From the sequence record NC_026014.1: DNA of 35,814 nucleotides; one strand, 5' to 3'. The notes below the pieces were generated by a model that ran no database searches, was not told where the DNA came from, and was given only the letters and a program-made list of their open reading frames with translations. Of this stretch, positions 1 to 35,814 are shown piece by piece; positions within the stretch are counted from its first letter, which is position 1, and the number at the start of each line of letters is the position of its first letter. Position numbers and translations under genes: made by a program. This DNA comes from Escherichia phage P88.

Positions 1-107
1 GCCACCCGAAGGTGACATGAAGGAGGCCGAGCACACTGGCCTCCCTTTGATATATCAAATAGTTACATTAATACACATAGTCTTAAGTGGGCTTATTTAG
101 TCCTATT

Positions 108-1139
108 TTATGGGCAATATCTGGACAACTCAGCCACAGGATTAAAGCGCACAGCATCCTGTAGATAATCCGGTGCAAAATGGGCATAAGTCATCGTCTG
201 CTGAATAGTGCTATGTCCAAGTATTCTCTGCAAAGTGATGATATTCCCACCATTAATCATGAAGTGAGTGGCAAAGGTATGCCGTAAAACATGTATCGAC
301 TGCCCTTCAGGAAGATCAGGCCTCACCTTTCTGATAGCAGCTCTGACAGCTGCATAACTTGGATAAATTAAACGACCAGTGGCCTTTGTTTTAATCATGC
401 ACTCCAGTTCTGACGATATAGGTATAACGCGACGCTTCCCATTTTTGGTTTCCATAAAAATGACTTTGCCGCTAATAACATGCTCCCCCTTGATATTTGC
501 AACCTCACTCCATCTTCCACCTGTTGCCAGACACAACAAGACGGCTTTTAATTCATCACCAGATAACAACTCCAGTAATCGTGGAATATCTTCATGATAC
601 AAATAAGCCATTTCAGGCTGTTTGATATTAAGTTTTTTCACATCATGAAACGGATTAGCCCCAGAATATTCCTCTGCGTCAATTAGTTTTGTGAAGAAAC
701 CACTCATCATTGCGCAATAACGATTAACCGTGGATTGTTTTATTCCGCGATTAAGCAACAATAACCGATAATTAATTATGTTCTTACGAGTAAGTTGGTC
801 ACTGCGTGTAACATTAATACTTTCAAGATCACTAATGACCGCAGAAATACGCACTCGCTCCATCGCACCGTAAGGATGATTTTTCCCGTGGTATAGCCAC
901 CAACAATCCAGCAACTCCCTCAGCGAGCGCCGTTCTGTTGGCTTATCAACCCAATCTTTGTCGTGGTAATGCTGCAATACATGACGCTCATACAAAACAG
1001 CCTCACCACGAGTATCAAATCGCCGCCTGAATCTCTTTCCTTCTGATCCAGCTGGCCGCACGTCCACACAAAATTTGCCATTAGCGAGCTTCTTAATCGA
1101 CATAAGGAAGCCCTCCAATGAAAACATCATCTTGATCAC
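108..1139 (-). CDS. int: Tyrosine site-specific integrase (P2 Int-like)
   Basis: 343 aa; C-terminal catalytic region HVLRHTFATHFMINGGNIITLQRILGHSTIQQTMTYAHF with the R..HxxR..Y tyrosine recombinase signature; sits next to the repressor as in P2. Confidence 0.95.
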   Translation of the reverse strand: MIKMMFSLEGFLMSIKKLANGKFCVDVRPAGSEGKRFRRRFDTRGEAVLYERHVLQHYHDKDWVDKPTERRSLRELLDCWWLYHGKNHPYGAMERVRISAVISDLESINVTRSDQLTRKNIINYRLLLLNRGIKQSTVNRYCAMMSGFFTKLIDAEEYSGANPFHDVKKLNIKQPEMAYLYHEDIPRLLELLSGDELKAVLLCLATGGRWSEVANIKGEHVISGKVIFMETKNGKRRVIPISSELECMIKTKATGRLIYPSYAAVRAAIRKVRPDLPEGQSIHVLRHTFATHFMINGGNIITLQRILGHSTIQQTMTYAHFAPDYLQDAVRFNPVAELSRYCP

Positions 1140-1169
1140 AGCTCTGGGAAATAAATGCCTGGTGAACCG

Positions 1170-1469
1170 TTAACCAGTTTTCTTGCCGGAGCGGGATGAT
1201 TCCGCTTCGCCTTGCCCAATGTGTGCGAGAGCCGGTACAACCTGCCCGGCCTTGGGTTCAACTTCATCAAACAAAAACCAGTCGCGGTACTTACGGAACA
1301 TGGGGGCTTTCAGAAGCTTTTTTGTTGACTCAAGGTTGGGTTCATTTCGTCCTTGCTCATATTGCCTTAATGCAGCAAGAGTAAGCCCAGTAATCTCTGC
1401 CATTTTTTCTTGTGTAAGCATTTCTGACTTCCGCATGATGCGAATTTTCATAGCTACGGTAGTTGACAT
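1170..1469 (-). CDS. C: Immunity repressor, P2 C-like (HTH)
   Basis: 99 aa, same length as P2 C; HTH segment EKMAEITGLTLAALRQYEQGRNEP and C-terminal PALAHIGQ...SGKKTG recall P2 C; divergent from cox. Confidence 0.85.
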   Translation of the reverse strand: MSTTVAMKIRIMRKSEMLTQEKMAEITGLTLAALRQYEQGRNEPNLESTKKLLKAPMFRKYRDWFLFDEVEPKAGQVVPALAHIGQGEAESSRSGKKTG

Positions 1470-1577
1470 AGTAAGTTAACTCACTTAGTTTATACATCAA
1501 TTAACACACAACGAATTGCGCTAACTAGTTCTAAATGGTGCTAGTTAGAAGAAAGCACCAATAGCGGAGGATATCAG
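1470..1577. promoter_or_regulatory. Lysis-lysogeny switch region (putative Pe/Pc promoters and operator)
   Basis: 108-bp gap between divergent C and cox; TTGACA hexamer near 1462; inverted repeat CTAACTAG (1521..1528) / CTAGTTAG (1541..1548) as a candidate operator. Confidence 0.4.
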
Positions 1578-2003
1578 ATGCAAGAAAGCACTCAAAACGC
1601 GCCTGAGTCACTTTGCGGAACACGATGCGATCACCTGTCAGAAATGCCAGAAGGTGAGCATCAAAAAACAGGACGCAAAGCACGTGAACGTGAAGAAATT
1701 CGACTTTCAGAAAATCCCTCGCATCTCCTGTCAAAAGAAGGATTTGCGATGTATATCGGAAAGACCGTTGATGCCATCGTAAGCATGGCAAAAGCAGGAA
1801 AGCTACCTGCGGTGTATATGGCGGACCCTCTCAAGCCAGGCGGAAACGCTGAACTCTACATCAACAGAAAAGCGTGGGATGAAGCATGCGATCGCCTCAT
1901 CGAAAACGCACCTCAGGAATGGCACGACTGGGAAAACCGTCTGTTTTTGTTTAAGCCAACAAGTGGCAGACGAAACAGAAATATCAGCGGTAAAGCAGCA
2001 TAA
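1578..2003 (+). CDS. cox: Cox/Apl-like excisionase-regulator; N-terminal extent uncertain
   Basis: Conserved part (MYIGKTVDAIVSMAKAGKLPAVYMADP) starts at the internal ATG near 1749 (85 aa, AAGGA SD); the 1578 ATG has a GGAGGA SD but adds 57 non-conserved residues. Confidence 0.6.
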   Translation: MQESTQNAPESLCGTRCDHLSEMPEGEHQKTGRKAREREEIRLSENPSHLLSKEGFAMYIGKTVDAIVSMAKAGKLPAVYMADPLKPGGNAELYINRKAWDEACDRLIENAPQEWHDWENRLFLFKPTSGRRNRNISGKAA

Positions 2004-2040
2004 CTCAAACCATTATTCATTTTAGGCGGAGTATTTTGAT

Positions 2041-2391
2041 ATGAAGGAACGTCGCAATTCTTCACAGCAGCGCTTCCGCAACGGGGCGGAACGCCATGCT
2101 AACCGTTTCGCTACCAGTGCATCACGTAGCAACTCTCGCTACAGCCTGAGCGAAACACACGCAACGCCGGATGGCTACCCAGTAAAACAAATCGGCGAGC
2201 ACGCCTGGTTGATTGAGAAAGCTGGAATCGTGGTCCACAAATGCCCACGCAATCCGTTTACCGGAAACCGCATTTTTGCACTGAGCAGCGGCGACAATCA
2301 GTTCGGGCAGGATTTCACATTATACGAAGCACTTCGCACGGTTGATCGTCTGCTTCGCGGACAAAGTTTTATTAAACAGGTTGATTTATAA
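2041..2391 (+). CDS. Hypothetical early protein
   Basis: 116-aa ORF, first gene after cox in the early operon; no family recognised by eye. Confidence 0.55.
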   Translation: MKERRNSSQQRFRNGAERHANRFATSASRSNSRYSLSETHATPDGYPVKQIGEHAWLIEKAGIVVHKCPRNPFTGNRIFALSSGDNQFGQDFTLYEALRTVDRLLRGQSFIKQVDL

Positions 2392-2401
2392 CAGGTGATT
2401 T

Positions 2402-2680
2402 ATGACCAAAGAGTATGCACAAGGTGTATTTATCCGTTTTATTGATTTTCGCGGTGAACTGTTATTACGTGCATCAGCTATTGATGCTGTAGCCCAGGCA
2501 GAAAAAAAAGCAGTTACTCACGTTTATGCGAACAACGCACAACTGATCGTGGAGCTTCCGTACCAGACCGTTCGCGAAGCCATTAACGAAGCTGAAAAAG
2601 CGCGCCAAGCTAATGGCGATGAACCCTATATCGAAATTATTTGTATGGATTCAGAAGCTGAAATTAAGAAAGCAGATTAA
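2402..2680 (+). CDS. Hypothetical early protein
   Basis: 92-aa ORF, tightly spaced in the same operon; acidic C-terminus. Confidence 0.55.
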   Translation: MTKEYAQGVFIRFIDFRGELLLRASAIDAVAQAEKKAVTHVYANNAQLIVELPYQTVREAINEAEKARQANGDEPYIEIICMDSEAEIKKAD

Positions 2681-2688
2681 AGGGCGTT

Positions 2689-2934
2689 GTGATGGGCAAA
2701 GAATATAAAACTCTCATTAACAAAGCACTTGAGCGTTTTTATTTTCGCTTAAGCGCATCAGGCGCTCATGCTGAACGTGCAGCCCGTGACTCATTGACCA
2801 GGGCAATCCGGAGTCTGTATGACGTGGCTTTTTACGCTGATGATCTGGATGCACTTAACGAACTTTCCGAGCTGATCTGTGCCGCAGAATGCGGGGAACA
2901 TATTGAACCGTATAAGCTGGGGAATATTGCATGA
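2689..2934 (+). CDS. Hypothetical early protein
   Basis: 81-aa ORF; its stop overlaps the next ATG (ATGA). Confidence 0.55.
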   Translation: MMGKEYKTLINKALERFYFRLSASGAHAERAARDSLTRAIRSLYDVAFYADDLDALNELSELICAAECGEHIEPYKLGNIA

Positions 2935-3044
2935 GTATATTTATCTCATGGCTTGTTCTGATTATTTCGGTGGCCTGCGCCATTGGGATTATGCGAATTA
3001 TTCATTCAGTAAAAAAGATTGAACGCTTTTTCACTGGCGAATAA
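2931..3044 (+). CDS. Putative small hydrophobic membrane peptide (37 aa)
   Basis: ATG overlaps the upstream stop; translation MSIFISWLVLIISVACAIGIMRIIHSVKKIERFFTGE is one predicted TM helix; below the ORF-track size cutoff. Confidence 0.3.
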   Translation: MSIFISWLVLIISVACAIGIMRIIHSVKKIERFFTGE

Positions 3045-3130
3045 CAGAGCAAATAAAACCACAGGTTAAATAAGAAAATGTAAAAACAATCCGCATTCGC
3101 GGAGGTATTCGCACACGCCAAGGAGGCGCA

Positions 3131-3334
3131 ATGGCAATTAAGCGATTTACCGTCGTTCGTTTCACTTCCAGAGGACGTGAATACGAAGTTGACGAACGGC
3201 TGATTAAAACGCTCGACCGTCACCGTTCGCAACCTGACGCGCATCACATTTATCTCACTGACGACACTTACTTCTGCGCCACCAACGTGGTGCAGGTGAA
3301 TCTTATCAGACAGGTACAGGAGTCACGCAGATGA
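3131..3334 (+). CDS. Hypothetical early protein
   Basis: 67-aa basic ORF with GGAGG SD; stop overlaps the next start. Confidence 0.5.
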   Translation: MAIKRFTVVRFTSRGREYEVDERLIKTLDRHRSQPDAHHIYLTDDTYFCATNVVQVNLIRQVQESRR

Positions 3335-3576
3335 CCATTCTGGACTACATCGCCGCCAATCCGGGTTGTAGCGGTGGAGAAATCGCCGCAGCACTGAATA
3401 CCCCAACCACAGCCATTAATGCGGAGTTACGCCGACTCTGGCGCAGCGGTTCAGTCATAAGAAAAGAGCGCAAAACAGGCGGTCGCTTTTCTTACCAGAT
3501 AAACCCGATGCCGTTCGGGTGCGGCAATCCACTTACCAACACGTTTAACCAGCTACTGAAGGAAGCCAGAGCATGA
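3331..3576 (+). CDS. Small winged-helix-like DNA-binding protein (putative)
   Basis: 81 aa; LDYIAANPGCSGGEIAAALNTPTTAINAELRRLWRSGSVIRKER has the helix-turn-wing pattern of MarR/LexA-N type domains; translationally coupled. Confidence 0.55.
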   Translation: MTILDYIAANPGCSGGEIAAALNTPTTAINAELRRLWRSGSVIRKERKTGGRFSYQINPMPFGCGNPLTNTFNQLLKEARA

Positions 3577-3887
3577 GCGCCATCAACCACCAGGAATTAC
3601 GCGAACTGGCGACTGACCTGCAACGAATGGCAACGCCTCAAAAATTACTGGCGTTTCGCGCAATGCTCTCGCCGTCTGCTGTGCTGGCGCTGCTGGATGA
3701 GCTGGAGCACGCCAGAACCATGGCTCCAGCCATTCGCCTGACGCTCCATCATGAAATCAAGGATTTCTGCGCGACGCTGGAGTCACCAGGCGAACCAGAA
3801 ACGCCGGAAGCAATGCAACAAGTGCTGCTGCAACGCATCGACAACGTTTTCGATTTTTTCCTTAACCAGCAAGGGACCACAGCATGA
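3573..3887 (+). CDS. Ead/Ea22-like family protein (putative)
   Basis: 104 aa; LRELA...PSAVLALLDELEHAR resembles the motif I recall from enterobacterial prophage Ead/Ea22-like proteins. Confidence 0.5.
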   Translation: MSAINHQELRELATDLQRMATPQKLLAFRAMLSPSAVLALLDELEHARTMAPAIRLTLHHEIKDFCATLESPGEPETPEAMQQVLLQRIDNVFDFFLNQQGTTA

Positions 3888-4087
3888 ACAAAAAGACCTG
3901 GTTTCGCGCATACATGTGGGCGCTGGTATGCGTCATCGTCTCTCTCATTCTGTATGCAGGACTACTCCCCCGAATGATTTCATCAGACAGCTCCTTCCTG
4001 GTATTGCTGGGCATTTTCATTGCCATGCTGTACCCGGCAGGCGTTGTTCGCCTTTTCAGTAAGTACATCAAGGAAATCAAACAATGA
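3884..4087 (+). CDS. Small two-TM membrane protein, likely partner of the downstream SPFH protein
   Basis: 67 aa with two hydrophobic helices (WALVCVIVSLILYAGLL and FLVLLGIFIAMLYPAGVV); stop overlaps the SPFH gene start. Confidence 0.6.
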   Translation: MNKKTWFRAYMWALVCVIVSLILYAGLLPRMISSDSSFLVLLGIFIAMLYPAGVVRLFSKYIKEIKQ

Positions 4088-4914
4088 AGAAATTCAAACT
4101 CTTTCAGATTCTCCCGCTTTTTGCCGCCATCCTGCTGGTTGGCTGCGATCGCGTTGAGCCAGGTAATGTGGGCATCAAAGTCAACAAGCTGGGCGACGAC
4201 AAAGGCGTTGGCGAAGTGGTTGGCGTTGGCCGCTACTGGACTGGCTGGAATACAGAGGTTTACATCTTCCCGACCTTCAAACAAATGAAGACCTACGATG
4301 AGCCGTTCAGCTTCCAGATGAGTGACGGCACAACCATCGGCTATCACATCGGCGTGGCTTACAAGGTTGATCCATCCAAAGTTACCACAGTGTTTCAGAC
4401 CTACCGCAAAGGCGTGGATGACATTACCGACACTGACCTGCGCCAGAAGATCGCCGATGCACTCAACCGACTGGCCAGCAAAATGACCACCGATAAGTTT
4501 ATCGACGGTGGTAAGTCTGAACTGCTGGATTCAGCACTTAAAGATATTCAGGAAGAGATGACCCCCATCGGCATTCAGGTCATGAGCCTCTCTTATGTCG
4601 GTAAACCGGAATATCCGCCAACCGTTATCGACAGCATTAACGCCAAAGTCACGGCAAACCAGAAAACCCTGCAACGCGAACAGGAAGTCAAGCAACGCGA
4701 AGCTGAAGCCAACATGTTGCGCGCAGAAGCTGCCGGACAGGCTGATGCCATTCGCACAAAAGCCCAGGCTGAAGCTGACGCCATTCGTTTACGCGGTGAA
4801 GCTCTGCGCCAGAATCCCGGCGTTATGGAGCTGGAAGCAATCAACAAATGGAACGGCACGCTGCCGCAATACATGACCAGCAATACTGCTGTTCCGTTTG
4901 TTCCGGTGAAGTAA
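4084..4914 (+). CDS. SPFH/Band-7 (stomatin/prohibitin/HflC-like) lipoprotein
   Basis: 276 aa; lipoprotein signal with lipobox LLVGC; SPFH-like core; Ala/Glu-rich C-terminal coiled coil typical of Band-7 proteins. Confidence 0.85.
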   Translation: MKKFKLFQILPLFAAILLVGCDRVEPGNVGIKVNKLGDDKGVGEVVGVGRYWTGWNTEVYIFPTFKQMKTYDEPFSFQMSDGTTIGYHIGVAYKVDPSKVTTVFQTYRKGVDDITDTDLRQKIADALNRLASKMTTDKFIDGGKSELLDSALKDIQEEMTPIGIQVMSLSYVGKPEYPPTVIDSINAKVTANQKTLQREQEVKQREAEANMLRAEAAGQADAIRTKAQAEADAIRLRGEALRQNPGVMELEAINKWNGTLPQYMTSNTAVPFVPVK

Positions 4915-4920
4915 TTAAAC

Positions 4921-4963
4921 CCGGCCAGTGAAAACCGCTGGCCGGAGCAGTATCAGGATTTTT
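4921..4963 (+). terminator. Putative intrinsic terminator after the SPFH gene
   Basis: Stem CCGGCCAG / CTGGCCGG followed within about 13 nt by a T-run. Confidence 0.35.
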
Positions 4964-5060
4964 TAGTATGTCGTTCTCACAAAAAAACCGCTTGCCATGC
5001 CGCAATCAGTCAGGTTACATTTCCGCTGCACCTCATAAAACGGGTGCCGGGATTTCCACC

Positions 5061-5102
5061 CCGCTGACAACTACAGCGCACAACCGCGCCAGCGGTTTTT
5101 TT
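5061..5102 (+). terminator. Putative intrinsic terminator within a structured non-coding region
   Basis: CCGCTG ... GCGCCAGCGG hairpin followed by seven T. Confidence 0.4.
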
Positions 5103-5281
5103 GTGCGTACTGTATCGCCACGTCTTTTTCGCACACGAATTATGGTGGGGCGTACGGGGCCGACTTCGGTCGGGCCGGGTTCTGTAGTTGCCGGTTGTGG
5201 AAACCCTGTACGTCTCACCACCCCGAGTTTTCCACCTCTGGATGGTGAGTTTTCAAAACTTGCAACTACAGAGGCCACACC

Positions 5282-5512
5282 ATGGCAAACCGCAAACAGC
5301 ACCGCGCTATCGCGGAGCGTCGTCACATCCAGACTGAAATCAACCGCAGACTTTTCCGCGCATCACGCGTCGCGCAAATCATGCACATCAATATGCTGCA
5401 TGAGCGCAGCCACGCACTATCAAACATCTATTCCGCCGCTGTTTTCAGCTATCTGGCGGATGATCTGCACGAGCTTCAACAGCTCATCCAGCAGCAAAAC
5501 AAACTCCATTAA
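5282..5512 (+). CDS. Hypothetical protein (uncertain)
   Basis: 76-aa ORF with AGAGG SD; basic, helical; no family recognised. Confidence 0.35.
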   Translation: MANRKQHRAIAERRHIQTEINRRLFRASRVAQIMHINMLHERSHALSNIYSAAVFSYLADDLHELQQLIQQQNKLH

Positions 5513-5584
5513 TTCCTGTTCCGGGCCTTTCCTGCACCTTGCGGCGGGAGGCCTTCGCACATCTGTAACAAGAGGATTGCCGCA

Positions 5585-5950
5585 ATGATTCTCGCCAACG
5601 ACTTTCTTGAATACCTGCTCAACACAGAACGTGATCTTGCCGCTCGCGTGCGTGAACGTTATGACATGTACCTGAAATCCCTGCCTGTACCGCAGCTCGC
5701 TGACGGAAAGATTGTTATTGATGGTCGCTACATGATTGACAGCCACGAGGGAAATTACAGGCTTTACCGCATTGAAGGTGGCACCCCGTCCGTTATTGGC
5801 ATTTACCAGCGCCCATCCTCTTCAATCGTCGATGTGATTGCCGACAGCATCCGCATCGCACATCGCCATGCCGACACAGAAGACACCGTGCTGGAAATTC
5901 AGCGGCTGGCTACAGTCTGCCGCGACACCCTGAATGGCATGACGAAGTAA
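5585..5950 (+). CDS. Hypothetical protein upstream of replication gene A
   Basis: 121-aa ORF ending 7 nt before the A start; same position as P2 orf81-83-type small genes. Confidence 0.55.
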   Translation: MILANDFLEYLLNTERDLAARVRERYDMYLKSLPVPQLADGKIVIDGRYMIDSHEGNYRLYRIEGGTPSVIGIYQRPSSSIVDVIADSIRIAHRHADTEDTVLEIQRLATVCRDTLNGMTK

Positions 5951-5956
5951 ATCACT

Positions 5957-8779
5957 ATGACGGCAGAGTACATCAGGGACTGGCAACAACCGCGCCACGC
6001 AGTGGGGCGTGAAGGAACGGGGATCCCCGCTCCTGAATCCGCGCTTTCCTCCTGGCTGGATGCCTACCGGGCAGAGAACGAGCGCCGCCAGGAAATGGCT
6101 GATGCGGCGTTCTCCGCCACGCCGCTGGGCAACCTGATTAATAAAAGCCTGGACGCACAGGAAAAACAGGACAAAACCATCACACTGGCAGGAGACGCCA
6201 GAAAACAGGCACGCGGCGCGGTGGATGAAGCCATGGCCTCGCTGCGCCTGCTGCCGTCCTATCTGCGCGATCCGCTTATTCGCCACCTCTCCTTCCTTCG
6301 CAAAAAACAGGAAGCCGATCGCCGGAAAGGCAAAAAGAGCTGGCAGGCGGAACGCTATGCACGCGGAACCCTGCGCAAAATATTCGAACGTCTGGATCGC
6401 ACTGACGGACGCTGGCTGACACCGGGTTATCGCTCCCTTGCCGGACGCGAACGCCTGGACGATTTGCTTTACCTGCCGCAGCTCAACAAACACCAGATAC
6501 AGACGCTGGCCACCATGACGGCAGCGATGTTCAGCAGCACCTTCGAAAAACTCTGCGATGGCTTTGGCGCGACTGATGGCGAACTGACCATGGATGTAAC
6601 GCTGAAGGCGTATCAGATGCTGGCCCGCATGGCGTTACACCTGCACGCTATGCCTCCACATTATGACGCACTGACAACAGACAAAGACCGGAGGAACGAA
6701 CCGGACACAGAGCTGCTGCCGGGCGCAATCCTTCGCCTGACCTGTGCGGAATGGTGGAAACGCAAACTGTGGCTGTTACGTTGCGAGTGGCGGGAAGAAC
6801 AACTCCGCGCCGCCTGTCTGGTTTCCAGAAAAACATCACCCTATCTGAGCCAGGACGCGTTAAGCGAGTTTCGCGCACACCGCGAGAAAACACGCGATTT
6901 CCTGAAAAGTTTCATGCTGGAAAATGAAGACGGGTTCACGATTGATCTCGAGACGGTGTATTACGCGGGAGTAAGTAACCCGGTTCACCGTAAGGCAGAA
7001 ATGATGGCCACCATGAAGGGGCTGGAACTTCTGGCCGAAGCCCGTGGCGACAGAGCGGTGTTTCTGACTGTCACCTGCCCGTCAAAATACCACGCAACAA
7101 CGGAGAACGGTCATCCGAATCCCAAATGGAACGGGGCCACCATGCGCGACTCCAGCGATTACCTGGTTAACACGTTTTTTGCGACGGTCCGCAAAAAACT
7201 GAACCGCGACGGTCTTCGCTGGTATGGCATCCGCACGGTGGAGCCTCACCATGACGGCACTGTGCACTGGCATATGATGGTCTTTGCACATCCGGACGAG
7301 ATTGAAACCATCGTGTCCCACGTCTGCGATATTGCCATTCAGGAAGACCGCCACGAGCTGGGCGATGATATTACTCCGCGTTTTAAAGCGGAGTACGTCG
7401 ACGGCTCAAAAGGCACGCCAACCAGCTACATCGCCACCTACATCGGAAAGAACCTGGACAGCCGCGCCGTGGATGGCATCGACCCGAAAACGGGCAAGCC
7501 ACGCGTTGACCACGAAACCGGAAAATCAATGGCCGAGAGCGTGGAGCGCGCCATCGGCTGGGCGCGCCTTCACCGGGTCCGCCAGTTCCAGTTCTTTGGC
7601 ATCCCCTCCCGTCAGGTGTGGCGTGAACTGCGCCGCCTTGCCAGCCAGATGGCACGCAACCCGGAAGGCCCGCAACGGCTGAAGGATGACGCAATGGATG
7701 CAGTGCTCGCTGCCGCTGATGCCGGGTGTTTTGCCTCCTACATTGAAAAACAGGGCGGCGTACTTGTTCCACGCCAGGACTACCTGATTCGCACCGCCTA
7801 CGACCTCGCAGATGAGCTGAACGATTACGGCGAACAGAGCGTACAGATTTACGGGATCTGGTCACCACTCATCGGGGAGTCTTCCCGTGTGTGCACACAT
7901 CCGGATAACTGGAAGCTGGTAAGACGTAAACCGGAAGCGGAAGACAGCGCCCGCGAAAATGGTTTTGACCTTCAGGGCGGCCCTGCCGCCCCTTGGACTC
8001 GTGGCAATAACTGTCCCCGTGTACAGGAAACGGACAACAACGGGACAGAACAGCCGGAAGAACGGCCAGCACCGTGGCCGCAGCTCCCTGACGGCGTTGA
8101 AGTGAACGAATGGATGCGCTCACTGAAACGGCACGAACGCCGGGCGCTGATGCGTTCGCTTCGTGACAAACAGGCAAAAAACAGCAGTGATGAAATGCAG
8201 AGCTGGACACAGAGCCGCAAACAGCAGCGGCCTTTGCCTGATAACCACGAATTACTCGCTAAAGAATGGCGGGAGTCTGCTGAATCTCTCGGCCTGCATA
8301 TCGGTGAACAACAGATGCAGCACCTGTTACGGGGCGGCAGTCTGTACGTTGACGGCAGCATCATTGCACCGCAGGGATTTGAAATTGTACGCAAACCGGA
8401 TACCCGCCCGGACAGCCGAATCACGCAGCTCTGGCAGCGCCTGAGCCGTAATCATGGCGTAAGCAGCACGGAGATCCGCCATAACCCGGTCGCCAGCTAT
8501 CTGGCACAGCTGGGGGCATCAGACCCTGAAGCCGCCGCACGCCTGGCATCCACACTTCAGCAGGACCAGAACACCATGAAAACACCCGTTACCGTGCTTT
8601 CTGACATGCTGCGCGCCATCCGCGACGCAGAGCACGCACAGAGAATCAGTGAAACCACTGAACGCGCCAGCCGCAAAGCAGACCTGCTGCGGGGTGGCCT
8701 GACCAGTGGAAACAAAAAACAGACAGAAACGGGACTCACGAATCCCGCAAATGAGCAAAAAACGCGCAGCGATATATGA
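5957..8779 (+). CDS. A: Rolling-circle replication initiator endonuclease (P2 gpA-like)
   Basis: 940 aa; HUH-type motif DGTVHWHMMVFAH and twin-tyrosine motif TPTSYIATYIGKN; long low-complexity C-terminal extension versus P2 A (761 aa). Confidence 0.9.
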   Translation: MTAEYIRDWQQPRHAVGREGTGIPAPESALSSWLDAYRAENERRQEMADAAFSATPLGNLINKSLDAQEKQDKTITLAGDARKQARGAVDEAMASLRLLPSYLRDPLIRHLSFLRKKQEADRRKGKKSWQAERYARGTLRKIFERLDRTDGRWLTPGYRSLAGRERLDDLLYLPQLNKHQIQTLATMTAAMFSSTFEKLCDGFGATDGELTMDVTLKAYQMLARMALHLHAMPPHYDALTTDKDRRNEPDTELLPGAILRLTCAEWWKRKLWLLRCEWREEQLRAACLVSRKTSPYLSQDALSEFRAHREKTRDFLKSFMLENEDGFTIDLETVYYAGVSNPVHRKAEMMATMKGLELLAEARGDRAVFLTVTCPSKYHATTENGHPNPKWNGATMRDSSDYLVNTFFATVRKKLNRDGLRWYGIRTVEPHHDGTVHWHMMVFAHPDEIETIVSHVCDIAIQEDRHELGDDITPRFKAEYVDGSKGTPTSYIATYIGKNLDSRAVDGIDPKTGKPRVDHETGKSMAESVERAIGWARLHRVRQFQFFGIPSRQVWRELRRLASQMARNPEGPQRLKDDAMDAVLAAADAGCFASYIEKQGGVLVPRQDYLIRTAYDLADELNDYGEQSVQIYGIWSPLIGESSRVCTHPDNWKLVRRKPEAEDSARENGFDLQGGPAAPWTRGNNCPRVQETDNNGTEQPEERPAPWPQLPDGVEVNEWMRSLKRHERRALMRSLRDKQAKNSSDEMQSWTQSRKQQRPLPDNHELLAKEWRESAESLGLHIGEQQMQHLLRGGSLYVDGSIIAPQGFEIVRKPDTRPDSRITQLWQRLSRNHGVSSTEIRHNPVASYLAQLGASDPEAAARLASTLQQDQNTMKTPVTVLSDMLRAIRDAEHAQRISETTERASRKADLLRGGLTSGNKKQTETGLTNPANEQKTRSDI

Positions 8780-8824
8780 AGCGCGCACAAAACAGGCAAA
8801 AACGGGATTTCAGAATCCCGTAAA
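8727..8824. promoter_or_regulatory. Two related palindromic sites upstream of parM (candidate parC-like centromere/operator)
   Basis: AAACGGGACTCACGAATCCCGCAAA and AAACGGGATTTCAGAATCCCGTAAA, each with CGGGA(T)/(A)TCCCG arms, about 70 bp apart, overlapping the 3' end of A. Confidence 0.3.
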
Positions 8825-8855
8825 CGATTAATTAATCAACATAAGGAAAAGCGAC

Positions 8856-9815
8856 ATGAAAATTTGTATCGACGACGGCTCCACCAACATCAAGCTGGCA
8901 TGGACTGAGAACGGCGAACGCCGCAACGCCATCAGCCCGAACAGCTTCAAGTCGGAATGGTCTGCGCCGTTCGGCGGCACGCAGCCCGCGAACTACATGC
9001 TTGATGGCGTGCGCTATGGTTTTGATCCGGTCAGCGATCGCTTTGTCCAGACGACCGACACGCAATACCAGTACAGCGATGTAAATGTCATTGCCATTCA
9101 TCACGCGCTGGTCAAATCAGGCATCACGCCACAGGAGGTGGATGTGGTTGTCACCCTGCCACTGAGCGAGTATTTCGACACAAACGCACAGCCGGACATG
9201 GCCAACATCAACCGCAAAAAAGCGAACGTTATGCGCCCGGTGGAGTACCAGAACGGCGAAGCATTCACTATCCGTAACGTGCGGGTTATGCCTGAATCCA
9301 TTCCGGCTGGCTTTAAAGCACTGGCTGACATGAGTCCGTTTGAATCCCTGCTGATTGTGGATTTAGGTGGAACCACGCTGGATGTGGCAAAGGTTCAGGG
9401 ACAACTGGCAGGTATCAGCCAGGTGTTTTGCGATCCACACGTAGGCGTTTCCCTGATGGCCGATGCAGTACTGTCGGTGATGGCCACTAACGGTATGCGT
9501 ACCAGTCACCACATCGCCAATACCATTATCGAACATCGCCATGATGAAGCCTGGCTGCGCCAGCACATCCACAATGACGCGCATTACGCCAGCCTGATGG
9601 CGGTTATTCGTGAAAAGGAAGAAACACTGAAACAACGCGTGATCCGCGCGCTGGCGGGTTTTTCGGGTTACGGGCGGGTGATGGTTGTCGGTGGCGGGGC
9701 GGAGATTGTGGCACCCGCTATCCGCGAAGCCTGCGGAGTTAATGCGACTTTCATCGCGGACGGGGTGCCACAGTTTGCTCTGGTTAATGGGCTGTACGCA
9801 ATGGACAAGGAGTAA
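8856..9815 (+). CDS. parM: ParM/StbA-like actin-type ATPase (type II partition motor)
   Basis: 319 aa; N-terminus MKICIDDGSTNIKLAW...ISPNSFKSEW co-linear with plasmid R1 ParM (MLVFIDDGSTNIKLQW...ISPNSFKREW, from memory); also QYSDVNV, IVDLGGTTLDV, VMVVGGGAE. Confidence 0.9.
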   Translation: MKICIDDGSTNIKLAWTENGERRNAISPNSFKSEWSAPFGGTQPANYMLDGVRYGFDPVSDRFVQTTDTQYQYSDVNVIAIHHALVKSGITPQEVDVVVTLPLSEYFDTNAQPDMANINRKKANVMRPVEYQNGEAFTIRNVRVMPESIPAGFKALADMSPFESLLIVDLGGTTLDVAKVQGQLAGISQVFCDPHVGVSLMADAVLSVMATNGMRTSHHIANTIIEHRHDEAWLRQHIHNDAHYASLMAVIREKEETLKQRVIRALAGFSGYGRVMVVGGGAEIVAPAIREACGVNATFIADGVPQFALVNGLYAMDKE

Positions 9816-9819
9816 ACCA

Positions 9820-10131
9820 ATGACGACACCAACCAGACGGATAAGTTTCTATCTGAAGCCCGCCGCCGTCAAGAACGAAGGCGAAGCATGCGCCTGGCTG
9901 GACAGCCTTACACCAGAAGCCCGCAAAAGCGGCCAACGTGTGGCTTTTCTGGCCGGGCTGGCACTTCTGAAAATGAATCCGGCAGAGGCTTACCGACTGG
10001 CTGCATGGGCTGACGATGAGGCGTTATCAGTGACACAAACCAGGACAGAACGCCCCGCGTCACAGCCAGTACCAACCACACAGATAACCAGTCGGATGGC
10101 CGGAAATATCAGGGCGTTATTTCCCGAATAA
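9820..10131 (+). CDS. parR: ParR/StbB-like centromere-binding adaptor
   Basis: 103 aa from the ATG 4 nt after the parM stop; RRISFYLKP...LDSLTP...RVAFLAGLALLKMNP parallels R1 ParR (RRTIAFKLNP...LDSIPQ...AALTAGLALYRQDP, from memory). Confidence 0.7.
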   Translation: MTTPTRRISFYLKPAAVKNEGEACAWLDSLTPEARKSGQRVAFLAGLALLKMNPAEAYRLAAWADDEALSVTQTRTERPASQPVPTTQITSRMAGNIRALFPE

Positions 10132-10194
10132 CACAACATCAGGGCGCATCCGCCCTGATGACTTTAATCCGGGAACATAAACAAGGGGGACACA

Positions 10195-10527
10195 ATGCAA
10201 CACATTGACAGAGAAAAAGCGCAGCGACTGATTGAGCGGATGGAAGCGCTGGCGAAAGAAGAAAATGTCAACATCCAAAAAATAGCTGAATGTGGCCAGA
10301 TAGTTCTTCGTCGTGAAAAAGACCTCAAACAACTGATGTCTGGCGAAACCAGCAAAACATGGACTTCAGGCGAGGAGACGATTTATTGCAGCTTCTGCAA
10401 TAAATCTCAGTACGAAGTCACAAAGGTGATTGCCGGACCGTCTGTTTACATCTGCAATGAGTGCGTGGATTTGTGCAATGAAATTATCAGGAGAGAAGTG
10501 ACAGACAAAAAGGGAAAAAACGCATGA
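10195..10527 (+). CDS. Small protein with C-terminal ClpX-type C4 zinc-binding domain
   Basis: 110 aa; C-terminal [39 protein letters not shown] has the C-x2-C-x18-C-x2-C spacing and roughly 80% identity to the E. coli ClpX N-domain as I recall it; no AAA+ module. Confidence 0.8.
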
Positions 10528-10862
10528 ACAGAAAACAAAAACAAGAGTTGAAATACTTTTTACGTAAAGAAATTGCCAGGCTTGAAGATGCAGAATCACA
10601 ATCATCAGAAATTCCGTTCGGAATGGATATCAACGACGCCCGTATGCTCCAGGCATACCGCATAGCTCAGGCTGCACTACAGGCAAAACCGTCAGATGGA
10701 CTGGTTAGAGCAGTACGATTCTATGAACTGGTAAAGCGTGAGAATCCGCCAGCCGAAACCGGAGCATGGAAAGACGCTGTTGACTGGGTACTCAAAGAGG
10801 CTTGTCAGGTTGTAAACACTGGCATCAAAGGAGACCTAGCCCAGCCTGCATCAAAGCTATAG
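10524..10862 (+). CDS. Hypothetical protein, last gene of the cargo cluster
   Basis: 112-aa ORF overlapping the previous stop; followed by a terminator. Confidence 0.55.
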
Positions 10863-10873
10863 AAATGAGCCAA

Positions 10874-10900
10874 AACGCCCTCTTCCAGGGCGTTTATTTC
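10874..10900 (+). terminator. Rho-independent terminator
   Basis: Stem AACGCCCT / AGGGCGTT with 5-nt loop, then TATTTC. Confidence 0.6.
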
Positions 10901-11353
10901 AATGCACAATAGTGCACAAATTTGCACAATTTTTTTGAACGAATTTTTGCCCTTCCGGCCCGCGTGACAGTTGGATCCGTCAAGGATCCGTGCGTGCACA
11001 AAAAAACGCGCTTTTTCTGCGCGCAGGTGACGGGGGAACAGCCCGCGTTTCAGGGGGTAAATAGCGTTCCCTTAACGATGTCGCAGCGACACGACAGAAT
11101 GGCCGTATTTCTCACGCTGAGCGTGAAAAATACGTGAGGGATTCTGGTTTGATGGGGTGAAAGGTAAGGCCGTCAAAATCGCACTGAGGCGGCGAGAACA
11201 TGCAGTCAGCGCAGTGGGATTGCGTAAGAATCTGACCGTCGATGATGGCAATAAGCAGGAAAGCGTCGTGAAATTATCTGACTGATACAGGAGCTGGAGA
11301 GTCGGGGCATAAATTTTTTATGCCCCGGCGAAGCAGCAGACAAGCGAAGCGCG
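10901..11353. other. Putative cos / packaging region
   Basis: About 450 bp non-coding gap just beyond the 3' end of portal gene Q, where cos lies in P2; three TGCACAA repeats, a GGATCCGT direct repeat and a 10-bp perfect hairpin near 11306..11328. The cohesive-end sequence itself was not identified. Confidence 0.35.
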
Positions 11354-12400
11354 TCAGGATGTGGGCTGGGTATCTAACAGTGCGTAAGGGTTAAAGCGGA
11401 TCACCTCTTCGCCAAGCCAGTCATTGATGTGCTTCATGGCCTCCATGACGGGCATCAGCTCGTTAATTGCGTAAACCCGCGCGGCCTTCTCCACATCACC
11501 AAACGCACTTTTTTCGCCCGGCATCGCCCCCATCAGTTGCGGCGGAACGCGGTGCGCAGCCAGCACATCATCACGGGATGCCGCCTTAACATTCATGAAC
11601 TCATCCTTTGCGGTGATCTGCTGGAACGGCAAAATTTGCACCCCCTCTTTGCCCCCGTTGGGCGCATGAATGAGCACGTTTTTAAACGCACCACCACCAC
11701 GTGCCCCCTGTAGCGTTTCTTTCAGGGAGTCCATGCTTTCGCGGTTTACCTGCGCTGCACCGATGTAGATGATGCACCCGGCGTGGGATCCGTTGTCGTA
11801 GTACAGTTTTCTGAACATGTCCGCCGAATGAGAAAGGCTGGCCGAGAGTAATGCGCCAAGATATTCCGGCATGCCGTAGATTTCCTGGTTAATATCCGGA
11901 TTCATCAGGTGGCACACTTTGCCAGGACGAAACTGAAACGCGTCCTTGCCATCCTGCACATACCACCATGATTCAAGATCGCTTCCGCGTCGCATGTATT
12001 TCGCCAGGGCGTGCCGTAATTTAAGCGGTTCGCCGAGCATATTGCTCCGAAGCTCAAGGAATGCGTTACCGAACACAAACCAGTCCAGCGCCAGCGCCGA
12101 GAAATCCTGCCGGGAAAGCAGCGGGTGCGGAATATAGCAGCCGAGCAATACATTGCGCTTAAAGTAAAGCGCAGACTGATGCCAGGACGTTTGCCGGGCA
12201 GCTCTTGCCAGACCGTACCAGTCCACCGGGGTTTCATACCACCGCCCGTTATCAGCACAGTACATATTGTCCAGCAGGTCATGCCCGGTCAGGCGATAAG
12301 GCCCATCAAATGTGAATGCACTGAGCGATGATTCTTTCCTGAGCGCATCAGCGAGATCAATGCGTGAACTCATGCGCACTTTTTTATTTTTTCTGCTCAT
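11354..12400 (-). CDS. Q: Portal protein (P2 gpQ-like)
   Basis: 348 aa, P2 Q-like size; divergent from the O-N-M-L operon and immediately downstream of P, as in P2. Confidence 0.93.
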   Translation of the reverse strand: MSRKNKKVRMSSRIDLADALRKESSLSAFTFDGPYRLTGHDLLDNMYCADNGRWYETPVDWYGLARAARQTSWHQSALYFKRNVLLGCYIPHPLLSRQDFSALALDWFVFGNAFLELRSNMLGEPLKLRHALAKYMRRGSDLESWWYVQDGKDAFQFRPGKVCHLMNPDINQEIYGMPEYLGALLSASLSHSADMFRKLYYDNGSHAGCIIYIGAAQVNRESMDSLKETLQGARGGGAFKNVLIHAPNGGKEGVQILPFQQITAKDEFMNVKAASRDDVLAAHRVPPQLMGAMPGEKSAFGDVEKAARVYAINELMPVMEAMKHINDWLGEEVIRFNPYALLDTQPTS

Positions 12401-14151
12401 CAGAACTCCATAACCGTGAAACGCTCGTTTTCTCCTTCGCCGCCAATCGGTTCGTTAATGACAGCAAGCATGGTTGCCCACGCAAGGTCACCGTGGCTGA
12501 TCCCCCTCGCTCGGTCCGTTTCGTAAGTGATAAAGCCGCCCGGTGTTTTCACCTTACGCACGGCGTTAAAGGCCGCGACCAGCTCGCGTTCGGCACGATC
12601 GTATTCCCACCGCCCGGCACGCATTATTTGCAGCATTTTCAGTACCAGCGACCGTTTTGATGACAGCGTGAAGGTGTACGGAATAGCAGCAGGGAAAAAC
12701 CGTTTCACTATCTGATAAACGGCATCCCCGTGCCCGCCAGTCGCATCAATGCCGATGTGTTCCACGTTGTAGCGACACGTGAACTCTTCAATGACTCTGG
12801 CCTGTTCTTCAAACTCCAGCCCCTGAACGCGTCGCGTCTCCACCGTTCGAAAACGGCCACCAGGAACAGCCGGAGGAACCACCACGGACACCGCGCCGCT
12901 GTCGCCGTTTCCACTGCTGCCGTTTGCGTCATACCCAATCCATACCGGACGATTCCCCATCGGGCGGGGAGCAAAAGGTTTCCAGTCTTTCCAGTCGTCG
13001 TATCCATCAACACCGCAGCCAATCAGGATATTCAGGTTAAATGCCGATTCCCCTTCGCGGACAAACTCACACATATAGAGATTGCGGAACTCGTCTTCGG
13101 TGTTTTCATCACGAATTTCATCAATATCGGTGTGTTTCCAGCCGTGATTAACCACATCTTCCAGCGTGACAATTTGCCGCCACGTCCGGTCGGGGCAGAT
13201 AAGTCCGTTATGCAGCGTTTTCCAGCCCACAGAAAAACGCTGGCGTTTATGCGCGGCCTTTTTCTCGTTCCAGCGGTCGCCGTTCCAATAGACGTATGCC
13301 TCGTGCGTTTCGGTGGATGGCGTGGAGAAGTAGGTGCGCCGCAGTCCGCTGAGGGTTGCCATAGCGCCAGCCACCTTGCGCAGTTCAGCAAAGCGACTGA
13401 CCCAGAAAAATTCATCAAAATAAAAATTGCCTGTGTAGGACTGTGCCGTCGCAGCAGAAGTACCGAGAAAATGCAGTTCTGCGCCGTTGGAGAGGATGAT
13501 TTTATCGCCCCCTTTCAGCTCCACATCAACTTCAGCCGCGGCCTTCTGAATAATGCTTTTAAACTGGAACGCCTGACGACGCGACGCAGACAAAAAAATC
13601 TGGTTACGCTGGTAAGGTTGTGCCACATCGTCACGCAGCGCCATCAGCAGTGCTTCCTGTGCAAAATACCAGGTCGCCCCAATCTGTCGGGATTTCAGGA
13701 TCATCCTGTTACGTATCCCGGCTTCACTGCAAAGGGTCAGGGAGTCAAACCAGCCCCGCTGATGCCACTCCAGCCTGCTGATGATTTTTTCCCGCAGTGC
13801 GGCAATCTGCTCCGGCGTGAAATGATTTTTAAGTTTTTTTGCCCGGCCTTTCTTTCCTGTGGCCGTCGCATCCGGCTGGCCATCATGCAGTTTTTTAAGC
13901 TGCCGGGTCAGCAGGTCTATTTCCTTAAAGTCACCACCTGTTTTATTCTGTTTTTCAGTAAGCTGGATGAGGCGCGCATCGATGGACTGCGTGACACGCT
14001 GCACGGGTGGCGTTTCATCCCACTGGTCGCGTTTTTTCCACGCATAAATCGTGTTCGGGTTTATTCCCATCAGACGTGATATTTCTGCGGGCGGATAACC
14101 CTGCCAGTAAAGTTGCCGCGCACGCTGGCGCACAAAAGCGTCCTGAATCAT
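12400..14151 (-). CDS. P: Terminase large (ATPase) subunit (P2 gpP-like)
   Basis: 583 aa; N-terminal MIQDAFVRQRARQLYWQGYPPAEISRLMGINPNTIYAWKKRDQWDE HTH-like start typical of P2 P; overlaps Q by 1 nt. Confidence 0.93.
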   Translation of the reverse strand: MIQDAFVRQRARQLYWQGYPPAEISRLMGINPNTIYAWKKRDQWDETPPVQRVTQSIDARLIQLTEKQNKTGGDFKEIDLLTRQLKKLHDGQPDATATGKKGRAKKLKNHFTPEQIAALREKIISRLEWHQRGWFDSLTLCSEAGIRNRMILKSRQIGATWYFAQEALLMALRDDVAQPYQRNQIFLSASRRQAFQFKSIIQKAAAEVDVELKGGDKIILSNGAELHFLGTSAATAQSYTGNFYFDEFFWVSRFAELRKVAGAMATLSGLRRTYFSTPSTETHEAYVYWNGDRWNEKKAAHKRQRFSVGWKTLHNGLICPDRTWRQIVTLEDVVNHGWKHTDIDEIRDENTEDEFRNLYMCEFVREGESAFNLNILIGCGVDGYDDWKDWKPFAPRPMGNRPVWIGYDANGSSGNGDSGAVSVVVPPAVPGGRFRTVETRRVQGLEFEEQARVIEEFTCRYNVEHIGIDATGGHGDAVYQIVKRFFPAAIPYTFTLSSKRSLVLKMLQIMRAGRWEYDRAERELVAAFNAVRKVKTPGGFITYETDRARGISHGDLAWATMLAVINEPIGGEGENERFTVMEF

Positions 14152-14305
14152 TGCTCCCCCTGAGTAATTACAGGAAGATTACCCGCGCGCGAAACCGTTC
14201 TCCTTAACCCCCTGTTCTGGCCGTTTTCTTACAACAAAAGCCCTTTGTATCAGCCTGTTACGCTTTGCCATCATGACTGAAGAACCAGTCAGAGGGGCAA
14301 AAACT
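14152..14305. promoter_or_regulatory. Divergent late promoter region between P and O (expected Ogr-dependent)
   Basis: Position matches the divergent P2 late promoters; no consensus site verified. Confidence 0.3.
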
Positions 14306-15142
14306 ATGGCTAATGAAAAAAAGACATCCCGCAAAAAGTTTCGCGTGGCTGTCTCCGGATCAACTGTTGATGGCCGTGAAATCAGTCCGGTGCATCTGCG
14401 TGAAGCCGCCGAGAACTTCAACCCGGATGTTTACGCTGCCCGCGTGAACGTTGAGCACTATCTCTCGCCATGCCCGTCAAGCGAATTTTCCGCAATGGGC
14501 GATGTCACCGCACTGAGTACGGAAGACATTACGGAAGGTCCGCTGGCCGGACGTACTGCGCTGTATGCAGAAATCGAACCGACCGAGCGCATGAAGCAGC
14601 TTGTCGCGGACGGCAAGAAAATCTATTCCAGTATCGAACTGCACCCGCAGTTCTCCGTTAACGGGCGCGCCTATCTGGTCGGGCTGGCGATGACCGACAC
14701 CCCGGCAAGCCTGGGCACTGAGCGCCTGAAATTCACGGCACAGCAACGTCAGGCGGTGATGACGTTCAACAGTGTCCAGGGTGAAGCACCGCTCATTTCC
14801 GAAGCCATCGAGTCTGAAATCATCGAAATGGCAGAACAACGCCAGGAAGAAGGCACCCAGTGGTTTAACCGCGTAATGGGGATTATTGGTCGTGGCCGCA
14901 AAGCGGATGACGCCAGTTTCTCCCGTATTCAGGAAGCGGTGGAAGGCGTCGCAACGTCACAGGCCGACATTATCGACCGTTTTAATGTGCTGGAAACCCG
15001 CCATCAGCAGGACCGCCAGAAAATCACGTCACTGACCACAGAGCTGACAGCACTGAAGGAAAAACTGCGCACGCAGGACGGCGATCCGCAGAACCGCTTC
15101 ACCGCAACGGGCGCAGCCTCCGACCAGCTGGCTGACTTCTGA
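14306..15142 (+). CDS. O: Capsid scaffolding protein (P2 gpO-like)
   Basis: Start placed at the internal ATG (MANEKKTSRKKFRVAVSGSTVDGREISPVHLREAAENFNPDVY) with GAGGGG SD, paralleling the P2 gpO N-terminus; the track ORF begins at 14273. Confidence 0.88.
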   Translation: MANEKKTSRKKFRVAVSGSTVDGREISPVHLREAAENFNPDVYAARVNVEHYLSPCPSSEFSAMGDVTALSTEDITEGPLAGRTALYAEIEPTERMKQLVADGKKIYSSIELHPQFSVNGRAYLVGLAMTDTPASLGTERLKFTAQQRQAVMTFNSVQGEAPLISEAIESEIIEMAEQRQEEGTQWFNRVMGIIGRGRKADDASFSRIQEAVEGVATSQADIIDRFNVLETRHQQDRQKITSLTTELTALKEKLRTQDGDPQNRFTATGAASDQLADF

Positions 15143-15164
15143 TAAGACAAAGGAGCAAATTTTT

Positions 15165-16217
15165 ATGAATCTGGTGATGTCAGATATTACCCGCAACAAG
15201 CTGGGTTGCTATATGGCGCAGCAGGCGTCGCTTAACAATATCCCGGTATCTGCACTGGTATCGCGATTTACCGTGGAACCCTCGGTGCAGCAGCGTTTTG
15301 AAAACGCAGTAAAGGAGAGCACTGAATTTACAAAAAAAATTAACGTGTTCGGTGTGACTGACCAGAAAGGCGAAAAAATCCTCCTGGACACCACCGGGCC
15401 GATTGCGCGCACGAATACCAGTTATGACGGCACAAAACGCCGTAACCCGAATAACGTGGTTGATCTGAAAAACCGCAAATACCAGTGCGAACAGGTGAAC
15501 TACGACACGTTTATTTCGTATCCGCAGCTTGATGCCTGGGCGGCACACCCTGATTTTCAGTCCCGCGTCAGCACACAGATTGCCCGGCAGGTGGCGCTTG
15601 ACCGCATCATGATCGGTTTCAACGGCACGTCTCACGCGGATGAGTCCAACTTCAGCACTAACAAGCTGCTTCAGGACGTTAACGTGGGATGGCTGGAGCA
15701 CATCAGAACCGACGCCAGCGAGCGCGTTATGAATGATGTAACGCTGACCTCCCGCAACATGGACAACACCGTGGCGCACGCGGGTAAATATGCGAACGCT
15801 GATGCACTGGTACAGGACGCGCGCTCATCCCTGCTGGATGAATGGCACAAGGAAGCTGACGACCTCGTGGTGATTATGGGGCGCAACCTGTTTAACTCGC
15901 TGCGTCTGCCCGTGCTGAACAGCATCAGCGGCCAGAATCCCAATGCGGAATTACTTGCCGGACAGCTCATCCTGTCATCGCGCGCCATTGGCGGGCTGGA
16001 TGTATTCCTTGCGCCGTTCTTCCCGGATGCAACGATGCTGATCACCTCGTTCAACAACCTGTCAATTTACTGGCAGAAAGGAACAATGCGTCGCCTGATG
16101 AAAGACGAGCCGGAATACAACCGCATCGCCACCTACCAGTCCATCAATGACGCTTATGTCGTTGAAGACTATGGCAAGTGCGCGATGGTCACTGGCCTGA
16201 AGTTCGCCGACAGCTAA
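15165..16217 (+). CDS. N: Major capsid protein (P2 gpN-like)
   Basis: 350 aa; blocks FTVEPSVQQ, MLQDVNVGWL, LVVIMGRNL, NLSIYWQ, YVVEDYG match the P2 N pattern. Confidence 0.93.
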   Translation: MNLVMSDITRNKLGCYMAQQASLNNIPVSALVSRFTVEPSVQQRFENAVKESTEFTKKINVFGVTDQKGEKILLDTTGPIARTNTSYDGTKRRNPNNVVDLKNRKYQCEQVNYDTFISYPQLDAWAAHPDFQSRVSTQIARQVALDRIMIGFNGTSHADESNFSTNKLLQDVNVGWLEHIRTDASERVMNDVTLTSRNMDNTVAHAGKYANADALVQDARSSLLDEWHKEADDLVVIMGRNLFNSLRLPVLNSISGQNPNAELLAGQLILSSRAIGGLDVFLAPFFPDATMLITSFNNLSIYWQKGTMRRLMKDEPEYNRIATYQSINDAYVVEDYGKCAMVTGLKFADS

Positions 16218-16262
16218 TCACCTCACGGCGGGCATCATGCCCGCCTGTAACGGAGAGAAAAA

Positions 16263-17063
16263 ATGATTACTCCTGCACAGCAACACTGGCAGAACGTGAT
16301 GGCACAGCGCGCAGGCCGGGCGAATGAAGGCGTGGACCACGCCGCGCGTACCGCGCATGAAGAGGTGCTGTATCGTCTGCGTCTGGCACAGGCCCGGCTT
16401 AAGGGCGTACAGGCCAGAAGCGCGAAAGCCGCCATCAAAAAAGAGTTATTGCCGGACTTTTCCGGCTGGATTGAGGGAACGCTGGAGGCTGACGGCGGGC
16501 AGCAGGATGAAGTGATTGCCACGCTGATGGTGTGGGCGATTGACTGCGGCGATCTTCCGCTGGCGCTGCGTATTGGTGCATATGTGGTCCGTCACAACCT
16601 CATCATGCCGGATAACTTTGGACGTACTGCTGCCACGGTACTGACCGAAGAAATCTGTAATCCGGTACTGACGCAGGCCGGGACGGATGCCGACGCGGAT
16701 TTGTCCGCCTTTATCGAACCACTGGACACCCTCCGGGAGATTGTCACCGACCAGGACATGCCGGACGAAGTGCGCGCCAAATTATGCAAAGCGTGCGCCT
16801 TTGCCCGCCGTGGCCTGACCGATGCGGACAGCATGGCCTCATCACTGAAGCTGCTGCGCGAAGCGATGCACCTGAACCCGAACGCAGGTGTGAAACGCGA
16901 GATTGCAACCCTTTCCCGCGCCCTGAAAAAAGCCGATTCCGCAGCCGAACCAGAAGACGCCAGCGCACCGCAGGCGCAGGACGAAAGCAGCAAAAGTAAA
17001 AAGACAACGCGGAAGCCTGCAACACGAAAAACCACCGCGACGCAGAAGGCGAAGCGCGGTTAA
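16263..17063 (+). CDS. M: Terminase small (endonuclease) subunit (P2 gpM-like)
   Basis: 266 aa; KKELLPDF, MPDEVRAKL and basic C-terminal tail as in P2 M. Confidence 0.88.
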   Translation: MITPAQQHWQNVMAQRAGRANEGVDHAARTAHEEVLYRLRLAQARLKGVQARSAKAAIKKELLPDFSGWIEGTLEADGGQQDEVIATLMVWAIDCGDLPLALRIGAYVVRHNLIMPDNFGRTAATVLTEEICNPVLTQAGTDADADLSAFIEPLDTLREIVTDQDMPDEVRAKLCKACAFARRGLTDADSMASSLKLLREAMHLNPNAGVKREIATLSRALKKADSAAEPEDASAPQAQDESSKSKKTTRKPATRKTTATQKAKRG

Positions 17064-17155
17064 CGACTGACCCCGTCAGCGGGCGGCGTGCGCGGTGTTC
17101 CGGTTTGACTCCGTGACCGTTTACACCGCGCACCCACCGCCCGATTTTTTCAGGA

Positions 17156-17659
17156 GTGAACCCCATGAGTATGGTTGCCAGAACTGAACCCGGACCCGCA
17201 GAGGACGACATCACCGATACCGATGATGGCGATACCCGTATTTCAGCGGGCGCATTCTGGCCGGATATTGTGCTGCGCGAGCTGCGTCTGGCGGTACGAC
17301 TGCCGGGCCGCGTGACCACCTCCCGCCTGCTGCATACTGCCACCGGGGCTGTGGCACACGTTACCCGCGAGCTGGAAGCATGGCAGCAGGAACAGCAGGC
17401 AGCTGGCCATCAGACGCTGGCCGATGTTCCGGCACCCGTAATTAACGGAGAAAGCGTCAATCTCTGGCACTGGCGCAATGCTGTTTATACCGCCACGCGC
17501 GCCCTGATTCTGGAGCGTTATCGTGATGCAGACACAACGGACAAGGGCGACCGCCGGGCGGACGCTCTGGATATACAGACATCGGATTTGTGGCGTGATG
17601 TGAGCTGGGCCATCTCTGACATTCTGTGCCGCCCGCGAATCTTTGCGGAGCTGTGCTGA
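17156..17659 (+). CDS. L: Head completion/stabilisation protein (P2 gpL-like)
   Basis: 167 aa; LADVPAP...GESV...ERYRD...KGDRRADALD...LWRDVSWA parallels P2 L; start could instead be the ATG at 17165. Confidence 0.82.
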   Translation: MNPMSMVARTEPGPAEDDITDTDDGDTRISAGAFWPDIVLRELRLAVRLPGRVTTSRLLHTATGAVAHVTRELEAWQQEQQAAGHQTLADVPAPVINGESVNLWHWRNAVYTATRALILERYRDADTTDKGDRRADALDIQTSDLWRDVSWAISDILCRPRIFAELC

Positions 17660-17859
17660 TGAAAGTGAAGGCACTAGAAGGCGACACCGTGGATTCGCTC
17701 TGTTTCCGGTACTACGGCACGACGCAGGGCGTCACCGAAAAGGTGCTGGATGCCAACCCCGGACTCTGTCAGCAGGTATTTCTGGACGCCGGGCAGGAAG
17801 TTGAGATGCCGGAGCCGGAGAAGAAGAAACGAGAAATGATTCAGTTGTGGGGGGAGTAG
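17659..17859 (+). CDS. X: Tail protein X (LysM-like, P2 gpX-like)
   Basis: 66 aa from the ATG overlapping the L stop (TGATG); MKVKALEGDTVDSLCFRYYGTTQGVTEKVLDANPGL matches P2 X. Confidence 0.82.
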   Translation: MKVKALEGDTVDSLCFRYYGTTQGVTEKVLDANPGLCQQVFLDAGQEVEMPEPEKKKREMIQLWGE

Positions 17860-18185
17860 CAGTGAGCACCATTCAAACAGGGATCACAGAGCAGGTTATT
17901 GCGTGGCTCTTTGACCACCTGCCAACGGTGTATGCAGCAGGCGCGGCGGTCAGCATTTCCGCGCTGATGAGTCTTTATGACGGACGAACACTGGTTCAGA
18001 CCGTAACGGGATCGCTGGCGTGCGGCGTTCTTGCCATGGCCGTGGCCGGGTCGTTGCGCTTCTTCGGGTTTCCTGAAGATGCCGTGACGTTTATCGGCGC
18101 ATCAATCGGTTTTATGGGTGCAGAGAAAGCACGCGACAAGGTTATTGCGGCCTTTAATCGCAGGGTGAAGGAGAAGGACGAATGA
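17847..18185 (+). CDS. Y: Holin (P2 gpY-like)
   Basis: 112 aa with hydrophobic helices and charged C-terminus, immediately before the endolysin. Confidence 0.7.
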   Translation: MGGVAVSTIQTGITEQVIAWLFDHLPTVYAAGAAVSISALMSLYDGRTLVQTVTGSLACGVLAMAVAGSLRFFGFPEDAVTFIGASIGFMGAEKARDKVIAAFNRRVKEKDE

Positions 18186-18574
18186 GCAACACATTTAAAT
18201 TCAGCAGCCGGAGCGAAAAGAATTTGCAGGGCGTAAATCCTGATCTGGTGAAAGTGACCCGACGGGCACTGGAAATCTCGGAAGTGGATTTTGGTATCAC
18301 CGAAGGGTTGCGCAGCCGTTACCGCCAGAAGCAACTGGTGGCCACGGGTAAGAGCCAGACCATGAACAGCCGCCACCTTACGGGGCATGCCGTGGATGTT
18401 GTGGCTTATATCGGCAGCCAGGTGTCATGGGAATGGCCGCTGTACGAAAAAATCGCAGCAGCATTCAGACAGGCCAGCCGGGAACTGAATATTCCGGTGG
18501 AATGGGGCGGCGACTGGAAGACTCTGAAAGACGGACCGCATTTTCAGTTACCACACGGAGCCTATCCGGCATGA
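18182..18574 (+). CDS. Endolysin, peptidase M15-type zinc endopeptidase (not a P2 K-type lysozyme)
   Basis: 130 aa; SRHLTGHAVDV and WGGDW motifs fit the M15/VanY-like metallopeptidase fold; position between holin and spanins. Confidence 0.8.
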   Translation: MSNTFKFSSRSEKNLQGVNPDLVKVTRRALEISEVDFGITEGLRSRYRQKQLVATGKSQTMNSRHLTGHAVDVVAYIGSQVSWEWPLYEKIAAAFRQASRELNIPVEWGGDWKTLKDGPHFQLPHGAYPA

Positions 18575-18978
18575 AGCTCTGGCCCACGCTTGGCGTCGCT
18601 TTCCTTCTGATTGCCGGATGGGGAACATCCATGCGTCTGTCGTGGTCGCTGGGCCGGGAGAACGCCAGAAACGAAGCGCAGGCCAGCACCCTGAAAAGTA
18701 CCGCCGACACCCTGAATATCATCAGCGCCAGGGTACAGGATATGCAACAGGTGCTGGCGCAACTCCGCGTGGAAAATCAGCAACGCAATCAGGACGGAGA
18801 GGTAAGACGTGAACAGCTACGCAACGATATTGCAAAAGATGAATGCGCCCACGCTTTGCCTGACGCTCGTTTTACTGACAGGTTGCGCAGGCACGCAGAA
18901 CGCGCCACGGCCAGCGCCGTCAGTCCGGCTTATACCGCAGACGCTGACCATACCGGTAACGCCTCCCCCCTTCCCTAA
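18571..18978 (+). CDS. Inner-membrane spanin (Rz / LysB-like)
   Basis: 135 aa from the ATG overlapping the endolysin stop; N-terminal TM helix then charged coiled-coil region; o-spanin gene overlaps its 3' end in another frame. Confidence 0.7.
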   Translation: MKLWPTLGVAFLLIAGWGTSMRLSWSLGRENARNEAQASTLKSTADTLNIISARVQDMQQVLAQLRVENQQRNQDGEVRREQLRNDIAKDECAHALPDARFTDRLRRHAERATASAVSPAYTADADHTGNASPLP

Positions 18979-19129
18979 CACTCCCACATGGGGAAATCTC
19001 GGTATATGGGGCGACCGCCTTCTGGATGCACTGGAAACCTGTAACGCGGATAAACGGGCCATTGAATTACTGGAACAGCGCAGGCTGCAACGACTGAACA
19101 ACGAGGACAACAACCATGCTGAAAACTGA
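18809..19129 (+). CDS. Outer-membrane lipoprotein spanin (Rz1 / LysC-like)
   Basis: Signal peptide with lipobox LLTGC then Pro-rich region; alternative start at the internal ATG 18839. Confidence 0.65.
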   Translation: MNSYATILQKMNAPTLCLTLVLLTGCAGTQNAPRPAPSVRLIPQTLTIPVTPPPFPNTPTWGNLGIWGDRLLDALETCNADKRAIELLEQRRLQRLNNEDNNHAEN

Positions 19130-19583
19130 TTCCCTGCGTGAAGCCATGACCCGTTCATGCCGATGGTGTCAGGCCAACCCGGAAAAATTCACCATTTTCG
19201 TGGAGAGCGGCAACATTGAAACGACAGGAGAAACCCCATCGTTTGTTTACCGCTATCAGATGGTGATGTTTGTCATGGATTACGCCGGGGAGCTGGATGA
19301 CCTCACGCTGCCGCTGCTGGCGTGGTTATCCGAAAATCAGCCACAGTTGTTGCTCAACCCTGAGCGTAATCAGGACATCAAATTCTCCGCCGTTATCAAT
19401 GACGATGACAGCGCCGATCTCCTGTTTACGCTCCCCCTGCGGGAACGCGTTCGCATCACGCGCAGCAGTCAGGGCACACCGCAGGCAGAACACCTGCCGG
19501 AGCCAAAACCCCGCCTGCCCTCTTCCGAAGGCGACTGGTCGCATGTATTCCAGGATGTGACGTGGGGTGAAAGCGATGGATAA
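19116..19583 (+). CDS. R: Tail completion protein R (P2 gpR-like)
   Basis: 155 aa, same length and position as P2 R. Confidence 0.82.
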   Translation: MLKTDSLREAMTRSCRWCQANPEKFTIFVESGNIETTGETPSFVYRYQMVMFVMDYAGELDDLTLPLLAWLSENQPQLLLNPERNQDIKFSAVINDDDSADLLFTLPLRERVRITRSSQGTPQAEHLPEPKPRLPSSEGDWSHVFQDVTWGESDG

Positions 19584-20211
19584 GGCATTCACACGCGTGG
19601 ATGAAACCTTTGAGGCCATCCGCGACAGCCTGAATCAGCAGGCCATCAATAACATCGCCAGAAAGCTGGCACAGGATTTACGCCGCGCCCAGCAGGCGCG
19701 TATCCGGTCACAGAAAGCGCCGGACGGGACCGCGTGGACACCACGCAGACGCCGCGTAACCCGGATACAGGAACGCATTCGCTTTATCTGGAATAACGAA
19801 GCACGCACGCTGAAAAACTGGCATCACGACACGGGGAAATACGGGCGAACCATTACCGGGTGGGATGAGGATAAAAACAATATCCGCACGTTTTACCGGG
19901 ATGACATCGACCGTTTTCTGGAAATACGCACCCGGCGCATCAACCAGGACAGCACAAAGCGCGTCCCCATGTTCGTAAAACTGCGCACCGCCCGCTACCT
20001 GAAAGCCCGTGCAGATGCTTCCGGTGTGACGGTGGGTTACAGCGGCGTGGCCGCACGTATTGCCCGCGTTCATCAGTTCGGTGAGCGCGATCAGGTTGCG
20101 CCGGGCATTTTCACCGATTACCCGGTACGTGAGCTGCTGGGTATCAGCCAGGCAGATGAGCGCCTGATTTATAACACGGTGCTGGGCCGGATTGCGGAGG
20201 CTGTACGGTGA
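19567..20211 (+). CDS. S: Tail completion / virion morphogenesis protein S (P2 gpS-like)
   Basis: 214 aa, longer than P2 S (150 aa); position between R and V; start could be the ATG at 19576. Confidence 0.8.
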   Translation: MKAMDKAFTRVDETFEAIRDSLNQQAINNIARKLAQDLRRAQQARIRSQKAPDGTAWTPRRRRVTRIQERIRFIWNNEARTLKNWHHDTGKYGRTITGWDEDKNNIRTFYRDDIDRFLEIRTRRINQDSTKRVPMFVKLRTARYLKARADASGVTVGYSGVAARIARVHQFGERDQVAPGIFTDYPVRELLGISQADERLIYNTVLGRIAEAVR

Positions 20212-20789
20212 GCGCAGAACTCATGCGACTGCTGAGCAATATCATCCGCACCGGGATCATCTCTGAAGTTGATGAGAAGTCCTGGCGCGTGCGCGTTCGC
20301 AGCGGCGAACTGGAAACAGGCTGGTTGCGCTGGAACACCACGCGCGCGGGAGCCTTCAATGTGTGGCTGCCGCCATCACCAGGCGAACAGGTGGTAATTG
20401 CCTGCATTGGCGGCAACCCGGAAACCGCCATGATAATTGGCAGCCTGTGGAGTGATGCCAGTCCGGCACCCGGCAAAAGCCTGAAAGAAATCGTGATCAG
20501 CGCGCCGGACGGCGCGGTGTTCCGCTACGACGCGGACGCTGGCGCACTGAGCGCCAGCGGCATGAAAACGGCCACTTTACAGGCATCCGTCAGCGTGACA
20601 CTGGATACGCCCGTCGTGGAATGCACAAACCTTCTGAGAACGGCGACGCTTGACGTCACAAAAGGAGGAAAGATGAGCGGCAATATCACGCACAGCGGCG
20701 GCGACTTCACCTCAAACGGCATTACCGTGCATACGCATAAACACGGTGGCGTGAAAGGCGGCAGCGATTCGACAGGAGGCCCGCAGTGA
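20208..20789 (+). CDS. V: Baseplate spike/assembly protein V (P2 gpV-like)
   Basis: 193 aa; Gly-rich C-terminus HTHKHGGVKGGSDSTGGPQ typical of gpV spikes; overlaps S stop. Confidence 0.88.
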   Translation: MSAELMRLLSNIIRTGIISEVDEKSWRVRVRSGELETGWLRWNTTRAGAFNVWLPPSPGEQVVIACIGGNPETAMIIGSLWSDASPAPGKSLKEIVISAPDGAVFRYDADAGALSASGMKTATLQASVSVTLDTPVVECTNLLRTATLDVTKGGKMSGNITHSGGDFTSNGITVHTHKHGGVKGGSDSTGGPQ

Positions 20790-21136
20790 CAACCCGCTAC
20801 ACAGGAATGAATCCGGACGGGACGGGAAACCTGAACGATATGGAGCACCTGAAACAGTCAGTCAGGGATATCCTGACCACCCCGCTGGCAAGCCGGGTTA
20901 TGCGACGGGAATATGGCAGCCTTGTGCCTGATTTGATTGACGAACCCATGAATAACACCACGCGTCTGCAATGCATGAGTGCTGCCGTGATTGCGCTGAC
21001 ACGATGGGAACCCCGCATTGCCCTGGATGCCATCGACGTTGTCTGGAAAGCGGGAGGCCGCGCCGGGGTGACGCTGTCGGGCACTGTCATGCAGACCATG
21101 CAGAATGTTGAATTAACCATCACGCTAAGGGAGTAA
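20786..21136 (+). CDS. W: Baseplate wedge protein W (GPW/gp25 family)
   Basis: 116 aa; DMEHLKQSVRDILTTPLASRVMRREYGS matches the gp25/GPW family pattern. Confidence 0.88.
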   Translation: MTTRYTGMNPDGTGNLNDMEHLKQSVRDILTTPLASRVMRREYGSLVPDLIDEPMNNTTRLQCMSAAVIALTRWEPRIALDAIDVVWKAGGRAGVTLSGTVMQTMQNVELTITLRE

Positions 21137-21139
21137 ATC

Positions 21140-22036
21140 ATGCCCGCCGTTGACCTTTCACAGTTACCGGACCCCGCCATCATCGCGGAGCCTGACTTTG
21201 AGGCAATTCTGGCTGACACAAAGGCCATGATGATTGCGGCTTATCCCGCCGAACAGCATGAAGCCGTTTCCGCCGCGCTGGAGCTGGAATCGGAACCCCT
21301 TAACGTTATCGCTCAAACCATGTCGTTTCGTGAAATGCTGTTACGCCAGCGGGTTAACGAGGGGGCACGCGCCTGCATGTTAAGCCACAGCGCCGGGACA
21401 GACCTGGACAACCTCGCGGGCAATATGAACACAAAGCGCCTGGTTATCACTCCGGCAACGGATACCACCGACGCGGTGATGGAGAGCGACACCTCGCTGA
21501 GACTGCGGGCGCAGCGGGCGTACGACGGCCTGAGTGTTGCTGGCCCGTCAGGTGCATACGAGTATTTTGCCCGCAGCGCCAGCGGTCTGGTGCGTGATGC
21601 GCGGGCTATCAGTCCGTCTCCGGCAAATGTGACGGTTTCCATTCTGTCCACTGAAGGCGACGGCACAGCAACGGAGGCGTTGCTTAATACCGTTCGCGCC
21701 GTTCTGAATGCAGAGGACACCCGCCCGGTGGCCGACCGCCTGACCGTACAGAGCGCCAGCATCGTGACATGGCGGCTGAATGCAAAACTGTACTTTTACC
21801 CCGGTCCGGAATCCGAACCTATTCTGGCTGCGGCGGAATCGTCGTTCAGGAAGTGGCTGGCTGAGCAGGGGCTTATCGGTCAGGACGTGGCGTTGTCCGC
21901 CATTGCTGCCGCACTGCATGTGCACGGTGTGCAACGCGTGGAGATAATCGAACCCACACAGAATATGGCCATCAGCGACATACAGGCGGCGCGCTGTGAG
22001 TCATTCACCATCAGCGAAGGTGGGCGCAATGAGTAA
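21140..22036 (+). CDS. J: Baseplate protein J (P2 gpJ-like)
   Basis: 298 aa in the conserved W-J-I order. Confidence 0.88.
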   Translation: MPAVDLSQLPDPAIIAEPDFEAILADTKAMMIAAYPAEQHEAVSAALELESEPLNVIAQTMSFREMLLRQRVNEGARACMLSHSAGTDLDNLAGNMNTKRLVITPATDTTDAVMESDTSLRLRAQRAYDGLSVAGPSGAYEYFARSASGLVRDARAISPSPANVTVSILSTEGDGTATEALLNTVRAVLNAEDTRPVADRLTVQSASIVTWRLNAKLYFYPGPESEPILAAAESSFRKWLAEQGLIGQDVALSAIAAALHVHGVQRVEIIEPTQNMAISDIQAARCESFTISEGGRNE

Positions 22037-22559
22037 TTCGTTGTTACCACCATCAGCCAGCAATTTCATGCGTTGTGCCGAAGCCGTCGGAACACGCATT
22101 ACAGACATTCCGGTAGACCTCAACACACTGTGGTCGCCGGATACCTGCCCGGTGCACCTGCTGCCTTATCTCGCCTGGGCGTTTTCCGTTGACCGCTGGG
22201 ATCGCAACTGGCCGGAAGAGACAAAGCGACAGGTTATTCGTGATGCATGGCTGATACACCGACACAAAGGGACCATCAGCGCACTGCGCCGGGCCATTGA
22301 GCCGCTGGGATACCTCATTCGCGTGTCTGAGTGGTGGGAGTTCGGCGGAGAACCGGGAACATTTACCGTTGAAGTCGGCACGCTGGACAGTGGCGTGACG
22401 GAGGAAATGTATCTGGAAATGGAGCGGTTGATTGCTGATGCCCGCCCGGTCAGCCGCCACATGACAGGGCTGAATATCATTCAGGAAATTCCGGGGGATA
22501 TTTTCGCAGCGGCGGCAACTTATGACGGTGAAGTTATTACCATTTATCCAGGCGATTAA
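22029..22559 (+). CDS. I: Baseplate protein I (P2 gpI-like)
   Basis: Start at the internal ATG overlapping the J 3' end; WSPDTCPVHLLPYLAWAFSVDRWD...HRHKGTISALRRAIEPLGY...MERLIADARPVSRH parallels P2 gpI. Confidence 0.85.
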   Translation: MSNSLLPPSASNFMRCAEAVGTRITDIPVDLNTLWSPDTCPVHLLPYLAWAFSVDRWDRNWPEETKRQVIRDAWLIHRHKGTISALRRAIEPLGYLIRVSEWWEFGGEPGTFTVEVGTLDSGVTEEMYLEMERLIADARPVSRHMTGLNIIQEIPGDIFAAAATYDGEVITIYPGD

Positions 22560-22561
22560 GC

Positions 22562-24856
22562 ATGAGTACCACAACACGAAAATTTAAAACCGTTATCACC
22601 GATACGGGTGCAAAAAAATTAGCTCAGGCAGCCGCGCCAGATGGTAAGCCTGTCCGCCTGACTCATATGGCAGTGGGCGACGGTGGCGGCACGTTGCCCA
22701 CACCAGACAGTAAGCAGACCCGTCTGGTGCATGAGGTGTGGCGACATACTGTTAATCGCGTCATCCTGGACGCAACACATCAGAACCGCATTATTGCGGA
22801 GCTGGTTATTCCTCCTGAAACGGGCGGATTCTGGATCCGGGAAATTGGTGTATTTGATGAGCACGGCGATTTAATCGCGGTGGGAAATACTGCCGAAAGT
22901 TACAAGCCAGCCGTTGCCGAAGGGTCCGGTCGTGCACAAACATTTCGCACCATTCTGACCGTATCCAGCACTGCCACCGTGGCGCTTACCGTGGATAACA
23001 CCATGGTGATGGCCACAGTGGATTACGTGGATGACAAACTGAAAGAGCATGAACAGTCACGACGTCACCCGGACGCCTCGCTGACCGCAAAAGGCTTTGT
23101 TCAACTCAGTAGCGCCACTAACAGCGTGTCTGAAACGCAGGCTGCAACGCCGAAAGCAGTAAAGGCCGCGTATGATCTTGCTAACGGTAAATATACTGCG
23201 CAGGATGCCAGCACGACGCGAAAAGGCCTTGTCCAGCTCAGTAGCGCCACCAACAGCACGTCTGAAACGCAGGCTGCAACGCCGAAAGCAGTAAAGGCCG
23301 CGTATGACCTTGCTAACGCAAAATATACCGCTCAGGACGCTACGACGGCACAAAAAGGGATAGTCCAGCTCAGTAGTGCCACCAACAGCACGTCTGAAAC
23401 ACTGGCCGCGACATCGAAAGCGGTTAAGGCGGTAATGGATGAAACGAACAAGAAAGCGCCCTTAAACAGTCCTGCGTTGACCGGAACGCCAACAACGCCA
23501 ACTGCGCGACAGGGAACGAATAATACCCAAATCGCAAGCACGGCTTTCGTTATGGCTGCGATTGCCGCCCTTGTAGATTCGTCACCTGACGCACTGAATA
23601 CGCTGAACGAGTTAGCGGCGGCGCTGGGAAACGACCCGAATTTTGCGACCACCATGACTAACGCGCTTGCGGGTAAGCAACCGAAAGATGCCACCCTGAC
23701 GGCGCTGGCCGGGCTTGCTACTGCGGCAGACAAGTTTCCGTATTTTACGGGGAATGATGTCGCCAGCCTGGCAACCCTGACAAAAGTCGGGCGGGATATT
23801 CTTGCGAAATCGACCGTTGCTGCCGTTATCGAATACCTCGGTTTACAGGAAACGGTAAACAGGGCTGGTAACGCCGTGCAAAAAAATGGCGATACCTTAT
23901 CCGGTGGGCTTACTTTTGAAAACGACTCAATCCTTGCCTGGATTCGAAATACTGACTGGGCAAAGATTGGTTTTAAAAATGATGCCGATAGCGATACTGA
24001 TTCATACATGTGGTTTGAAACAGGCGACAACGGCAATGAATATTTCAAATGGAGAAGCAAACAAAGCACCACAACAAAAGACCTGATGAATCTTAAATGG
24101 GATGCTTTGTCTGTTCTTGTTAAAGCCCTTTTCAGCAGTGAAGTAAAAATATCGACAGTCAATGCACTGAGGATATTTAATTCATCTTTTGGTGCCATTT
24201 TTCGCCGTTCTGAAGAATGCCTGCATATCATCCCTACACGAGAGAATGAGGGGGAAAATGGCGATATAGGGCCGCTACGCCCCTTTACGCTTAATCTCAG
24301 AACTGGTCGCATAAATATGGGGCATGGTCTGGATGTTACAGGAGATATAACAACTAACGCATGGGTGTACGCAAACCGCCTTGCAATTAACAGCAGCACA
24401 GGCATGTGGATTCATATGCGTGACCAGAATGTTATTTTTGGACGTAATGCGGTATCCACTGATGGTGCTCAGGCTTTGCTCCGTCAGGACCATGCCGACC
24501 GCAAATTTATGATTGGCGGTCTGGGAAATAAGCAATTTGGCATCTACATGATTAATAACTCAAGGACAGCCAATGGCACCGATGGTCAGGCGTACATGGA
24601 CAATAACGGTAACTGGCTTTGCGGTGCGCAAATTATTCCCGGAAATTATGGCAATTTTGACTCACGCTATGTGAGAGATGTCCGACTTGGCACACGTGTT
24701 GTTCAATTGATGGCGCGTGGAGGGCGTTATGAAATAGCCGGACACGCACTTACCGGATTAAGGATTATTGGTGAAGTTGATGGCGATGATGAAGCTATCT
24801 TCAGGCCGATACAAAAATACATCAATGGCATATGGTATAACGTCGCACAGGTGTAA
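22562..24856 (+). CDS. H: Tail fibre protein H; C-terminal third lies in an invertible segment
   Basis: 764 aa; three tandem 44-aa fibre repeats; crossover site at residues 422-430 (VIEYLGLQE); C-terminal ...FRPIQKYINGIWYNVAQV. Confidence 0.93.
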   Translation: MSTTTRKFKTVITDTGAKKLAQAAAPDGKPVRLTHMAVGDGGGTLPTPDSKQTRLVHEVWRHTVNRVILDATHQNRIIAELVIPPETGGFWIREIGVFDEHGDLIAVGNTAESYKPAVAEGSGRAQTFRTILTVSSTATVALTVDNTMVMATVDYVDDKLKEHEQSRRHPDASLTAKGFVQLSSATNSVSETQAATPKAVKAAYDLANGKYTAQDASTTRKGLVQLSSATNSTSETQAATPKAVKAAYDLANAKYTAQDATTAQKGIVQLSSATNSTSETLAATSKAVKAVMDETNKKAPLNSPALTGTPTTPTARQGTNNTQIASTAFVMAAIAALVDSSPDALNTLNELAAALGNDPNFATTMTNALAGKQPKDATLTALAGLATAADKFPYFTGNDVASLATLTKVGRDILAKSTVAAVIEYLGLQETVNRAGNAVQKNGDTLSGGLTFENDSILAWIRNTDWAKIGFKNDADSDTDSYMWFETGDNGNEYFKWRSKQSTTTKDLMNLKWDALSVLVKALFSSEVKISTVNALRIFNSSFGAIFRRSEECLHIIPTRENEGENGDIGPLRPFTLNLRTGRINMGHGLDVTGDITTNAWVYANRLAINSSTGMWIHMRDQNVIFGRNAVSTDGAQALLRQDHADRKFMIGGLGNKQFGIYMINNSRTANGTDGQAYMDNNGNWLCGAQIIPGNYGNFDSRYVRDVRLGTRVVQLMARGGRYEIAGHALTGLRIIGEVDGDDEAIFRPIQKYINGIWYNVAQV
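23090..23440 (+). repeat. Tandem in-frame repeat, about 2.7 copies of 132 bp (44 aa) inside H
   Basis: Repeat unit KG(F/L/I)VQLSSATNS(V/T)SETQAATPKAVKAAYDLAN..YTAQDA occurs at residues 177, 221 and 265. Confidence 0.75.
23826..23851. repeat. Left crossover site of the invertible segment (gix/hix/cix-like, 26 bp)
   Basis: TTATCGAATACCTCGGTTTACAGGAA; near-exact inverted repeat of the site at 26897..26922 (23 of 26 after reverse-complementing). Confidence 0.75.
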
Positions 24857-24859
24857 ATT

Positions 24860-25387
24860 ATGCAGCATTTAAAAAATATTAAGTCTGGAAATCCAAAAAC
24901 AAAAGAACAATATCAGCTAACAAAGAATTTTGATGTTATCTGGTTATGGTCCGAAGACGGAAAAAACTGGTATGAGGAAGTGAAAAACTTTCAGCCAGAC
25001 ACAATAAAGATTGTTTACGATGCAAATAATATTATTGTCGCCATCACCAAAGATGCCTCCACGCTTAACCCTGAAGGTTATAGCGTCGTTGAGGTTCCTG
25101 ATATTACAGCTAATCGTCGTGCTGATGATTCCGGTAAGTGGATGTTTAAGGACGGAGCTGTGGTTAAACGGATTTATACGGCAGACGAGCAACAACAACA
25201 GGCCGAATCACAAAAGGCCGCGTTACTTTCCGAAGCAGAAAACGTTATTCAGCCACTGGAACGCGCTGTCAGGCTGAATATGGCGACGGATGAGGAACGC
25301 GCACGACTGGAGTCATGGGAACGCTATAGTGTTCTGGTCAGCCGTGTGGATACGGCAAATCCTGAATGGCCACAAAAGCCTGAATAA
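24860..25387 (+). CDS. G: Tail fibre assembly chaperone (P2 gpG-like)
   Basis: 175 aa immediately after H; N-terminal [24 protein letters not shown]... of the Tfa family. Confidence 0.9.
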
Positions 25388-25415
25388 AAATTAAGGCCCG
25401 ATAGCGGGCCTTGTT

Positions 25416-25949
25416 TCATTCTGGTTGTTCTGGAAACGTTACTGGCAGGCTGGAGGTGTCTGTGGATTCGACCTTCTGCGCATAGAGCATCCACTCGGTT
25501 AATTTTTGTTTATTCTCGTCGGGAATGATACCCAGCCGTAGCTGTGAGTCCCATAGCTGGGTTTTATCCCTGACAAGTTGCAACAGGCTTTGCTTTTCAT
25601 TCTCTGCCTGCTGCCTCTGTTCCTCCTCGGTATAAGTTCGCTTTATCACTACGCCATCTTTGAACATCCATTTACCCGAAATATCAGCCCGGCGATTTGC
25701 TGTAATATCAGGTAATTCAACGACGCTTGCGCCTTCCGGATTAATTGCTGAAACATCCTTTTCAATACAAATAATAACGCCGTTATGGTCATAGACCATT
25801 TTCAAAGTGTCTGGCTGGAAATTCTTTTGTTCCTCATACCAGTTTTTTCCATCATCTGAATAAAGCCATTTGATGTTAAATTGCTTTGTTAGCTGGTATT
25901 GCTCTTTTGTTTTAGGGTTGCCAGCAGTAATGTTTTTTAAGTGCATCAT
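25416..25949 (-). CDS. Alternative tail fibre assembly chaperone (G')
   Basis: 177 aa; N-terminal half almost identical to G, divergent C-terminal half; convergent with G. Confidence 0.9.
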   Translation of the reverse strand: MMHLKNITAGNPKTKEQYQLTKQFNIKWLYSDDGKNWYEEQKNFQPDTLKMVYDHNGVIICIEKDVSAINPEGASVVELPDITANRRADISGKWMFKDGVVIKRTYTEEEQRQQAENEKQSLLQLVRDKTQLWDSQLRLGIIPDENKQKLTEWMLYAQKVESTDTSSLPVTFPEQPE

Positions 25950-25951
25950 CG

Positions 25952-26914
25952 TTAAATACTCCCCGCGTTATACCACGTCCCATTAATGCAATACTGAATT
26001 GGCCTTGCCTGAGTTGTATCAATTAATTCATCACGGTTTCCGTTAACTGAACCCGTAACGACATAACCTGACCTGTCAGACCAGCCGGGGCCATTCCATG
26101 TCTGAACAGATGACAGACCGCCAAGGCGAATACCTGTAATAAACCTTGAGTTACATTCTGCCTGCGTGTATGCACCAACATCTCCCGCAGAGGGTTTGCG
26201 GGTCGTGGTGTAAAACTCTGACCAGTCAGCCTCAAATCCATAACCATCACGCGCTGAACGATAAAAAATACCGCCGTTCCTGTAATTCACGCGGAACTGT
26301 ACAGCAGGGCAGCTCCCCGTATTCATATTGAAGTGGAGGATTAATGTCGATGCGCCACCAATGTTTGCGTTATAGACCCCGCTATTCCAGTTCCAGCCAA
26401 CAGCTTTATCATTTCCGACAGTGCTTCCTGTTTGCCCTAAAGCAAATGCAGGTTGTTGATTTTTCGTGTTGTAGTCTCGTCGCCAGCCAGGAGCATAAGC
26501 ATCACCATGATTAATATAAGTGAATTGAGCGTTAGTAATTCCGCCACCGCTGGACGTGCTCGGCGTGGTAACGCGTATGGTCATTGCGCCGCGAGTGCCA
26601 ATAACTTCCACCACAGCACCTGCAAGACAAATATTTCCGCAACCTGTATCTGTAATGACCTTATTATTTGCATAAGCCCATGAGCCTTTGCACATCCAGT
26701 AAGGATGGTTAAATGCTCCCTGACTCTCCAGCCACGAAATAAATTGCGCGGTTGTCCAGACCTGACTATCGCCACCAATATTCAGCCATGCGCTATATGC
26801 GCGGCAGGCCCCAATATTTTTGGTGAAGGTATCTTTTCCCGGAATATCTGCGCCGTTCTGGTTTTTCTGTAATGCGCCAGAAGCCTGATTTACCGTTTCC
26901 TGTAAACCGAGGTT
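25952..26914 (-). other. Alternative tail-fibre C-terminal segment (Hv'), start-less, fused to H after inversion
   Basis: Minus-strand frame is open from the right crossover site; my translation reads NLGLQETVNQASGALQKNQNG... across the site, matching H at YLGLQETVNRAGNAVQKNG; ends ...RPIQYCINGTWYNAGSI like H. Confidence 0.75.
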
Positions 26915-26922
26915 TTAGATAA
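26897..26922. repeat. Right crossover site of the invertible segment (gix/hix/cix-like, 26 bp)
   Basis: TTCCTGTAAACCGAGGTTTTAGATAA, about 55 bp upstream of the invertase start; close to the Gin/Hin site consensus as I recall it. Confidence 0.75.
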
Positions 26923-26976
26923 TGGCCGTTTCTGACCTGCATGGCATGATTTACGCTTTTGGACGGGAGATTCAGC

Positions 26977-27564
26977 GTGCTGATTGGCTATGTAAGGGTA
27001 TCAACAAATGACCAGAATACAGACCTGCAACGAAACGCTCTTGTTTGTGCAGGATGTGAACAAATATTTGAAGATAAATTAAGCGGGACAAAGACAGACC
27101 GACCGGGATTAAAACGCGCTTTAAAGCGCCTTCAAAAAGGTGACACGCTGGTTGTCTGGAAACTGGATCGCCTCGGGCGAAGCATGAAACATCTGATTTC
27201 TCTCGTCGGGGAACTACGGGAGCGAGGGATTAATTTTCGCAGTCTGACCGACAGCATAGATACATCTTCTCCAATGGGGCGTTTTTTCTTCCACGTGATG
27301 GGTGCCCTGGCTGAAATGGAACGTGAATTAATTGTTGAACGTACACTGGCCGGACTGGCAGCAGCGCGCGCACGGGGGCGCACAGGCGGACGTCGCCCGA
27401 AGCTGACAAAAGAACAGCATGAGCAAATAGCAAGGCTGATTAAAAACGGTCACGACAGAAAACAACTGGCAATAATTTACGGCATTGGTACATCGACGAT
27501 TTATCGTTACCACCCCGCAGGAGAATCAAGCGGAACAATAGAGAAGAGTCAGAAAACAAAATAA
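26977..27564 (+). CDS. Serine DNA invertase (Gin/Cin/Pin/Hin family)
   Basis: From the GTG start the product begins MLIGYVRVSTNDQNTDLQRNAL... (catalytic Ser in VRVSTNDQ), near-identical to the Gin/Pin N-terminus as I recall; C-terminal HTH. The track ORF starts at a TTG at 26959. Confidence 0.9.
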   Translation: MLIGYVRVSTNDQNTDLQRNALVCAGCEQIFEDKLSGTKTDRPGLKRALKRLQKGDTLVVWKLDRLGRSMKHLISLVGELRERGINFRSLTDSIDTSSPMGRFFFHVMGALAEMERELIVERTLAGLAAARARGRTGGRRPKLTKEQHEQIARLIKNGHDRKQLAIIYGIGTSTIYRYHPAGESSGTIEKSQKTK

Positions 27565-27591
27565 CCGCTAATCTGACCATTAGCGGTTTTT
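27565..27591. terminator. Bidirectional intrinsic terminator between invertase and the tail operon
   Basis: Stem CCGCTAAT / ATTAGCGG, T-run on the plus side and A-rich tract upstream (U-run for the minus-strand transcript). Confidence 0.65.
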
Positions 27592-27599
27592 GTGTTAAA

Positions 27600-28094
27600 T
27601 CAGAACAGCCCTTTAACTGAACTGGCCGCGCTGTTAAGGGATGATGTCACCTTATCTTTGAAGCCGGACAGCATATCGCTGAACGATGAGGATTGCAGGC
27701 GCTCCCGCAAATCCTCATCACAGCGTTCAAGGGTCAGTGAAAATTCTATCTTTTTCGCCTTACCGTAGCGATCAAACTCGGAACGGGTCGTATTCGTTCC
27801 GGTCAGGACATACATGCCGTAAATCTGCCCGACGCCATCAATCAAAGGCCAGGGTCGTCCTGTATACGCCTGCGTGGTCAGCAGCGACAGCGACACTTCG
27901 CCACCTGTAATTTCAGGATAAAGCACACCAGAAAGAACGATGCGATCATCACCTGCACCGATATACTGCCAGCTTGCTGAACGGTTAACGCGTTCATTTT
28001 TCACATGCCGCCAGCTTTTGTTTTGCTGTAACTGCTGATGCGGCAGCGTGCGCAGCTCAAAAACAAACATGCCGTAGATCATCATCATGGCCAT
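27600..28094 (-). CDS. U: Tail protein U (P2 gpU-like)
   Basis: 164 aa; FVFELRTLPHQQLQQ...YPEITGGEVSL...PLIDGVGQIYGMYV...KIEFSLTL pattern of P2 U. Confidence 0.88.
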   Translation of the reverse strand: MAMMMIYGMFVFELRTLPHQQLQQNKSWRHVKNERVNRSASWQYIGAGDDRIVLSGVLYPEITGGEVSLSLLTTQAYTGRPWPLIDGVGQIYGMYVLTGTNTTRSEFDRYGKAKKIEFSLTLERCDEDLRERLQSSSFSDMLSGFKDKVTSSLNSAASSVKGLF

Positions 28095-28100
28095 GACTCC

Positions 28101-30944
28101 TCAATCTTTATCGTAAAAACTGCCACGCCCGGCACGGGCGCGCCGTTCCATTTCTGCCCTGACCATTTCACCGACCAGTTTCGCCAGTTCGCGGGGATTC
28201 TGTGTAACAACGTTATGCAGATGAACATGAATTTCACCGCCAAATCCGGAGGCAACAGGCTCCCGGTTACGGGAAGTTGCAGGAACTGATGCCACTGGCG
28301 ATCGTATGGCCTCTGCCACCGGGCGAGAGCTGGCCGCAACAACAGGGACCAGCGCCGGAGGCAGCGGAGCCGGAACCACAGGTGTGATATTAATTGCGGG
28401 GGCAGGCTTACTGACCTGCGCAATCTTCCGCTCCTGCCACTCCCCACGAACGGCAAGTGCGCGGGGCAGGTTCTTAAAGACAATATCGCCAGGGCCAATA
28501 CGTTTTTTCGTCTCATCAACCAGCTTACCTGTGTTATCAGCAATTTTGCTGAGTCTGCGTAGCGTACCGGTATTGCTGTCTGTGAGCGGTTTGTTGTCTT
28601 TGGGTTTATCACCTCCGGTGCCATTGCCATTTTCCACAGGCTTCGGCGGATTGATTTTCGCCAGGTCCCCCTGAAGCAAGGCAACCTTGTCCTGAAGAAT
28701 GGCCGCACGCTGTGCGTCTTCGATTTTCTTGCGCGCCCTTTCCGCTTCATCCGGAAGCACACCGAGCTTTTCAAGTATCCACGCCAGCGTATCCAGCAAC
28801 ATTTTTGCAGGTGTCAGAACAAGTTGTAACGCACCGCCAAGAACGTTACCGAATATCTCGCCAGCACTGGTACATTTATCCAGCGTTTCCTTGCTGGACT
28901 CCATCGGTGACAGCAGCGATTTAAACCAGTTAAACACCTGGCTGATCCCACTCCCGATTGCGTCAAAAACAGGACCAAACCGTTCAAAGGTTTCGCGCAA
29001 CGGGGTCAGCCTTTCCATAATCCCGCTGAACACCCCGGCAAAAAATGCCCTGATGGGATCCCAGTATTTCCAGATAAGAACGGCAGCTCCGGCAAGCGCA
29101 GCCACGATAAGACCAACCGGACTGAACAACGCCCCGATAGCGCCTCCCAGTAAAGAAACGGAACCCGTCACCATTCCCCACAGCGCAGGCAACACCCTGA
29201 CGACATTCATTGACCGGGTAAGAATGTCAAAACCAAGACGCAGGGTGGCCAGCTTCCCGTAAAGCACCCCAATAACCAGCGACAACGAGCCAATCGTTGC
29301 AGTCATTGCCAGCAGTGCACCGCCTGCAATCAGTAGCTGGCGCGTCAGTGCGGGATGGGCCTGCGCCAGCGCCGTCACCTTTGATACCACACGCGTGAGC
29401 CACTGCGTGACAGAACGCAGCGGACCGTCAATCAGATCTGCAATGCGGATGCGCAACCCTTCCCATGCACTGCTGAGTGATTTCAGATCGCCGTCAAGGT
29501 TGTTGGCCATAACCTTTGCCGTGCGTTCAGCCTCACCGCGCGCGCCTTCAAGTTCTTTTCTCAGTTTGGGTAAGGAGCCGTCACCTGCCGCATCAACGAG
29601 GGCCATAAATGATGTGAAAGCCTCTTCTCCGGCAATGTCCTTAAAGAACGATACCCGGTCAACTTCCCCGTATTTGCGGGTAGCTTTATAAAGGTCAGCC
29701 AGCACATCCTCCATCGGGCGCATTTTGCCCCCGGCATCCGAGACAGACACGCCAAGCTCTTTCAGCGCCTCTGCTGCCGCCTTTGGCGGTGATGCCAGAC
29801 GAGCCAGGCTGGCACGCATTGCCGTCCCGGCATCACTCCCTCTGATACCCATATTCGCCAGCACGCCCGCCATCGCTGCGGCCTGCTCCAGCGATATTCC
29901 CAGCTTACCCGCCACCGGACCTGCATATTTCATGGTTTCGCCCAGCGCGCGAAGGTCAGTGTTAGTACGGGTAAACGCTGCTGTAAGCGTGTCACCGACC
30001 CGGTCCATCTGGTCAGCGGAGAGGCCGAACTGCGTCAGGATATTTGAGCCAATATCCGCCGTCTCGCCAAGGTCCATACCGCCAGCCGTTGCCATGCTCA
30101 GCACGCCCGGAAGCGCAGCCTGAATGGCCTGCGGTGTGAAGCCAGCCATTGCAAGAAATGCCTGCCCACTGGCGGCATCGCCTGCGGTGAACTGCGTTTC
30201 AGAGCCAAGTTTTAACGCCTGCTCACGCAGCGCCTTAAACTGCGGGCTGTTTTTGTCGATTCGCGTCAGTGCCTGAACGCGGGACATCTCTTTCCCGAAC
30301 CCGATCGCAGGCTGCAAAAAACGCCCGGCAGCATAGCCGCCCGCCGCTGCCGCACCAATTGCCAGCGCACCACCTGTTTTCAGTTTTCCCGCTGTTTCCT
30401 GCGCGCGCGAATACCGCTCACGCGCCCGCGTTACACGCGCAAGCGCCTGCCGTTCGCGTTCAAGCTGGTTGTTGTATTGTTCGGTGCGTCTGATGGCCTG
30501 CTGGATGGTGTTATCGCTGCCTGTCAGGGAAATGCCGTGGCGTTTCAGCTCTCCGCCAAGCTCCCGCATTTTCTGAATTTCCCGTGTGCGCGATTCATTC
30601 AGGCGTTCAAGCCGGGTGCTTAACTGCTGCATCAGCTTTTGTTGTTTTTCGCTGAGCACTGTACCCGTGCGTTGTAACTGATTAAGGGCGTTAAGCTGGC
30701 GTCGTGCTTTCACGATACCCGCATCCGCTTTACTGACAGCGTCGCGGGCGCGCTCAAATGAACGCGCCTGACGCTCGAGATTTTTGATCGCCCCCTGCGT
30801 TCGCTGGATGGAGTCACCAAACTGCCCCATCAGGCGGCGTGCGTTTTCGGCAGGTCGGGTCAGCCTGTCAACGGCGCTGAAAGCGACCCGGATATCAAGA
30901 GTCTTCATTGTCTGCATTCCCGCTGCGAAGTGCCGCCCGCTCAC
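28101..30944 (-). CDS. T: Tail tape measure protein (P2 gpT-like)
   Basis: 947 aa; N-terminal coiled-coil, central Gly/Ala-rich hydrophobic segments, downstream of E/E'. Confidence 0.93.
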   Translation of the reverse strand: MSGRHFAAGMQTMKTLDIRVAFSAVDRLTRPAENARRLMGQFGDSIQRTQGAIKNLERQARSFERARDAVSKADAGIVKARRQLNALNQLQRTGTVLSEKQQKLMQQLSTRLERLNESRTREIQKMRELGGELKRHGISLTGSDNTIQQAIRRTEQYNNQLERERQALARVTRARERYSRAQETAGKLKTGGALAIGAAAAGGYAAGRFLQPAIGFGKEMSRVQALTRIDKNSPQFKALREQALKLGSETQFTAGDAASGQAFLAMAGFTPQAIQAALPGVLSMATAGGMDLGETADIGSNILTQFGLSADQMDRVGDTLTAAFTRTNTDLRALGETMKYAGPVAGKLGISLEQAAAMAGVLANMGIRGSDAGTAMRASLARLASPPKAAAEALKELGVSVSDAGGKMRPMEDVLADLYKATRKYGEVDRVSFFKDIAGEEAFTSFMALVDAAGDGSLPKLRKELEGARGEAERTAKVMANNLDGDLKSLSSAWEGLRIRIADLIDGPLRSVTQWLTRVVSKVTALAQAHPALTRQLLIAGGALLAMTATIGSLSLVIGVLYGKLATLRLGFDILTRSMNVVRVLPALWGMVTGSVSLLGGAIGALFSPVGLIVAALAGAAVLIWKYWDPIRAFFAGVFSGIMERLTPLRETFERFGPVFDAIGSGISQVFNWFKSLLSPMESSKETLDKCTSAGEIFGNVLGGALQLVLTPAKMLLDTLAWILEKLGVLPDEAERARKKIEDAQRAAILQDKVALLQGDLAKINPPKPVENGNGTGGDKPKDNKPLTDSNTGTLRRLSKIADNTGKLVDETKKRIGPGDIVFKNLPRALAVRGEWQERKIAQVSKPAPAINITPVVPAPLPPALVPVVAASSRPVAEAIRSPVASVPATSRNREPVASGFGGEIHVHLHNVVTQNPRELAKLVGEMVRAEMERRARAGRGSFYDKD

Positions 30945-31424
30945 GCCAGCTAACCACTTCGCCGGGCGTCATCATGAAGATTTCGGCGGGCGACCAGTTA
31001 AAAATAACGGCAATATCTGCCACAAAGTCTTCTATGTGCTCAAAGCACACAACCGTGATCAGGCTTCCGTCGCCTGTTCGTTCTTCCCGCCAGAGTCCGC
31101 ACCGCTCAAAAAATTTACGGCAACCACACATAACTGAATAAAGTCACGGGATGCCATTTTTTTGATCGTCACTTCATCCAGTCGCGGTGATGTCACGCGT
31201 GACAGCAGCGTAAACATGGATTCCGCTTTCAGACTCAGCACATCAGACAGCGACAAATCTCGCAGAGATCCAGCCTGCTCAATAGCCCCGGTGATCTCCA
31301 CATACGTGATTTTTTCGCCGCTTCGCTCAATTGGTTGGGTAAGTTTTACGCCACGCTCACTGGTTTCTTTCACAGTGTCAGTAACTACCGTGTTTTCGGT
31401 ATCGATGTTTTTCGTCTCTTTCAT
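30895..31424 (-). CDS. E+E' frameshift product (programmed -1 frameshift)
   Basis: The E' ORF (30895..31131) is in the -1 frame relative to E and overlaps the T start; shift expected at ATC-AAA-AAA-ATG as in P2 E/E' and lambda G/GT. Confidence 0.6.
31059..31424 (-). CDS. E: Tail assembly chaperone E (P2 gpE-like)
   Basis: 121 aa between tube gene and tape measure; slippery A7 run in the mRNA (plus-strand T7 at about 31157..31163) near its 3' end. Confidence 0.85.
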   Translation of the reverse strand: MKETKNIDTENTVVTDTVKETSERGVKLTQPIERSGEKITYVEITGAIEQAGSLRDLSLSDVLSLKAESMFTLLSRVTSPRLDEVTIKKMASRDFIQLCVVAVNFLSGADSGGKNEQATEA

Positions 31425-31478
31425 CAGGAAACTCCTTTCAGTCAGAGGCGACGCACTGCGCCGCCTGCATATTACTTA

Positions 31479-31991
31479 TCAGCCAAGCCCAAGCGCGGAA
31501 CGGATGCGATCGGGCACAATGTCCTTGCCGTCCTTCCGGTAAATGAAGTTCAGCAAGTCAATCTCCCACAACGGGCGATCGTTAACACTCAGCTTGTAGT
31601 AGGTGTTTTTAATGGCATAAGTGTGTGATGTGGCTTCGCCCTGTTTGGCTTCCCCCATATCAATTTCCGTCACACGTCCGCGCATTTCGACTTCATACAG
31701 GTCGCTTTCTGCATCGGTGTAGTATTCACCCGCAAAACGCAGCAGTGTGCCGTCAATCGTGCCGCCATACTTAAGGAACAGCTCACGAACTGCGCCCCCC
31801 ATGACAAAGCTCGCATCAAGCGCGGAGTCGTCCAGGCCGAGATCAATACTTACCGCCCCCATCATGCCACCACCCCGGTAGCTGTCGGTTTTGCGCGTCA
31901 GCTTAGGCAGAGTGACGGACGTCACCTTACCCACTTCGTTTTCACCATCCACAAACAGCGTAAAAAAGCGAAGATGTTTTGGCACAGCCAT
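31479..31991 (-). CDS. FII: Tail tube protein (P2 gpFII-like)
   Basis: 170 aa directly after the sheath gene (TGATG overlap). Confidence 0.92.
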   Translation of the reverse strand: MAVPKHLRFFTLFVDGENEVGKVTSVTLPKLTRKTDSYRGGGMMGAVSIDLGLDDSALDASFVMGGAVRELFLKYGGTIDGTLLRFAGEYYTDAESDLYEVEMRGRVTEIDMGEAKQGEATSHTYAIKNTYYKLSVNDRPLWEIDLLNFIYRKDGKDIVPDRIRSALGLG

Positions 31992-33175
31992 CAGGCACCT
32001 CCCAGCACCGCAAATGCGGGTTCAAAGTATTCATCAGTAAACGTCTGGTAAAGCTCCATGTCTTCCAGTGGCGGAACGGGCGTATATTTGTAGCGAATAC
32101 GCACACGTCCCTGACGTAAATCCGTGGTGCTGTTATCCACCACGTCATACCAGCACTCCGCGCCAATCAGTTTCCCGGCAGTAACCAGTGAATCCAGTTT
32201 TGCCCTGATGGCACTGATAACATCCTTCACGTTCGCAGGCGTCAGTGGACTGTCGATGGTTTCAAACTGCGCTTCCGCAATTGAATCAGCCAGCACCTGT
32301 GCGGTTCGGGTATACACCTCAAAGATGTAGGCGTTCGTTTCCGGTGTGCGGTTGCCCCAGAAGCGGAACCCGTTGCGACGAATAATGGTCGTGATTTCTT
32401 TGTTGTTGAGGCTGTTGGCATCGCTGTCTTCGGCCTGCAACGACCAGAACACATGCCTCGACATCCCCAGCACATTTTTAACCGGAACGTTGGACAGTGA
32501 TTTGTGCCATCCCTGCTCATGGTCAATGTACGCACGAAGGCCGCACGCATAGGCAGACGCGGGGAACGTTTCGTTTTTGCCACTTTTCGGGTTGTAGGCG
32601 ATGAAGTCCGGCCATAAGAGCATCACCTCACGTTCGTTGAATTTCTGGCGGTAGGTAATCGCCTCAGCCATCGTGTTACAGCCGTGACATGAGGCATACA
32701 CAAACGCGCGCAGTTTACCTGCAATCACGCACAGGGATTTTGTTACAGCCTCCGTGTCCAGCTCCGGCGCGGCCAGAATACGCGGACGGTATCCGATGCT
32801 TTCATCCTGCTCTGCAACAAGCAGCGCATACATCCCCGTATAGCTGCCGTCATCCTCAGAACCACCGATAACCAGTTGATCCTGCGTCTTTCCGTCTTCT
32901 TCTTTGTGTTCAGCCACGCGAACGACGATCACCTTTGTGCTCACCTGGTCTGCGATGGCCTTAAGCGCACGATAAAGCGTCCCCGTTGTCCCGCATTTTC
33001 CCAGCACGTCATTGACGCGGGTCAGCAGTGTGGGCTTGTTCAGCGGGAACAGCTTCGCGTCCGCATCATCCGCCGTTGCCACGATACCGATAACGCTGGA
33101 ATCAACATCGTTAATCGCTGTTACCAGGTCGGTATTTTCCGTAACACGGGCACCATGAAAACGAGTTTCACTCAT
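31991..33175 (-). CDS. FI: Contractile tail sheath protein (P2 gpFI-like)
   Basis: 394 aa, P2 FI-like size; first gene of the sheath-tube-chaperone-tape measure operon. Confidence 0.93.
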   Translation of the reverse strand: MSETRFHGARVTENTDLVTAINDVDSSVIGIVATADDADAKLFPLNKPTLLTRVNDVLGKCGTTGTLYRALKAIADQVSTKVIVVRVAEHKEEDGKTQDQLVIGGSEDDGSYTGMYALLVAEQDESIGYRPRILAAPELDTEAVTKSLCVIAGKLRAFVYASCHGCNTMAEAITYRQKFNEREVMLLWPDFIAYNPKSGKNETFPASAYACGLRAYIDHEQGWHKSLSNVPVKNVLGMSRHVFWSLQAEDSDANSLNNKEITTIIRRNGFRFWGNRTPETNAYIFEVYTRTAQVLADSIAEAQFETIDSPLTPANVKDVISAIRAKLDSLVTAGKLIGAECWYDVVDNSTTDLRQGRVRIRYKYTPVPPLEDMELYQTFTDEYFEPAFAVLGGA

Positions 33176-33332
33176 AGCTTCAGCCCCTTGTATCCGTTAA
33201 ATGATTCGGCAACAATCATCACCCACCACGCGCGTAATCTCACCCCTGCGCCGTTCTCCCGCCACGGCGACAACAAAAAGCAGTAACCCCCTCCGCACGC
33301 ACATGCGACCATGCCGCACAGGGAGGGAACAG
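33176..33332. promoter_or_regulatory. Divergent intergenic region between FI and D (expected late promoters)
   Basis: 157-bp gap between divergently transcribed FI and D; D has a GGGAGGGA SD. No promoter consensus verified. Confidence 0.3.
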
Positions 33333-34433
33333 ATGACCGATACCACCATGCAATTGCTCAGTCAGGGCACAGACCCCGTGAAAATGCCGGATTTTGATAT
33401 TCTCGCGGAGGGTAAAACGCTGTCAGGCGTGGCAGAGCGCCTGATGAGCCTGTCACTGACCGACAACCGGGGATTTGAAGCGGACCAGCTCACCATCACG
33501 CTGGATGATGCGGATGGTCAGTTGCAGCTACCGCCACGGGGCGCGCGCCTGACGGTTCTCATTGGCTGGAAAGGAGAACCGCTGACAGAAAAAGGCACTT
33601 ACATTGTTGATGAAATCGCTCACGAAGGACCGCCGGACAGGCTGACTGTTTCAGCCAGAAGCGCAGATTTTCGGGATGAATTTAACGTTAAACGTGAGGT
33701 GTCCTGGCATGATGTGACCGTTGAGCGTGTGGTATCCGCCATCGCTCATCGGTATGGTCTGAAACCGCAAATCAGCGAAATGCTGATGGATATCGAAATC
33801 GACCACGCCGACCAGACCGAAGAAAGCGACATGTCCTTCCTTACGCGCATGGCGGAAATGCTGGGCGCAATCACCACGGTAAAAAGCGGTAATCTGTTAT
33901 TCATCATGCCCGGTGGTGGCGTGAACGCACAGGGCCAGCCGTTGCCATCGTTCGCCATCACACGCAGCAGCGGCGATCGCCATCAGTTCCGCATTGCTGA
34001 CCGCGAGGCGTATACGGGTGTACGCGCCTACTGGCTTGATCTTAATTACGGGAAAAAGAAAAAAGTCAGCGTGAAACGCCGCAAACCGAAAAAAGAGAAA
34101 AGCAGCAGCCGTGAAGGTGACTATATGGAAGGTGCGGAAGGCAACGTGTTTGTGTTACGCAAGACTTATCAGAACGAGCAGGCAGCAAGACGCGCAGCGG
34201 CGGCAAAGTGGCAGCAGCTACAACGCGGAGCCGCATCATTCTCCATCACACTGGCACGTGGACGCGCAGAACTCTACCCCGAAATGCATGGCACGGTAAC
34301 AGGATTTAAAAGCGAGATTGATAATCAGGACTGGATTATTGCAAAAGCCGAGCACACCATTGATAACAGTGGCTTTACCACACAGCTTGAGCTTGAGGCA
34401 AAAATCCCGGAATGGATAGCGGAAACAGAGTGA
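33333..34433 (+). CDS. D: Tail protein D (P2 gpD-like)
   Basis: 366 aa from the internal ATG with strong SD (track ORF starts at 33201); sits before ogr as in P2. Confidence 0.88.
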   Translation: MTDTTMQLLSQGTDPVKMPDFDILAEGKTLSGVAERLMSLSLTDNRGFEADQLTITLDDADGQLQLPPRGARLTVLIGWKGEPLTEKGTYIVDEIAHEGPPDRLTVSARSADFRDEFNVKREVSWHDVTVERVVSAIAHRYGLKPQISEMLMDIEIDHADQTEESDMSFLTRMAEMLGAITTVKSGNLLFIMPGGGVNAQGQPLPSFAITRSSGDRHQFRIADREAYTGVRAYWLDLNYGKKKKVSVKRRKPKKEKSSSREGDYMEGAEGNVFVLRKTYQNEQAARRAAAAKWQQLQRGAASFSITLARGRAELYPEMHGTVTGFKSEIDNQDWIIAKAEHTIDNSGFTTQLELEAKIPEWIAETE

Positions 34434-34475
34434 GGAACTTAGAATAGCGACAGCACCACGTTAAGGGAGGTCGCT

Positions 34476-34736
34476 ATGTTCCGTTGTCCGCTTTGTGGCG
34501 CATCTGCCCGTATCCGCACCAGTCGTCCGGAAAATGATTCAAACACCGTGCGGCAAAAGTATTACCAGTGTAACAACCTGGAATGCGGCGTATGCTTCTC
34601 AACACTGGAAGCTTTCCATAAATTTACATCGAAACACGCCTCCGGCGTTCACTCATCAGAAGGTATCCCATGGCATGATCTGCCAGCTTCACACAGGGGA
34701 AACAATCAGATGAGTTTGCCTTTACCTCAGAATTAA
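34476..34736 (+). CDS. ogr: Late transcription activator Ogr/Delta family (zinc finger)
   Basis: N-terminus MFRCPLCGASARIRTSR...YYQCNNLECGVCF matches P2 Ogr (MFHCPLCQHAAHARTSR...YHQCQNVNC...) with the C-x2-C ... C-x4-C pattern. Confidence 0.88.
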   Translation: MFRCPLCGASARIRTSRPENDSNTVRQKYYQCNNLECGVCFSTLEAFHKFTSKHASGVHSSEGIPWHDLPASHRGNNQMSLPLPQN

Positions 34737-34927
34737 CAGGCAGAATTGCCGGAGTAACAAAAAAGCGATAGATTACGCGCGGGTGCCTTTCGGCTGATGG
34801 TCGGAGGGAATACCCGAAGGCCAGATGTGGAAAGGCCCCGGAAAACATTTCTGTTTAACCGAGGCCCTAACATATCTACCTTAAGCAAGTGATAGGTTAG
34901 CGCCTCTCCAACAAAGGAGCAAGCGCT

Positions 34928-35068
34928 ATGTCGCAAAAATCGCTTACGGCCATCACGTTCTGCGTGACGGTAATCCTCATCATCTGGATGCTGCACGGTT
35001 CGCTGTGTGAAATACGGATGAGCTTTTGGGGAGCGGAGTTTGCGGCGTTCTTACAGTGTAAGCAGTAA
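34928..35068 (+). CDS. Hok/Gef-family type I toxin (46 aa)
   Basis: My translation: MSQKSLTAITFCVTVILIIWMLHGSLCEIRMSFWGAEFAAFLQCKQ; one TM helix then the LCE(I/V)R...E(V/F)AAF motif of Hok/Gef; AAGGAG SD 8 nt upstream; below the ORF-track cutoff. Confidence 0.7.
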   Translation: MSQKSLTAITFCVTVILIIWMLHGSLCEIRMSFWGAEFAAFLQCKQ

Positions 35069-35145
35069 GGAAACCGCGACGGGGGAGCAATCCCCCGTCA
35101 ATCGGTTGCTAAGGTTGGCTGAAGTGGCACCCTATCTCTCAGACA

Positions 35146-35178
35146 TGAACAACAAACCCGCAGCGTAAAAACTGCGGG
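35146..35178 (+). terminator. Rho-independent terminator downstream of the hok-like gene
   Basis: Stem ACCCGCAG / CTGCGGGT then TTTCTTTTT. Confidence 0.7.
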
Positions 35179-35424
35179 TTTTCTTTTTCCTGCGCACTCA
35201 CGATTTGCGACATTTACAAATATGCGGGGGATAATCAGCACCACCATTAGGCGGACGACAGCGATAAATCCGGTTCAAGCCTAATCGCCACCCTTCAAAA
35301 AAAACCAAAGCGCCTTATTGCAATCAAGGTATAAGCCGAGCAGCTTGGAGTATAACGACATCTGTTACGAATGCTTGCTGGCGCATGGGCGCGATAATAA
35401 AGAATCAGGCGAATACTAACCCAT

Positions 35425-35667
35425 TTAAACATCTGGCACTTTTTTTCGAAAAGTAATCACATAGTACTGAAAAACCTGTGCCTTTCCGCCATTGAAACAT
35501 CCTGGCTGCTCTTCAATACCAATGGTATCAACTCGCTGAAACTCCCAACCTTCAGCAGCCTGCTCATTGACCACCCCCTGAAGATATGCAGCAGCTACGC
35601 CAGACTTATTATCCTTGGCTTTTACAGAAATATTAGGCGGCACCTGAATCATTTTATAGGTATACAT
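35425..35667 (-). CDS. Small conserved hypothetical protein (DUF4177-like guess)
   Basis: 80 aa from the internal ATG with AAGGAG SD; the track's longer ORF starts at a GTG with no SD. Family assignment is a guess. Confidence 0.45.
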   Translation of the reverse strand: MYTYKMIQVPPNISVKAKDNKSGVAAAYLQGVVNEQAAEGWEFQRVDTIGIEEQPGCFNGGKAQVFQYYVITFRKKVPDV

Positions 35668-35814
35668 TACCTGAGCTCCTTTAATAAAAAAGACAGTAAT
35701 AAACGCCCCTAAAACAGCCCGCACATCACGGCGCGGGCTTTAGTTCACTATGGCAATATGTGGACAATGCGAAAAATAATCCATTATTTTTCATTGCATT
35801 ACAGCAGTTTTCGT

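What the first reader, a model, noticed from the sequence alone, without database searches (positions are those of the whole stretch)
3884..4914. SPFH/Band-7 lipoprotein with a small two-TM partner at the end of the early operon
A secreted-lipoprotein SPFH protein, translationally coupled to a 67-aa two-helix membrane protein, is an unusual phage early gene. Host SPFH proteins HflK/HflC regulate the FtsH protease that degrades lambda CII and CIII (established knowledge), and SPFH proteins organise membrane microdomains. The pair could modulate FtsH or block superinfecting DNA entry (inference). Together with the ClpX-domain gene, the prophage would then target two host AAA+ protease systems.
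Basis: partly seen in the sequence, partly recalled or inferred. Interest (0 to 1): 0.62.

Follow-up and report, generated by a model that had tools for sequence, protein, structure and literature searches.

The report
Phage SPFH lipoprotein with membrane-hairpin partner
This E. coli prophage carries a real, widespread two-gene phage module (a prohibitin/HflK-like SPFH lipoprotein plus a small two-helix membrane protein); the two proteins clearly work as one unit at the inner membrane, but their biological role is still unknown.

Summary
Window 3884-4087 encodes a 67-aa two-TM hairpin protein. Window 4084-4914 encodes a 276-aa protein with a lipobox (LVGC, Asp+2) and a Band_7/SPFH domain (E 5.7e-31). 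The two genes are joined by ATGA stop/start overlaps.

Two descriptors are wrong:
- The pair is not at the end of the early operon. Regulatory RNAs and replication and partition genes follow it.
- It is not unusual. Homologues occur in 766 phage records, including N4 gp19/gp20, and in 714 of 5426 complete E. coli genomes.

Here it is a 1087-bp accessory insert that sequenced P88-like phages lack.

New findings:
- The hairpin gene lies immediately upstream in 78 of 80 close loci and in distant phages.
- At least 19 of the 150 best family clusters are natural hairpin-lipobox-SPFH fusions, so the two proteins act together at the inner membrane with SPFH facing the periplasm.
- Mature SPFH is under extreme purifying selection (dN/dS 0.01-0.04), while the partner diverges to 22-40% identity.
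- The fold is that of a cage-forming SPFH protomer. It is closest to prohibitins and HflK/C but is not a member of the HflK/HflC families.

Function is unproven. My best inference is a periplasm-facing membrane cage used in lytic growth. FtsH gating and superinfection exclusion remain untested candidates. It is a new member of a known kind, of moderate interest.

The parts
3891..4977 (+). 1087-bp accessory insert (both genes plus a 3' hairpin) relative to P88-like phages that lack it
   Evidence: blastn against Xuanwuvirus P88_4B11 (L001): 94% identity up to window 3890 and again from 4978, with nothing in between. Seven P88-like phage records match only the two flanks.
3884..4087 (+). Gene for the 67-aa two-TM hairpin partner. 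Predicted N-in/C-in topology: TM1 about residues 9-28, periplasmic loop 29-37 (PRMISSDSS), TM2 about residues 38-55, basic C-tail.
   Evidence: ORF; hydropathy; phrog_1130 at E 1.2e-22. The loop motif P-x-h-h-S has Pro in 24 of 24 and Ser in 23 of 24 free and fused homologues. ATGA overlaps at both ends.
4084..4914 (+). Gene for the 276-aa SPFH/Band-7 lipoprotein precursor
   Evidence: Pfam Band_7 at E 5.7e-31; phrog_200 at E 1.8e-112; AF2 model with pLDDT 76; Foldseek matches to prohibitin, erlin, HflK/C, stomatin and flotillin at E 1e-12 to 1e-8.
4084..4146 (+). Signal peptide (residues 1-20) and lipobox Cys21 (LVGC), followed by Asp22
   Evidence: Read from the translation. Cys21 is invariant in alignment A2. 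Similarity to the Stx-phage and P1-like copies starts at window 4141-4144, about the lipobox Cys codon (4144-4146).
4150..4710 (+). SPFH domain (residues 23-209)
   Evidence: Pfam envelope. AF2 secondary structure: beta strands 20-95, helices 97-162, strand 164-176.
4618..4812 (+). Single long helix (residues 179-243), equivalent to the coiled-coil wall segment of SPFH cages
   Evidence: AF2 helix H179-243. It aligns to the coiled-coil region of HflK.
4840..4911 (+). C-terminal tail carrying the family signature I-N-K-W-N-G-x-L-P...P-F-x-x-K
   Evidence: K255, W256, G258 and P261 are invariant from E. coli phages to Staphylococcus phage K. The motif is present in 79 of 97 scorable representatives. 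It has low pLDDT in the monomer model.
4921..4945 (+). 10-bp GC-rich RNA hairpin just after the SPFH stop codon; the U6 tract lies 13 nt downstream, so it is not a canonical terminator
   Evidence: RNA fold: -21.1 kcal/mol, z -4.2, 0 of 200 shuffles fold as well. It lies inside the insert.

Best explanation
The cassette is a self-contained two-gene phage module of the N4 gp19/gp20 type.

What the proteins do physically:
- The SPFH precursor is exported, lipid-modified at Cys21 and held on the periplasmic face of the inner membrane.
- There it assembles, like other SPFH proteins, into a ring or cage over a patch of membrane.
- The two-TM hairpin partner is made in step with it through translational coupling. 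It sits in the same membrane and supplies the bilayer-spanning 'fence' or anchor that a lipid tail cannot. Its conserved periplasmic loop (P-x-h-h-S) is the likely docking point.

When and on what it acts:
- The module is transcribed with early lytic genes, not as a lysogen-expressed conversion gene.
- It most likely acts on a conserved host inner-membrane machine. By homology class and topology the leading candidate is gating of the FtsH membrane protease, for example to shield phage membrane proteins or regulators.

Shown here: domain identity, lipobox, hairpin, obligate pairing, natural fusions, strong constraint and early-operon position.
Inferred: inner-membrane retention, cage assembly, the fence role and the client. 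The FtsH client alone is about 0.25-0.3 likely.
For: Identity and fold:
- Band_7 at E 5.7e-31.
- The AF2 protomer has an SPFH domain, a 65-residue helix and a C-tail.
- It matches every solved cage-forming SPFH protein over its full length.
- Profile ranking against solved structures: prohibitin-1 2e-10, prohibitin-2 9e-9, HflK 2e-7, HflC 3e-6, erlin 1e-5, QmcA 3e-5, stomatin 0.03.

Unit of two proteins:
- The partner lies directly upstream with overlapping codons in 78 of 80 IMG/VR loci.
- The same arrangement occurs in N4, phiP27, P1-like, Klebsiella, Vibrio and Burkholderia phages.
- At least 19 of the best 150 family clusters are natural fusions of hairpin, signal-anchor with lipobox, and SPFH.
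- Two of these fusions were checked on phage-like contigs and have no separate small ORF upstream.
- P0001 is such a fusion in a P1-like element.

Topology:
- The fusion order forces the hairpin to be N-in/C-in and SPFH to be periplasmic at the inner membrane.
- Asp at +2 is the classical E. coli inner-membrane retention signal (established knowledge).

Expression:
- ATGA coupling to the preceding early gene.
- No promoter-like site upstream.
- Early or middle gene positions in four phage types: the Cox-side operon here, the pL side before xis/int, the P1 ban-operon position and the N4 middle region.

Conserved target:
- Mature SPFH dN/dS is 0.04 (dS 0.53) against phiP27 and 0.008 (dS 1.0) against the P1-like copy.
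- The partner is only 22-40% identical across the same comparisons.
Against: - No experiment, and no paper in the searched library, shows localisation, oligomerisation or a client.
- Arg at +3 may weaken Asp+2 retention, so outer-membrane sorting is not excluded. A Pasteurella prophage HflK/C-like protein of similar size was found in outer-membrane vesicles (PMC9872710). Its membership of this family was not checked.
- The monomer model says nothing about ring size.
- The protein is far below the HflK/HflC family thresholds, and no FtsH-contact feature could be evaluated.
- Distant homologues occur in haloarchaeal viruses. By my recollection their hosts lack FtsH; this was not checked here.
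- One cluster (P0164) has the hairpin at the C-terminus. That would invert the topology unless it is a low-coverage assembly artefact.
Confidence: 0.45

Rival explanations
1. Superinfection exclusion or envelope protection. A two-TM inner-membrane protein plus a periplasm-facing, membrane-anchored protein, made early, would block DNA entry or periplasmic transit of later-arriving phages. This is functionally like T4 Imm plus Sp. The fast-evolving hairpin would be the specificity element and SPFH the conserved scaffold.
For: - The architecture and timing parallel T4 Imm/Sp (established knowledge).
- The module is present in virulent phages.
- N4 gp18, next to gp19/gp20, is annotated as exclusion-related, and PhiSH19 lists an exclusion protein beside its SPFH gene (PMC3220722).
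- N4 responds to superinfection, yet its exclusion system is unidentified (PMC12642591).
- The partner is highly divergent while SPFH is almost unchanged.
Against: - No sequence similarity to any known exclusion protein.
- Exclusion proteins usually evolve fast, whereas mature SPFH has dN/dS 0.01-0.04.
- A cage covers only a small membrane area.
- In this prophage the genes sit in a repressor-controlled lytic operon, so lysogens would not be protected.
- TM hairpins diverge quickly even without an arms race.
Confidence: 0.2
2. Lysis timing or membrane-integrity control. The cage sequesters holins, or stabilises the energised inner membrane, so that lysis is delayed and burst size rises. The hairpin, which has class-II-holin-like topology, would act as a holin or antiholin-type factor.
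For: - The partner has a small N-in/C-in two-TM topology with a basic C-tail, as class II holins do.
- In Kayvirus the SPFH gene mbpS and a holin-like gene mbpV lie between the endolysin and Tgl genes (PMC7150955).
- N4 shows hours-long lysis inhibition whose mechanism is unsolved.
Against: - More than 60 N4 rapid-lysis mutants map to gp61, gp63, gp50 and the terminal repeats, and none to gp19/gp20.
- In the P2-like, lambdoid, P1-like and N4 genomes the pair is far from the lysis cassette, in early or middle regions.
Confidence: 0.12
3. Lysogenic-conversion factor. A prophage-expressed surface or vesicle lipoprotein alters host-bacterium interaction, for example through TLR2 stimulation, rather than serving the phage cycle.
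For: A prophage-encoded HflK/C-like protein of 25-35 kDa in Pasteurella multocida is expressed in culture, found in OMVs, activates TLR1/2 and contributes to virulence (PMC9872710). The gene is frequent in pathogenic E. coli prophages, including Stx phages.
Against: - There is no promoter of its own, and it is translationally coupled within the repressed early operon.
- It is equally common in strictly virulent phages.
- The obligate inner-membrane partner and the fusions argue for an inner-membrane role.
- Homology of PM0222 to this subfamily was not verified.
Confidence: 0.05

Closest known systems
Phage N4 gp19 (membrane protein) and gp20 (lipoprotein); PHROG 1130 and PHROG 200
   Same: Same two-gene order with overlapping codons. 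gp20 is 61.5% identical with a lipobox. gp19 is a 68-aa two-TM hairpin with the same loop motif.
   Different: N4 is virulent and its pair lies among middle genes. Neither protein has an assigned function, so the match names the family but not the role.
E. coli HflK/HflC, the FtsH-modulating SPFH cage
   Same: Periplasm-facing SPFH protein on the inner membrane. Same protomer plan of SPFH domain, long coiled-coil helix and C-terminal cap segment. Among the best sequence and fold matches.
   Different: One gene rather than a K/C pair. A lipid anchor plus a separate hairpin replaces the N-terminal TM helix. Only 17-19% identity, and 25.7 and 23.5 bits against family cut-offs of 134.4 and 159.4. 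FtsH binding is untested.
Prohibitin-1/2 rings of mitochondria
   Same: Best profile match to solved structures, at E 2e-10 over residues 18-234. They face the exoplasmic (intermembrane) side and scaffold an AAA+ membrane protease (established knowledge).
   Different: Eukaryotic, TM-anchored and hetero-oligomeric. About 15% identity.
SPFH-NfeD operons, e.g. E. coli QmcA-YbbJ (PDB 8z5g)
   Same: An SPFH gene is paired in one operon with a small membrane protein whose helices lie within the cage's membrane patch (established knowledge). QmcA is a significant fold and profile match.
   Different: The partner has no NfeD/OB-fold domain; no PF01957 hit, and at 67 aa it is too short. QmcA faces the cytoplasm, whereas this protein faces the periplasm.
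Kayvirus (phage K) MbpV/MbpS
   Same: A small membrane protein gene abuts an SPFH gene. MbpS is 24.6% identical and shares the C-terminal K-W-N-G-x-x-P signature.
   Different: Gram-positive host. MbpV has one TM and a long charged tail. MbpS has an N-terminal TM or an atypical lipobox. The pair sits in the lysis-gene neighbourhood. Its function is likewise unknown (PMC7150955).
T4 Imm and Sp superinfection-exclusion proteins
   Same: An early-expressed two-TM inner-membrane protein plus a periplasm-facing anchored protein. This is a resemblance in layout only, drawn from established knowledge.
   Different: No sequence or domain similarity was detected. Imm and Sp are separately encoded and are not SPFH proteins.

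Membership tests
SPFH / Band 7 superfamily (Pfam PF01145) | Significant match to the Band_7 profile above the gathering score | tested here: met
   108.4 bits against a cut-off of 23.6, E 5.7e-31, residues 23-209.
SPFH / Band 7 superfamily (Pfam PF01145) | SPFH alpha/beta domain followed by a long coiled-coil helix, as in cage protomers | tested here: met
   AF2 model with pLDDT 76. Foldseek gives full-length matches to prohibitin, erlin, HflK/C, stomatin, flotillin and QmcA.
SPFH / Band 7 superfamily (Pfam PF01145) | Assembly into a large ring or cage on a membrane | not testable with these tools
   Only a monomer could be modelled. Needs EM or a multimer prediction.
HflK/HflC FtsH modulators (NCBIfam TIGR01933 / TIGR01932) | Score above the equivalog cut-offs | tested here: not met
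   hflC 25.7 bits against 134.4; hflK 23.5 bits against 159.4.
HflK/HflC FtsH modulators (NCBIfam TIGR01933 / TIGR01932) | Two paralogous SPFH subunits, each with an N-terminal TM helix | tested here: not met
   A single SPFH gene with a lipobox. The neighbouring gene is a 67-aa hairpin without an SPFH domain.
HflK/HflC FtsH modulators (NCBIfam TIGR01933 / TIGR01932) | Bulk of the protein in the periplasm on the inner membrane | tested here: inconclusive
   Predicted from the signal peptide, lipobox, Asp+2 and the order of the fusion architectures. No localisation data.
HflK/HflC FtsH modulators (NCBIfam TIGR01933 / TIGR01932) | Binds FtsH and alters its proteolysis | not testable with these tools
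   Requires pull-down, cryo-EM or substrate half-life assays.
SPFH-NfeD operon | Partner carries an NfeD C-terminal OB-fold domain (PF01957) | tested here: not met
   No NfeD hit at E <= 0.1. The only hit is a sub-threshold RseC_MucC match at E 0.055.
Bacterial lipoprotein (Lgt/LspA substrates) | Basic n-region, hydrophobic h-region and lipobox [LVI][ASTVI][GAS]C within the first 35 residues or so | tested here: met
   MKKFK / LFQILPLFAAILL / LVGC with Cys21. The Cys is invariant in distant homologues. A lipobox is present in 79 of 97 scorable representatives.
Bacterial lipoprotein (Lgt/LspA substrates) | Actual lipid modification and inner-membrane retention (Asp at +2) | not testable with these tools
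   Asp22 is present, followed by Arg23. The strength of retention with Arg at +3 is uncertain.
Phage module PHROG 1130 + PHROG 200 (N4 gp19/gp20 type) | Both profiles matched, with the genes adjacent and co-oriented, hairpin first | tested here: met
   phrog_1130 at E 1.2e-22 and phrog_200 at E 1.8e-112. Synteny in N4 and others.
P1 Upl/Plp pair | Homology to P1 plp (126 aa) and upl | tested here: not met
   The reference P1 plp/upl genes are different, shorter genes. P1-like variants carry the SPFH cassette at that locus instead.
Known anti-phage defence systems (PADLOC) | Match to a defence-system protein model | tested here: not met
   No hit for SPFH. Only a 14-bit chance-level hit for the partner.
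Class II holins | Small two-TM N-in/C-in protein with a charged C-tail, encoded in a lysis cassette, lethal on triggering | tested here: inconclusive
   The topology fits, but the gene is in the early operon far from the lysis genes, and N4 rapid-lysis mutants do not map to gp19. Lethality is untested.

The most novel reading that the evidence does not exclude
Phages from many families deploy their own periplasm-facing SPFH cage. It is built from a near-invariant lipoprotein scaffold and a fast-diverging TM-hairpin subunit, sometimes made as one precursor that may be split at the lipobox. The cage would capture or wall off a conserved host inner-membrane machine such as FtsH during lytic growth. 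Alternatively, it could be the long-sought exclusion system of N4. Either reading would be a new class of phage host-takeover device.
Probability: 0.25. Interest if true: 0.7.

Novelty: new member of a known kind. Interest (0 to 1): 0.4.

Why it matters
SPFH cages (HflK/C, prohibitin, stomatin, flotillin, erlin) organise membrane microdomains and gate membrane proteases. The searched literature still calls their presence in phages unexplained.

This family is abundant. It occurs in about 13% of complete E. coli genomes, in Stx-converting phages, in P1-like and SSU5-like phage-plasmids, and in N4.

Three findings give a concrete, testable model and a tractable system (N4 gp19/gp20, or this cassette on a plasmid):
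- the SPFH protein always travels with a hairpin partner;
- the two are often fused;
- the scaffold is under extreme constraint.

If the client proves to be FtsH, or incoming phage DNA, it would reveal a new way for phages to remodel the host envelope. The work also corrects a propagated misannotation as 'serine protease'.

Tried and rejected
- **P1 upl-plp.** I suspected the pair was P1 upl-plp. The reference P1 record shows plp is a 126-aa unrelated gene. Rejected.
- **NfeD partner.** No Pfam NfeD hit. Rejected.
- **Defence system.** PADLOC found nothing.
- **Recent horizontal transfer.** This would explain 97% identity of mature SPFH between P2-like, lambdoid and P1-like copies. It is rejected because dS is 0.5-1.0. 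The cause is purifying selection.
- **Own promoter or moron-type expression.** No sigma-70-like site lies upstream here or in the phiP27 and P1-like copies. The consensus scan is weak evidence.
- **Canonical terminator after the gene.** There is only a strong hairpin with a distant U-tract.
- **N4 lysis-inhibition link.** Rapid-lysis mutants do not hit gp19/gp20.
- **Wider homologue sampling.** An alignment-seeded search returned mostly close relatives. The representative library gave the needed diversity instead.
- **afdb50 fold library.** Unavailable.
- **Alignment for modelling the natural fusion P0001.** The partner rows appeared mis-aligned, so it was not used.
- **HflK Arg191-FtsH contact.** Mapping it onto the phage protein was abandoned because the residue numbering could not be reconciled with the alignment.
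- **Literature.** Nine literature searches found no functional study of a phage SPFH protein.
Full report
**Where the window comes from**

The window is a P2-related, P88-like (Xuanwuvirus) prophage. It is 100% identical over the queried cassette to the chromosome of E. coli CFSAN051542, where it lies next to ppa.

The gene layout is as follows:
- integrase at 108-1139 (-) and a CI-type repressor at 1170-1469 (-);
- a rightward early operon that starts with Cox (1578-2003);
- several small ORFs, a MarR-type winged-helix gene (3331-3576) and an ead/Ea22-like gene (3573-3887).

**The observation**

The SPFH protein (4084-4914, 276 aa):
- It matches Pfam Band_7 at E 5.7e-31 over residues 23-209.
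- It matches phrog_200 'lipoprotein' at E 1.8e-112.
- Its N-terminus, MKKFK-LFQILPLFAAILL-LVGC, is a textbook lipobox with Cys21, followed by Asp22.
- That Cys is invariant in ten homologues, down to 24% identity.

The partner (3884-4087, 67 aa):
- It has two hydrophobic helices, basic N- and C-termini and a nine-residue loop, which predicts an N-in/C-in hairpin.
- It matches phrog_1130 'membrane protein' at E 1.2e-22.

The sequence shows ATGA stop/start overlaps at 3884-3887 and 4084-4087, each with a Shine-Dalgarno-like element 7-8 nt upstream. Three genes (ead-like, hairpin, SPFH) are therefore coupled.

**Corrections to the description**

The pair is not at the end of the early operon. The following lie downstream on the same strand:
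- an isrK-like RNA (5028-5102) and a C4 antisense RNA (5138-5225);
- a derepression-family ORF (5282-5512);
- the GPA replication protein (5957-8779);
- ParM and a Plasmid_stab_B protein (8856-10131);

The pair is not unusual either:
- tblastn finds the SPFH protein in 766 of 50,697 phage records. These include N4 (61.5% identity), Vequintavirinae, Vibrio, Burkholderia, Pseudomonas and Staphylococcus Kayvirus phages.
- The gene is in 714 of 5426 complete E. coli genomes, on chromosomal prophages and on P1-like and roughly 110-kb phage-plasmids.
- The full cassette is in 145 of those genomes.
- RefSeq already names it 'SPFH domain-containing protein'.
- Many Stx-phage records carry the misleading label 'serine protease'.

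**An accessory insert**

Against phage P88_4B11, similarity runs to window 3890 and resumes at 4978. Seven P88-like phage records match only the two flanks. The 1087-bp insert holds the two genes and a strong hairpin at 4921-4945 (-21.1 kcal/mol, z -4.2). Its U-tract lies 13 nt away, so it is not a canonical terminator. No sigma-70-like promoter precedes the pair.

**The two proteins are one unit**

- In 78 of 80 related IMG/VR loci a two-TM ORF ends on the SPFH start codon. The other two loci are cut by contig ends.
- The same arrangement holds in N4 (gp19/gp20), phiP27, P1-like elements, a Klebsiella lambdoid phage, Vibrio CKB-S1 and Burkholderia phi1026b. In SSE121 one small gene intervenes.
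- The hairpins are homologous. A loop motif P-x-h-h-S has Pro in 24 of 24 and Ser in 23 of 24 sequences.
- In the 1.84-billion-protein representative library the family has 221 clusters at E <= 1e-30.
- At least 19 of the best 150 clusters are natural fusions: hairpin, linker, signal-peptide-like helix with a retained lipobox Cys, then SPFH.
- Two such genes were checked on phage-like contigs. Neither has a separate small ORF upstream.
- A P1-like element carries an in-frame fusion of the same kind.
- The fusion order fixes the topology. The hairpin is N-in/C-in, the third helix crosses outward, and SPFH lies in the periplasm at the inner membrane. This agrees with Asp+2, the classical Lol-avoidance signal (established knowledge). 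Arg at +3 leaves some doubt.

**Evolution**

Mature SPFH is 97% identical between the P2-like, lambdoid and P1-like copies. The partner is only 22-40% identical and the signal peptide 30-40%. Nucleotide similarity to those copies starts at window 4141-4144, about the lipobox Cys codon (4144-4146).

This is not recent transfer:
- dS is 0.53 against phiP27 and 1.0 against the P1-like copy.
- dN is 0.020 and 0.008 respectively, giving dN/dS of 0.04 and 0.008.

Such constraint suits a protein whose surfaces are all used in a closed oligomer, and probably one that contacts a conserved host component.

**Fold and family**

The AF2 model (pLDDT 76) shows an SPFH alpha/beta domain, one 65-residue helix (179-243), a short helix and a flexible tail. 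The tail carries the family signature K-W-N-G-x-L-P...P-F.

Foldseek matches full-length protomers of prohibitin, erlin, HflK/C, stomatin, flotillin, QmcA and major vault protein at 14-19% identity. A family profile ranks solved proteins in this order:
- prohibitin-1 at 2e-10;
- prohibitin-2 at 9e-9;
- HflK at 2e-7;
- HflC at 3e-6;
- erlin at 1e-5;
- QmcA at 3e-5;
- stomatin at 0.03.

The protein therefore belongs to the SPFH superfamily and sits nearest the prohibitin/HflKC group. That group faces the exoplasmic side and scaffolds AAA+ membrane proteases.

It is not an HflK or HflC. It scores 25.7 and 23.5 bits against cut-offs of 134.4 and 159.4. It is one gene, not two, and it has a lipid anchor rather than a TM helix. 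The partner is not an NfeD protein. PADLOC finds no defence-system match.

**Expression context**

In four phage types the pair sits in early or middle, repressor-controlled regions:
- the Cox-side operon here;
- the pL side before xis/int in lambdoid prophages;
- the position between dmt and ban in P1-like elements, which in P1 is the C1-controlled ban operon;
- the N4 middle region.

In roughly 110-kb phage-plasmids the pair follows recA. Together with its presence in virulent phages, this points to a role in lytic growth rather than lysogenic conversion. This is an inference from position, with no transcript data.

**Mechanism**

Shown here:
- domain, lipobox, hairpin, coupling, obligate pairing, fusions and constraint.

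Inferred:
- The lipoprotein forms a ring or cage on the periplasmic face of the inner membrane.
- The hairpins give it a bilayer-spanning fence or anchor, docking through the conserved loop.
- The enclosed patch isolates a client.

The client is unknown. I rank the candidates as follows:
- **A conserved host machine, first.** FtsH is the leading candidate at about 0.25-0.3. The reasons are homology class, shared topology with HflK/C, the strong constraint, and the benefit that any phage gains from shielding its membrane proteins from FtsH.
- **Superinfection exclusion, second, at about 0.2.** The layout resembles T4 Imm/Sp. Exclusion-annotated genes lie next to the pair in N4 and PhiSH19. The N4 exclusion system is still unidentified.
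- **Lysis timing, less likely.** More than 60 N4 rapid-lysis mutants never map to gp19/gp20.
- **A virulence-lipoprotein role, unlikely here.** One was reported for a Pasteurella prophage HflK/C-like protein, but the operon context and the virulent-phage distribution argue against it.

**Literature**

Nine searches found no functional study. Genome papers merely note the domain. A 2026 paper states that its presence in phages 'remains unclear', and the Kayvirus paper speculates about secretion.

**Verdict**

- The specific functional inferences remain untested.
- The module is a known, widespread phage family, so this is a new member of a known kind.
- The pairing and fusion evidence and the selection pattern sharpen a testable model.
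- Interest is moderate.

Noticed in passing
window 5028-5102 and 5138-5225 (+), with ORFs 5282-5512 and 4968-5588: Just downstream of the cassette lie Rfam isrK (63.6 bits) and C4 antisense RNA (80.5 bits), followed by a 76-aa Derepression-family ORF (PF25738). This looks like a P1/P7 immI-like RNA-controlled anti-immunity module inside a P2-like prophage. The 206-aa ORF 4968-5588 overlaps both RNAs and is low in complexity. Some phage records annotate it as 'transcriptional regulator' or 'ash family protein'. It is probably not a real gene.
   Followed up: partly
window 8856-9815 and 9685-10131 (+): ParM (StbA_N plus the ParM C-terminal domain, E 1e-82 and 1e-68) and a Plasmid_stab_B protein are encoded after the replication gene of this integrated P2-like prophage. 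An actin-type partition system is unexpected in a chromosomally integrated phage.
   Followed up: no
Its function was not examined.
   Followed up: no
window 3890/4978 junction; Citrobacter phage Shae_phiSM (hit H7): The site between the ead/Ea22-like gene and isrK seems to be an insertion hot spot. Most P88-like phages are empty there, this prophage has the 1087-bp SPFH cassette, and Shae_phiSM has a different insert of about 560 bp.
   Followed up: no
L098 4001-5035 (protein P0164): One family member has the hairpin (GLVVPTLISSS...) fused to the C-terminus of the SPFH lipoprotein instead of the N-terminus. If real, this would invert the hairpin topology. The contig name indicates 2x coverage, so a frameshift that merged two genes is possible.
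   Followed up: partly
Fused family members such as P0159, P0170 and P0182 (loci L095, L096): All 16 N-terminal fusions with three hydrophobic helices keep an intact lipobox Cys after the third one. The precursor may therefore be lipidated and cleaved internally by signal peptidase II into hairpin and lipoprotein. That would be an unusual maturation route.
   Followed up: no
Stx2 phage and phiP27 records; L011: The SPFH gene is widely annotated as 'serine protease' or 'putative serine protease'. This is a legacy of the COG name 'membrane protease subunit, stomatin/prohibitin homologue'. No protease domain is present.
   Followed up: yes
L003 (P1-like MH422554) compared with L004 (reference P1): In P1-like elements the SPFH cassette occupies the dmt-ban interval. 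In reference P1 that interval holds tRNA genes, plp, upl and tciABC. It is a second accessory-gene exchange site carrying the same module.
   Followed up: partly

What the first reader, a model, noticed from the sequence alone, without database searches (positions are those of the whole stretch)
4915..5281. Highly structured GC-rich non-coding stretch between the SPFH gene and the A region
About 370 bp with no convincing ORF contains two terminator-like hairpins, a near-perfect UUCG-tetraloop hairpin (GGCCGAC-TTCG-GTCGG), a long-range pairing GGTGGGGCGTACGGGG ... CCCTGTACGTCTCACCACC, and repeated CAACTACAG and GAGTTTTC motifs. The overlapping 206-aa ORF is Ser/Thr-rich and looks non-coding. 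This could be a phage small RNA, a riboregulatory leader for the downstream genes, or a structured replication or recombination site.
Basis: seen in the sequence. Interest (0 to 1): 0.5.

Follow-up and report, generated by a model that had tools for sequence, protein, structure and literature searches.

The report
Phage RNA immunity module (isrK + C4)
The structured stretch holds two already-catalogued phage RNA genes, an isrK-type leader RNA and a C4/CI-type antisense RNA, which most likely keep a prophage quiet by blocking translation of an anti-repressor gene; it is a clear but ordinary member of a known system.

Summary
Window 5028-5102 is a full-length isrK RNA (Rfam RF01394, 63.6 bits). 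Window 5138-5225 is a full-length C4 antisense RNA (RF01695, 80.5 bits). The UUCG hairpin and the long-range pairing are C4 hairpin 1 and its closing helix.

The repeated CAACTACAG is the pair of target sites b1 and b2 for the C4 loop CUGUAGUUG. A second site pair, a1/a2 (UUUCCAC), matches the C4 junction GUGGAAA. Site b2 overlaps the Shine-Dalgarno sequence of a 76-aa homologue of the phage P4 epsilon derepression protein.

Phage P4 has the same layout (isrK = seqA leader, C4 = CI RNA, then epsilon, then the replication gene). Phage P1 has it too (a1 b1, c4, a2 b2, icd, ant). Across about 90 related loci the C4 helices covary, and the loop and junction sequences change together with their four target sites.

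The 206-aa ORF shows no codon periodicity, whereas the epsilon-like gene does. Its weak Pfam "Ash" match is a translation of the RNA genes.

The first hairpin (4922-4945) belongs to an inserted SPFH cassette. The GAGTTTTC repeat is at chance level.

The host is a P88-like, P2-family prophage of E. coli. Verdict: a new member of a known kind, of low to moderate interest.

The parts
4922..4945 (+). GC-rich hairpin at the 3' end of the inserted SPFH cassette (insertion 3891-4977). It is not part of the RNA module. Its T-run lies 14 nt downstream, so it is not a canonical intrinsic terminator.
   Evidence: z -4.7; window 3891-4977 is absent from the P88-like phage L001, where the flanks are adjacent.
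4992..5021 (+). Sigma-70-like promoter (TTGCCA, 18 nt spacer, TACATT). It places the transcription start at about 5028, which is position 1 of the isrK model.
   Evidence: the only promoter-like site in 4600-5700. Both hexamers are unchanged in 14 of the 16 distinct P88-like upstream sequences shown. Function is inferred.
5028..5102 (+). isrK-type leader RNA, equivalent to the P4 seqA leader and the P1 a1-b1 region. It has two 5' hairpins, a single-stranded stretch and an intrinsic terminator.
   Evidence: Rfam RF01394, 63.6 bits (gathering score 50), model positions 1-77 of 77. Fold z-score -3.5. The same family hits the P4 leader.
5053..5059 (+). Site a1 (UUUCCAC) in the loop of isrK hairpin 2, complementary to a' in C4.
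   Evidence: I6: 5050-5059 against 5197-5206. Co-varies with a' across loci.
5068..5076 (+). Site b1 (CAACUACAG), complementary to the C4 hairpin-2 loop b'.
   Evidence: I7, 9 of 9 complementary. Co-varies with b'.
5082..5102 (+). Intrinsic terminator of isrK (AACCGC GCCA GCGGUU followed by a U-run).
5138..5225 (+). C4/CI-type antisense RNA. Closing helix 5143-5159 with 5204-5220. Hairpin 1 at 5160-5173 (UUCG loop). Hairpin 2 at 5174-5195 (12-nt loop). Junction at 5196-5203.
   Evidence: Rfam RF01695, 80.5 bits (gathering score 45), model positions 1-87 of 87. The minimum-free-energy fold equals the Rfam structure at -45.3 kcal/mol, z -3.4. Covariation: 98.8% of cells paired, 17 of 27 pairs with changes on both sides.
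5182..5190 (+). Recognition element b' (CUGUAGUUG) in the hairpin-2 loop.
   Evidence: There are 8 alleles among 23 close relatives, each matched by its own b1 and b2.
5197..5203 (+). Recognition element a' (GUGGAAA) in the single-stranded junction.
   Evidence: There are 6 alleles among 23 close relatives, and a2 matches with 0 mismatches in 23 of 23.
5229..5235 (+). Site a2 (UUUCCAC), 9 nt after the closing helix of C4.
   Evidence: (D1). It holds the same position as a2 in the P1 record.
5263..5274 (+). Site b2 (CAACUACAGA) overlapping the Shine-Dalgarno AGAGG (5270-5274). The start codon is at 5282.
   Evidence: In 61 of 77 loci with a recognisable b2 the next ATG follows it by 9-11 nt. 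P1 has the same geometry.
5282..5512 (+). 76-aa homologue of the P4 epsilon derepression (anti-repressor) protein, the predicted regulated gene.
   Evidence: Pfam PF25738, 31.8 bits (gathering score 27). phrog_3688, 1e-46. 29% identity to P4 epsilon, E 2e-8. Third-codon-position excess of variable sites, 29/27/54.
5585..8779 (+). Distal genes of the same transcription unit, probably subject to polarity: orf121 (5585-5950, unknown function) and the gpA replication endonuclease (5957-8779).
   Evidence: Phage_GPA 1e-128. Co-regulation is inferred by analogy with P4.
1170..1469 (-). P2 C-type immunity repressor of the prophage, the likely target of the epsilon-like protein.
   Evidence: 44% identity over all 99 aa to P2 C, E 3e-35. 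HTH_3 domain. The interaction is inferred.
4968..5588 (+). 206-aa ORF. Judged not to encode a protein under amino-acid selection.
   Evidence: against the marginal Pfam Phage_ASH hit, which also maps onto the RNA genes in P4.

Best explanation
The region is the control head of an RNA-based immunity module of the P4 (seqA, CI RNA, seqC) and P1 immI (a1 b1, c4, a2 b2) type. It sits in the early operon of a P88-like, P2-family prophage.

Proposed mechanism:

1. A constitutive-looking promoter at 4992-5021 starts transcription at about 5028.
2. Most transcripts stop at the isrK terminator (5082-5102) and give a roughly 75-nt leader RNA that carries sites a1 and b1.
3. Read-through transcripts carry the C4 element (5138-5225). 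In P1 and P4 this element is cut out as a stable antisense RNA of about 77 nt.
4. C4 has two exposed segments: b' (CUGUAGUUG, hairpin-2 loop) and a' (GUGGAAA, junction). They pair with a2 (5229-5235) and b2 (5263-5272) on the same transcription unit.
5. Site b2 covers the Shine-Dalgarno sequence of a 76-aa homologue of the P4 epsilon anti-repressor. Pairing therefore blocks its translation. By loss of coupled translation, it probably also lowers transcription into orf121 and the replication gene A.
6. The epsilon-like protein would otherwise inactivate the prophage's P2 C-type repressor.
7. Sites a1 and b1 in the leader are a second, competing partner for C4. They could act as a decoy, or as the site where C4 promotes termination.

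What is shown: the identity of the two RNAs, their structures, the covariation, the four-site complementarity and its co-variation, the overlap of b2 with the ribosome-binding site, and the homology of the downstream protein.

What is inferred: the promoter activity, the processing of C4, the translational block, the polarity on downstream genes, and the target of the epsilon-like protein.
For: - Rfam: isrK at 63.6 bits and C4 at 80.5 bits, both full length and above their gathering scores. They are the only hits in the 35.8-kb window.
- The same two families hit the experimentally studied P4 immunity region. C4 lands on the CI RNA (74.9 bits) and isrK on the seqA leader (60.8 bits), followed by epsilon, two ORFs and the alpha replication gene.
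- The P1 record annotates a1, b1, c4, a2, b2 and icd with nearly the same spacings as in the window.
- C4 structure: the minimum-free-energy fold equals the Rfam structure. Over 54 distinct homologues, 98.8% of cells are paired, 17 of 27 pairs change on both sides, and slid controls give 32-50% paired.
- Four-site complementarity is exact in the window.
- Over 90 contexts with 47 different loop/junction combinations, duplex energies with a locus's own flanks are -25.6 and -24.1 kcal/mol. Non-cognate flanks give -18.0 and -15.9. The positions of the sites are constant.
- Among 23 P88-like sequences there are 8 b' alleles and 6 a' alleles in 12 combinations. Identity is 92% outside the six sites and 67% inside them, and the cognate sites match.
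- The start codon follows b2 by 9-11 nt in most loci. The gene there is an epsilon-type, Rha-type or small protein.
- The 76-aa product is an epsilon homologue, and the repressor is of the P2 C type.
[quoted passage not shown] Hershko-Shalev 2016 (PMC4825925) equates IsrK with seqA and STnc1160 with CI. Weinberg 2010 (PMC2864571) lists the c4 and c4-a1b1 motifs.
Against: - There are no expression data for this locus. The promoter, the terminator efficiency and the processing of C4 are predictions.
- Global co-folding of mature C4 with the target gives almost no net gain (ddG -1.2 kcal/mol), because loop-loop contacts are not modelled. Only local duplex energies (-28.8 and -28.3 kcal/mol) support binding.
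- In the window the unprocessed transcript is predicted to pair b'/a' with b2 in cis. Repression could therefore be partly in cis and not by the free RNA.
- In Gifsy-1 the experimentally shown effect of the short leader RNA is activation, not repression.
- The target of the epsilon-like protein is untested.
- The frame of the 206-aa ORF is open in most close relatives.
Confidence: 0.85

Rival explanations
1. Activator model, as shown for Gifsy-1 IsrK. The long read-through transcript is translationally silent because of its own structure. The main regulatory act would then be that the short leader RNA (5028-5102), acting in trans, opens it and switches on translation of the downstream anti-repressor. 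C4 would be mainly a cis-acting lock and not a diffusible repressor.
For: - Experiments on the homologous Gifsy-1 locus show 100-fold activation of anrP translation by IsrK in trans.
- In the window the unprocessed transcript is predicted to pair the C4 loop and junction with b2 and the ribosome-binding site in cis (I2).
- The leader carries perfect a1 and b1 copies that could compete for C4, with duplex energy -28.3 against -28.8 kcal/mol for the target.
Against: - In P1 and P4, C4/CI acts in trans as the immunity repressor. This rests on the P1 record's annotation, on Barquist 2013, and on my own knowledge of Citron and Schuster 1990 and Deho, Ghisotti and co-workers.
- The co-variation of a'/b' with both site pairs fits both models and does not discriminate between them.
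- The two models are compatible: repressor plus decoy.
Confidence: 0.3
2. The 206-aa ORF (4968-5588) is translated, not for its protein but for ribosome transit. Transcripts that read in from the upstream early operon contain its start codon, which lies upstream of the isrK promoter. Ribosomes crossing isrK and C4 would prevent terminator and C4 folding and would couple to orf121 through the overlapping ATGA at 5585-5588. Lytic transcripts would thereby escape the immunity module.
For: - The frame is open in 22 of 23 close relatives and in P4, where it runs 217 codons.
- The start codon at 4968 lies upstream of the promoter, and the stop codon overlaps the orf121 start.
- There is no amino-acid-level constraint, as this model would expect.
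- In Gifsy-1 a 45-codon ORF that starts at the AUG at the 5' end of C4 is translated and needed for coupling.
Against: - Stop-creating variants are not significantly depleted: 2 observed against 1.6 expected in the RNA part, and 4 against 8.9 overall.
- The frame is open in only 5 of 12 evaluable lineages, although C4 and its sites are present in all.
- The window holds many other long spurious ORFs overlapping real genes, for example 449 aa at 12730-14079.
Confidence: 0.1
3. The ORF encodes a real Ash-family protein or transcriptional regulator, as some phage records annotate it.
For: - Pfam Phage_ASH at 27.1 bits (gathering score 26), plus five PHROG families.
- It is annotated as a transcriptional regulator in NC_049391 and as an 'ash family protein' pseudogene by the NCBI annotation pipeline PGAP.
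Against: - The matched residues, 17-108, are exactly the isrK and C4 genes. In P4 the same Pfam model covers isrK plus the CI RNA.
- There is no codon periodicity: variable columns by codon position are 29/32/28, against 29/27/54 in the epsilon-like gene, which the ORF overlaps out of frame.
- The synonymous fraction is no higher than in another frame.
- Helix covariation forces paired amino-acid replacements.
- Spacer lengths differ by non-multiples of 3 in diverse lineages, and the frame is closed in 7 of 12 lineages.
- PGAP only ever calls it partial.
Confidence: 0.04
4. A structured DNA site for replication or recombination.
For: Dense inverted repeats lie next to the replication gene A.
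Against: - Structure is strand-specific: z is -3.4 and -3.5 on the + strand against -1.3 and -1.6 on the - strand.
- Covariation includes G-U pairs, which are meaningful only in RNA.
- There are no iterons.
- The P2 origin is annotated inside gene A.
- The same element occurs in lambdoid, P1-like and P4-like genomes with unrelated replication systems.
Confidence: 0.02

Closest known systems
Satellite phage P4 immunity region (PLE, seqA leader, CI RNA with seqB, seqC, then kil/eta, epsilon, orf151, orf106, alpha)
   Same: - The same two Rfam families occur in the same order and on the same strand.
- An epsilon-family protein and then the replication gene follow in the same operon.
- The same 'Ash'/cI phantom ORF overlies the RNAs.
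   Different: - The host element here is a complete P2-type phage with a C/Cox switch, not a satellite.
- The replication gene is gpA, not the alpha primase.
- The epsilon-like gene follows C4 directly, and its own ribosome-binding site is the b2 target. In P4 about 245 nt holding kil/eta lie between them.
- The spacer between isrK and C4 is 36 nt here against about 108 nt in P4.
P1/P7 immI operon (P51, a1 b1, c4, a2 b2, icd, ant1/2)
   Same: - C4 family member.
- The four-site logic is identical, and so is the geometry. The a1-to-b1 start-to-start distance is 14 nt in P1 and 15 nt here. Site a2 follows directly after C4. Site b2 lies 10-11 nt before the start codon and includes the Shine-Dalgarno sequence.
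- The output is an anti-repressor pathway.
   Different: - The P1 leader scores as c4-a1b1 (RF03163) and not as isrK.
- The first regulated gene in P1 is icd, with ant downstream. Here it is an epsilon-type protein.
- P1's main repressor is C1, whereas here it is a P2 C-type repressor.
Salmonella Gifsy-1 isrK, orf45 (STnc1160), anrP, isrJ locus
   Same: - An isrK family member is followed by a C4-like element, and then by an anti-repressor-type gene.
- The short leader and the long read-through transcript start from one promoter.
- Lambdoid Stx phages carry the same module at 76% identity to the window.
   Different: - Gifsy-1 is lambdoid.
- The regulated gene there is a Rha/AnrP-type anti-repressor reached through a 45-codon coupling ORF. 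In the window the frame from that AUG (5142) runs on to 5588 instead of stopping before the next gene.
Phage P2 / 186 early operon
   Same: Integrase, a C-type repressor (44% identity), Cox and gpA, all in the same order.
   Different: The P2 early region has no isrK, no C4 and no epsilon homologue. The module is an addition to the P2 plan.

Membership tests
C4 antisense RNA (Rfam RF01695; P1 c4 / P4 CI) | Covariance-model score at or above the gathering score, full length | tested here: met
   80.5 bits against a gathering score of 45, model positions 1-87 of 87.
C4 antisense RNA (Rfam RF01695; P1 c4 / P4 CI) | A closing helix enclosing two hairpins, supported by covariation | tested here: met
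   The minimum-free-energy fold equals the Rfam structure. 98.8% of cells are paired, 17 of 27 pairs change on both sides, and slid controls give 32-50%. The hairpin-2 stem is invariant, partly because my search pattern required it.
C4 antisense RNA (Rfam RF01695; P1 c4 / P4 CI) | Two exposed segments (b' loop, a' junction) complementary to a site pair upstream (a1, b1) and a site pair downstream (a2, b2) | tested here: met
   Exact 9-mer and 7-mer matches in the window, and co-variation across 47 allele combinations.
C4 antisense RNA (Rfam RF01695; P1 c4 / P4 CI) | The downstream site covers the ribosome-binding site of the first regulated gene | tested here: met
   b2 at 5263-5272 overlaps AGAGG at 5270-5274, with the ATG at 5282. 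The spacing is the same in most loci and in P1.
C4 antisense RNA (Rfam RF01695; P1 c4 / P4 CI) | Excised from a longer transcript (RNase P at the 5' end) to a stable RNA of about 77 nt that represses in trans | not testable with these tools
   Needs RNA mapping and genetics. Known for P1 and P4 from the literature (my own knowledge).
isrK (Rfam RF01394; P4 seqA leader) | Covariance-model score at or above the gathering score, full length, ending in an intrinsic terminator | tested here: met
   63.6 bits against a gathering score of 50, model positions 1-77 of 77. Terminator at 5082-5102.
isrK (Rfam RF01394; P4 seqA leader) | Own promoter directly upstream, and partial read-through into the downstream genes | tested here: inconclusive
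   A promoter-like site at 4992-5021 is correctly placed and is conserved in P88-like relatives. Neither its activity nor read-through was measured.
isrK (Rfam RF01394; P4 seqA leader) | Hfq binding | not testable with these tools
   This is a biochemical property.
P4-type immunity operon | The RNA module heads an operon with a derepression (epsilon) gene and the replication gene | tested here: met
   The 76-aa product is an epsilon homologue, and gpA follows.
Pfam PF10554 Phage_ASH / 'Ash family protein' | HMM score at or above the gathering score | tested here: met
   27.1 bits against 26, residues 17-108. This is marginal.
Pfam PF10554 Phage_ASH / 'Ash family protein' | A protein-coding gene with selection at the amino-acid level in that frame | tested here: not met
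   No codon periodicity, no synonymous excess, and the frame is not conserved in 7 of 12 lineages. The domain coincides with the RNA genes in P4 as well.

The most novel reading that the evidence does not exclude
In P88-like P2-family phages the borrowed P4/P1-type RNA module may be the gate of an epsilon-type anti-repressor aimed at the phage's own P2 C-type repressor. That would give a normally non-inducible phage type an RNA-controlled induction or anti-immunity switch.

The two-part address (8 b' and 6 a' alleles reassorting on a 92%-identical backbone) would act as a rapidly diversifying heteroimmunity and anti-satellite code.

A further untested twist is that transcripts reading in from the early operon escape the isrK terminator. 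They could do so either through the long-range complement 4973-4995 / 5088-5110 or through translation of the open frame.
Probability: 0.3. Interest if true: 0.5.

Novelty: new member of a known kind. Interest (0 to 1): 0.27.

Why it matters
Scientifically this adds little that is new. The isrK-C4 arrangement is documented for P4, P1/P7, Gifsy-1 and lambdoid prophages.

It matters in three modest ways:

- **Annotation.** In the three RefSeq loci inspected the two RNA genes are unannotated, and some records carry an 'ash family protein' pseudogene or a 'transcriptional regulator' over them instead. Some part of the 2-kb query around the module (window 4000-6000) matches in 1,699 of 5,426 complete E. 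coli genomes.
- **Phage biology.** A full P2-type phage, not only its satellite, carries the RNA immunity module together with an epsilon-type derepression gene. This bears on how helper phages and satellites share or contest immunity.
- **Specificity.** The clean, modular reassortment of the two recognition elements with their four targets is a compact natural data set on how the specificity of antisense RNA immunity evolves.

Tried and rejected
- **Protein-coding reading of the 206-aa ORF.** Rejected on codon periodicity, synonymous fraction, stop-creation statistics and frame conservation across lineages. The openness of the frame in close relatives remains a loose end.
- **GAGTTTTC repeat.** The first copy merely overlaps a2. 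The second copy is constant while a' varies, and an 8-mer repeat is expected by chance. Dropped as a functional motif. RNAduplex does use 5249-5254 as an alternative partner of a' in the window only (I2, 89).
- **CACAACC (5079-5085) as the partner of the junction.** This was my first reading. Comparative data show that the conserved partner is UUUCCAC in the isrK hairpin-2 loop.
- **Site labels.** My early notes used a and b swapped relative to the P1 nomenclature. I corrected them after reading the P1 record.
- **RNAalifold on a plain MAFFT alignment.** It recovered only the inner helices because the closing helix was misaligned. A structure-aware alignment was needed.
- **orf121 (5585-5950).** No similarity to P4 orf151 or P2 orf83, so its function is unknown.
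- **Long-range complement 4973-4995 / 5088-5110 as a conserved anti-terminator.** It is found only in the P88-like group. Elsewhere only an A-tract is present. Left as a note.
- **Sabbattini et al. 1995.** The paper on the P4 target sites is not held in the library, so statements on P4 genetics rest on secondary citations and my own knowledge.
- **Global co-folding of C4 with its targets.** Uninformative.
Full report
**1. What is in the sequence**

Reading 4300-6200 and the ORF list gives this order:
- an SPFH/Band-7 gene (4084-4914; Pfam 6e-31);
- the 370-bp stretch of the finding;
- a 76-aa ORF (5282-5512);
- a 121-aa ORF (5585-5950);
- a 940-aa gpA replication endonuclease (5957-8779; Phage_GPA 1e-128).

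Folding is better than shuffled controls on the + strand only. The z-scores are -3.4 for 5138-5225, -3.5 for 5028-5102 and -6.5 for 4915-5281, against -1.3 and -1.6 on the - strand. The region is not more GC-rich than its neighbours.

**2. Identity**

A scan of the whole window against Rfam gives exactly two hits, both inside the finding and both full length:
- isrK (RF01394) at 5028-5102, 63.6 bits, gathering score 50;
- C4 antisense RNA (RF01695) at 5138-5225, 80.5 bits, gathering score 45.

The "long-range pairing" is the 17-bp closing helix of C4 (5143-5159 with 5204-5220). The second "terminator-like hairpin" is the isrK terminator (5082-5102). The only promoter-like site in 4600-5700 (TTGCCA, 18 nt, TACATT; 4992-5021) puts a start at about 5028, which is position 1 of the isrK model.

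**3. The repeated CAACTACAG**

The 12-nt loop of C4 hairpin 2 contains CUGUAGUUG (5182-5190). This is the exact complement of CAACUACAG at 5068-5076, inside isrK, and at 5263-5271. The single-stranded junction of C4 contains GUGGAAA (5197-5203). This is the complement of UUUCCAC at 5053-5059, in the loop of isrK hairpin 2, and at 5229-5235.

In the nomenclature of the P1 record these are b', b1, b2 and a', a1, a2. Site b2 runs into the Shine-Dalgarno AGAGG (5270-5274) of the 76-aa ORF, whose ATG is at 5282.

P1 has the same order and nearly the same spacings. Sites a1 and b1 start 14 nt apart in P1 and 15 nt apart here. Site a2 lies right after c4. Site b2 lies 10-11 nt before the start codon of icd and includes its Shine-Dalgarno sequence.

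**4. Comparative test**

A pattern scan of IMG/VR for the conserved C4 core returned 119 loci. Of these, 103 have a closing helix of -28 kcal/mol or better. They give 90 unique contexts and 47 different loop/junction combinations.

- **Structure.** A covariance model built from 34 of them and aligned to 92 hits (54 distinct) gives 98.8% paired cells. 17 of 27 pairs change on both sides (262 cells). No shuffle reaches the score, and slid controls give 32-50% paired. The hairpin-2 stem is invariant, partly because my pattern required it.
- **Recognition.** The loop-plus-junction segment pairs with its own upstream and downstream flanks at -25.6 and -24.1 kcal/mol on average. Flanks of loci with a different segment give -18.0 and -15.9 (Mann-Whitney p about 1e-47 and 1e-43, not corrected for relatedness).
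- **Position.** The sites sit at constant positions.
- **Close relatives.** This is the sharpest view. Among 23 P88-like sequences, nearly all differences fall in the six short sites (67% identity inside them against 92% outside). There are 8 b' alleles and 6 a' alleles in 12 combinations. Site a2 matches a' without mismatch in 23 of 23, and b1 and b2 match b' with 0-2 mismatches, against about 3.5 for non-cognate pairs.

This is the signature of an antisense RNA whose specificity is set by two short address elements, as known for P1 versus P7.

**5. Downstream genes and host element**

- The 76-aa product belongs to the Pfam Derepression family (31.8 bits, gathering score 27). It aligns with the P4 epsilon protein (29% identity over 66 aa, E 2e-8).
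- In P4 itself, Rfam places C4 on the CI RNA (8420-8507, 74.9 bits) and isrK on the leader upstream (8615-8692, 60.8 bits). Epsilon, two ORFs and the alpha replication gene follow. The window repeats the P4 plan: leader, antisense RNA, epsilon-like gene, one ORF, replication gene.
- The element as a whole is a P2-family phage of the P88 type (Xuanwuvirus). It has an integrase, a 99-aa repressor 44% identical to P2 C (E 3e-35), Cox and gpA.
- P2 itself has none of the RNA genes.
- Elsewhere, the gene whose start follows b2 by 9-11 nt is an epsilon-type protein, a Rha-type regulatory protein or a small protein.
- The window is 100% identical over 4000-6000 to E. coli chromosomes.

**6. The ORF question**

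The 206-aa ORF gives a marginal Pfam Phage_ASH hit (27.1 bits against 26) over residues 17-108, which is exactly isrK plus C4. In P4 the same model covers the frame across isrK and the CI RNA at full length. P4's old "cI gene product" CDS lies there too.

Tests for coding signal gave these results:
- **Periodicity.** In 23 relatives, variable columns fall 29/32/28 on the three codon positions of this frame in 5028-5281 (chi-square p 0.86). In the epsilon-like gene they fall 29/27/54 in its own frame (p 0.002), which is out of phase with the ORF.
- **Stop codons.** Stop-creating variants are not depleted: 2 observed against 1.6 expected in the RNA part, and 4 against 8.9 overall.
- **Synonymous changes.** The fraction is 22.7%, against 21.5% in another frame.
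- **Frame conservation.** Spacer lengths differ by non-multiples of three in divergent lineages. The frame is open in only 5 of 12 evaluable lineages.

Against this, the frame is open in 22 of 23 close relatives and in P4. In Gifsy-1 a 45-codon ORF that starts at the AUG at the 5' end of C4 is translated and serves translational coupling.

I conclude that no protein under amino-acid selection is encoded. A role for the act of translation is not excluded, and I put it at about 10%.

**7. What the first 63 bases are**

Window 3891-4977 is absent from the P88-like phage L001, where the flanking sequences are adjacent. It holds a 67-aa membrane ORF, the SPFH gene and the hairpin at 4922-4945. That hairpin therefore closes an inserted cargo cassette and is unrelated to the RNA module.

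**8. Mechanism**

Shown:
- the identity of the two RNAs, their structure and their covariation;
- the four-site complementarity and its co-variation;
- the overlap of b2 with the ribosome-binding site;
- the homology of the regulated protein to P4 epsilon and of the repressor to P2 C.

Inferred, by analogy with P1 and P4 (the P1 record's annotation; Barquist 2013; Hershko-Shalev 2016; my own knowledge of Citron and Schuster 1990 and of the Milan group's work on P4):
- the promoter at 4992-5021 is active in the lysogen;
- most transcripts end at 5102 as a 75-nt leader;
- read-through transcripts are processed to a free C4 RNA;
- C4 binds a2 and b2, blocks the ribosome-binding site of the epsilon-like gene and, through loss of translation, reduces transcription into orf121 and gpA;
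- the epsilon-like protein would otherwise inactivate the C-type repressor.

The leader, with its own a1 and b1, is a competing partner. Local duplex energies are about equal (-28.3 against -28.8 kcal/mol). It may therefore act as a decoy, which would reconcile the repressor view from P1 and P4 with the activator result for Gifsy-1 IsrK. The unprocessed transcript is also predicted to pair b'/a' with b2 in cis.

**9. Comparison and novelty**

The system is known. Rfam holds C4, isrK and the a1-b1 motif (RF03163, same clan as C4). Weinberg 2010 lists the c4 and c4-a1b1 motifs. [quoted passage not shown] Hershko-Shalev 2016 dissects the Gifsy-1 copy.

This locus passes every membership feature that could be tested. 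Particular to it are the host, a complete P2-type phage, and the direct placement of the epsilon-type gene on the b2 site. I found no paper on this module in P88-like phages. The three RefSeq records inspected carry no ncRNA feature here. I therefore rate it a new member of a known kind.

**10. Verdict**

The element is an isrK plus C4 RNA immunity module. Interest is low to moderate (0.27). The most novel reading not excluded is an RNA-gated self-directed anti-repressor with a rapidly diversifying address code, plus an escape route for read-in transcripts. I give it about 0.3 probability.

Noticed in passing
window 5016-5291; L123 (P4) about 8330-8704: Several protein annotations all coincide with the isrK and C4/CI RNA genes: Pfam PF10554 (Phage_ASH), five PHROG families (995, 821, 6928, 29966, 3960), the 'ash family protein' pseudogene calls of the NCBI annotation pipeline PGAP, and P4's old 'cI gene product' CDS. 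These protein families look like translations of conserved RNA genes.
   Followed up: partly
window 3891-4977: A 1,087-bp cargo cassette (67-aa membrane ORF, SPFH/Band-7 gene, closing hairpin) is inserted just upstream of the isrK promoter, relative to P88-like phages.
   Followed up: partly
window 4973-4995 and 5088-5110: A 23-nt inverted repeat, 87% complementary. An A-tract plus CCGCTTGC, which overlaps the -35 element, is complementary to the 3' half of the isrK terminator and its U-tract. It is kept in P88-like relatives, and L104 has a perfect 20-mer. Transcripts reading in from the early operon could use it to bypass the terminator. It is not seen outside this group.
   Followed up: partly
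window 5585-5588: The stop codon of the 206-aa ORF overlaps the start codon of orf121 (ATGA). This is a typical coupling arrangement, although the ORF shows no coding signal.
   Followed up: partly
L009, L011, L044, L055, L081: Several viral contigs carry two C4 modules about 650-870 nt apart on the same strand (in L081 they are about 8.4 kb apart). This suggests stacked RNA immunity units.
   Followed up: no
window 8856-9815: A ParM-type plasmid segregation gene lies directly after gpA in this integrated P2-type prophage (StbA_N 2e-82). P88-like records annotate it as well.
   Followed up: no
window 5249-5254 and 5079-5086: There are window-specific extra complementarities to the C4 junction and hairpin-2 stem: GUUUUC, and CACAACCG against CGGUUGUG at 5192-5199. 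RNAduplex prefers them, but they do not co-vary in relatives.
   Followed up: yes
L013 (97% identical to the window): In L013 the a1 site differs from the window (UUCUCAC in place of UUUCCAC), while a' and a2 are unchanged. Here a1 has drifted or been exchanged independently of the other sites.
   Followed up: no

Follow-up and report, generated by a model that had tools for sequence, protein, structure and literature searches.

A type II (ParMRC-type) partition cassette beside the replication gene of P2-like prophages of the P88/Xuanwuvirus type

Directly after the replication gene A, the window (the whole 35,814-nucleotide stretch analyzed) carries parM and parR, with two palindromic sites ahead of parM. 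On balance, we favor the reading that these form a functional type II (ParMRC-type) cassette, part of the conserved backbone in a single clade of integrating P2-like phages (those of the P88/Xuanwuvirus type together with their relatives), that would act on free circles of phage DNA. The cassette is widespread, and both its annotation and its discussion in print predate this analysis. RefSeq names its products "plasmid segregation protein ParM" and "plasmid partitioning/stability family protein", partition genes of this kind were noted by Rousset 2022, by Pfeifer 2020 in P88, and by Magaziner 2019, and parMR was listed among the fitness cargo genes of phiSM. New here are the purifying selection, the conservation of the slot in four further genera together with a ParM clade of its own, and the finding that the cassette runs in the same direction as A, neither a terminator nor a promoter being predicted between the two. 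The features of the locus are as follows.

5957 to 8779, plus strand: gene A, P2-type rolling-circle replication endonuclease of 940 amino acids (Phage_GPA, PHROG 91); its last ∼65 nt hold repeat 1
8713 to 8754, plus strand: repeat unit 1 (direct repeat D1), 42 nt, an A-tract and a palindrome within the 3′ end of A; candidate for the first ParR-binding site
8730 to 8747: palindrome 1, CGGGACTCACGAATCCCG (CGGGACT-CACG-AATCCCG), at −126 from the parM start codon
8786 to 8827, plus strand: repeat unit 2 (42 nt), situated in the 76 bp that separate A from parM; candidate for the second ParR-binding site or for an operator
8803 to 8820: palindrome 2, CGGGATTTCAGAATCCCG (CGGGATT-TCAG-AATCCCG), with 7-bp arms that match perfectly around a variable 4-nt spacer, at −53 of parM
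8856 to 9815, plus strand: parM, actin-like segregation ATPase of 319 amino acids (Pfam, PHROG, and PDB matches)
9820 to 10131, plus strand: parR, short StbB-family adaptor of 103 amino acids (Pfam, PHROG, and profile search)
10137 to 10160: hairpin with a perfect 10-bp GC-rich stem directly after the parR stop codon, minus-strand terminator-like by scan, which probably marks the end of the module

Identity and integrity of parM and parR

The parM product matched the Pfam models for StbA_N (E value, 1.8e−82) and the ParM C-terminal domain (E value, 1.3e−68), PHROG 691 ("partition protein"), and, across residues 2 to 316, R1 ParM (PDB 1MWK; E value, 9e−93). Global identity to R1 ParM was 47% (148/316), and pairwise alignment identified R1 residues D6, D7, G8, S9, T10, K13, E148, and D170 as kept, together with DLGGTTLD and GGGA. 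Residues for nucleotide binding and hydrolysis were invariant across the phage-clade alignment. The gene was intact in all related loci (77/77) with a dN/dS of 0.05 and is under purifying selection.

The start of parR was assigned to the ATG at 9820 rather than the TTG at 9685. Its product aligned to positions 1 to 71 of the 72 in Pfam Plasmid_stab_B (PF10784; E value, 1.6e−24) and matched PHROG 2515, while a profile built from 18 phage ParRs had pB171 ParR/StbB as its best PDB match (2JD3; E value, 0.0023; residues 9 to 74). Sequence evidence is positive for an N-terminal ribbon-helix-helix DNA-binding domain of predicted fold; the AlphaFold monomer (pLDDT, 55) left the N-terminus unmodeled. 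In the protein, a variable linker connects an N-terminal strand (RRISFYLKP) to a C-terminal motif (NIRALFPE) that is also seen at the C-termini of plasmid ParRs. The form N-I-[RQ]-x-[LFM]-F-P was invariant in the 18 phage ParRs and aligned with plasmid ParR C-termini; the N-terminal strand and N-I-x-x-L-F-P were likewise invariant across alleles and present in plasmid ParRs too. In R1, the C-terminal tail of ParR is the part that binds ParM (PDB 4A62). Across parR as a whole dN/dS was 0.24; by region it was lowest at the C-terminus (0.02), followed by the N-terminal region (0.13) and the linker (0.41). Allelic diversity was strong with a recombination break near codon 18. A helical segment present in all other compared ParRs was absent from the E. 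coli-type ParR, a loss that might alter higher-order assembly.

Candidate centromere and genomic setting

The two 42-nt direct repeats were 79% identical, spaced by 73 bp, and held one palindrome each, with the joint consensus CGGGATT-N4-AATCCCG. Palindrome 1 is not intergenic but falls within the 3′-terminal part of A (stop codon, 8777 to 8779); its population consensus is CGGGATT-CACA-AATCCCG, and its −126 position was fixed in related loci. The pattern CGGGA-N4-10-TCCCG was found three times in the window against 0.22 expected, a number reached in 0 of 100 shuffles, and a window scan with the fuller palindrome consensus at ≤1 mismatch returned 8730 to 8747 and 8803 to 8820 only. Palindromes accompanied parMR in 75 of the 75 related loci analyzed. 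In related loci they were confined to −126 and −53 relative to parM, and no such palindrome was present near the end of A in phage P2. The palindromes are real and specific to the parMR locus.

For palindrome 2, the spacer had a higher nucleotide diversity (0.25) than the arms (0.04). Arm diversity (0.04 to 0.05) compares with 0.055 at synonymous sites, amounting to no extra arm conservation at this shallow depth, and one arm carried a mismatch in 16 of 48 haplotypes, this window among them. The candidate centromere comprises two sites and not an iteron array, compared with ∼10 iterons in R1 parC, and its region has a GC content of 49%, whereas the plasmid parC regions examined were long and AT-rich (27 to 35% GC). 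Both palindromes are candidate sites for binding by ParR.

Gene A matched Pfam Phage_GPA (E value, 1.2e−128) and PHROG 91 ("nicking at origin of replication"). It was the sole replication gene found among the scanned window ORFs, and no plasmid-type replication initiator (Rep3, RepA, or RepB type) was identified among those scanned with Pfam. The element also encodes an integrase (108 to 1139, minus strand), a C-type repressor, and cox. parMR shares the orientation of A, its upstream neighbor. Using a crude consensus scan, neither a plus-strand terminator nor a σ70 consensus was identified in the A-parM gap; no σ70 consensus was found upstream of parM in the window, where a weak promoter is possible, and the only hits in the parM upstream regions of relatives overlapped the start codon. 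The same crude scan suggests that A and parMR could be cotranscribed.

The feature had been correctly recognized in a preliminary description made from the sequence alone, which reported a ParM homologue and a ParR-like adaptor after A, two palindromic sites ahead of them, and an integrase-bearing P2-like element. Pfam, PDB, and PHROG searches placed both proteins in the type II family of R1 and pB171, and the contrast drawn there with P2, which has no partition module, also holds, as parMR is absent from that phage.

Relatives, distribution, and alternative explanations

P2-like prophages of five genera shared the order A, parM, parR, variable cargo, and Q. In the four other genera, the ParM/ParR pairs of this A-to-Q slot had ParMs that were 54 to 63% identical. 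parMR was the constant part of the slot beside A, and the genes after parR varied (a ClpX-zinc-finger protein, HicAB, a KAP NTPase, and others). The Plesiomonas phage, whose ParM is 63% identical, carried two repeats at 72-bp spacing, the first again inside the 3′ end of A, which kept the direct-repeat sequence GCGGGACAACA with a stem of only 3 to 4 bp. The Serratia, Enterobacter, and Hafnia phages had GGGA(A)C-containing inverted repeats ahead of parM. In the ParM tree, phage-context proteins formed their own clade (16 of 109 leaves), which contained no ParM with a checked plasmid or ICE context; a single phage clade would suit vertical inheritance better than repeated capture. The lysogenic-conversion genes tin and old, found in this slot in P2, have a promoter of their own and, unlike parMR, are encoded on the other strand.

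Among complete E. coli genomes, 1304 of 5426 carried the cassette, and 1450 of its 1452 copies were chromosomal; about a quarter of E. coli genomes hold it within an integrated prophage, under strong purifying selection. Two or three copies with the same sites were found in ∼11% of carrier genomes. One phage-only circular "plasmid" record was identified (NZ_CP148288.1; 34.4 kb, integrase included), and a 25-kb stretch of this phage was 100% identical to an integrated prophage of another strain from the same study. A circular contig of this type could also stem from spontaneous induction.

The record bears on the proposal of an episomal state, made by Rousset 2022 and, for P88, by Pfeifer 2020. 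Here the phage would be a facultative plasmid prophage that, instead of integrating, could persist through ParMRC as a low-copy episome, for instance in hosts without attB. The Plesiomonas relative, found on a phage-sized 32-kb contig, and the homologous cassette of the P1-like plasmid prophage D6 would also fit, but we consider this explanation unlikely. The element has an integrase, repressor, and cox, and its A is of the P2 rolling-circle type. In P2, transcription of A starts at the early promoter, which the C repressor shuts off in lysogens, and with A repressed there would be no obvious replication of a repressed episome. Same-site copies, of which carrier genomes often have two or three, would be incompatible if episomal. 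The preliminary description had raised an extrachromosomal lifestyle alongside integration and suggested checking related genomes for both states: integration was found almost throughout, and the episomal state is represented by the single circular record. Extrachromosomal lysogeny is not what public genomes show, and keeping a stable plasmid prophage is probably not the purpose of the cassette.

It is more doubtful still that the palindromes are no centromere but RNA or terminator hairpins (against antisense transcription, for example) or an inter-cistronic A-parM structure, with ParR binding elsewhere or only regulating. Both palindromes do score as minus-strand intrinsic terminators with a T-run after the stem, the 161-nt region has a fold z-score of −3.5, and two changes, each in one haplotype, count in favor: TA became CG as a double change across the right arm of site 1 and the left arm of site 2, and GC became AT across the outer arms. 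Most changes were nevertheless one-sided and many break pairs, such as 8735C in 16 of 48 haplotypes, and Plesiomonas preserves the direct repeat with little stem. No minus-strand gene was identified for these hairpins to terminate, Rfam returned no match, and a plus-strand T-run is absent. An accessory role as A-to-Q cargo, whether a prophage-expressed device for defense, exclusion, or incompatibility or a gene for host "fitness" (its listing in phiSM), appears improbable. The P2 A-to-Q hotspot is rich in anti-phage systems (Rousset 2022), and the allelic diversity of parR with its recombination break would suit such cargo; however, PADLOC returned nothing for either parMR product or for the two ORFs that follow, and the constancy of parMR beside A in five genera, the single ParM clade, and the early-operon orientation all argue against it. 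Defense, offered in the preliminary description as one possible reuse of the filament system, thus found no backing. Finally, the minimal candidate centromere and the short ParR could mark a cassette left over from an earlier plasmid stage, now decaying and without function. This is very improbable and is disfavored by the selection data for parM and for the C-terminal motif of ParR, and the cassette was kept in phages whose ParMs have diverged to 54 to 63% identity.

Proposed action and comparison with known systems

In the favored reading of a cassette that serves free phage circles, ParR dimers would bind the two phased palindromes, which straddle the end of gene A ∼7 helical turns apart, and the conserved ParR C-terminal tail would capture the ends of ParM filaments. 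ATP-driven ParM polymerization could then separate DNA circles bearing the sites. We infer action on free circles because parMR follows A co-oriented without an identified terminator or promoter and because lysogens are nearly always integrated. The period of activity would be when phage DNA is a free circle, either in the interval between infection and integration or, following excision, while A drives replication, a process that gives monomeric circles in P2-type phages; the benefit would likely be the dispersal or positioning of phage circles, in the manner of AlpAC with prophage CGP3. A broader and more tentative possibility is that ParMRC is an old, vertically inherited core function of this one phage clade that positions A-made monomeric circles or the pre-integration circle through a minimal two-palindrome centromere lying partly in the replication gene, so that a partition system known from plasmids now serves Gram-negative temperate phages in the lytic or establishment phase and not for life as a plasmid. 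If parMR positions replicating circles, the idea of cytoskeleton-assisted phage replication drawn from AlpAC would extend to the P2 family, and a very small natural type II centromere would be available for study. If instead the episomal state is real, P88-like phages would be dual-lifestyle elements, which would affect prophage detection and spread.

The cassette shares with ParMRC of R1/NR1 (StbAB) and par2 of pB171 the parM-then-parR order, the catalytic residues of ParM, the Pfam family of ParR with its C-terminal N-x-x-x-[LM]-F motif, and repeated sites directly upstream of parM. It differs in that its replicon is an integrating P2-like phage, the phage ParMs form a separate clade, and its ParR has 103 amino acids against 113 to 141 in plasmid ParRs. 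Its sites are two 18-bp palindromes in 42-nt repeats, one within the A coding sequence and the other in a 76-bp intergenic region of normal GC content, with no consensus promoter found, whereas the plasmids have a long AT-rich iteron array around the promoter.

For AlpAC of the integrated Corynebacterium glutamicum prophage CGP3, induction comes early, and efficient replication of the phage DNA depends on the system (PMC4446434). Like parMR, it pairs an actin-like ATPase with a DNA-binding adaptor in an integrated prophage (PMC4446434, PMC5539076); the sites bound by the adaptor lie ahead of its own operon, and the system serves excised circular phage DNA. AlpAC is the best functional counterpart for the role proposed here. 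Its host is a Gram-positive actinobacterium, its phage type and replication system are different, AlpC was absent from the results of all sequence searches with the window ParM, and its function was shown by experiment, whereas parMR is known here from sequence.

The partition cassettes of P88, phiSM, and other Xuanwuvirus members are the same module (95 to 100% DNA identity) and differ in nothing essential; the window ParR belongs to the commoner allele class and not to the P88 allele (52% identical). Escherichia phage D6, also a tailed temperate phage, encodes StbA/StbB with a 48% identical ParM and an StbB-type ParR. D6 is a 91-kb P1-like plasmid prophage, whereas the phage of the window integrates, and the D6 upstream region has several TCTCA-type iterons in ∼270 bp of noncoding DNA. 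The GenBank note for D6 StbA names its similarity to P88 StbA.

The parMR genes and their products

The element is a P88-like prophage (Xuanwuvirus, Peduoviridae) in which parM and parR directly follow replication gene A.

Features of the window (coordinates, strand, description)
108-1139, minus: integrase
1170-1469, minus: C-type repressor
1578-2003, plus: cox
to 8779, plus: early genes, then A
5957-8779, plus: gene A, P2-type replication endonuclease, 940 aa (Pfam Phage_GPA, E=1.2e-128)
8730-8747: palindrome 1, within the final codons of gene A and part of the 42-nt direct repeat 8713-8754
8803-8820: palindrome 2, within the 42-nt direct repeat 8786-8827
8856-10131, plus: parM and parR
8856-9815, plus: parM, 319 aa (Pfam StbA_N, 1.8e-82; ParM C-terminal domain, 1.3e-68)
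9820-10131, plus: parR, 103 aa (Pfam Plasmid_stab_B PF10784, 1.6e-24; 71 of 72 model positions)
10195-10527, plus: ClpX-zinc-finger protein, 110 aa (Pfam zf-C4_ClpX, 8e-18)
10524-10862, plus: small open reading frame (ORF), 112 aa (PHROGs of unknown function)
11354-14151, minus: portal Q and terminase P
to about 34735: P2-type head, tail and lysis genes, then ogr

Gene A and parM are separated by 76 bp, and parM and parR are both co-oriented with A. The preliminary description had named a ParM homologue and a ParR-like adaptor here, and both assignments held. For ParM, the two Pfam domain matches were joined by a full-length match to R1 ParM structures in a PDB search (E=9e-93) and by 47% identity to R1 ParM in global alignment. 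The phosphate-binding and catalytic residues of R1 ParM (D6-T10, K13, E148, D170 and DLGGTTLD) are unaltered in the window protein. All 77 related loci had an intact parM, dN/dS for the gene was 0.05, and amino-acid identity was ≥99% across most phage records and IMG/VR loci.

Translation of parR starts at an ATG at 9820, preceded by an AAGGAG ribosome-binding site. When window ParR was searched against the PDB as a single sequence, only chance antibody matches were returned, and a profile search was therefore needed; the best match of a profile built from 18 phage homologues was ParR/StbB of pB171 (2JD3; E=0.0023; residues 9-74), which together with the PF10784 match identifies the adaptor. 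tblastn searches of plasmids with ParR recovered phage-derived copies only; plasmid ParRs are too diverged for BLAST. Alignment of window ParR with plasmid ParRs revealed a common N-terminal strand (RRISFYLKP), helices after it and a C-terminal motif (N-I-R-A-L-F-P-E), the last aligning with plasmid C termini such as NIKNLFPDDE and NAENMFGDD. The C-terminal tail of R1 ParR binds ParM, and the conserved motif suggests such a tail in the phage protein. The AlphaFold2 model of ParR, generated from an 18-sequence alignment, had a pLDDT of 55 with the N terminus unmodelled. A helical segment found in all other ParRs compared is absent from the E. coli-type ParR.

ParR exists as dozens of variants forming at least two old allele classes of ∼52% identity (window 9820-10131; loci L003, L004 and L009-L088), with residues 1 to 18 and the C-terminal motif conserved across them. 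The dN/dS of parR was 0.24 overall, with 0.13 for the N-terminal domain, 0.41 for the linker and 0.02 for the C-terminal motif. That parMR is a relic is contradicted by these selection data and seems extremely improbable. DNA similarity to the P88 class of ParR alleles, which is not the commoner class, ends ∼55 nt into parR, and therefore a recombination boundary lies inside the gene; from the sequences, the point at which constant backbone gives way to the variable A-to-Q slot (the P2 hotspot between gene A and portal gene Q) appears to fall within parR. Judged by family membership of both proteins and by the ParM catalytic residues, the predicted products have the makeup of a type II ParMRC system and are most likely a functional pair.

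Sites and expression context upstream of parM

Two palindromic sites had also been proposed upstream of parM, and both are present and locus-specific. The 42-nt direct repeats that contain them are 79% identical and 73 bp apart. The pattern CGGGA-N4-10-TCCCG occurs three times in the window against 0.22 expected, while the fuller consensus, allowing ≤1 mismatch, occurs within the window only at 8730-8747 and 8803-8820. Among the related loci fetched, the pattern was restricted to positions -126 and -53 of the parM start, and no copy was present near the 3′ end of A in P2. The consensus derived from 75 related loci was AAACGGGATT-N4-AATCCCGTAAA, with arms mostly kept and a variable 4-nt spacer. 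Nucleotide diversity of the arms (0.04 to 0.05) was not below that of parM third codon positions (0.055), with only the spacers differing (0.11 to 0.25); conservation in the population is therefore no proof of constraint on the arms. Sixteen of 48 haplotypes, the window among them, share a mismatch at one arm position. The two locus-specific sites represent a candidate centromere.

Alternatively, the palindromes could function as RNA or terminator hairpins, a reading encouraged by the scoring of both as minus-strand terminators and by a region that folds better than shuffled sequences (z = -3.5). However, pair counts revealed mostly one-sided and often disruptive changes, the 48 haplotypes held one double change each for local and inter-site pairings alongside many disruptive single changes, the corresponding Plesiomonas repeats retain sequence but hardly any stem, and Rfam returned no match, such that we consider hairpin function improbable. 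RNA folding of 8700-8860 indicated that the palindromes are able to pair with one another, and one haplotype (n = 1) carried a matching TA-to-CG change across both sites. Between the palindromes, a short GC hairpin (GCGC...GCGC) at 8764-8784 brackets the gene A stop codon.

Using a consensus scan, no sigma-70 promoter or plus-strand terminator was identified between A and parM, and scanning the window and its relatives for promoters and terminators gave nothing further; the autoregulated promoter of type II ParMRC systems was thus not recognized by consensus. The lysogenic-conversion genes tin and old, which occupy the A-to-Q slot in P2, are encoded on the opposite strand and have a promoter of their own, whereas parMR lies on the same strand as the early operon, of which we infer it to be a continuation. 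The plasmid and D6 parC regions examined comprised 150 to 300 bp of AT-rich DNA (27 to 35% GC) with several short iterons; in contrast, the window phage has two sites, and the GC content of its 76-bp gap is ordinary (49%). The module is a type II ParMRC member by its proteins and has cis elements that deviate from those usual in plasmids.

Distribution and chromosomal or episomal state

Twelve phage records, among them P88 derivatives, Xuanwuvirus P884B11 and Citrobacter phage phiSM, match the parMR region at 95 to 98% identity. A related prophage in E. coli ETEC1738 matched a 1.5-kb parMR query at 100% identity and, in whole-window BLAST, the core at 98.3%, while the early and cargo regions differed. 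P2-like prophages of Plesiomonas, Hafnia, Serratia and Enterobacter have the same order of A, parM, parR, variable cargo, (ogr,) Q and P; their ParMs are 54 to 63% identical to window ParM, and the cargo after parR varies (HicAB, a KAP NTPase or hypothetical genes). Neighbor-joining analysis of 109 ParMs placed those from phage contexts in one clade of 16 leaves, which contained neither R1, D6 nor any ParM with a checked plasmid or ICE context. In the Plesiomonas phage, a 26-nt direct repeat (GCGGGACAACA...CCC) occurs twice with a spacing of 72 bp, and here too the first copy lies within the 3′ end of gene A. Inverted repeats with GGGAAC or GGGATT were present upstream of parM in the Serratia, Enterobacter and Hafnia phages, in agreement with near-identical ParR N-terminal strands.

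Of 5426 complete E. coli genomes, 1304 carried the module, some with up to three copies, and 1450 of the 1452 copies were chromosomal. RefSeq already annotates the pair as "plasmid segregation protein ParM" and "plasmid partitioning/stability family protein." Seven PLSDB records carried the module, of which five were very large replicons with an inserted phage and one a partial linear fragment. The seventh (NZ_CP148288.1, cat isolate Z1323PEC0009) is a 34.4-kb circle consisting of the phage only, integrase included; a 25-kb stretch of it is 100% identical to an integrated prophage in human isolate Z1323HEC0067 (NZ_CP148378.1) from the same study. This circle could be an episome or, equally, excised replicating phage DNA assembled as a separate contig. 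A scan of genome contigs for ParM returned approximately four phage-clade loci, with the remainder, presumably plasmid-type ParMs, at ≤53% identity, and was uninformative on the episomal or integrated state.

The preliminary description had raised an extrachromosomal phage-plasmid lifestyle, a reasonable guess already in print; both the observation of the module and this episomal hypothesis have been published. Rousset et al. 2022, surveying the A-to-Q slot in P2-like prophages of E. coli, noted the partition genes and suggested an episomal state, as did Pfeifer et al. 2020 for P88; a phiSM gene was listed as fitness cargo by Magaziner et al. 2019, and a GenBank note on phage D6 StbA points to similarity with P88 StbA. 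Our literature search found no functional study of the module; added here are selection data, ParR diversity, cross-genus depth, site architecture, the contrast with plasmids and expression context. Published suggestions, the single circular record and a 32-kb Plesiomonas contig speak for a facultative plasmid prophage. However, public genomes disfavor an extrachromosomal state as the usual one given the 1450:2 chromosomal count, the integrase-repressor-cox set is present, polylysogeny with identical sites is frequent, and no plasmid-type replicon was found among the window ORFs scanned. Neither phage-plasmid feature tested, a lysogen kept extrachromosomally or a plasmid replicon among the ORFs scanned, was supported, and we regard a facultative plasmid prophage as unlikely.

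Proposed action on phage circles and other genes of the element

Reuse for defence had been suggested for parMR, which might likewise be hotspot cargo; PADLOC returned no match and parMR is what stays constant within the A-to-Q slot, leaving either role very doubtful. The module is backbone rather than cargo.

Our analysis leans toward a working ParMRC that would act on free phage circles. ParR would most likely bind both palindromes, which should face the same side of the helix since 73 bp is about seven helical turns. The complex could then be coupled through the ParR C-terminal tail to the ends of ParM filaments, whose growth would move the DNA. Given the early-operon position beside the replication gene, and lysogens that are nearly always integrated, we infer action on free-circle phage DNA, at the stage before the injected genome integrates or once the prophage has excised. 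Rolling-circle replication of P2, driven by A, yields monomeric circles, which serve as the substrate for packaging as well. As a functional precedent, AlpAC of the integrated prophage CGP3 comes nearest to this proposed role: it pairs an actin-like protein with an adaptor whose binding sites lie upstream of the operon that encodes it. AlpAC is induced early and is needed for efficient phage DNA replication (PMC4446434).

Downstream of parR, 10195-10862 is variable hotspot cargo, occupied by HicAB or a KAP NTPase in other relatives; PADLOC returned no match for its ORFs. The protein encoded directly after parR is scarcely more than a ClpX-type C4 zinc finger, and its gene overlaps the 112-aa ORF. 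Within the early operon, an SPFH/Band 7 family protein of 276 aa (4084-4914; Pfam E=5.7e-31) is encoded between MarR-like and Ash-like genes and is absent at that place from both relatives compared (ETEC1738 and pZ1323PEC0009-2). Two facing tail-fibre assembly genes (24860-25387, plus; 25416-25949, minus) lie beside a serine invertase (Resolvase and HTH_7; 26959-27564) and a gene in inverted orientation for the C-terminal part of a tail fibre (25952-26695, minus); the arrangement at 24860-27564 resembles an invertible host-range segment such as Mu G or P1 C. The ETEC1738 prophage carries hxsABCD (a His-Xaa-Ser radical-SAM system) between a gpD-like gene and ogr (L001 35398-38795), an insertion absent from the window. 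Within 34477-35069, ogr (34477-34735) is followed by a small ORF at 34929-35069 (MSQKSLTAITFCVTVILIIWMLHG...), which looks like a Hok/Gef-type toxin gene; an annotated Hok/Gef gene occupies the same place in the ETEC1738 prophage (L001 39499-39639).

Follow-up and report, generated by a model that had tools for sequence, protein, structure and literature searches.

What does the interval between the replication gene gpA and the cos end of a P88-like phage consist of, a single module of cargo genes or several elements of separate origin? The window, i.e. the whole stretch of 35,814 nucleotides that was analysed (NC_026014.1), is a prophage integrated in E. coli; it belongs to the P88-like group (Xuanwuvirus) of the P2 family and has genes for integrase, Cox and a C-like repressor. 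The end of gpA at 8779 (PF05840, E 1e-128) and the minus-strand portal gene (11354-12400, PF04860) enclose four ORFs on the plus strand. The initial annotation assigned this interval to the P2 hotspot and read the four genes as one cargo cluster without likeness to tin or old. The assignment is borne out, since the interval is precisely the gpA-cos/gpQ locus for which Rousset et al. 2022 (PMC9122126) analysed 18,150 loci and 1,650 gene arrangements. Indeed, 'StbA + Plasmid_stab_B + zf-C4_ClpX + hypothetical' is an arrangement in their Table S5A. Between them, the text and this table of Rousset 2022 already cover the hotspot, the partition cassette and the very order of genes seen here. ClpX is absent from the main text of that study and, among the supplements examined, is found only in the arrangement table. 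Here, we come to the view, with a probability of about 55%, that the interval is a composite of a lineage-specific parMR cassette and a separate cargo, which includes a putative decoy modelled on the ClpX zinc-binding domain (ZBD).

Results

Features of the interval

The ORFs, the hairpin and the terminator that had been described for this interval were all recovered at their positions. Scans with Pfam, PHROG, NCBIfam and PADLOC gave no tin- or old-like match for any of the four genes, in agreement with the initial annotation, and no Rfam family was matched by 8600-11500 at E up to 0.1. The GC content is 0.46-0.48 across 10001-11000 versus 0.53-0.57 for parMR. From 10896/10903 onward the sequence is conserved, also in P2-like prophages without parMR, and a conserved non-coding region extends from the cargo to the portal gene (10903..11353), with cos presumed inside.

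The partition cassette

By homology and gene order, we assign the first two genes to an R1-type (type II) actin-like partition cassette. The predicted partition ATPase of the R1 ParM/StbA type (parM, 8856-9815, plus strand) carries both Pfam ParM domains (PF06406, E 1.8e-82; PF21523, E 1.3e-68), is matched over its full length by R1 ParM (PDB 1mwk, E 9e-93, residues 2-316) and contains the actin-fold nucleotide motifs IDDGSTNIK, DLGGTTLD and GGGA. Directly downstream, after a gap of 4 nt, follows the gene of a putative partition adaptor of the StbB family (parR, 9820-10131, plus strand; 103 aa; PF10784, E 4e-24; phrog_2515, E 1e-57). We place the true parR start at the ATG at 9820 and not at the TTG at 9685, because annotated homologues are 103-104 aa long and the PHROG alignment begins at residue 46 of the longer ORF. 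In contrast to R1, which is a plasmid, the cassette of the window resides in an integrating P2-family phage.

Where would ParR bind? Two 42-nt direct repeats (8713-8754 and 8786-8827, plus strand; repeat family D1) share the palindromic core ACGGGAyT...GAATCCCG, lie 73 nt apart and are 79% identical. The first is located in the gpA 3' end and the second in the gpA-parM spacer, i.e. upstream of parM, where R1 has parC and the promoter. Nowhere else in the window does the palindrome pattern occur (4 strand-matches vs 0.02 expected), and it folds as a hairpin with a dG of -10.7 (z -3.3). The other parC candidate is a set of three TGCACAA repeats in 10-bp phase (10903-10932), downstream of the cargo at the start of the conserved non-coding region and exactly at the right recombination boundary. 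Neither candidate resembles the ten 11-bp iterons of R1 parC. ParR alleles fall into two classes that diverge in the C-terminal half; as the N-terminal DNA-binding strand and both candidate parC sites are identical across the two classes, the allele differences cannot choose between the candidates. We consider the upstream palindromic repeats a candidate ParR operator or parC, and they would probably serve as the ParR site.

Rousset 2022 (PMC9122126) already noted the partition cassette in roughly one in four P2-like phages. Throughout 80 related viral loci, many of them near-duplicates from E. coli isolates, the parM nucleotide identity is 97-99%; these loci were collected with a ParM query, so that the presence of ParM is given by construction and the near-identity and the neighbouring genes are the informative part. 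ParR was found in 49 of the 52 complete intervals. Moreover, parM accompanies the gpA 3' end of the window in every phage record that shares this end, and parMR thus behaves as a feature of the lineage. These comparisons indicate that parMR belongs stably to the P88-like branch within the P2 family and is not exchangeable cargo. With parM nearly invariant, ParR nearly always present and variation beginning only after the parR stop codon, the reading of the four genes as one cargo cluster does not hold. Conservation throughout the lineage, which the initial annotation had named as an argument against its own proposal, is nearly complete for the parMR half, while the half downstream of it is variable.

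E. coli genomes contain 2,576 places that match, and 2,543 of these lie on the chromosome. In PLSDB, seven plasmid records match parMR, and only one of these is a phage-sized circle (34,461 bp), which lends little support to a stable plasmid lifestyle of the phage. Because an integrase is present and the genome is almost always found integrated, parMR would most likely be active only while the genome is episomal, that is after infection, after excision or during rare plasmid carriage.

The variable slot

Homology among sibling loci breaks at 10131-10189 on the left and at 10888-10904 on the right. Judged by these breaks, the true hotspot spans 10132 to about 10900 and begins at the parR stop codon. 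At least 20 different contents occupy this slot among the siblings, including IetA with an S8 protease (IetAS), AbiLi/AbiLii, an RmrA-like cassette, PDC-M04A (DUF3800), PDC-M11A and others; PADLOC recognises IetA, AbiLi/ii, RmrA, PDC-M04A and PDC-M11A among them. The cassette-like variability expected across relatives was therefore found for the slot with the ZBD gene and the 112-aa ORF, but not for the constant parMR. The sibling contents are mostly defence systems, and guilt by association would point to a defence role, a reading that we ranked lower.

Just 3' of parR lies a perfect hairpin with a 10-bp stem and a 4-nt loop (10137-10160). Its dG is -18.4 kcal/mol on the plus (z -5.1) and -19.5 on the minus strand, and 0 of 200 shuffled sequences were as stable. 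A T-rich tail follows on the minus strand and the plus strand has no T-tract; we regard the hairpin as probably a bidirectional transcription stop. In some siblings a hairpin of other sequence occupies the position after parR, and several cargo types have their own GC-rich hairpin. A promoter scan found none between parR and the ZBD gene, the sole promoter-like site of the region being located inside the 112-aa ORF. Expression of the ZBD gene in the lysogen may hence depend on read-through past the hairpin. At its right end the cargo is closed by a predicted intrinsic terminator (10873-10902, plus strand), which consists of a 9-bp stem (10873-10895) followed by TTTATTTC, with a dG of -14.3 and a z of -3.0. 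As the right-hand sibling homology begins only at 10888-10904, the terminator lies mostly on the cargo side.

The slot resembles P2 tin/old and the hotspot cargo of Rousset 2022 in its position next to cos, its cassette turnover and the presence of a short system with its own terminator. It differs from them in that the cargo of the window has no homology to tin, old or PADLOC entries and no effector domain, and in that the ZBD gene is also found in the 'ea'-type early accessory arrays of phage-plasmids.

The zinc-binding-domain protein

The first gene of the slot (10195-10527, plus strand) encodes a 110-aa protein with a stand-alone ClpX ZBD (PF06689, E 8e-18). A helical hairpin (residues 6-48) is joined by a linker to the ZBD (about 60-104), whose C4 zinc finger spans residues 64-99. 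PDB entries 1ovx and 2ds5 match the protein with E about 1e-19; the identity of its ZBD is 71-80% to E. coli ZBD structures and about 76% to E. coli ClpX, and it shares 31 of 45 aa with ClpX of K-12. An AAA+ module is missing. The NCBIfam clpX models align only with their N-terminal profile positions 3-52 of about 414-418 and with 50 bits against 371, far below the cut-off, from which we conclude that the protein is not a ClpX.

How closely does this domain resemble that of ClpX? An AF2 model of the monomer, of moderate confidence (pLDDT 75), superposes on 2ds5 and 2ds8 with an rmsd of 0.6-0.9 Å (Foldseek), the latter being the complex of the ZBD with the SspB tail. In the family alignment the four Cys are conserved, F67 is invariant, I97 is kept in at least 90% and the pair I97/I98 is conserved. 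F67 and I97 align with Phe16 and Ile46 of ClpX. Within the core, 10 of 41 positions are unlike E. coli ClpX and the hydrophobic residues V, Y, I, V, L, I and I are the same. With the C4 zinc ligands and the Phe16/Ile46 pocket residues retained, the predicted model shows a structural mimic of the adaptor-docking domain of ClpX. It differs from E. coli ClpX in being a small phage-encoded protein, in carrying the ZBD C-terminally behind an orphan hairpin and in lacking the unfoldase module. The N-terminal hairpin domain shares about 50% identity with that of the homologues from D6 and PhiR41_1. An exhaustive HMMER search of 1.8 billion representative proteins returned only 11 hits for it; most were fragmentary or came from this family itself, and none proved informative. 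The role of this orphan domain could shift the mechanism toward a substrate-recruiting adaptor.

Nucleotide identity to K-12 clpX amounts to 62%. Different codons specify 19 of the 31 identical residues. A recent capture of the host clpX is thereby ruled out; the use of other codons for the same residues points to an old divergence under purifying selection.

Is the ZBD gene restricted to this phage branch? Among the 52 complete intervals it is present in 14, always as the first gene after parR and with varying downstream partners. Salmonella P2-like prophages carry it in the same slot without parMR, which rules out a functional link between the two. Further carriers are phage D6, PhiR41_1/CMS-2020a and about 94 non-mobilizable plasmids of 89-114 kb, the last of these probably phage-plasmids; in phage-plasmids it lies within arrays of small 'ea'-type early accessory genes. 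Its presence in Salmonella and probable phage-plasmid records without parMR marks it as a stand-alone module. About 2% of complete E. coli genomes contain the gene, including UTI89, an ST131 strain and O55:H7 CB9615. In addition, a lambdoid Klebsiella phage harbours an unannotated ZBD-like ORF in its cII-replication region.

The 112-aa mosaic protein

The second cargo gene (10524-10862, plus strand) encodes a 112-aa, predicted all-helical mosaic protein. Its start overlaps the stop codon of the ZBD gene (ATGA), an arrangement that suggests translational coupling of the two. No Pfam family, PF13935 (Ead_Ea22) included, matched at E up to 0.1; matches were found to phrog_26213 and phrog_660. The C-terminal 48-aa module has 31 invariant columns and is common to Ead/Ea22-like and many other small phage proteins, joined to variable N-termini. 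Proteins that bear PF13935 (P0215, P0219 and P0238) share only this module with the 112-aa ORF. The AF2 model has four helices (pLDDT 67). A Foldseek search of this fold against BFVD yielded nothing at E up to 0.001, and no PDB sequence, the C-terminal domain (CTD) of lambda Ea22 included, matched the profile of the family alignment at E up to 1.

We located a deletion junction at 10835, such that the last 8 codons of the ORF are from another gene. The cargo of the window matches an L085-type array that has lost about 1 kb, and the join lies at a gene-boundary motif, ATCAAAGGAGA, which is conserved. Read from this junction, the cargo is a remnant of a longer 'ea-type' accessory array that was shrunken by deletion. 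The 112-aa ORF is akin to Ead/Ea22-like proteins (PF13935) in its common C-terminal module, its coiled-coil N-terminal part and the exchangeability of its C-terminal part. Lambda Ea22 (PF13935), which has been reported to be pro-lysogenic, differs from it: the 112-aa protein is much shorter, is a deletion fusion and has a C-terminal module unlike the solved CTD.

A protein of the mosaic family lies next to the ZBD gene in 11 of the 14 loci, with unrelated genes in the other three, and six loci have the mosaic protein without a ZBD gene. In D6 and PhiR41_1, the ZBD gene neighbours Ea22-like genes that are not homologous to the 112-aa ORF. These varying partners, the non-homologous neighbours in D6 and PhiR41_1 and ZBD genes that occur alone rule out an Ea22-like gene as the obligate partner of the ZBD gene.

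Discussion

What could a phage gain from a copy of the ClpX docking domain? The analysis establishes the architecture of the locus, its homologies, its variability and the structural mimicry; the decoy activity, the expression pattern and any phenotype are at the level of inference. Our proposal, which we hold tentatively and at less than even odds, is that temperate enterobacterial phages (P88-like and other P2-like prophages, P1/D6-like phage-plasmids and those of roughly 108 kb) employ the mimic as a trans-acting decoy or anti-adaptor that re-programs the substrate choice of ClpXP in the lysogen or during early infection. The ATPase is missing from the ZBD protein, but the fold, the zinc ligands and the hydrophobic docking pocket known from the ClpX N-domain are all retained, and the protein could act as a decoy. 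Either as a homodimer or paired with the ZBD of ClpX itself, it would titrate the ligands that dock to the N-domain, namely the adaptors SspB and RssB as well as substrates like lambda O and MuA. Adaptor- or N-domain-dependent proteolysis by ClpXP would slow selectively and basal degradation would be unaffected. Candidate benefits would be the protection of unstable proteins of the prophage, a change in host sigma-S levels, the suppression of toxin-antitoxin defences that a protease triggers, or hindrance of phages that depend on ClpX, such as Mu.

This mechanism has direct biochemical precedent. Free purified ZBD inhibits in trans the RssB-mediated breakdown of sigma-S by ClpXP, in vitro only at micromolar excess, while deletion of the ZBD leaves degradation of ssrA-tagged substrates intact; the isolated domain dimerises readily in cross-linking (PMC7226468). 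The pocket formed by Phe16 and Ile46 of ClpX is needed for the enhancement by trigger factor via the ZBD, and SspB and RssB were reported to bind at the same hydrophobic region (PMC7804408). If the proposal is true, sigma-S, antitoxins or phage replication proteins would be stabilised or ClpX-dependent rivals such as Mu blocked, and prophages could use ClpXP to adjust the general stress response, to influence the activation of toxin-antitoxin systems or to affect how other phages replicate, with imitation of the docking platform as a new route to this end. We see in the ZBD mimic the uncharacterised part of a locus that is otherwise published, and one with a testable mechanism.

Modulators of AAA+ proteases that phages or hosts encode include T4 PinA and T7 gp4.5 (Lon), lambda CIII (FtsH) and SPO1 Gp53 (ClpC), and RssB is controlled by the anti-adaptors IraD, IraM and IraP. 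Some small protease modulators stabilise phage proteins or block protease-triggered toxin-antitoxin defence. The ZBD protein would be a putative addition to these small accessory proteins that alter the substrate choice of a housekeeping protease. None of PinA, gp4.5, CIII, Gp53 and IraD/M/P is known to copy the adaptor-docking domain of its protease. If it acts as a decoy, the ZBD protein would be the first modulator to operate through imitation of the recognition domain of the very protease it affects.

Could the protein deliver substrates instead of withholding them? As an adaptor, its ZBD would pair with or ride on the ClpX N-domain and the hairpin would bring a host or rival-phage target to ClpXP. 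Two domains with a flexible linker are indeed reminiscent of tethered adaptors, the ZBD dimerises stably and has hydrophobic core residues that match ClpX, and the hairpin domain is kept in the family, D6 and PhiR41_1 included. However, the hairpin has no homologues beyond the small family of ZBD proteins, ClpX ZBD dimers form inside the hexamer, where an exchange with a free domain is putative, and the simpler decoy model fits the same data. We therefore regard an adaptor function as doubtful.

The initial annotation had also raised an exclusion, defence or regulatory module. The variability of the slot is in line with such a module, whereas the defence predictor gave no significant match: in PADLOC-DB v2, ParM, ParR and the ZBD protein were without a match and the 112-aa ORF matched only PDC-M28C (E 0.013). 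No effector-like domain (nuclease, membrane segment or NTPase) was found in the ZBD or the 112-aa protein. Do the two cargo genes nevertheless form a new two-gene anti-phage system that acts by exclusion or abortive infection? They are located in a validated defence hotspot with known systems in the sibling slots and share the ATGA overlap and a common terminator, and the mosaic family supplies the partner in most ZBD loci, with Ea22-like neighbours in D6 and PhiR41_1. Yet the best PADLOC match is insignificant, the partner is unrelated in 3 of 14 loci and missing in the Salmonella P2-like loci, the mosaic protein stands without the ZBD gene elsewhere, the 112-aa ORF is a deletion fusion, the neighbours in phage-plasmids are not its homologues and both proteins are devoid of effector-like domains. 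A two-gene defence system is thus unlikely. The 'ea'-type context is no worse a fit for a host-modulation gene than for a defence system, and for the ZBD protein we favour a role in host modulation or counter-defence over classical defence.

We give still less credence to a reading in which the zinc ribbon serves a small regulator, e.g. an antirepressor, as a general finger for binding nucleic acids or proteins and has only an ancestral likeness to ClpX. Regulatory genes do occupy the gpA-cos interval of 186-type phages, with tum of phage 186 in this region, and the ZBD-like ORF of the Klebsiella phage lies in the cII-replication region. However, an identity of 71-80% despite saturated synonymous sites, together with the retained pocket residues, goes beyond what maintenance of the fold would need, and inspection of the upstream sequence revealed no LexA-box-like motif.

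Finally, a joint exclusion or regulatory function of all four genes as one cargo module, as their common direction, their tight spacing from gpA to cos and the lack of a detectable promoter between parR and the ZBD gene might suggest, is highly improbable and largely refuted by the comparative data, as parMR is combined with at least 20 other downstream contents and also with none, the ZBD gene occurs without parMR, GC is unequal between the halves and sibling homology ends at the parR stop. Hotspot surveys that count all gpA-gpQ content lump a conserved partition cassette with the real cargo, and the boundary between the two is the parR stop codon.

The gpA-portal interval of a complete P2-family prophage

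A complete prophage of the P2 family makes up the window; megablast assigns it to the P88-like group (genus Xuanwuvirus, family Peduoviridae). Around the gpA-portal interval it is nearly identical to a prophage of E. coli ETEC1738 (99.2% over 8700-11400, 100% over 10161-10902). The left end encodes an integrase (108-1139) and a C-type HTH repressor (1170-1469), both on the minus strand, as well as Cox (1578-2003). They are followed by gpA (5957-8779; PF05840, E 1e-128), the portal (11354-12400) and terminase (12400-14151) genes, both on the minus strand, a tail-fibre region that includes a Hin/Cin-type invertase (26959-27564), and gpD (33201-34433). In the 940-aa gpA, the Pfam replication-protein domain spans residues 179-503 only, with ~440 residues C-terminal to it. 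The early operon encodes an SPFH/Band-7 protein (4084-4914; PF01145, E 6e-31) and a DUF4761 protein (2041-2391; E 2e-69), which look accessory and lie outside the classical hotspot. The low-GC stretch 24000-27600 (0.41-0.49), holding the tail-fibre C-terminus, tail-fibre assembly genes on both strands and the serine invertase, looks like an invertible segment for host range.

Four plus-strand ORFs, exactly those listed in the initial annotation, separate gpA from the portal gene: ParM (8856-9815), ParR (9820-10131), a 110-aa ClpX-zinc-finger protein (10195-10527) and a 112-aa ORF (10524-10862) whose ATG overlaps the preceding TGA. For ParR, the mechanically called start at TTG 9685 was rejected as too long, since annotated homologues and the PHROG alignment begin at ATG 9820. 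The hairpin (10137-10160) and the terminator (10873-10895 plus a T-tract) each fold far better than shuffled controls. The observation itself was thus confirmed, while its interpretation as a single cargo cluster in the P2 tin/old hotspot was supported in part.

A constant partition cassette precedes a variable slot

Do the four genes travel together? We compared the interval across phage records, 5,426 complete E. coli genomes and 80 IMG/VR loci obtained with ParM as the query. The nucleotide identity of parM is 97-99% across every locus, and ParR, found in 49 of the 52 loci that span the whole interval, occurs as two allele classes differing in the C-terminal half. Homology with the siblings ends at the parR stop codon or at most ~60 nt beyond it (10131-10189) and restarts at 10888-10904. 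What lies between varies like a cassette, with at least 20 kinds of content, some loci lacking a called ORF and the largest reaching ~3.7 kb. Since parMR is constant, homology breaks at the parR stop and GC content differs (0.53-0.57 in parMR, 0.46-0.48 in the cargo), the four genes do not form one cluster, and we consider a composite architecture, with the partition cassette separate from the cargo, very likely.

PADLOC identified in sibling slots IetA, AbiLi and AbiLii, an RmrA-like HTH-peptidase, PDC-M04A (DUF3800) and PDC-M11A. IetA adjoins a 734-aa protein in which a subtilisin-like (S8) region is seen by inspection, and PDC-M11A a small protein taken, again by inspection, as ASCH-like. 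Other slots hold annotated DUF4760-type membrane proteins, and further loci encode proteins that sequence alone suggests to be a Fic/Doc toxin and a Phd-like antitoxin. Because these varied contents lie between 10131-10189 and 10888-10904, the slot is a genuine defence/accessory hotspot starting after parR; the proposal of such a hotspot therefore stands, but not its extent.

A hotspot survey had already described 18,150 loci with 1,650 arrangements (Rousset et al. 2022, PMC9122126); its table includes an IetA-type arrangement with Peptidase_S8 and variants with Ead_Ea22, DUF4760 or AAA/HTH_50 plus Peptidase_S8. In the portions of that article covered here, the main text makes no mention of ClpX, which turns up in the supplements only in the arrangement table, so we see there no sign that the ClpX-domain arrangement was assayed. 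The hotspot, the partition cassette and the gene arrangement are thus already known, while the ClpX-domain mimic is an uncharacterised, modestly novel and readily testable lead.

In four sibling loci (L008, L014, L022, L044), the first ~50 codons of parR (9820-10131) share 72-80% nucleotide identity and the remainder is unrelated, with upstream parM still at 97-99%; the second allele class is that of the P88, ST131 and O157:H7 prophages. TGCACAA occurs three times in 10-bp phase (10903-10932) on the right border of the hotspot, precisely at the point from which all siblings are homologous again. These repeats could be a site bound by a protein, such as ParR or a factor for cos binding or recombination. 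In P0133 (191 aa; relatives P0130-P0136), a protein on record for 143 contigs, an N-terminal segment of ParM runs into the last 68 residues of the 112-aa ORF. It looks like the product of a deletion that took out everything in between, from the remainder of parM through parR and the ClpX-domain gene to the first part of the 112-aa ORF.

The partition cassette

Along its entire length ParM aligns with R1 ParM (PDB 1mwk, E 9e-93), and it shows the phosphate-1 (IDDGSTNIK), phosphate-2 (DLGGTTLD) and adenosine (GGGA) motifs of the actin fold; ParR belongs to the StbB family (PF10784). Two copies of a 42-nt direct repeat, each built around a palindromic core (8713-8754 and 8786-8827), straddle the gpA stop and end 29 nt 5' of the parM start; the palindrome does not recur anywhere in the window. 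The first copy falls within the final gpA codons. This repeat pair is a candidate ParR operator or centromere, for which the TGCACAA repeats are an alternative candidate. Chromosomal sites account for 2,543 of the 2,576 places matched in E. coli genomes, and parMR occurs in just seven PLSDB records, one a 34,461-bp circle resembling a whole phage genome. Because an integrase is present, nearly all matches are chromosomal and plasmid records are few, we infer that parMR would act during a passing episomal stage and not in lasting carriage as a plasmid. The phage-sized circle, recorded as a 'plasmid' of an E. coli isolate from a cat (NZ_CP148288.1; parMR identity 98.3%), may be a P88-like phage captured as an episome.

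The 112-aa ORF as a deletion product

The 112-aa ORF belongs to a large mosaic family in which the N-terminal and middle parts vary freely and a 48-aa C-terminal module is almost invariant, with ~90% nucleotide identity even between phage records and prophages that are otherwise unrelated. Against longer arrays, for example that of locus L085 (ParR, ZBD gene for the ClpX-type zinc-binding domain, 104-aa gene, XF1762-family gene, 87-aa gene, 86-aa gene), ~1 kb is missing from the window. The deletion junction at 10835 falls inside the conserved boundary motif ATCAAAGGAGA, which encodes an ...IKGE/D tail and includes a Shine-Dalgarno-like AAGGAG; the final eight codons of the ORF (LAQPASKL) and the terminator derive from the last gene of the array. 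The ORF in the window is thus a deletion product, and the cargo a shrunken 'ea-type' accessory array. Some carriers of the 48-aa module have a Pfam Ead_Ea22 domain, whereas the 112-aa ORF has none, and the solved C-terminal domain of lambda Ea22 (PMC10834534) does not match the module. The structural model shows four helices at modest confidence, and no fold match to it was found.

The 140 nt encoding the invariant module (10695-10834) recur at 88-93% nucleotide identity in ~39-45-kb podophage and siphophage records, lambdoid mEp460, 77-134-kb phages and 58-kb E. coli plasmids, an unusually high conservation for a segment common to unrelated backbones.

A possible decoy for ligands of the ClpX zinc-binding domain

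Of 45 aligned residues, the 110-aa protein has 31 in common with K-12 ClpX, 19 of them specified by different codons; nucleotide identity is just 62%. This rules against a recent capture of host clpX and indicates that selection has kept the similarity. In the AF2 model (pLDDT 75), helices 6-23 and 27-48 form a hairpin that a disordered linker joins to the ZBD, which superposes at 0.6-0.9 A on crystal structures of 71-80% identity, including the complex with the SspB tail (2ds8). Fold and docking-pocket residues match the ClpX ZBD; lacking an AAA+ module, the protein is not a ClpX. Enhancement by trigger factor requires ClpX Phe16 and Ile46, which lie in a region where binding of SspB and RssB is reported as well (PMC7804408). 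In the 110-aa protein Phe16 and Ile46 correspond to F67, invariant in the family alignment, and I97, kept in at least 90%. When free ZBD is supplied in trans, ClpXP is inhibited in degrading sigma-S through RssB, and degradation of ssrA-tagged substrates is intact after ZBD deletion (PMC7226468).

The best-supported reading (probability about 0.55) is a fixed partition cassette with independent cargo, the active component of which is a ClpX-ZBD decoy. The retained pocket residues and the inhibition by free ZBD support a mechanism in which the 110-aa protein would act as a decoy or anti-adaptor for ZBD ligands. Taken by itself, this activity is a tentative proposal with somewhat less than an even chance. 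Our scan found no promoter-like site upstream of the ZBD gene, which counts against the reading, as do the additional hairpin domain, whose role could alter the mechanism, and a neighbourhood rich in defence systems. The hairpin is an orphan domain (11 matches among 1.8 billion representatives), and an adaptor that recruits a target to ClpXP is an unlikely but appreciable alternative. Less probable still is a two-gene defence system; the slot is a defence hotspot, and the genes downstream of the ZBD gene vary. A small regulator unrelated to ClpX is doubtful given the conserved F67 and I97. The single four-gene module first proposed is highly improbable in view of the break at the parR stop.

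Distribution of the ZBD gene

Of the 5,426 complete E. coli genomes, 112 carry the window allele (at least 95% nucleotide identity), UTI89, CB9615 and an ST131 strain among them. Among P88-like loci the gene occurs in 14 of 52, invariably first after parR and followed by varying genes. Homologues of 44-52% identity occupy the same gpA-portal slot in Salmonella P2-like prophages without parMR, and are also carried by phage D6, whose record describes many P1-like genes, by the ~108-kb circular phages PhiR41_1 and CMS-2020a, and by 94 non-mobilizable plasmids of 89-114 kb (Escherichia, Shigella, Salmonella). In D6 and PhiR41_1 the gene is embedded in extended arrays of small 'ea'-type genes, such as Ea22, eaA, eae and DUF4752. 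Found without parMR and with varying downstream genes, it is bound neither to parMR nor to a fixed partner, and is a self-contained accessory module of temperate enterobacterial phages.

After the ClpX-domain gene, the sibling loci L015 and L083 have two minus-strand genes that, on inspection, resemble those of a Fic/Doc toxin and a Phd-like antitoxin. P1 Phd is a ClpXP substrate, and this neighbourhood may be meaningful or due to chance. The lambdoid Klebsiella phage ST846-OXA48phi9.2 (locus L092) has an unannotated plus-strand ORF at ~4001-4210, between cII and its replication genes, part of which resembles the ClpX ZBD (41.7% identity, E 8e-5). ClpXP depends on the ZBD to degrade lambda O, which makes this position suggestive.

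Follow-up and report, generated by a model that had tools for sequence, protein, structure and literature searches.

What might a phage do with a free-standing ClpX-type zinc-binding domain (ZBD), carried as a single small gene with no AAA+ module? This question is raised by a gene for a 110-aa protein within the window, by which we mean the whole 35,814-nt stretch of DNA analysed here (Escherichia phage P88, NC_026014.1). We examined the genomic setting and architecture of this gene, the distribution of its relatives and its divergence from ClpX, and weighed the modes of action that these observations suggest.

Genomic setting and domain architecture

The window was a complete P2-type, P88-like prophage, with PhiR44_2 as the closest isolated phage (97% identity over the cargo region) and P88-like (Xuanwuvirus) phages as its other relatives. 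The backbone included an integrase gene (108-1139, minus strand), followed by profile matches to an HTH_3 C-type repressor and then Cox, and by an early-operon gene for a 276-aa SPFH/Band_7 protein (4084-4914), which was likewise observed in one related locus (L009). The cargo slot was bounded on the left by the replication endonuclease gene gpA (5957-8779, plus strand) and on the right by the portal gene gpQ (11354-12400, minus strand), with gpP next to gpQ and likewise on the minus strand. Also present were the late genes, gpD and an Ogr gene (34476-34736; PF04606, E=5e-14). The window having its own Ogr, and the ZBD protein matching PF06689 only, we rejected the idea that the protein is a substitute for the P2 Ogr/Delta activator.

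The ZBD gene was found as described in the original prediction, an ATG-initiated open reading frame of 110 codons at 10195-10527 on the plus strand, and it lay in the slot between gpA and gpQ, after parM (StbA; 8856-9815) and parR/stbB (9820-10131), both directly on its upstream side and on the same strand. The start of the following gene, ORF2 (10524-10862, plus strand; 112 aa), overlapped the stop codon of the ZBD gene (ATGA). ORF2 and gpQ were separated by some 490 bp of non-coding DNA, and we take this to be where P2-type phages carry cos. The GC content of the ZBD gene was 0.41 vs 0.55-0.60 in its flanks (gpA and parMR), a dip that fits cargo inserted into a phage backbone, and the cargo found between gpA and gpQ is usually of a defence or other accessory kind (PMC9122126).

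A Shine-Dalgarno sequence (AAGGGGGA, 10183-10190, plus strand) was read directly from the sequence 4 nt ahead of the ATG. Between parR and the ZBD gene we observed a GC-rich hairpin with a 10-bp stem and no U-tract (10137-10160, plus strand), which was kept in relatives and had a predicted dG of -26 kcal/mol including an outer stem (z -4.7); it may be an attenuator, a processing element or an RNA-stability element. A terminator-like hairpin with a T-run (10912-10935, plus strand) closed the rightward transcription unit after ORF2. A consensus scan found no sigma-70 promoter upstream of the ZBD gene, the sole site being weak and inside ORF2. Since no promoter of its own was found, expression of the gene would be explained most simply by read-through from parMR or early transcripts. 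No LexA box (CTG-N10-CAG) was present within 200 nt upstream in 15 representative loci, and SOS control was rejected on this basis. The gene had also been linked to the lysis-lysogeny decision, for which neither a LexA box nor an upstream promoter of its own gave evidence.

The partition pair deserves mention in its own right, as a full ParM/ParR (StbA/StbB) system (8856-10131) sits here inside an integrase-bearing P2-type prophage. Two 42-nt direct repeats (8713-8754 and 8786-8827, 79% identical) were observed, one in the 3'-terminal part of gpA and the other just upstream of parM, each containing an ACGGGAnT...AATCCCGT palindrome. These repeats are candidates for the parC centromere or the ParR operator of the prophage ParMR system. 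ParMR was present too in P88-like phages without the ZBD gene, and about one quarter of P2-like phages carry a partition system and could perhaps be kept as plasmids (Rousset et al. 2022, PMC9122126).

A Pfam profile search matched zf-C4_ClpX (PF06689) at residues 64-99 with 64.5 bits (E=8.2e-18; cutoff 27 bits), covering positions 2-38 of the 39 in the profile, and no other Pfam family was matched. The top matches among solved structures were the E. coli ClpX ZBD entries 1ovx (E=2e-19) and 2ds5 (E=6e-19). Over the 40-residue core (residues 63-102; 10381-10500, plus strand), 31 residues (77.5%) were identical to E. coli K-12 ClpX, in line with the figure of about 80% given beforehand for the ClpX N-domain. 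The zinc ligands C65 (10387-10389), C68 (10396-10398), C87 (10453-10455) and C90 (10462-10464) had the ClpX spacing, CxxC-x18-CxxC, and were invariant across all family members. The AAA+ module was absent, with TIGR00382 (cutoff 370.75 bits) reaching 50.2 bits and matching ZBD positions 6-52 only, and the ClpX equivalog models as a group gave 49-50 bits against cutoffs of 359-371. Judged by these scores, the 110-aa protein is not a ClpX unfoldase orthologue (TIGR00382 / PRK05342), and the original prediction of a ClpX-type C4 domain without AAA+ was borne out.

The AlphaFold2 monomer model had a mean pLDDT of 80.3 and contained helices at residues 6-23 and 27-48, strands at 78-80 and 85-87, and a helix at 88-109. 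The predicted ZBD superposed on 2ds5_A with an rmsd of 0.7 Å, a target-normalised TM-score of 0.88 and 75% identity (Foldseek), and the ZBD fold, two beta-hairpins with a C-terminal helix, is predicted to be present in the phage protein. The domain had earlier been labelled a zinc ribbon. This label does not fit, as the ClpX ZBD is a treble-clef zinc finger, a classification reportedly made by Donaldson et al. in 2003.

The helical N-terminus, predicted to be unrelated to ClpX, corresponded to a two-helix hairpin (residues 6-23 and 27-48; 10210-10338, plus strand) that was defined from the AlphaFold2 model and alignments, and its relatives were confined to the family. A phmmer search of 1.84 billion representative proteins with the N-terminal 61 residues returned 12 matches, of which all but one, a repeat protein of low identity, were members of the family or fragments. 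Foldseek searches with the whole model found no fold match to the hairpin in PDB or BFVD, the ZBD part alone being matched. By these searches the hairpin is an orphan, family-specific domain, and its Cys33 was nearly invariant in the family alignments. A linker (residues 53-59; 10351-10371, plus strand) joined the two domains. It had pLDDT values below 50 in the model, varied in length and sequence among family members, with indels, and showed a dN/dS of at least 1 wherever synonymous changes permitted an estimate.

Distribution of the family and divergence from ClpX

The ZBD protein matched PHROG 6797, a family annotated as function unknown, over its full length (E=1.5e-58), with residues 1-106 aligned to positions 5-107 of the 107 in the profile, and in RefSeq it is named 'ClpX C4-type zinc finger protein'. 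An arrangement given as 'StbA + Plasmid_stab_B + zf-C4_ClpX + hypothetical', including WP_001163784, is listed in Table S5A of Rousset et al. 2022 (PMC9122126) and was not among the systems tested in that study. The gene is thus already catalogued, as a Pfam domain, a PHROG, a RefSeq name and an entry of that table. The literature that we searched contained no characterisation of any phage free-standing ClpX-type ZBD protein, so that the original statement on the lack of a characterised precedent stands for the literature, with the addition that databases do catalogue the gene.

Of 5426 complete E. coli genomes, 112 contained the gene at 95% identity or more (megablast), and relatives were found in at least 221 using the ZBD part as a blastn query, at 128 chromosomal places and 105 on plasmids. 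The family is common: roughly 4% of the complete E. coli genomes carry a relative, among them O55:H7, O145 and O111 pathotypes. A scan of genome contigs was dominated by genuine clpX genes and yielded no further family members.

We compared 90 loci and observed the gene in three settings, namely P2-like phages, phage D6, and phage-plasmids of about 110 kb. In P88-like prophages the ZBD gene followed parMR. The other P2-like carriers comprised Salmonella loci (L004-L008) together with L009, L051/52, L066, L067, L069/70 and L075, and their gpA and gpQ were 31-92% and 30-90% identical, respectively, to those of the window. Among P2-like carriers the ZBD gene was always located between gpA and gpQ, and the neighbours on either side differed. 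In phage D6 and the phage-plasmids (about 108-111 kb) it was located amid Ead/Ea22-like genes. A Salmonella member of 128 aa was 100% identical in two P2-like backbones (L004 7900-8500 and L005 7880-8500) whose gpA proteins were 59% and 36% identical to that of the window, and a copy of one REP-like palindromic repeat (about 80 nt) flanked the gene on either side. Because an identical protein occurs in two backbones between REP-like flanks, this gene behaves as a mobile unit and looks like a single-gene cassette.

Short proteins (65-150 aa) containing only the ZBD, with different extensions or none, were observed in several phage contigs (L071-L074, L078, L080, L081), and a 65-aa ZBD-only protein of Pseudomonas phage PP9W2 was present in BFVD (A0A9E7CCK4). 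Free ZBDs therefore recur in phages. Several large phages encoded full-length ClpX (L076, L082-L090). A further group of metagenome and genome proteins (136-182 aa; P0031, P0061, P0085, P0116) carried the ZBD at the N-terminus, together with a conserved C-terminal HTH-like segment (GVSWxRIGEALGxxxQxAWERFSGE).

We then listed each position of the domain for 14 distinct P2-type sequences, using ClpX numbering without the initiator Met. All or nearly all of the 14 retained the zinc ligands, Y13, S15, F16 and V24, and also I28-A29-G30-P31-S32-V33-Y34-I35, E38, V40, D41, L42, C43, I46 and I47. The groove residues F16 and I46 of ClpX, which correspond to F67 and I97 of the phage protein, were among those conserved. 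A further set of positions (G18, H22, E23, R/K25, L27, D37 and D45) is invariant or nearly so in ClpX and was changed or variable in the phage family. D37 was replaced by N in all 14 sequences, G18 by N in nine, H22 by Y in eight and R/K25 by T in six, while L27 was replaced by V or I, and E23 was variable. D45 was replaced by E in eight of the 14, a position at which ClpX itself has D or E. The D6-type subfamily had further changes (P31D/E, S32N, D41K, L42D, D45N), by which the groove itself was remodelled. The charged positions round the groove being altered, the phage domain may not share the ligand specificity of ClpX.

One E. coli lineage of the gene was marked by Y85C, at the position of ClpX Y34, which adjoins the third zinc ligand. 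The carriers were the O55:H7 strain CB9615 (L002, 6001-6333) and L016, L017, L021, L024, L025, L032 and L034. The CB9615 copy additionally had C94S, and Y85C appeared independently in a distant member (L075, 5496-5867).

Pairwise comparisons with diverged members gave dN/dS values of 0.1-0.5 in both the hairpin and the ZBD, by which measure this is a real gene under purifying selection. At the nucleotide level the core was identical to E. coli clpX at 78 of 120 positions (65%), with the same codon used at only 12 of the 31 identical residues, and blastn (E<=0.01) matched no host clpX in the 5426 genomes. These three observations ruled out a recent capture of host clpX, as the synonymous sites are scrambled. 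Among 41 distinct ClpX ZBD cores of beta- and gamma-proteobacteria (from the genes L093-L172), 34-40 of the 40 residues were identical to the E. coli core. The phage core reached 30-31 of 40 at best against the same cores and was the most diverged sequence of the set. Since Proteobacteria hardly differ in their ClpX ZBD, identity to 'the host' is uninformative. The phage copy was equally distant from the ClpX of Vibrio, Halomonas and Burkholderiales, and we rejected the idea that it tracks host ClpX. By this comparison the phage domain is a faster-evolving paralogue of the ClpX ZBD, and its mimicry of ClpX is looser than first apparent.

Possible modes of action

The ZBD protein is probably a homodimeric mimic of the ClpX ZBD, with the family-specific hairpin attached through a flexible linker. 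The ClpX ZBD is a constitutive dimer on which SspB, RssB and lambda O dock (PMC7804408, PMC7226468). F16 and I46 of ClpX form a hydrophobic pocket for trigger factor that overlaps the sites for lambda O, SspB and RssB, and lambda O is not degraded by ClpX without its ZBD (PMC7804408). Such a truncated ClpX also fails to carry out RssB-mediated sigma-S turnover, while ssrA-tagged substrates are reportedly still degraded (PMC7226468). Purified free ZBD added in trans at 5-20 µM inhibited RssB-mediated breakdown of sigma-S by ClpXP in vitro (PMC7226468 Fig. 1d), and this took a molar excess of about 8- to 30-fold of ZBD over ClpXP (PMC7226468).

As free ZBD inhibits in trans and the groove of the phage domain is intact, the simplest reading is that the protein acts as a competitive decoy for ZBD-dependent recognition by ClpXP. 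We hold this reading tentatively, giving it somewhat less than an even chance of being right. In such a mechanism the phage domain, with the ClpX fold and hydrophobic docking groove that it is predicted to retain, would bind XB-type motifs of adaptors (SspB, RssB, UmuD), substrates that require the N-domain (lambda O, MuA), or both, and would keep them off ClpXP. Degradation that does not depend on the N-domain (ssrA-type) would be left intact, and the decoy would be selective, given that ZBD-less ClpX still degrades ssrA substrates. The hairpin would probably contribute specificity or avidity. Candidate substrates that may be affected are sigma-S, UmuD', ClpXP-labile antitoxins and the MuA/Mu transpososome.

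A decoy is supported by the conserved groove pair F67/I97, by purifying selection on both domains and not on the linker, and by an amino acid identity to ClpX that persists despite 65% nucleotide identity. The architecture was also kept in P2-like phages whose gpA was only 31-60% identical, in D6-type loci and in the phage-plasmids of about 110 kb. Against a decoy, the phage ZBD lay further from ClpX than ClpX orthologues lie from each other, and the charged rim carried D37N, G18N, H22Y, R/K25T and a variable E23, with P31D, L42D and D41K in the groove of D6-type members. These substitutions suggest that the partners of the phage domain may differ from those of ClpX. The molar excess of ZBD required for inhibition in vitro likewise counts against a decoy, as does the failure of the consensus scan to find a promoter belonging to the gene.

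A wider claim would be that temperate enterobacterial phages carry a natural dominant-negative ClpX docking domain, which blocks adaptor- or N-domain-dependent ClpXP activity and spares ssrA quality control, with the hairpin setting target specificity. We regard this as possible and lean towards doubting it. If true, sigma-S, UmuD' or ClpXP-labile antitoxins might be stabilised, or ClpX-dependent phages such as Mu might be excluded, and the protein would be the first viral inhibitor that mimics the substrate-recognition domain of a bacterial AAA+ protease. Action on MuA would make it an exclusion factor, fitting the gpA-gpQ hotspot, which is otherwise mined for defence systems. A decoy would also provide a compact natural tool for separating N-domain- or adaptor-dependent from direct ClpXP recognition, and would represent a new prophage route to reprogram the regulated proteolysis of the host, through which the stress response, SOS mutagenesis, the turnover of antitoxins and competing phages might be affected.

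The reading that survives best beside the decoy is that the domain has been reused for a purpose unrelated to ClpXP. It would then be a zinc-stabilised module for dimerisation or binding, and the protein would regulate a phage or host target by means of its hairpin and diverged charged rim, for example as a small regulatory or anti-defence protein. The ZBD does occur in other non-AAA+ architectures, such as the 136-aa ZBD and HTH-like proteins (P0031, P0061), and the rapid divergence from ClpX, the changed surface charges, the altered groove residues of the D6-type subfamily and the usual defence or accessory content of the slot all agree with reuse. The hydrophobic groove, however, was almost intact in all P2-type members across deep divergence, and no DNA-binding or enzymatic domain was matched in Pfam, NCBIfam (where the protein matched nothing beyond the ZBD) or PADLOC. 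On balance we consider reuse fairly unlikely.

A direct action on ClpX itself seems to us unlikely. Here the phage ZBD would form heterodimers with the ZBDs of freshly synthesised ClpX subunits or dock on the ring, placing the hairpin on the unfoldase, where it would block N-domain function in a dominant-negative manner or recruit a new substrate as a built-in adaptor. A second conserved domain on a flexible tether is the layout of an adaptor rather than of a plain decoy, the ZBD is a constitutive dimer, and the residues of its beta-hairpin and C-terminal helix (V40, D41, L42, C43, I46, I47) were almost fully conserved. However, high stability and formation in cis within the hexamer have been described for ZBD dimers, self-association of the hairpin, if any, would favour homodimers, and D37N was invariant in the P2-type members.

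A partnership with ORF2, in which the two genes would form a toxin-antitoxin or defence pair with the ZBD protein controlling ORF2, is highly improbable. The overlap of stop and start codons suggests translational coupling, the two genes sit in a known defence hotspot (PMC9122126), and both were present in 29 of the 43 P88-like loci compared. ORF2 was nevertheless absent from the other 14 (L037-L050), from the other P2-like members (L004-L009, L051-L075) and from the D6-type loci, and the recombination junction with ORF2 fell exactly at the stop codon of the ZBD gene. Defence models (PADLOC-DB 2.0) gave no match for the ZBD protein and, for ORF2, a best match of E=0.013 to PDC-M28C; ORF2 belonged to PHROG 26213/660 and had no Pfam or PDB match. 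As the two genes were not co-conserved, we rejected a conserved toxin-antitoxin or defence pair, and with ORF2 missing from so many carriers, the ZBD gene behaves as a single-gene module and ORF2 is not its partner. Separately, about 140 nt in the 3' half of ORF2 (about 10695-10835) had 88-93% DNA identity to genes of unrelated phages, among them the T7-like PAS61 and ZX5 and the lambdoid mEp460 and 18-1-2, and judged by this identity the segment is a small module moving between phage families.

Finally, a decaying, functionless fragment of a captured clpX would agree with the short length, the low GC content and the mosaic region, but it is refuted by the evidence of selection in both domains, alongside a frame intact in at least 221 genomes and in deeply diverged phages, a strong Shine-Dalgarno sequence and the scrambled codons at 65% nucleotide identity to clpX.

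Comparison with known systems

The closest known relative of the phage domain is the E. coli ClpX ZBD (1OVX, 2DS5-2DS8, PF06689), with an identical C4 spacing, 31 of 40 residues in common, a fold predicted to lie within 0.7 Å, and a shared groove (F16, A29-I35, L42, I46, I47). Unlike it, the phage protein is phage-encoded and free-standing without AAA+ and adds an orphan hairpin, with D37N in every P2-type member, changed or variable residues at G18, H22, E23 and R25, and 65% nucleotide identity. The isolated recombinant ZBD is the same domain alone, and in vitro it titrates RssB and blocks the delivery of sigma-S (PMC7226468); earlier work from the Houry laboratory, as cited in PMC7804408, also used an isolated ZBD as a competitor in trans. 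That ZBD is a laboratory construct, whereas the phage protein comes from a naturally occurring gene under selection, has an additional domain and differs in its charged rim.

The anti-adaptors IraD, IraM and IraP are likewise small proteins, and they stabilise sigma-S by acting on adaptor delivery and not on the protease; IraD and the ZBD have been proposed to share one site on RssB (PMC7226468). There is no kinship of sequence or fold, as the anti-adaptors bind RssB by unrelated folds and the phage protein would mimic the docking domain of the unfoldase. Among phage proteins, T4 PinA and T7 gp4.5 act against Lon. The T5 protein 'Gp00X' drives the degradation of RpoS by ClpXP, according to a meeting report (PMC11806420). 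These three resemble the ZBD protein, should it act on ClpXP, in being small phage proteins that retune the regulated proteolysis of the host, but they are unrelated in sequence and none copies a protease domain. PHROG 12435, PHROG 5259, the 65-aa PP9W2 protein and the 136-aa ZBD and HTH-like family differ from the ZBD protein in their extensions, where they have any, and share with it a ClpX-type ZBD that stands without AAA+.

What the first reader, a model, noticed from the sequence alone, without database searches (positions are those of the whole stretch)
17847..19129. Lysis cassette uses an M15 peptidase endolysin instead of a P2 K-type lysozyme
The holin is followed by a 130-aa M15/VanY-like zinc peptidase and then overlapping inner- and outer-membrane spanin genes. 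This is a module swap relative to P2, showing mosaicism in the lysis region.
Basis: partly seen in the sequence, partly recalled or inferred. Interest (0 to 1): 0.28.

Follow-up and report, generated by a model that had tools for sequence, protein, structure and literature searches.

The report
Ordinary P88-type prophage lysis cassette
This is the standard, already annotated lysis gene set of a P88-like (Xuanwuvirus) E. coli prophage, a lambda-type holin, an M15 cell-wall peptidase and two overlapping spanin genes; it does differ from phage P2's set, but the same cassette is in about one in five complete E. coli genomes.

Summary
Between tail gene X and tail gene R lie four genes:
- a lambda-S-family holin, 17862-18185 (the longest ORF starts at 17847);
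- a 130-aa M15 zinc peptidase, 18182-18574;
- an inner-membrane spanin, 18571-18978;
- an overlapping, +1-frame outer-membrane lipoprotein spanin, 18809-19129.

The peptidase is 62% identical to Serratia ChiX, a solved L-Ala-D-Glu endopeptidase, and keeps all of ChiX's zinc and catalytic residues. It has no lysozyme signature.

The holin belongs to a different family, lysA is absent, and only the LysC-type o-spanin is recognisably shared.

The clearest evidence of a swap lies within the genus. Citrobacter phage Shae_phiSM and some E. coli prophages carry a GH108 muramidase in the same slot, and homology breaks at window 18163-18591.

Relatives of the M15 gene also sit in Mu-like, terminase-adjacent and tail-gene-adjacent (P2 Y-family holin) loci, next to other holin families.

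Nothing here is new. The cassette is 95-99% identical in 1,008 of 5,426 complete E. coli genomes and in named Xuanwuvirus phages, where it is annotated as an M15 metallopeptidase or endolysin. Interest is low.

The parts
17862..18185 (+). Holin of the lambda S family, 107 aa from GTG 17862. The longest ORF starts at GTG 17847 and gives 112 aa.
   Evidence: Pfam Phage_holin_3_1 E=1.2e-19 and PHROG_126 E=3.9e-35. TIGR01594 holin_lambda 55.7 bits against a cut-off of 55.05. The 15-residue hydrophobicity scan flags residues 22-39 and 43-70; a third membrane segment (about 75-88) and the charged C-terminal tail are read from the sequence by eye. GGGGAG at 17851-17856 lies 5 nt before GTG 17862. RefSeq annotates this start in phage 520873.
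18182..18574 (+). Endolysin: a 130-aa soluble M15 (LAS-type) zinc peptidase, predicted to be an L-Ala-D-Glu endopeptidase.
   Evidence: Pfam Peptidase_M15_4 E=8.1e-12 and PHROG_465 endolysin E=5.1e-77. PDB matches: ChiX 5opz 2.5e-48 (61.9% identity, ungapped) and T5 L-alanyl-D-glutamate peptidase 2mxz 8.8e-23. H65, D72, H120, D117 and R44 align with ChiX H68, D75, H123, D120 and R47 (PMC5778951). No hydrophobic segment, so no signal or SAR anchor. Its ATG overlaps the holin stop as ATGA at 18182-18185.
18571..18978 (+). Inner-membrane spanin (Rz/LysB analogue), 135 aa.
   Evidence: PHROG_214 Rz-like spanin E=2.2e-41. Weak Pfam DUF2570 match, E=8e-4 and below the cut-off. A single N-terminal hydrophobic segment at residues 1-21. 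Its ATG overlaps the endolysin stop as ATGA at 18571-18574.
18809..19129 (+). Outer-membrane lipoprotein spanin of the P2 LysC family. It lies in the +1 frame, starts inside the i-spanin gene and extends past it (overlapped architecture).
   Evidence: Pfam LysC PF23793 E=1.2e-13; PHROG_3001 and PHROG_456 Rz-like spanin. 31% identity to P2 LysC over 78 aa. Lipobox LLTGC with Ala at +2. GGAGAGG at 18796-18802 lies 6 nt before GTG 18809. The start is uncertain: ATG 18839 is possible, and PGAP uses CTG 18860.
18163..18591 (+). Exchangeable endolysin module. This is the only segment with no DNA homology to Citrobacter phage Shae_phiSM, which has a 640-bp GH108 + PG_binding_3 gene segment here.
   Evidence: blastn gives 96.9% identity over window 16101-18162 and 98.1% over 18592-20700, with nothing between. 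The Shae gene matches Pfam Glyco_hydro_108 at 1.1e-26 and PG_binding_3 at 4.8e-25. The junction sequences are shown.
17659..17859 (+). Left flank: tail protein X (P2 gpX homologue).
   Evidence: Pfam Phage_tail_X E=8.3e-21. 48% identity to P2 X.
19116..19583 (+). Right flank: tail completion protein R (P2 gpR homologue). Its start overlaps the end of the o-spanin gene.
   Evidence: Pfam P2_Phage_GpR E=4.6e-40. 40% identity to P2 R.

Best explanation
This is the lysis cassette of a P88-like (genus Xuanwuvirus, family Peduoviridae) temperate phage integrated in E. coli. It sits in the late operon between tail genes X and R.

Inferred mechanism, by homology with lambda, T5 and P2:
1. The lambda-S-type holin accumulates in the inner membrane and, at a set time, forms large holes.
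2. The holes release the cytoplasmic, signal-less 130-aa M15 zinc peptidase.
3. The peptidase cuts the L-Ala-D-Glu bond of the peptidoglycan stem peptides.
4. The inner-membrane spanin and the lipoprotein outer-membrane spanin then disrupt the outer membrane.

The four genes appear translationally coupled: two ATGA start/stop overlaps, and an o-spanin gene nested in the +1 frame.

The cassette is non-orthologous to P2's Y-K-lysA-lysB block; only the LysC-type o-spanin is detectably shared. The endolysin slot is a true exchange point. Close relatives carry a GH108 muramidase there, and close relatives of the M15 gene sit in unrelated phage types next to other holin families.

Shown here: gene content, family assignments, conserved catalytic residues, swap breakpoints and prevalence. 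Inferred: enzymatic specificity, holin dependence and lysis function.
For: - Family assignments for all four genes and both flanks.
- Sequence match to solved L-Ala-D-Glu endopeptidases (ChiX, T5 Lys) with conserved Zn ligands and catalytic Asp.
- No transmembrane or signal segment in the peptidase; an N-terminal hydrophobic segment in the i-spanin; a lipobox in the o-spanin. For the holin, the scan flags two hydrophobic stretches (22-39, 43-70); the third membrane segment is read from the sequence.
- Gene overlaps and Shine-Dalgarno sequences.
- No sigma-70-like promoter site and no convincing terminator inside the cassette; the single terminator-like match, inside the holin gene, is within the chance expectation.
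- No homologue of P2 Y, K, lysA or lysB, and no GH108, anywhere in the window.
- P2 uses Phage_holin_3_2 and a lambda-R-like K.
- 98.9% DNA identity to Xuanwuvirus phages with the same annotated gene order.
- Present at >=80% coverage in 1,008 of 5,426 complete E. coli genomes, where PGAP annotates 'M15 family metallopeptidase', 'phage holin family protein' and 'LysC'.
- GH108 allele in the same slot with sharp breakpoints.
- M15 relatives at 77-81% identity lie in Mu-like (GemA), HNH-adjacent and terminase-adjacent contexts, one with a Phage_holin_8 holin. A 69% relative lies next to a P2 Y-family holin in Burkholderia. The next P2-like prophages have M15 at 71-75% but L, X, R and S at only 35-62%.
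Against: - No experiment was done on this protein. Specificity and lytic role rest on 62% identity to ChiX and on gene context.
- ChiX, the closest characterised homologue, acts in protein secretion rather than phage lysis.
- The o-spanin start codon is uncertain (GTG 18809, ATG 18839 or PGAP's CTG 18860).
- The i-spanin has only PHROG support and a sub-threshold Pfam hit.
- Percent identities, not phylogenetic trees, underlie the claim of lateral exchange.
Confidence: 0.93

Rival explanations
1. The cassette is a type 10 secretion system (ChiWXYZ-like). The holin, M15 endopeptidase and spanins would then release host or phage proteins without lysis, rather than serving phage lysis.
For: The closest characterised homologue is Serratia ChiX (61.9% identity), an L-Ala-D-Glu endopeptidase required for chitinase secretion and encoded in an operon, chiWXYZ (PMC5778951). 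ChiX works in tandem with a holin, ChiW (abstract of PMC4259817). That ChiY and ChiZ are spanin-like is my own knowledge. Some M15 relatives lie in loci where my limited flank checks found no phage structural genes (L021, L022).
Against: The genes lie inside the late structural operon of a complete P2-like prophage, between X and R, exactly where P2 keeps its lysis genes. No secreted cargo gene is adjacent. No other endolysin candidate was found in the prophage that could do the lysis instead.
Confidence: 0.02
2. The 130-aa protein is a VanY-like D-Ala-D-Ala carboxypeptidase, or another cell-wall-remodelling or immunity enzyme, and not the endolysin.
For: The Pfam family it hits, Peptidase_M15_4, is described as 'D-alanyl-D-alanine carboxypeptidase'. 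One T4-like phage record annotates its homologue that way (H55).
Against: Every solved relative whose specificity is named is an L-alanyl-D-glutamate peptidase (ChiX, 8q2g, T5 2mxz, 2vo9), and LysB4 is a phage lysin; the top hit, 23ri, is unnamed beyond 'M15C domain'. PHROG_465 is an endolysin family, E=5e-77. The gene sits between holin and spanins, and no other muralytic gene was found.
Confidence: 0.02
3. This individual prophage recently picked up the M15 gene, making it an unusual recombinant within its lineage.
For: A sister allele (GH108) exists in the same slot with sharp breakpoints.
Against: The M15 version is the common one: 1,008 genomes against at most 66 for GH108, and 13 of the 14 phage records. 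The GC content of the M15 gene (0.545; GC3 0.618) matches its neighbours.
Confidence: 0.03

Closest known systems
Lysis cassette of Xuanwuvirus (P88-like) phages, e.g. Escherichia phage 520873 (NC_049344), 503458, 500465-2 and Xuanwuvirus P884B11
   Same: 98.3-98.9% DNA identity over window 17600-19200. The gene order is the same: X, holin, endolysin, DUF2570 (i-spanin), R. The whole late region is 97.8% identical over 12.9 kb.
   Different: Only single-nucleotide differences. Those phage records leave the o-spanin (LysC) unannotated, whereas PGAP chromosome records annotate it.
Bacteriophage P2 lysis genes Y, K, lysA, lysB, lysC
   Same: Same position in the late operon between X and R. Same overlapped two-gene spanin architecture. 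The o-spanin is in the same Pfam family, LysC.
   Different: The holin is of another family (Phage_holin_3_2 in P2, Phage_holin_3_1 here). The P2 endolysin K is lambda-R-like (1am7, E=4.6e-44), not M15. lysA is absent here. The i-spanin has no BLASTP similarity to LysB, with only weak cross-hits between PHROG_89 and PHROG_214.
Serratia marcescens ChiX (PDB 5opz), phage T5 endolysin (PDB 2mxz) and the 8q2g enzyme: M15/LAS L-alanyl-D-glutamate endopeptidases
   Same: 61.9% ungapped identity to ChiX. The zinc ligands, catalytic Asp and substrate-binding Arg are conserved. Same single-domain size of about 130 aa.
   Different: ChiX serves chitinase secretion in a chromosomal operon, not phage lysis. 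T5 Lys is more distant (E=8.8e-23). Activity of the window protein is untested.
Citrobacter phage Shae_phiSM (Xuanwuvirus) and E. coli prophages carrying the GH108 allele
   Same: Flanks are 97-98% identical. The holin is 92% and the i-spanin 91% identical, and the slot is the same.
   Different: The endolysin is a 181-aa GH108 + PG_binding_3 muramidase with a 54-nt spacer after the holin, in place of the M15 peptidase with its ATGA overlap.

Membership tests
Peptidase M15 / LAS zinc peptidases, L-Ala-D-Glu endopeptidase group (T5 Lys, ChiX) | Profile match above the curated threshold | tested here: met
   Pfam Peptidase_M15_4, 46 bits against a cut-off of 25. PHROG_465, E=5e-77.
Peptidase M15 / LAS zinc peptidases, L-Ala-D-Glu endopeptidase group (T5 Lys, ChiX) | Zinc ligands His-x6-Asp plus a distal His | tested here: met
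   H65, D72 and H120 align without gaps to ChiX H68, D75 and H123 (residue roles from PMC5778951).
Peptidase M15 / LAS zinc peptidases, L-Ala-D-Glu endopeptidase group (T5 Lys, ChiX) | Catalytic acid (ChiX Asp120) and substrate-assisting Arg (ChiX Arg47) | tested here: met
   D117 and R44 align to these residues.
Peptidase M15 / LAS zinc peptidases, L-Ala-D-Glu endopeptidase group (T5 Lys, ChiX) | Cleavage of the L-Ala-D-Glu bond of peptidoglycan stem peptides | not testable with these tools
   Needs purified enzyme and muropeptide analysis.
Holin-endolysin-spanin lysis cassette of phages of Gram-negative hosts | Small membrane protein of a holin family with a charged C-terminal tail | tested here: met
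   Phage_holin_3_1, and TIGR01594 above its cut-off. The scan flags hydrophobic stretches at 22-39 and 43-70; a third segment and the charged tail are read from the sequence.
Holin-endolysin-spanin lysis cassette of phages of Gram-negative hosts | Two-component spanin: an i-spanin with an N-terminal membrane anchor, and an o-spanin lipoprotein with a lipobox encoded in an overlapping +1 frame | tested here: met
   i-spanin hydrophobic segment at residues 1-21. o-spanin lipobox LLTGC with Ala at +2. Frames and overlap come from the coordinates. PHROG_214 and Pfam LysC.
Holin-endolysin-spanin lysis cassette of phages of Gram-negative hosts | Timed lysis that depends on these genes | not testable with these tools
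   Requires prophage induction with gene knock-outs.
P2 K / lambda R-type endolysin | Sequence similarity to P2 K or lambda R | tested here: not met
   BLASTP gives no hit better than E=7. tblastn of P2 K against the whole window finds nothing. P2 K itself matches lambda lysozyme 1am7 at 4.6e-44.
Genus Xuanwuvirus (P88-like Peduoviridae) | High nucleotide identity and shared gene order with named members | tested here: met
   98.3-98.9% over the cassette in six named members. 92-98% over most of the genome against phage 520873, with different integrase and early segments. A whole-genome intergenomic distance was not computed.
Type 10 secretion system (ChiWXYZ-like) | Holin/endopeptidase/spanin operon outside a phage, linked to secreted cargo | tested here: not met
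   The component homology is there (ChiX 62%). The genes, however, sit between X and R in the late operon of a complete prophage that has an integrase, capsid and tail genes.

The most novel reading that the evidence does not exclude
Two endolysins that cut different peptidoglycan bonds, the M15 L-Ala-D-Glu peptidase and the GH108 muramidase, occupy one precisely bounded slot in otherwise 97-98% identical Xuanwuvirus prophages. This could be a selected polymorphism, for example adaptation to host cell-wall modifications or to inhibitors, rather than neutral module shuffling. Separately, the 62% identity to ChiX could mean that this abundant enterobacterial prophage lineage was a direct source of T10SS secretion cassettes.
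Probability: 0.05. Interest if true: 0.35.

Novelty: already known. Interest (0 to 1): 0.07.

Why it matters
It matters little as a discovery. It is a textbook case of modular exchange in phage lysis regions, in a prophage lineage that is very common in E. coli and already annotated in RefSeq. Its practical value is as a clean annotation: corrected holin and o-spanin starts, the enzyme named as an L-Ala-D-Glu endopeptidase rather than a 'D-Ala-D-Ala carboxypeptidase', and a well-delimited natural M15/GH108 swap. That swap could serve as a model for how endolysin modules are exchanged at gene boundaries.

Tried and rejected
- Literature searches found no paper on this cassette. 'P88 + P2-like + endolysin' gave 0 papers. 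'Xuanwuvirus' gave 5 papers whose titles and abstracts do not concern lysis genes. 'P2-like + M15 + endolysin + spanin' gave 2 Burkholderia papers.
- NCBIfam gave no hit for the M15 protein or either spanin.
- The promoter/terminator scan found no promoter-like site, and its two terminator-like matches are below the chance expectation, so the scan gives no sign of separate regulation of the cassette.
- No tRNA genes are in the window.
- Base composition gives no sign that the M15 gene is foreign.
- I considered a recent individual acquisition and rejected it on prevalence.
- I considered a T10SS reading and rejected it on context.
- I did not run structure prediction or the large protein-database searches. 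62% ungapped identity to a solved, biochemically characterised enzyme already answers the family question.
Full report
**1. What is in the sequence**

ORF listing and reading of the DNA show a tight run of + strand genes.

| Gene | Coordinates |
|---|---|
| small terminase | 16263-17063 |
| head completion L | 17156-17659 |
| tail X | 17659-17859 |
| 107/112-aa membrane protein | 17862 or 17847 to 18185 |
| 130-aa protein | 18182-18574 |
| 135-aa protein | 18571-18978 |
| 106-aa +1-frame ORF | 18809-19129 |
| tail completion R | 19116-19583 |
| S | 19567-20211 |
| V | 20208-20789 |

Pfam assigns the flanking genes to the P2 families:
- Phage_term_smal, E=5.9e-37
- Phage_GPL, E=2e-45
- Phage_tail_X, E=8.3e-21
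- P2_Phage_GpR, E=4.6e-40
- Phage_tail_S, E=8.3e-28

**2. Family assignment of the four genes**

- Holin. Pfam Phage_holin_3_1 (lambda S family), E=1.2e-19, and PHROG_126 holin/anti-holin, E=3.9e-35. NCBIfam TIGR01594 holin_lambda scores 55.7 bits, just above its 55.05 cut-off. The hydrophobicity scan flags residues 22-39 and 43-70; a third membrane segment (about 75-88) and the charged C-terminal tail are read from the sequence by eye.
- 130-aa protein. Pfam Peptidase_M15_4, E=8.1e-12 (46 bits against a cut-off of 25), with no other family at E<=0.01. PHROG_465 endolysin, E=5.1e-77.
  - All six matches to solved structures are M15/LAS peptidoglycan peptidases or phage lysins carrying that domain, not lysozymes. 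They are 23ri (2.1e-48), Serratia ChiX 5opz (2.5e-48), 8q2g 'peptidoglycan L-alanyl-D-glutamate endopeptidase' (2.7e-46), T5 L-alanyl-D-glutamate peptidase 2mxz (8.8e-23), 2vo9 and LysB4.
  - The ChiX alignment is ungapped over 126 residues at 61.9% identity.
  - From the residue roles in the ChiX paper (PMC5778951): Zn ligands H68, D75 and H123 correspond to H65, D72 and H120. Catalytic D120 corresponds to D117. R47 corresponds to R44. All are conserved.
  - The protein has no hydrophobic segment. It is therefore a cytoplasmic enzyme that needs a hole-forming holin.
- i-spanin. PHROG_214 Rz-like spanin, E=2.2e-41, with one N-terminal hydrophobic segment at residues 1-21.
- o-spanin. Pfam LysC, E=1.2e-13; PHROG_3001 and PHROG_456. 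The lipobox is LLTGC, followed by Ala.

**3. Gene models**

- The holin most likely starts at GTG 17862. GGGGAG at 17851-17856 lies 5 nt upstream, and the X stop is at 17857-17859. This is the start RefSeq uses in near-identical phages.
- The holin stop and endolysin start overlap as ATGA (18182-18185). The endolysin stop and i-spanin start overlap the same way (18571-18574).
- For the o-spanin I favour GTG 18809, because GGAGAGG at 18796-18802 lies 6 nt upstream and the resulting signal peptide contains a Lys. ATG 18839 is possible.
- PGAP's start corresponds to CTG 18860, which leaves only eight residues before the lipobox Cys. That looks implausible.
- The scan found no sigma-70-like promoter site. 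Its one terminator-like match inside the cassette (17949-17968, in the holin gene) is within the chance expectation. This fits expression as part of the late operon, as in P2, where Y-K-lysA-lysB-lysC lie in the O operon (annotation).

**4. Comparison with P2**

In P2 the X-to-R interval holds Y, K, lysA, lysB and lysC.
- Y is Phage_holin_3_2 / PHROG_175, a different holin family.
- K matches lambda lysozyme 1am7 at 4.6e-44 and PHROG_90.
- BLASTP finds no similarity between the window's holin, M15 protein or i-spanin and any P2 lysis protein.
- The o-spanin is 31% identical to LysC over 78 residues.
- The flanking proteins are 38% (L), 48% (X), 40% (R), 26% (S) and 47% (V) identical.
- tblastn finds no homologue of Y, K, lysA or lysB anywhere in the window.

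So the replacement relative to P2 covers holin plus endolysin, with lysA lost, and not the endolysin alone. The spanin pair keeps the P2-type overlapped architecture. The direction of change cannot be inferred from this comparison.

**5. Identity of the element and prevalence**

- The cassette is 98.3-98.9% identical to Escherichia phages 520873, 503458, 500465-2, PhiR44_2, Chuche and Xuanwuvirus P884B11.
- The window is collinear with phage 520873 (Peduoviridae, Xuanwuvirus), including 97.8% identity over 12.9 kb of late genes.
- It begins with an integrase, an HTH repressor and a Cox homologue, so it is a whole prophage.
- Among 5,426 complete E. coli genomes, 1,008 hold the 1.6-kb query at >=80% coverage, almost all at 95-99% identity. 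PGAP annotates these as 'M15 family metallopeptidase', 'phage holin family protein', 'DUF2570' and 'LysC'.
- tblastn finds homologues of the M15 protein in 1,324 phage records (Salmonella, Escherichia, Klebsiella, Vibrio, T5-like, T4-like and others), usually annotated as endolysin.

The finding is therefore already known and common.

**6. Direct evidence for module exchange**

- Citrobacter phage Shae_phiSM, also a Xuanwuvirus, aligns at 96.9% over window 16101-18162 and 98.1% over 18592-20700, with nothing between.
- In the gap it has a 181-aa GH108 + PG_binding_3 protein.
- The breakpoints lie in the last ~23 nt of the holin gene and the first ~20 nt of the i-spanin gene.
- The GH108 segment occurs in 66 complete E. 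coli genomes, and in the listed cases lies between the same holin and DUF2570 genes.
- A scan of one genome per species found 77 loci with M15 relatives. Flank analysis shows:
  - L009 (Mixta), 77% identity: Mu-like context with GemA.
  - L008 (Citrobacter braakii), 81%: next to an HNH endonuclease.
  - L013 (Mixta), 79%: behind a Phage_holin_8 holin, followed by embedded spanins and then a terminase.
  - L026 (Burkholderia), 69%: next to a P2 Y-family holin.
- The next most similar P2-like prophages (L012, L014, L018) have M15 at 71-75%, but L, X, R and S at only 35-62%.
- This pattern indicates that the endolysin gene moves between phage types. It rests on percent identities, not trees.

**7. 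Mechanism**

The mechanism is inferred from the lambda, T5, P2 and ChiX paradigms.
1. The holin triggers and permeabilises the inner membrane.
2. The soluble M15 enzyme reaches the murein and cuts L-Ala-D-Glu bonds.
3. The spanin complex disrupts the outer membrane.

Gene content, motifs and context are shown here. Enzymatic specificity and the lysis phenotype are inferred.

**8. Rivals**

- A T10SS-like secretion role is suggested only by the kinship to ChiX. The position inside the late operon of a complete prophage argues against it.
- A VanY-like carboxypeptidase role is suggested only by the Pfam family description. The solved relatives with a named specificity argue against it.
- A recent, individual acquisition is contradicted by prevalence and by unremarkable base composition: GC 0.545 against 0.55-0.61 in neighbouring genes.

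**9. Verdict**

Novelty: already known. Interest: low.

Noticed in passing
window 23822-26411 (invertase-like ORF at 26959-27564): This segment aligns in the opposite orientation to Escherichia phage 520873. There the corresponding region holds tail-fibre and tail-fibre-assembly genes next to a gene annotated as DNA invertase. It looks like an invertible host-range segment caught in the other orientation.
   Followed up: partly
L005 4006-5883 (E. coli ST131 chromosome NZ_CP063774): In P88-type prophages of ST131 and others, homology to the window stops at 19064, inside the 3' end of the o-spanin gene. A 625-aa 'DUF6645 domain-containing protein' is inserted between lysC and R. It has no NCBIfam hit and may be a cargo or defence gene at the right edge of the lysis cassette.
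   Followed up: partly
window 18860 (= L006 1861): PGAP annotates LysC from a CTG codon, which leaves only 8 residues before the lipobox cysteine. GTG 18809, which has a good Shine-Dalgarno sequence, or ATG 18839 gives a plausible lipoprotein signal peptide.
   Followed up: partly
window 4084-4914, within 3578-5470: The early region has a stretch with no match to phage 520873. It encodes a 276-aa SPFH/Band 7 protein (Pfam E=5.7e-31) followed by an Ash-family protein, and may be prophage cargo.
   Followed up: partly
window about 32200-32211, against L004 31859-33806: Phage 520873 has an IS100 (IS21-family) insertion that splits its tail sheath gene. The window lacks the insertion, and the two alignment blocks overlap by 12 bp at the junction.
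   Followed up: partly
L021 9-3366 (Klebsiella pneumoniae ATCC 13883); L022 2593-3393 (Trabulsiella odontotermitis): These M15 relatives (68% and 62% identity) lie in loci where my limited flank checks found no phage structural genes. One sits directly after a 959-aa DUF3491 protein. The other follows a Phage_holin_8 holin and precedes a 542-aa ORF that, by its sequence, looks like a methyl-accepting chemotaxis protein (my reading, not tested). They may be T10SS-like secretion loci.
   Followed up: partly
window about 8850-10130 (by collinearity with L004 8952-10227): The near-identical phage 520873 annotates a ParM-type plasmid segregation protein and a partition protein in the early region of this integrating P2-like prophage.
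   Followed up: no

Follow-up and report, generated by a model that had tools for sequence, protein, structure and literature searches.

The tail fibre gene H of Escherichia phage P88 raises the question of whether its 3' end is carried on a DNA segment that is inverted by a recombinase encoded next to it. The whole sequence NC_026014.1 (35,814 nucleotides, hereafter the window) was analysed, and the results made it very probable that H of this P88-like prophage contains an active inversion switch of the Gin/Cin type (Din family), which is essentially the G segment of Mu and D108. Neither an invertase nor inversion is mentioned in the paper describing P88 (PMC5285337).

By sequence comparison, the backbone is that of a prophage of Xuanwuvirus (P88-like Peduoviridae). 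About 80% of positions 1-22000 of the window matched Citrobacter phage Shae_phiSM and Escherichia phage PhiR44_2 at approximately 97% identity, and the backbones of these two phages, Xuanwuvirus P884B11 and E. coli prophages were 95-98% identical to that of P88. Pfam analysis detected GPA, GpU, Phage_tube, sheath and GPD, and the P2-type set of structural and replication genes was collinear with the classified members, including the reversed FI-U tail block. Prophages of the P88-like type were present in about 900 of the 5,426 complete E. coli genomes. The relatives share the layout of P88, namely H, a chaperone gene, a second chaperone gene (chaperone'), an invertase gene, and then the reversed gpU and tape measure genes; the tips that they carry vary among the members, and the "DNA invertase" is already annotated in their GenBank records. 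The reversed FI-U block (27600-33175) was also considered as a product of the invertase and was rejected, being flanked by neither an inverted repeat nor a gix-like site. As the reversal is common to all relatives, it was regarded as a fixed feature of the genus.

Crossover sites and alternative fibre tips

The whole 35.8 kb was searched for the Mu gix consensus TTATCNAAAACCTCGGTTTACAGGAA with up to three mismatches, using 100 shuffled sequences as a control. Only two sites were detected, one at 23826-23851 on the plus strand with one mismatch and the other at 26897-26922 on the minus strand with none, and no gix-type site appeared in the 100 shuffles. The left site (gixL-like) reads TTATCGAATACC TC GGTTTACAGGAA with the core TC at 23838-23839, and the right site (gixR-like) reads TTATCTAAAACC TC GGTTTACAGGAA, the same sequence as the right site of D108. 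The original prediction that 26-bp sites lie inverted around a 3.1-kb segment was borne out, with a site-to-site span of 3,097 bp, although the two sites were not perfect copies of each other; they agreed at 24 of 26 positions and differed at positions 6 and 9 in the outer half-site. Each consists of 12-bp half-sites around the shared, asymmetric and identical 2-bp core, in agreement with the 26-bp recombination site defined by Johnson & Simon 1985, as cited in PMC3798978. The perfect inverted stretch was 25 nt in length (23835-23859 and 26889-26913), located within a 65-nt inverted repeat with 78% complementarity.

The alignment with gix proposed along with the prediction showed matches at 24-25 of 26 positions per site (1-2 mismatches) and the same TC core. 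The two differences of the left site from Mu gix were both in the outer half-site. The left site had the same sequence in four related prophages and coincided exactly with the start of the DNA similarity to Mu/D108. Shae_phiSM and U90 have TTATTTAAAACC TC GGTTTACGAGAA as the right site. Multi-inversion systems such as shufflons, Min or the three-repeat locus of EPEC have at least three crossover sites and more than two arrangements, and true shufflons use the tyrosine recombinase Rci. A system of this type was ruled out for P88, as a looser scan of the window with up to six mismatches found no third crossover site and the recombinase was a serine enzyme.

The left site divides the ORF of H (22562-24856) into two parts. 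The constant N-terminal part (22562-23839, plus strand) comprises 426 codons, ends at the crossover dinucleotide, and contains the Pfam Phage_tail_fib N-terminal domain followed by three Phage_fiber_2 repeats; it was collinear with the P88-like prophages at 96-98% identity. The variable C-terminus that is now expressed, Sv (23840-24856, plus strand), was similar to the Mu tail fibre protein S (PDB 5YVQ_A, E = 8e-145), with protein identities of 77.5% to S of P1, 72.6% to S of D108 and 68.4% to S of Mu. As Sv differed from Mu S in the middle part and at the extreme C-terminus, its receptor may not be the one recognized by Mu G(+).

Sv is followed by the gene for its chaperone U (24860-25387, plus strand), equivalent to G of P2, which matched Caudo_TAP (5e-38) and Mu U (PDB 5YVQ_B, 2e-109) and was 100% identical to U of D108 at the protein level. 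On the opposite strand, the chaperone U' of the alternative tip (25416-25949, minus strand) matched Caudo_TAP at 6e-36 and showed 99.4% protein identity to D108 U'. Between the two convergent chaperone genes, a hairpin at 25392-25413 had terminator-like features on both strands, and terminators are annotated at the equivalent position in the D108 record. The silent alternative C-terminus Sv' (25952-26908, minus strand) was similar to Mu S/S' (PDB 8JU3, E = 8e-221) and 99.3% identical to D108 S' at the protein level. Convergent alternative C-termini with one chaperone each had been predicted here, and the two Caudo_TAP proteins and the matches of the tips to Mu S and S' agreed with this layout, as did the comparison of both tips with proteins of known structure.

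The minus-strand frame of Sv' was inspected for an interruption before the crossover. It was intact, being open over the 318 codons between the crossover and its stop codon just above 25952. The sole stop near the crossover in this frame was a TAA within the outer half-site, which is never joined to the constant part. Indeed, inversion in silico generated an uninterrupted fibre of 744 amino acids, as compared with 764 amino acids in the present orientation, confirming that the alternative tip joins constant H in frame at the crossover. The convergent alternative 3' exons, joined in frame at the crossover, are the layout of the Mu G segment.

The invertase and its presumed enhancer

A serine DNA invertase of 195 amino acids is encoded at 26977-27564 on the plus strand. 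It contained the Pfam domains Resolvase (1e-50) and HTH_7 (9e-14) and matched Gin (PDB 4M6F/3UJ3) with E = 1e-100, which confirmed the expected invertase directly downstream of the segment; the gene starts 54 bp past the right site. The most likely start codon is the GTG at 26977, giving the same N-terminus as in Gin (MLIGYVRVST), and the upstream TTG at 26959 was set aside. A bidirectional terminator hairpin at 27563-27588, detected as an inverted repeat and in the terminator scan, separates the invertase gene from the convergent gpU gene. At the threshold of the scan, the region upstream of the invertase gene contained no consensus sigma-70 promoter.

Residues 1-125 were 97.6% identical to Mu Gin, in contrast to only 59% for residues 126-181, which form the DNA-binding domain. 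Judged from this comparison, the enzyme is a hybrid of a Gin-like catalytic domain and a divergent DNA-binding domain. The protein was a small serine recombinase with a C-terminal HTH, as in the Din family. Its catalytic serine Ser9, the role of which has been described (PMC3575834), was aligned with that of Gin, and Met114 was of the wild type; the Fis-independent mutant carries the substitution M114V (PMC3575834). Helix 1 of the DNA-binding domain kept the Q..RL motif (EQIARL), proposed to contact Fis (PMC3798978). As the DNA-binding domain has only 59% identity to Gin, the affinity of the enzyme for the sites at 23826-23851 and 26897-26922 is a prediction, and the same applies to its activity in the P88 element.

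The Fis-dependent recombinational enhancer presumably lies early in the invertase gene at 26995-27066 (plus strand), corresponding to nucleotides 19-90 of the gene, the position at which the Cin enhancer is annotated in the P1 record. This stretch was identical to Mu gin at 72 of 72 positions and to P1 cin at 55 of 72, and the identity to Mu gin extended over nucleotides 1-110. The presumed enhancer sequence is present in cis in the 5' region of the gene, the arrangement found in the Din family; judging by its title, the study of Kahmann et al. 1985 (cited in PMC3798978) located the Mu site within the invertase gene. In the search for individual Fis sites, 15-mers of the form G-N13-C occurred at nucleotides 22 and 71 of the gene. 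Binding of Fis to the enhancer and a need for Fis in the inversion are predicted, the indirect evidence being the wild-type Met114 and the retained Q..RL motif.

Both orientations in nature and competing explanations

Natural inversions of the segment were found in sibling prophages of E. coli with identical sites. In strain PEC399, the segment was inverted exactly from site to site with 99.8% identity to the window, and the collinear flanks were 96.6-97.0% identical. In strain E110019, two versions of this locus, one in the chromosome and one in an alternative contig labelled "extrachromosomal", differed only by a clean inversion of 3,097 bp, and the inversion sites were identical to both sites of the window. 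Among the complete E. coli genomes, 356 contained the junction of the window state and 126 contained the junction predicted for the inverted state.

An inverted repeat formed by chance between duplicated convergent fibre genes, without site-specific recombination, was refuted and retained practically no probability. Convergent paralogous genes do give rise to inverted repeats, three of which were present in the window; nevertheless, the shuffles yielded no site at all (0/100), the two sites agreed with gix in 24-25 of 26 positions and had an identical core, and the breakpoints of the natural inversions in PEC399 and E110019 fell exactly on them. As Gin, Cin, Pin and Hin complement one another, the invertase could alternatively serve mainly another target, acting in trans on Din-type segments of the host or a co-resident prophage with the fibre segment as a bystander. 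Kutsukake et al., as listed among the references of PMC4272514, bears on this idea. We considered it very unlikely, as the invertase gene is only 54 bp away from a site of its own and contains the enhancer in cis, the canonical local arrangement, and as action in trans would supplement the local inversion, not substitute for it.

The switch might also be a relic, an inherited architecture that no longer flips here and leaves the fibre permanently S-like. Possible causes are a lack of expression of the invertase, whose DNA-binding domain is divergent, or its poor binding to the altered left half-site. The lack of a detectable consensus promoter upstream of its gene, the two deviations of the left outer half-site from Mu gix and the low identity of the DNA-binding domain to that of Gin (59%) would agree with such a loss. 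On the other hand, all ORFs were intact, even the silent exon of 318 codons, the catalytic domain was nearly identical and the enhancer stretch identical to Mu gin, both junction types were common among genomes, and E110019, with the same two site sequences, showed both states in one assembly. Loss of function was thus judged improbable, and an active switch was the preferred explanation.

In the active switch, dimers of the invertase would bind both 26-bp sites, and host Fis on the enhancer within the 5'-terminal region of the invertase gene would promote synapsis of the sites. Cutting at the central TC followed by strand exchange would then flip the 3.07-kb interior. The 426 constant codons of H would be continued by the Mu S-like tip, followed by chaperone U, in the present orientation, and by the in-frame Mu S'-like tip, followed by U', after inversion. 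As either tip can be fused to constant H, a lysogenic culture should release particles with two different, presumably LPS-binding tips. The orientation of the segment would thereby set the receptor-binding tip of the induced phage.

The main value of these results is in annotation. The silent exon at 25952-26908 is probably a functional alternative tip, not a pseudogene, and RefSeq labels the counterparts of Sv' as "incomplete, missing N-terminus". Assemblers can also be misled, as in E110019, where the flipped orientation entered the database as a record of its own. For the prediction or engineering of host range, two specificities should be assumed for P88-like prophages with the cassette.

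Relation to known inversion systems

The G segment of Mu/D108 (Muvirus) has the same order of site, Sv, U, U', Sv', site and invertase, and the DNA identity was 93-96% from the left site to nucleotide 356 of the invertase gene (23826-27332). The constant part differs, as Sc of Mu has 170 codons whereas P88 has a P2-type H of 426 codons with Phage_tail_fib and fibre repeats. Other differences are the DNA-binding domain of the invertase (59% identity to Gin), the tip Sv, which has 68-73% protein identity to S of Mu/D108 and is mosaic with no DNA match at 24128-24380, and the region downstream, where P88 carries the reversed tail module and lacks com/mom. Over Sv, U, U' and Sv', the C segment of P1/P7 had a DNA identity of 90-94%, and Cin was 74% identical to the P88 invertase; in P1, however, cin lies on the opposite side of the segment and the core of cix is TT, in contrast to TC in P88. 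Within the P88-like group, Shae_phiSM and U90 had no DNA match to 26412-26901, the 5' part of Sv'. PhiSM, the closest phage relative, for which only "a predicted DNA invertase" was mentioned (PMC6456863), requires the LPS outer-core GlcIII (waaR) on K-12 (PMC6456863), a requirement consistent with an LPS-binding tip of the Mu S type.

The cassette of fibre tips and invertase may be a module that unrelated temperate phages (Mu-like, P1-like and P88-like) continue to exchange, anchored on the left site and the ultra-conserved 5' end of the invertase gene with the enhancer; we regard this as an even chance. The similarity to D108, which begins exactly at the left site and ends inside the invertase gene at 27332, the hybrid invertase, and the higher identity of the PEC399 segment (99.8%) than of its flanks (about 97%) fit such swapping. 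Fibre genes have long been known to be mosaic, and such swapping, if true, would add to this only incrementally.

As predicted, canonical P2 lacks the switch: the gene order after G in NC_001895 continues with Z/fun and FI, an invertase is absent, and nothing resembling gix was found at 15000-30500. The other Din systems (Cin of P1/P7, Pin of e14 and Hin of Salmonella) resemble P88 in having 26-bp sites, a serine invertase and, within its gene, a Fis-dependent enhancer; Hin of Salmonella flips a promoter, whereas the P88 segment flips fibre exons. The current understanding of DNA invertases is unchanged by the P88 switch, which is of a well-known kind and has precedents in P2-like prophages of E. 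coli, where inversion was demonstrated experimentally (PMC4272514). In the P2-like prophages of EPEC E2348/69, fibre C-termini are inverted by Hin-like invertases, and the phase variation was shown by paired-end sequencing and PCR (Goldberg et al. 2014, PMC4272514). Of the two EPEC loci, one is a simple two-state switch like that of P88, and the other has four states and three inverted repeats (PMC4272514), in contrast to the two sites of P88.

Crossover sites and reading frames

An inverted repeat of 65 nt with 78% complementarity (23822-23886 versus 26862-26926) was detected by the repeat finder, and a search with the consensus of gix, the crossover site of phage Mu, returned exactly two sites, at 23826-23851 on the plus strand and 26897-26922 on the minus strand. 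The plus-strand arm reads TTATCGAATACC-TC-GGTTTACAGGAA and the minus-strand arm reads TTATCTAAAACC-TC-GGTTTACAGGAA. These sites were alike at 24 of 26 positions, with a longest perfect shared stretch of 25 nt (23835-23859 and 26889-26913). None of 100 shuffles gave a gix-type site, and allowing six mismatches added no third site in the window. The sites were thus the 26-bp inverted pair of the original prediction, and the distance of 3,097 bp from left to right agreed with its 3.1-kb segment.

The ORF listing gave the gene layout. The tail-fibre gene H (764 aa, 22562-24856) and a 175-aa ORF (24860-25387) lie on the plus strand, followed by a 177-aa ORF (25416-25949) and the silent tip (end at 25952) on the minus strand, and by a further plus-strand ORF with its end at 27564. 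Across the left site, the H frame translates as ...V A A V I E Y L G L Q E T V N R A G..., and the minus-strand frame entered at the right site gives I I * N L G L Q E T V N Q A S G... The latter remains open for 318 codons past the right site and ends at a stop just above 25952; the sole stop codon on entering lies in the outer half-site, outside the inverted DNA. Indeed, inversion of 23840-26908 in silico produced an uninterrupted fibre of 744 aa with the first 426 residues unchanged, so that the in-frame joining of the alternative segment to the constant part of H, as originally predicted, held at the crossover site. The alternative chaperone starts 2 nt past the alternative fibre stop, and the plus-strand pair is spaced alike.

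Fibre tips, chaperones and the invertase

Pfam analysis of H detected a Phage_tail_fib N-terminal domain and three Phage_fiber_2 repeats, and both the 175-aa and 177-aa ORFs were Caudo_TAP chaperones. Among solved structures, the expressed tip matched the Mu tail fibre protein S (5YVQ_A, 8e-145), its chaperone Mu U (5YVQ_B, 2e-109), and the silent tip the Mu S/S' construct 8JU3 (8e-221), in agreement with the alternative C-termini and chaperones that had been proposed. Protein identity to the counterparts of the Mu-like phage D108 was 100% for the expressed chaperone U, 99.4% for the silent U' and 99.3% for the silent tip Sv'. The expressed tip Sv showed 77.5%, 72.6% and 68.4% identity to the S proteins of P1, D108 and Mu, respectively; overall it was nearer to P1 S than to Mu S, in contrast to the remaining three genes in the segment, which were 99-100% D108-like. 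The tip gene is a mosaic, in which 24128-24380 and the last ~50 H codons (about 24700-24856) diverge from Mu/D108 S and the flanking DNA is 93-96% identical to Mu/D108. As the expressed tip departed from Mu S in the middle part and the extreme C-terminus, its exact receptor may be other than that of Mu S. The Mu record links S to host range, and PhiSM, the closest phage relative, requires LPS GlcIII on K-12 (PMC6456863); from these two phages we infer that the tips in the window would determine host specificity.

The constant part of H contains three tandem 132-nt (44-codon) repeats at 23089-23484, which match the reference copy at 100%, 86% and 61% identity and correspond to the three Phage_fiber_2 repeats. 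P1 gene S carries an annotated 132-bp 'repeated element a1', and H length varies in relatives (809 aa in U90 and 672 aa in PhiSM). The silent fibre exon of related prophages is listed in RefSeq as a pseudogene ('incomplete; missing N-terminus'; L003 14353-15372, L004 14413-15123 and L008 11952-12971); the exon is functional, its N-terminus being supplied when the segment inverts.

The ORF ending at 27564 contained Resolvase and HTH_7 domains and matched the Gin structures 4M6F and 3UJ3 at 1e-100 with Ser9 aligned, confirming the serine invertase expected downstream. Protein identity to Gin was 97.6% over residues 1-125 and 59% over residues 126-181, and overall identity to Cin, the P1 invertase, was 74%. 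As DNA similarity to Mu/D108 gin ends at 27332, leaving a divergent remainder (27333-27564), the invertase is a hybrid, with a catalytic domain almost identical to Gin and a DNA-binding domain common to other P88-like prophages and only 59% identical to Gin. In the P1 record, nt 19-90 of cin are marked as the Cin enhancer, and the Mu enhancer is placed within the invertase gene by Kahmann et al. (1985), as cited in PMC3798978. Nucleotides 1-110 of the invertase gene (from GTG 26977) were identical to Mu gin, and the enhancer-equivalent stretch was identical at 72/72 positions to Mu and 55/72 to P1. Met114 was kept; the M114V substitution makes Gin Fis-independent (PMC3575834). The Q..RL residues of helix 1 in the DNA-binding domain were retained as well (EQIARL); Fis-dependent invertases share these residues, which are a proposed contact with Fis (PMC3798978).

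The canonical Din-family reaction is the best-supported reading of this switch. Invertase dimers would bind both sites and assemble with the Fis-bound enhancer, Ser9 would cleave at the TC core, one dimer pair would turn 180 degrees, and the strands would be religated, exchanging the 3' end of H and its following chaperone.

Both orientations in related prophages

The predicted inverted left junction was built and searched against complete E. coli genomes. It was contiguous in 126 of them, with a best match of 100% over 600 bp; the junction as in the window was present in 356. In strain PEC399, the flanks were collinear with the window (96.6-97.0% identity) and 23822-26926 was inverted (99.8%). 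The chromosome of strain E110019 has the segment in the window's orientation, and an 'extrachromosomal' linear record of 25.4 kb contains the same prophage end with the chromosomal genes flk and yfcJ. Comparison of NZ_CP035755.1 with NZ_CP035751.1 (3144857-3170296) revealed a clean 3,097-bp inversion between sites identical to those of the window; the four mismatches in the inverted block corresponded to the differences between left and right sites, and the remaining differences were all indels. These records are best read as two orientation states in one sequenced culture. Rather than a replicon, the 25.4-kb record represents the prophage end of the chromosome, with flk and yfcJ, assembled in a second way and differing from the chromosome by the fibre inversion and indel errors. 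Phase variation at P2-like prophage loci of EPEC E2348/69 has been demonstrated by sequencing and PCR (PMC4272514), and a survey of phage hotspots mentions DNA invertases as frequent at this P2-like locus (bioRxiv 10.1101/2024.10.15.618418).

Relation to P2, Mu and D108

As a whole, the window represents a complete prophage related to P2, with Pfam matches to integrase (108-1139), gpA, gpU, tape measure protein, tube, sheath and gpD. Some 80% of the first 22 kb aligned with Escherichia phage PhiR44_2 and Citrobacter phage Shae_phiSM at ~97% identity, and the aligning half of this region matched Xuanwuvirus P884B11 at 97.7%; all three are P88-like Peduoviridae. A 9.8-kb structural stretch was at least 80% covered in 902 of 5,426 complete E. 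coli genomes; as the best identity was 98.7%, this genome set does not include the window's exact source. A variable cargo region (8676-10903) separates gene A (replication) from the portal gene. In the window it contains an actin-type segregation ATPase resembling ParM (8856-9815), a small protein bearing a zinc finger of the ClpX type (10195-10527) and a 112-aa ORF that lacks Pfam matches (10524-10862); in the E110019 relative, this position is occupied instead by a Dam methylase and an AAA ATPase.

In P2, G is followed by Z/fun and then FI, and this region contained neither an invertase nor a gix-like site, consistent with the predicted absence of the switch from canonical P2. While P2 carries FI-FII-E-T-U-D downstream of G, all on one strand with G, the window has gpU, tape measure, E/E', tube FII and sheath FI reversed (27600-33175, minus strand) beside gpD still on the plus strand (33201-34433). 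Neither an inverted repeat nor a gix-like site was found at the flanks of the reversed block, an arrangement common to all P88-like relatives. In the GenBank entries of PhiR44_2, Shae_phiSM and P884B11, a DNA invertase is already listed, flanked by two fibre-assembly genes and a reversed gpU.

The original observation was borne out, its reading as a Gin/Cin-type switch is supported, and the window's own copy is predicted to be active. DNA similarity to Mu/D108 starts precisely at the left site, and 23826-27332 showed 93-96% identity to their invertible G segment and the 5' part of gin, the deposited records being collinear with the window in the order S, U, U', S', gin. The element belongs to a textbook system, with near-identical copies in hundreds of genomes and in annotated phage records.
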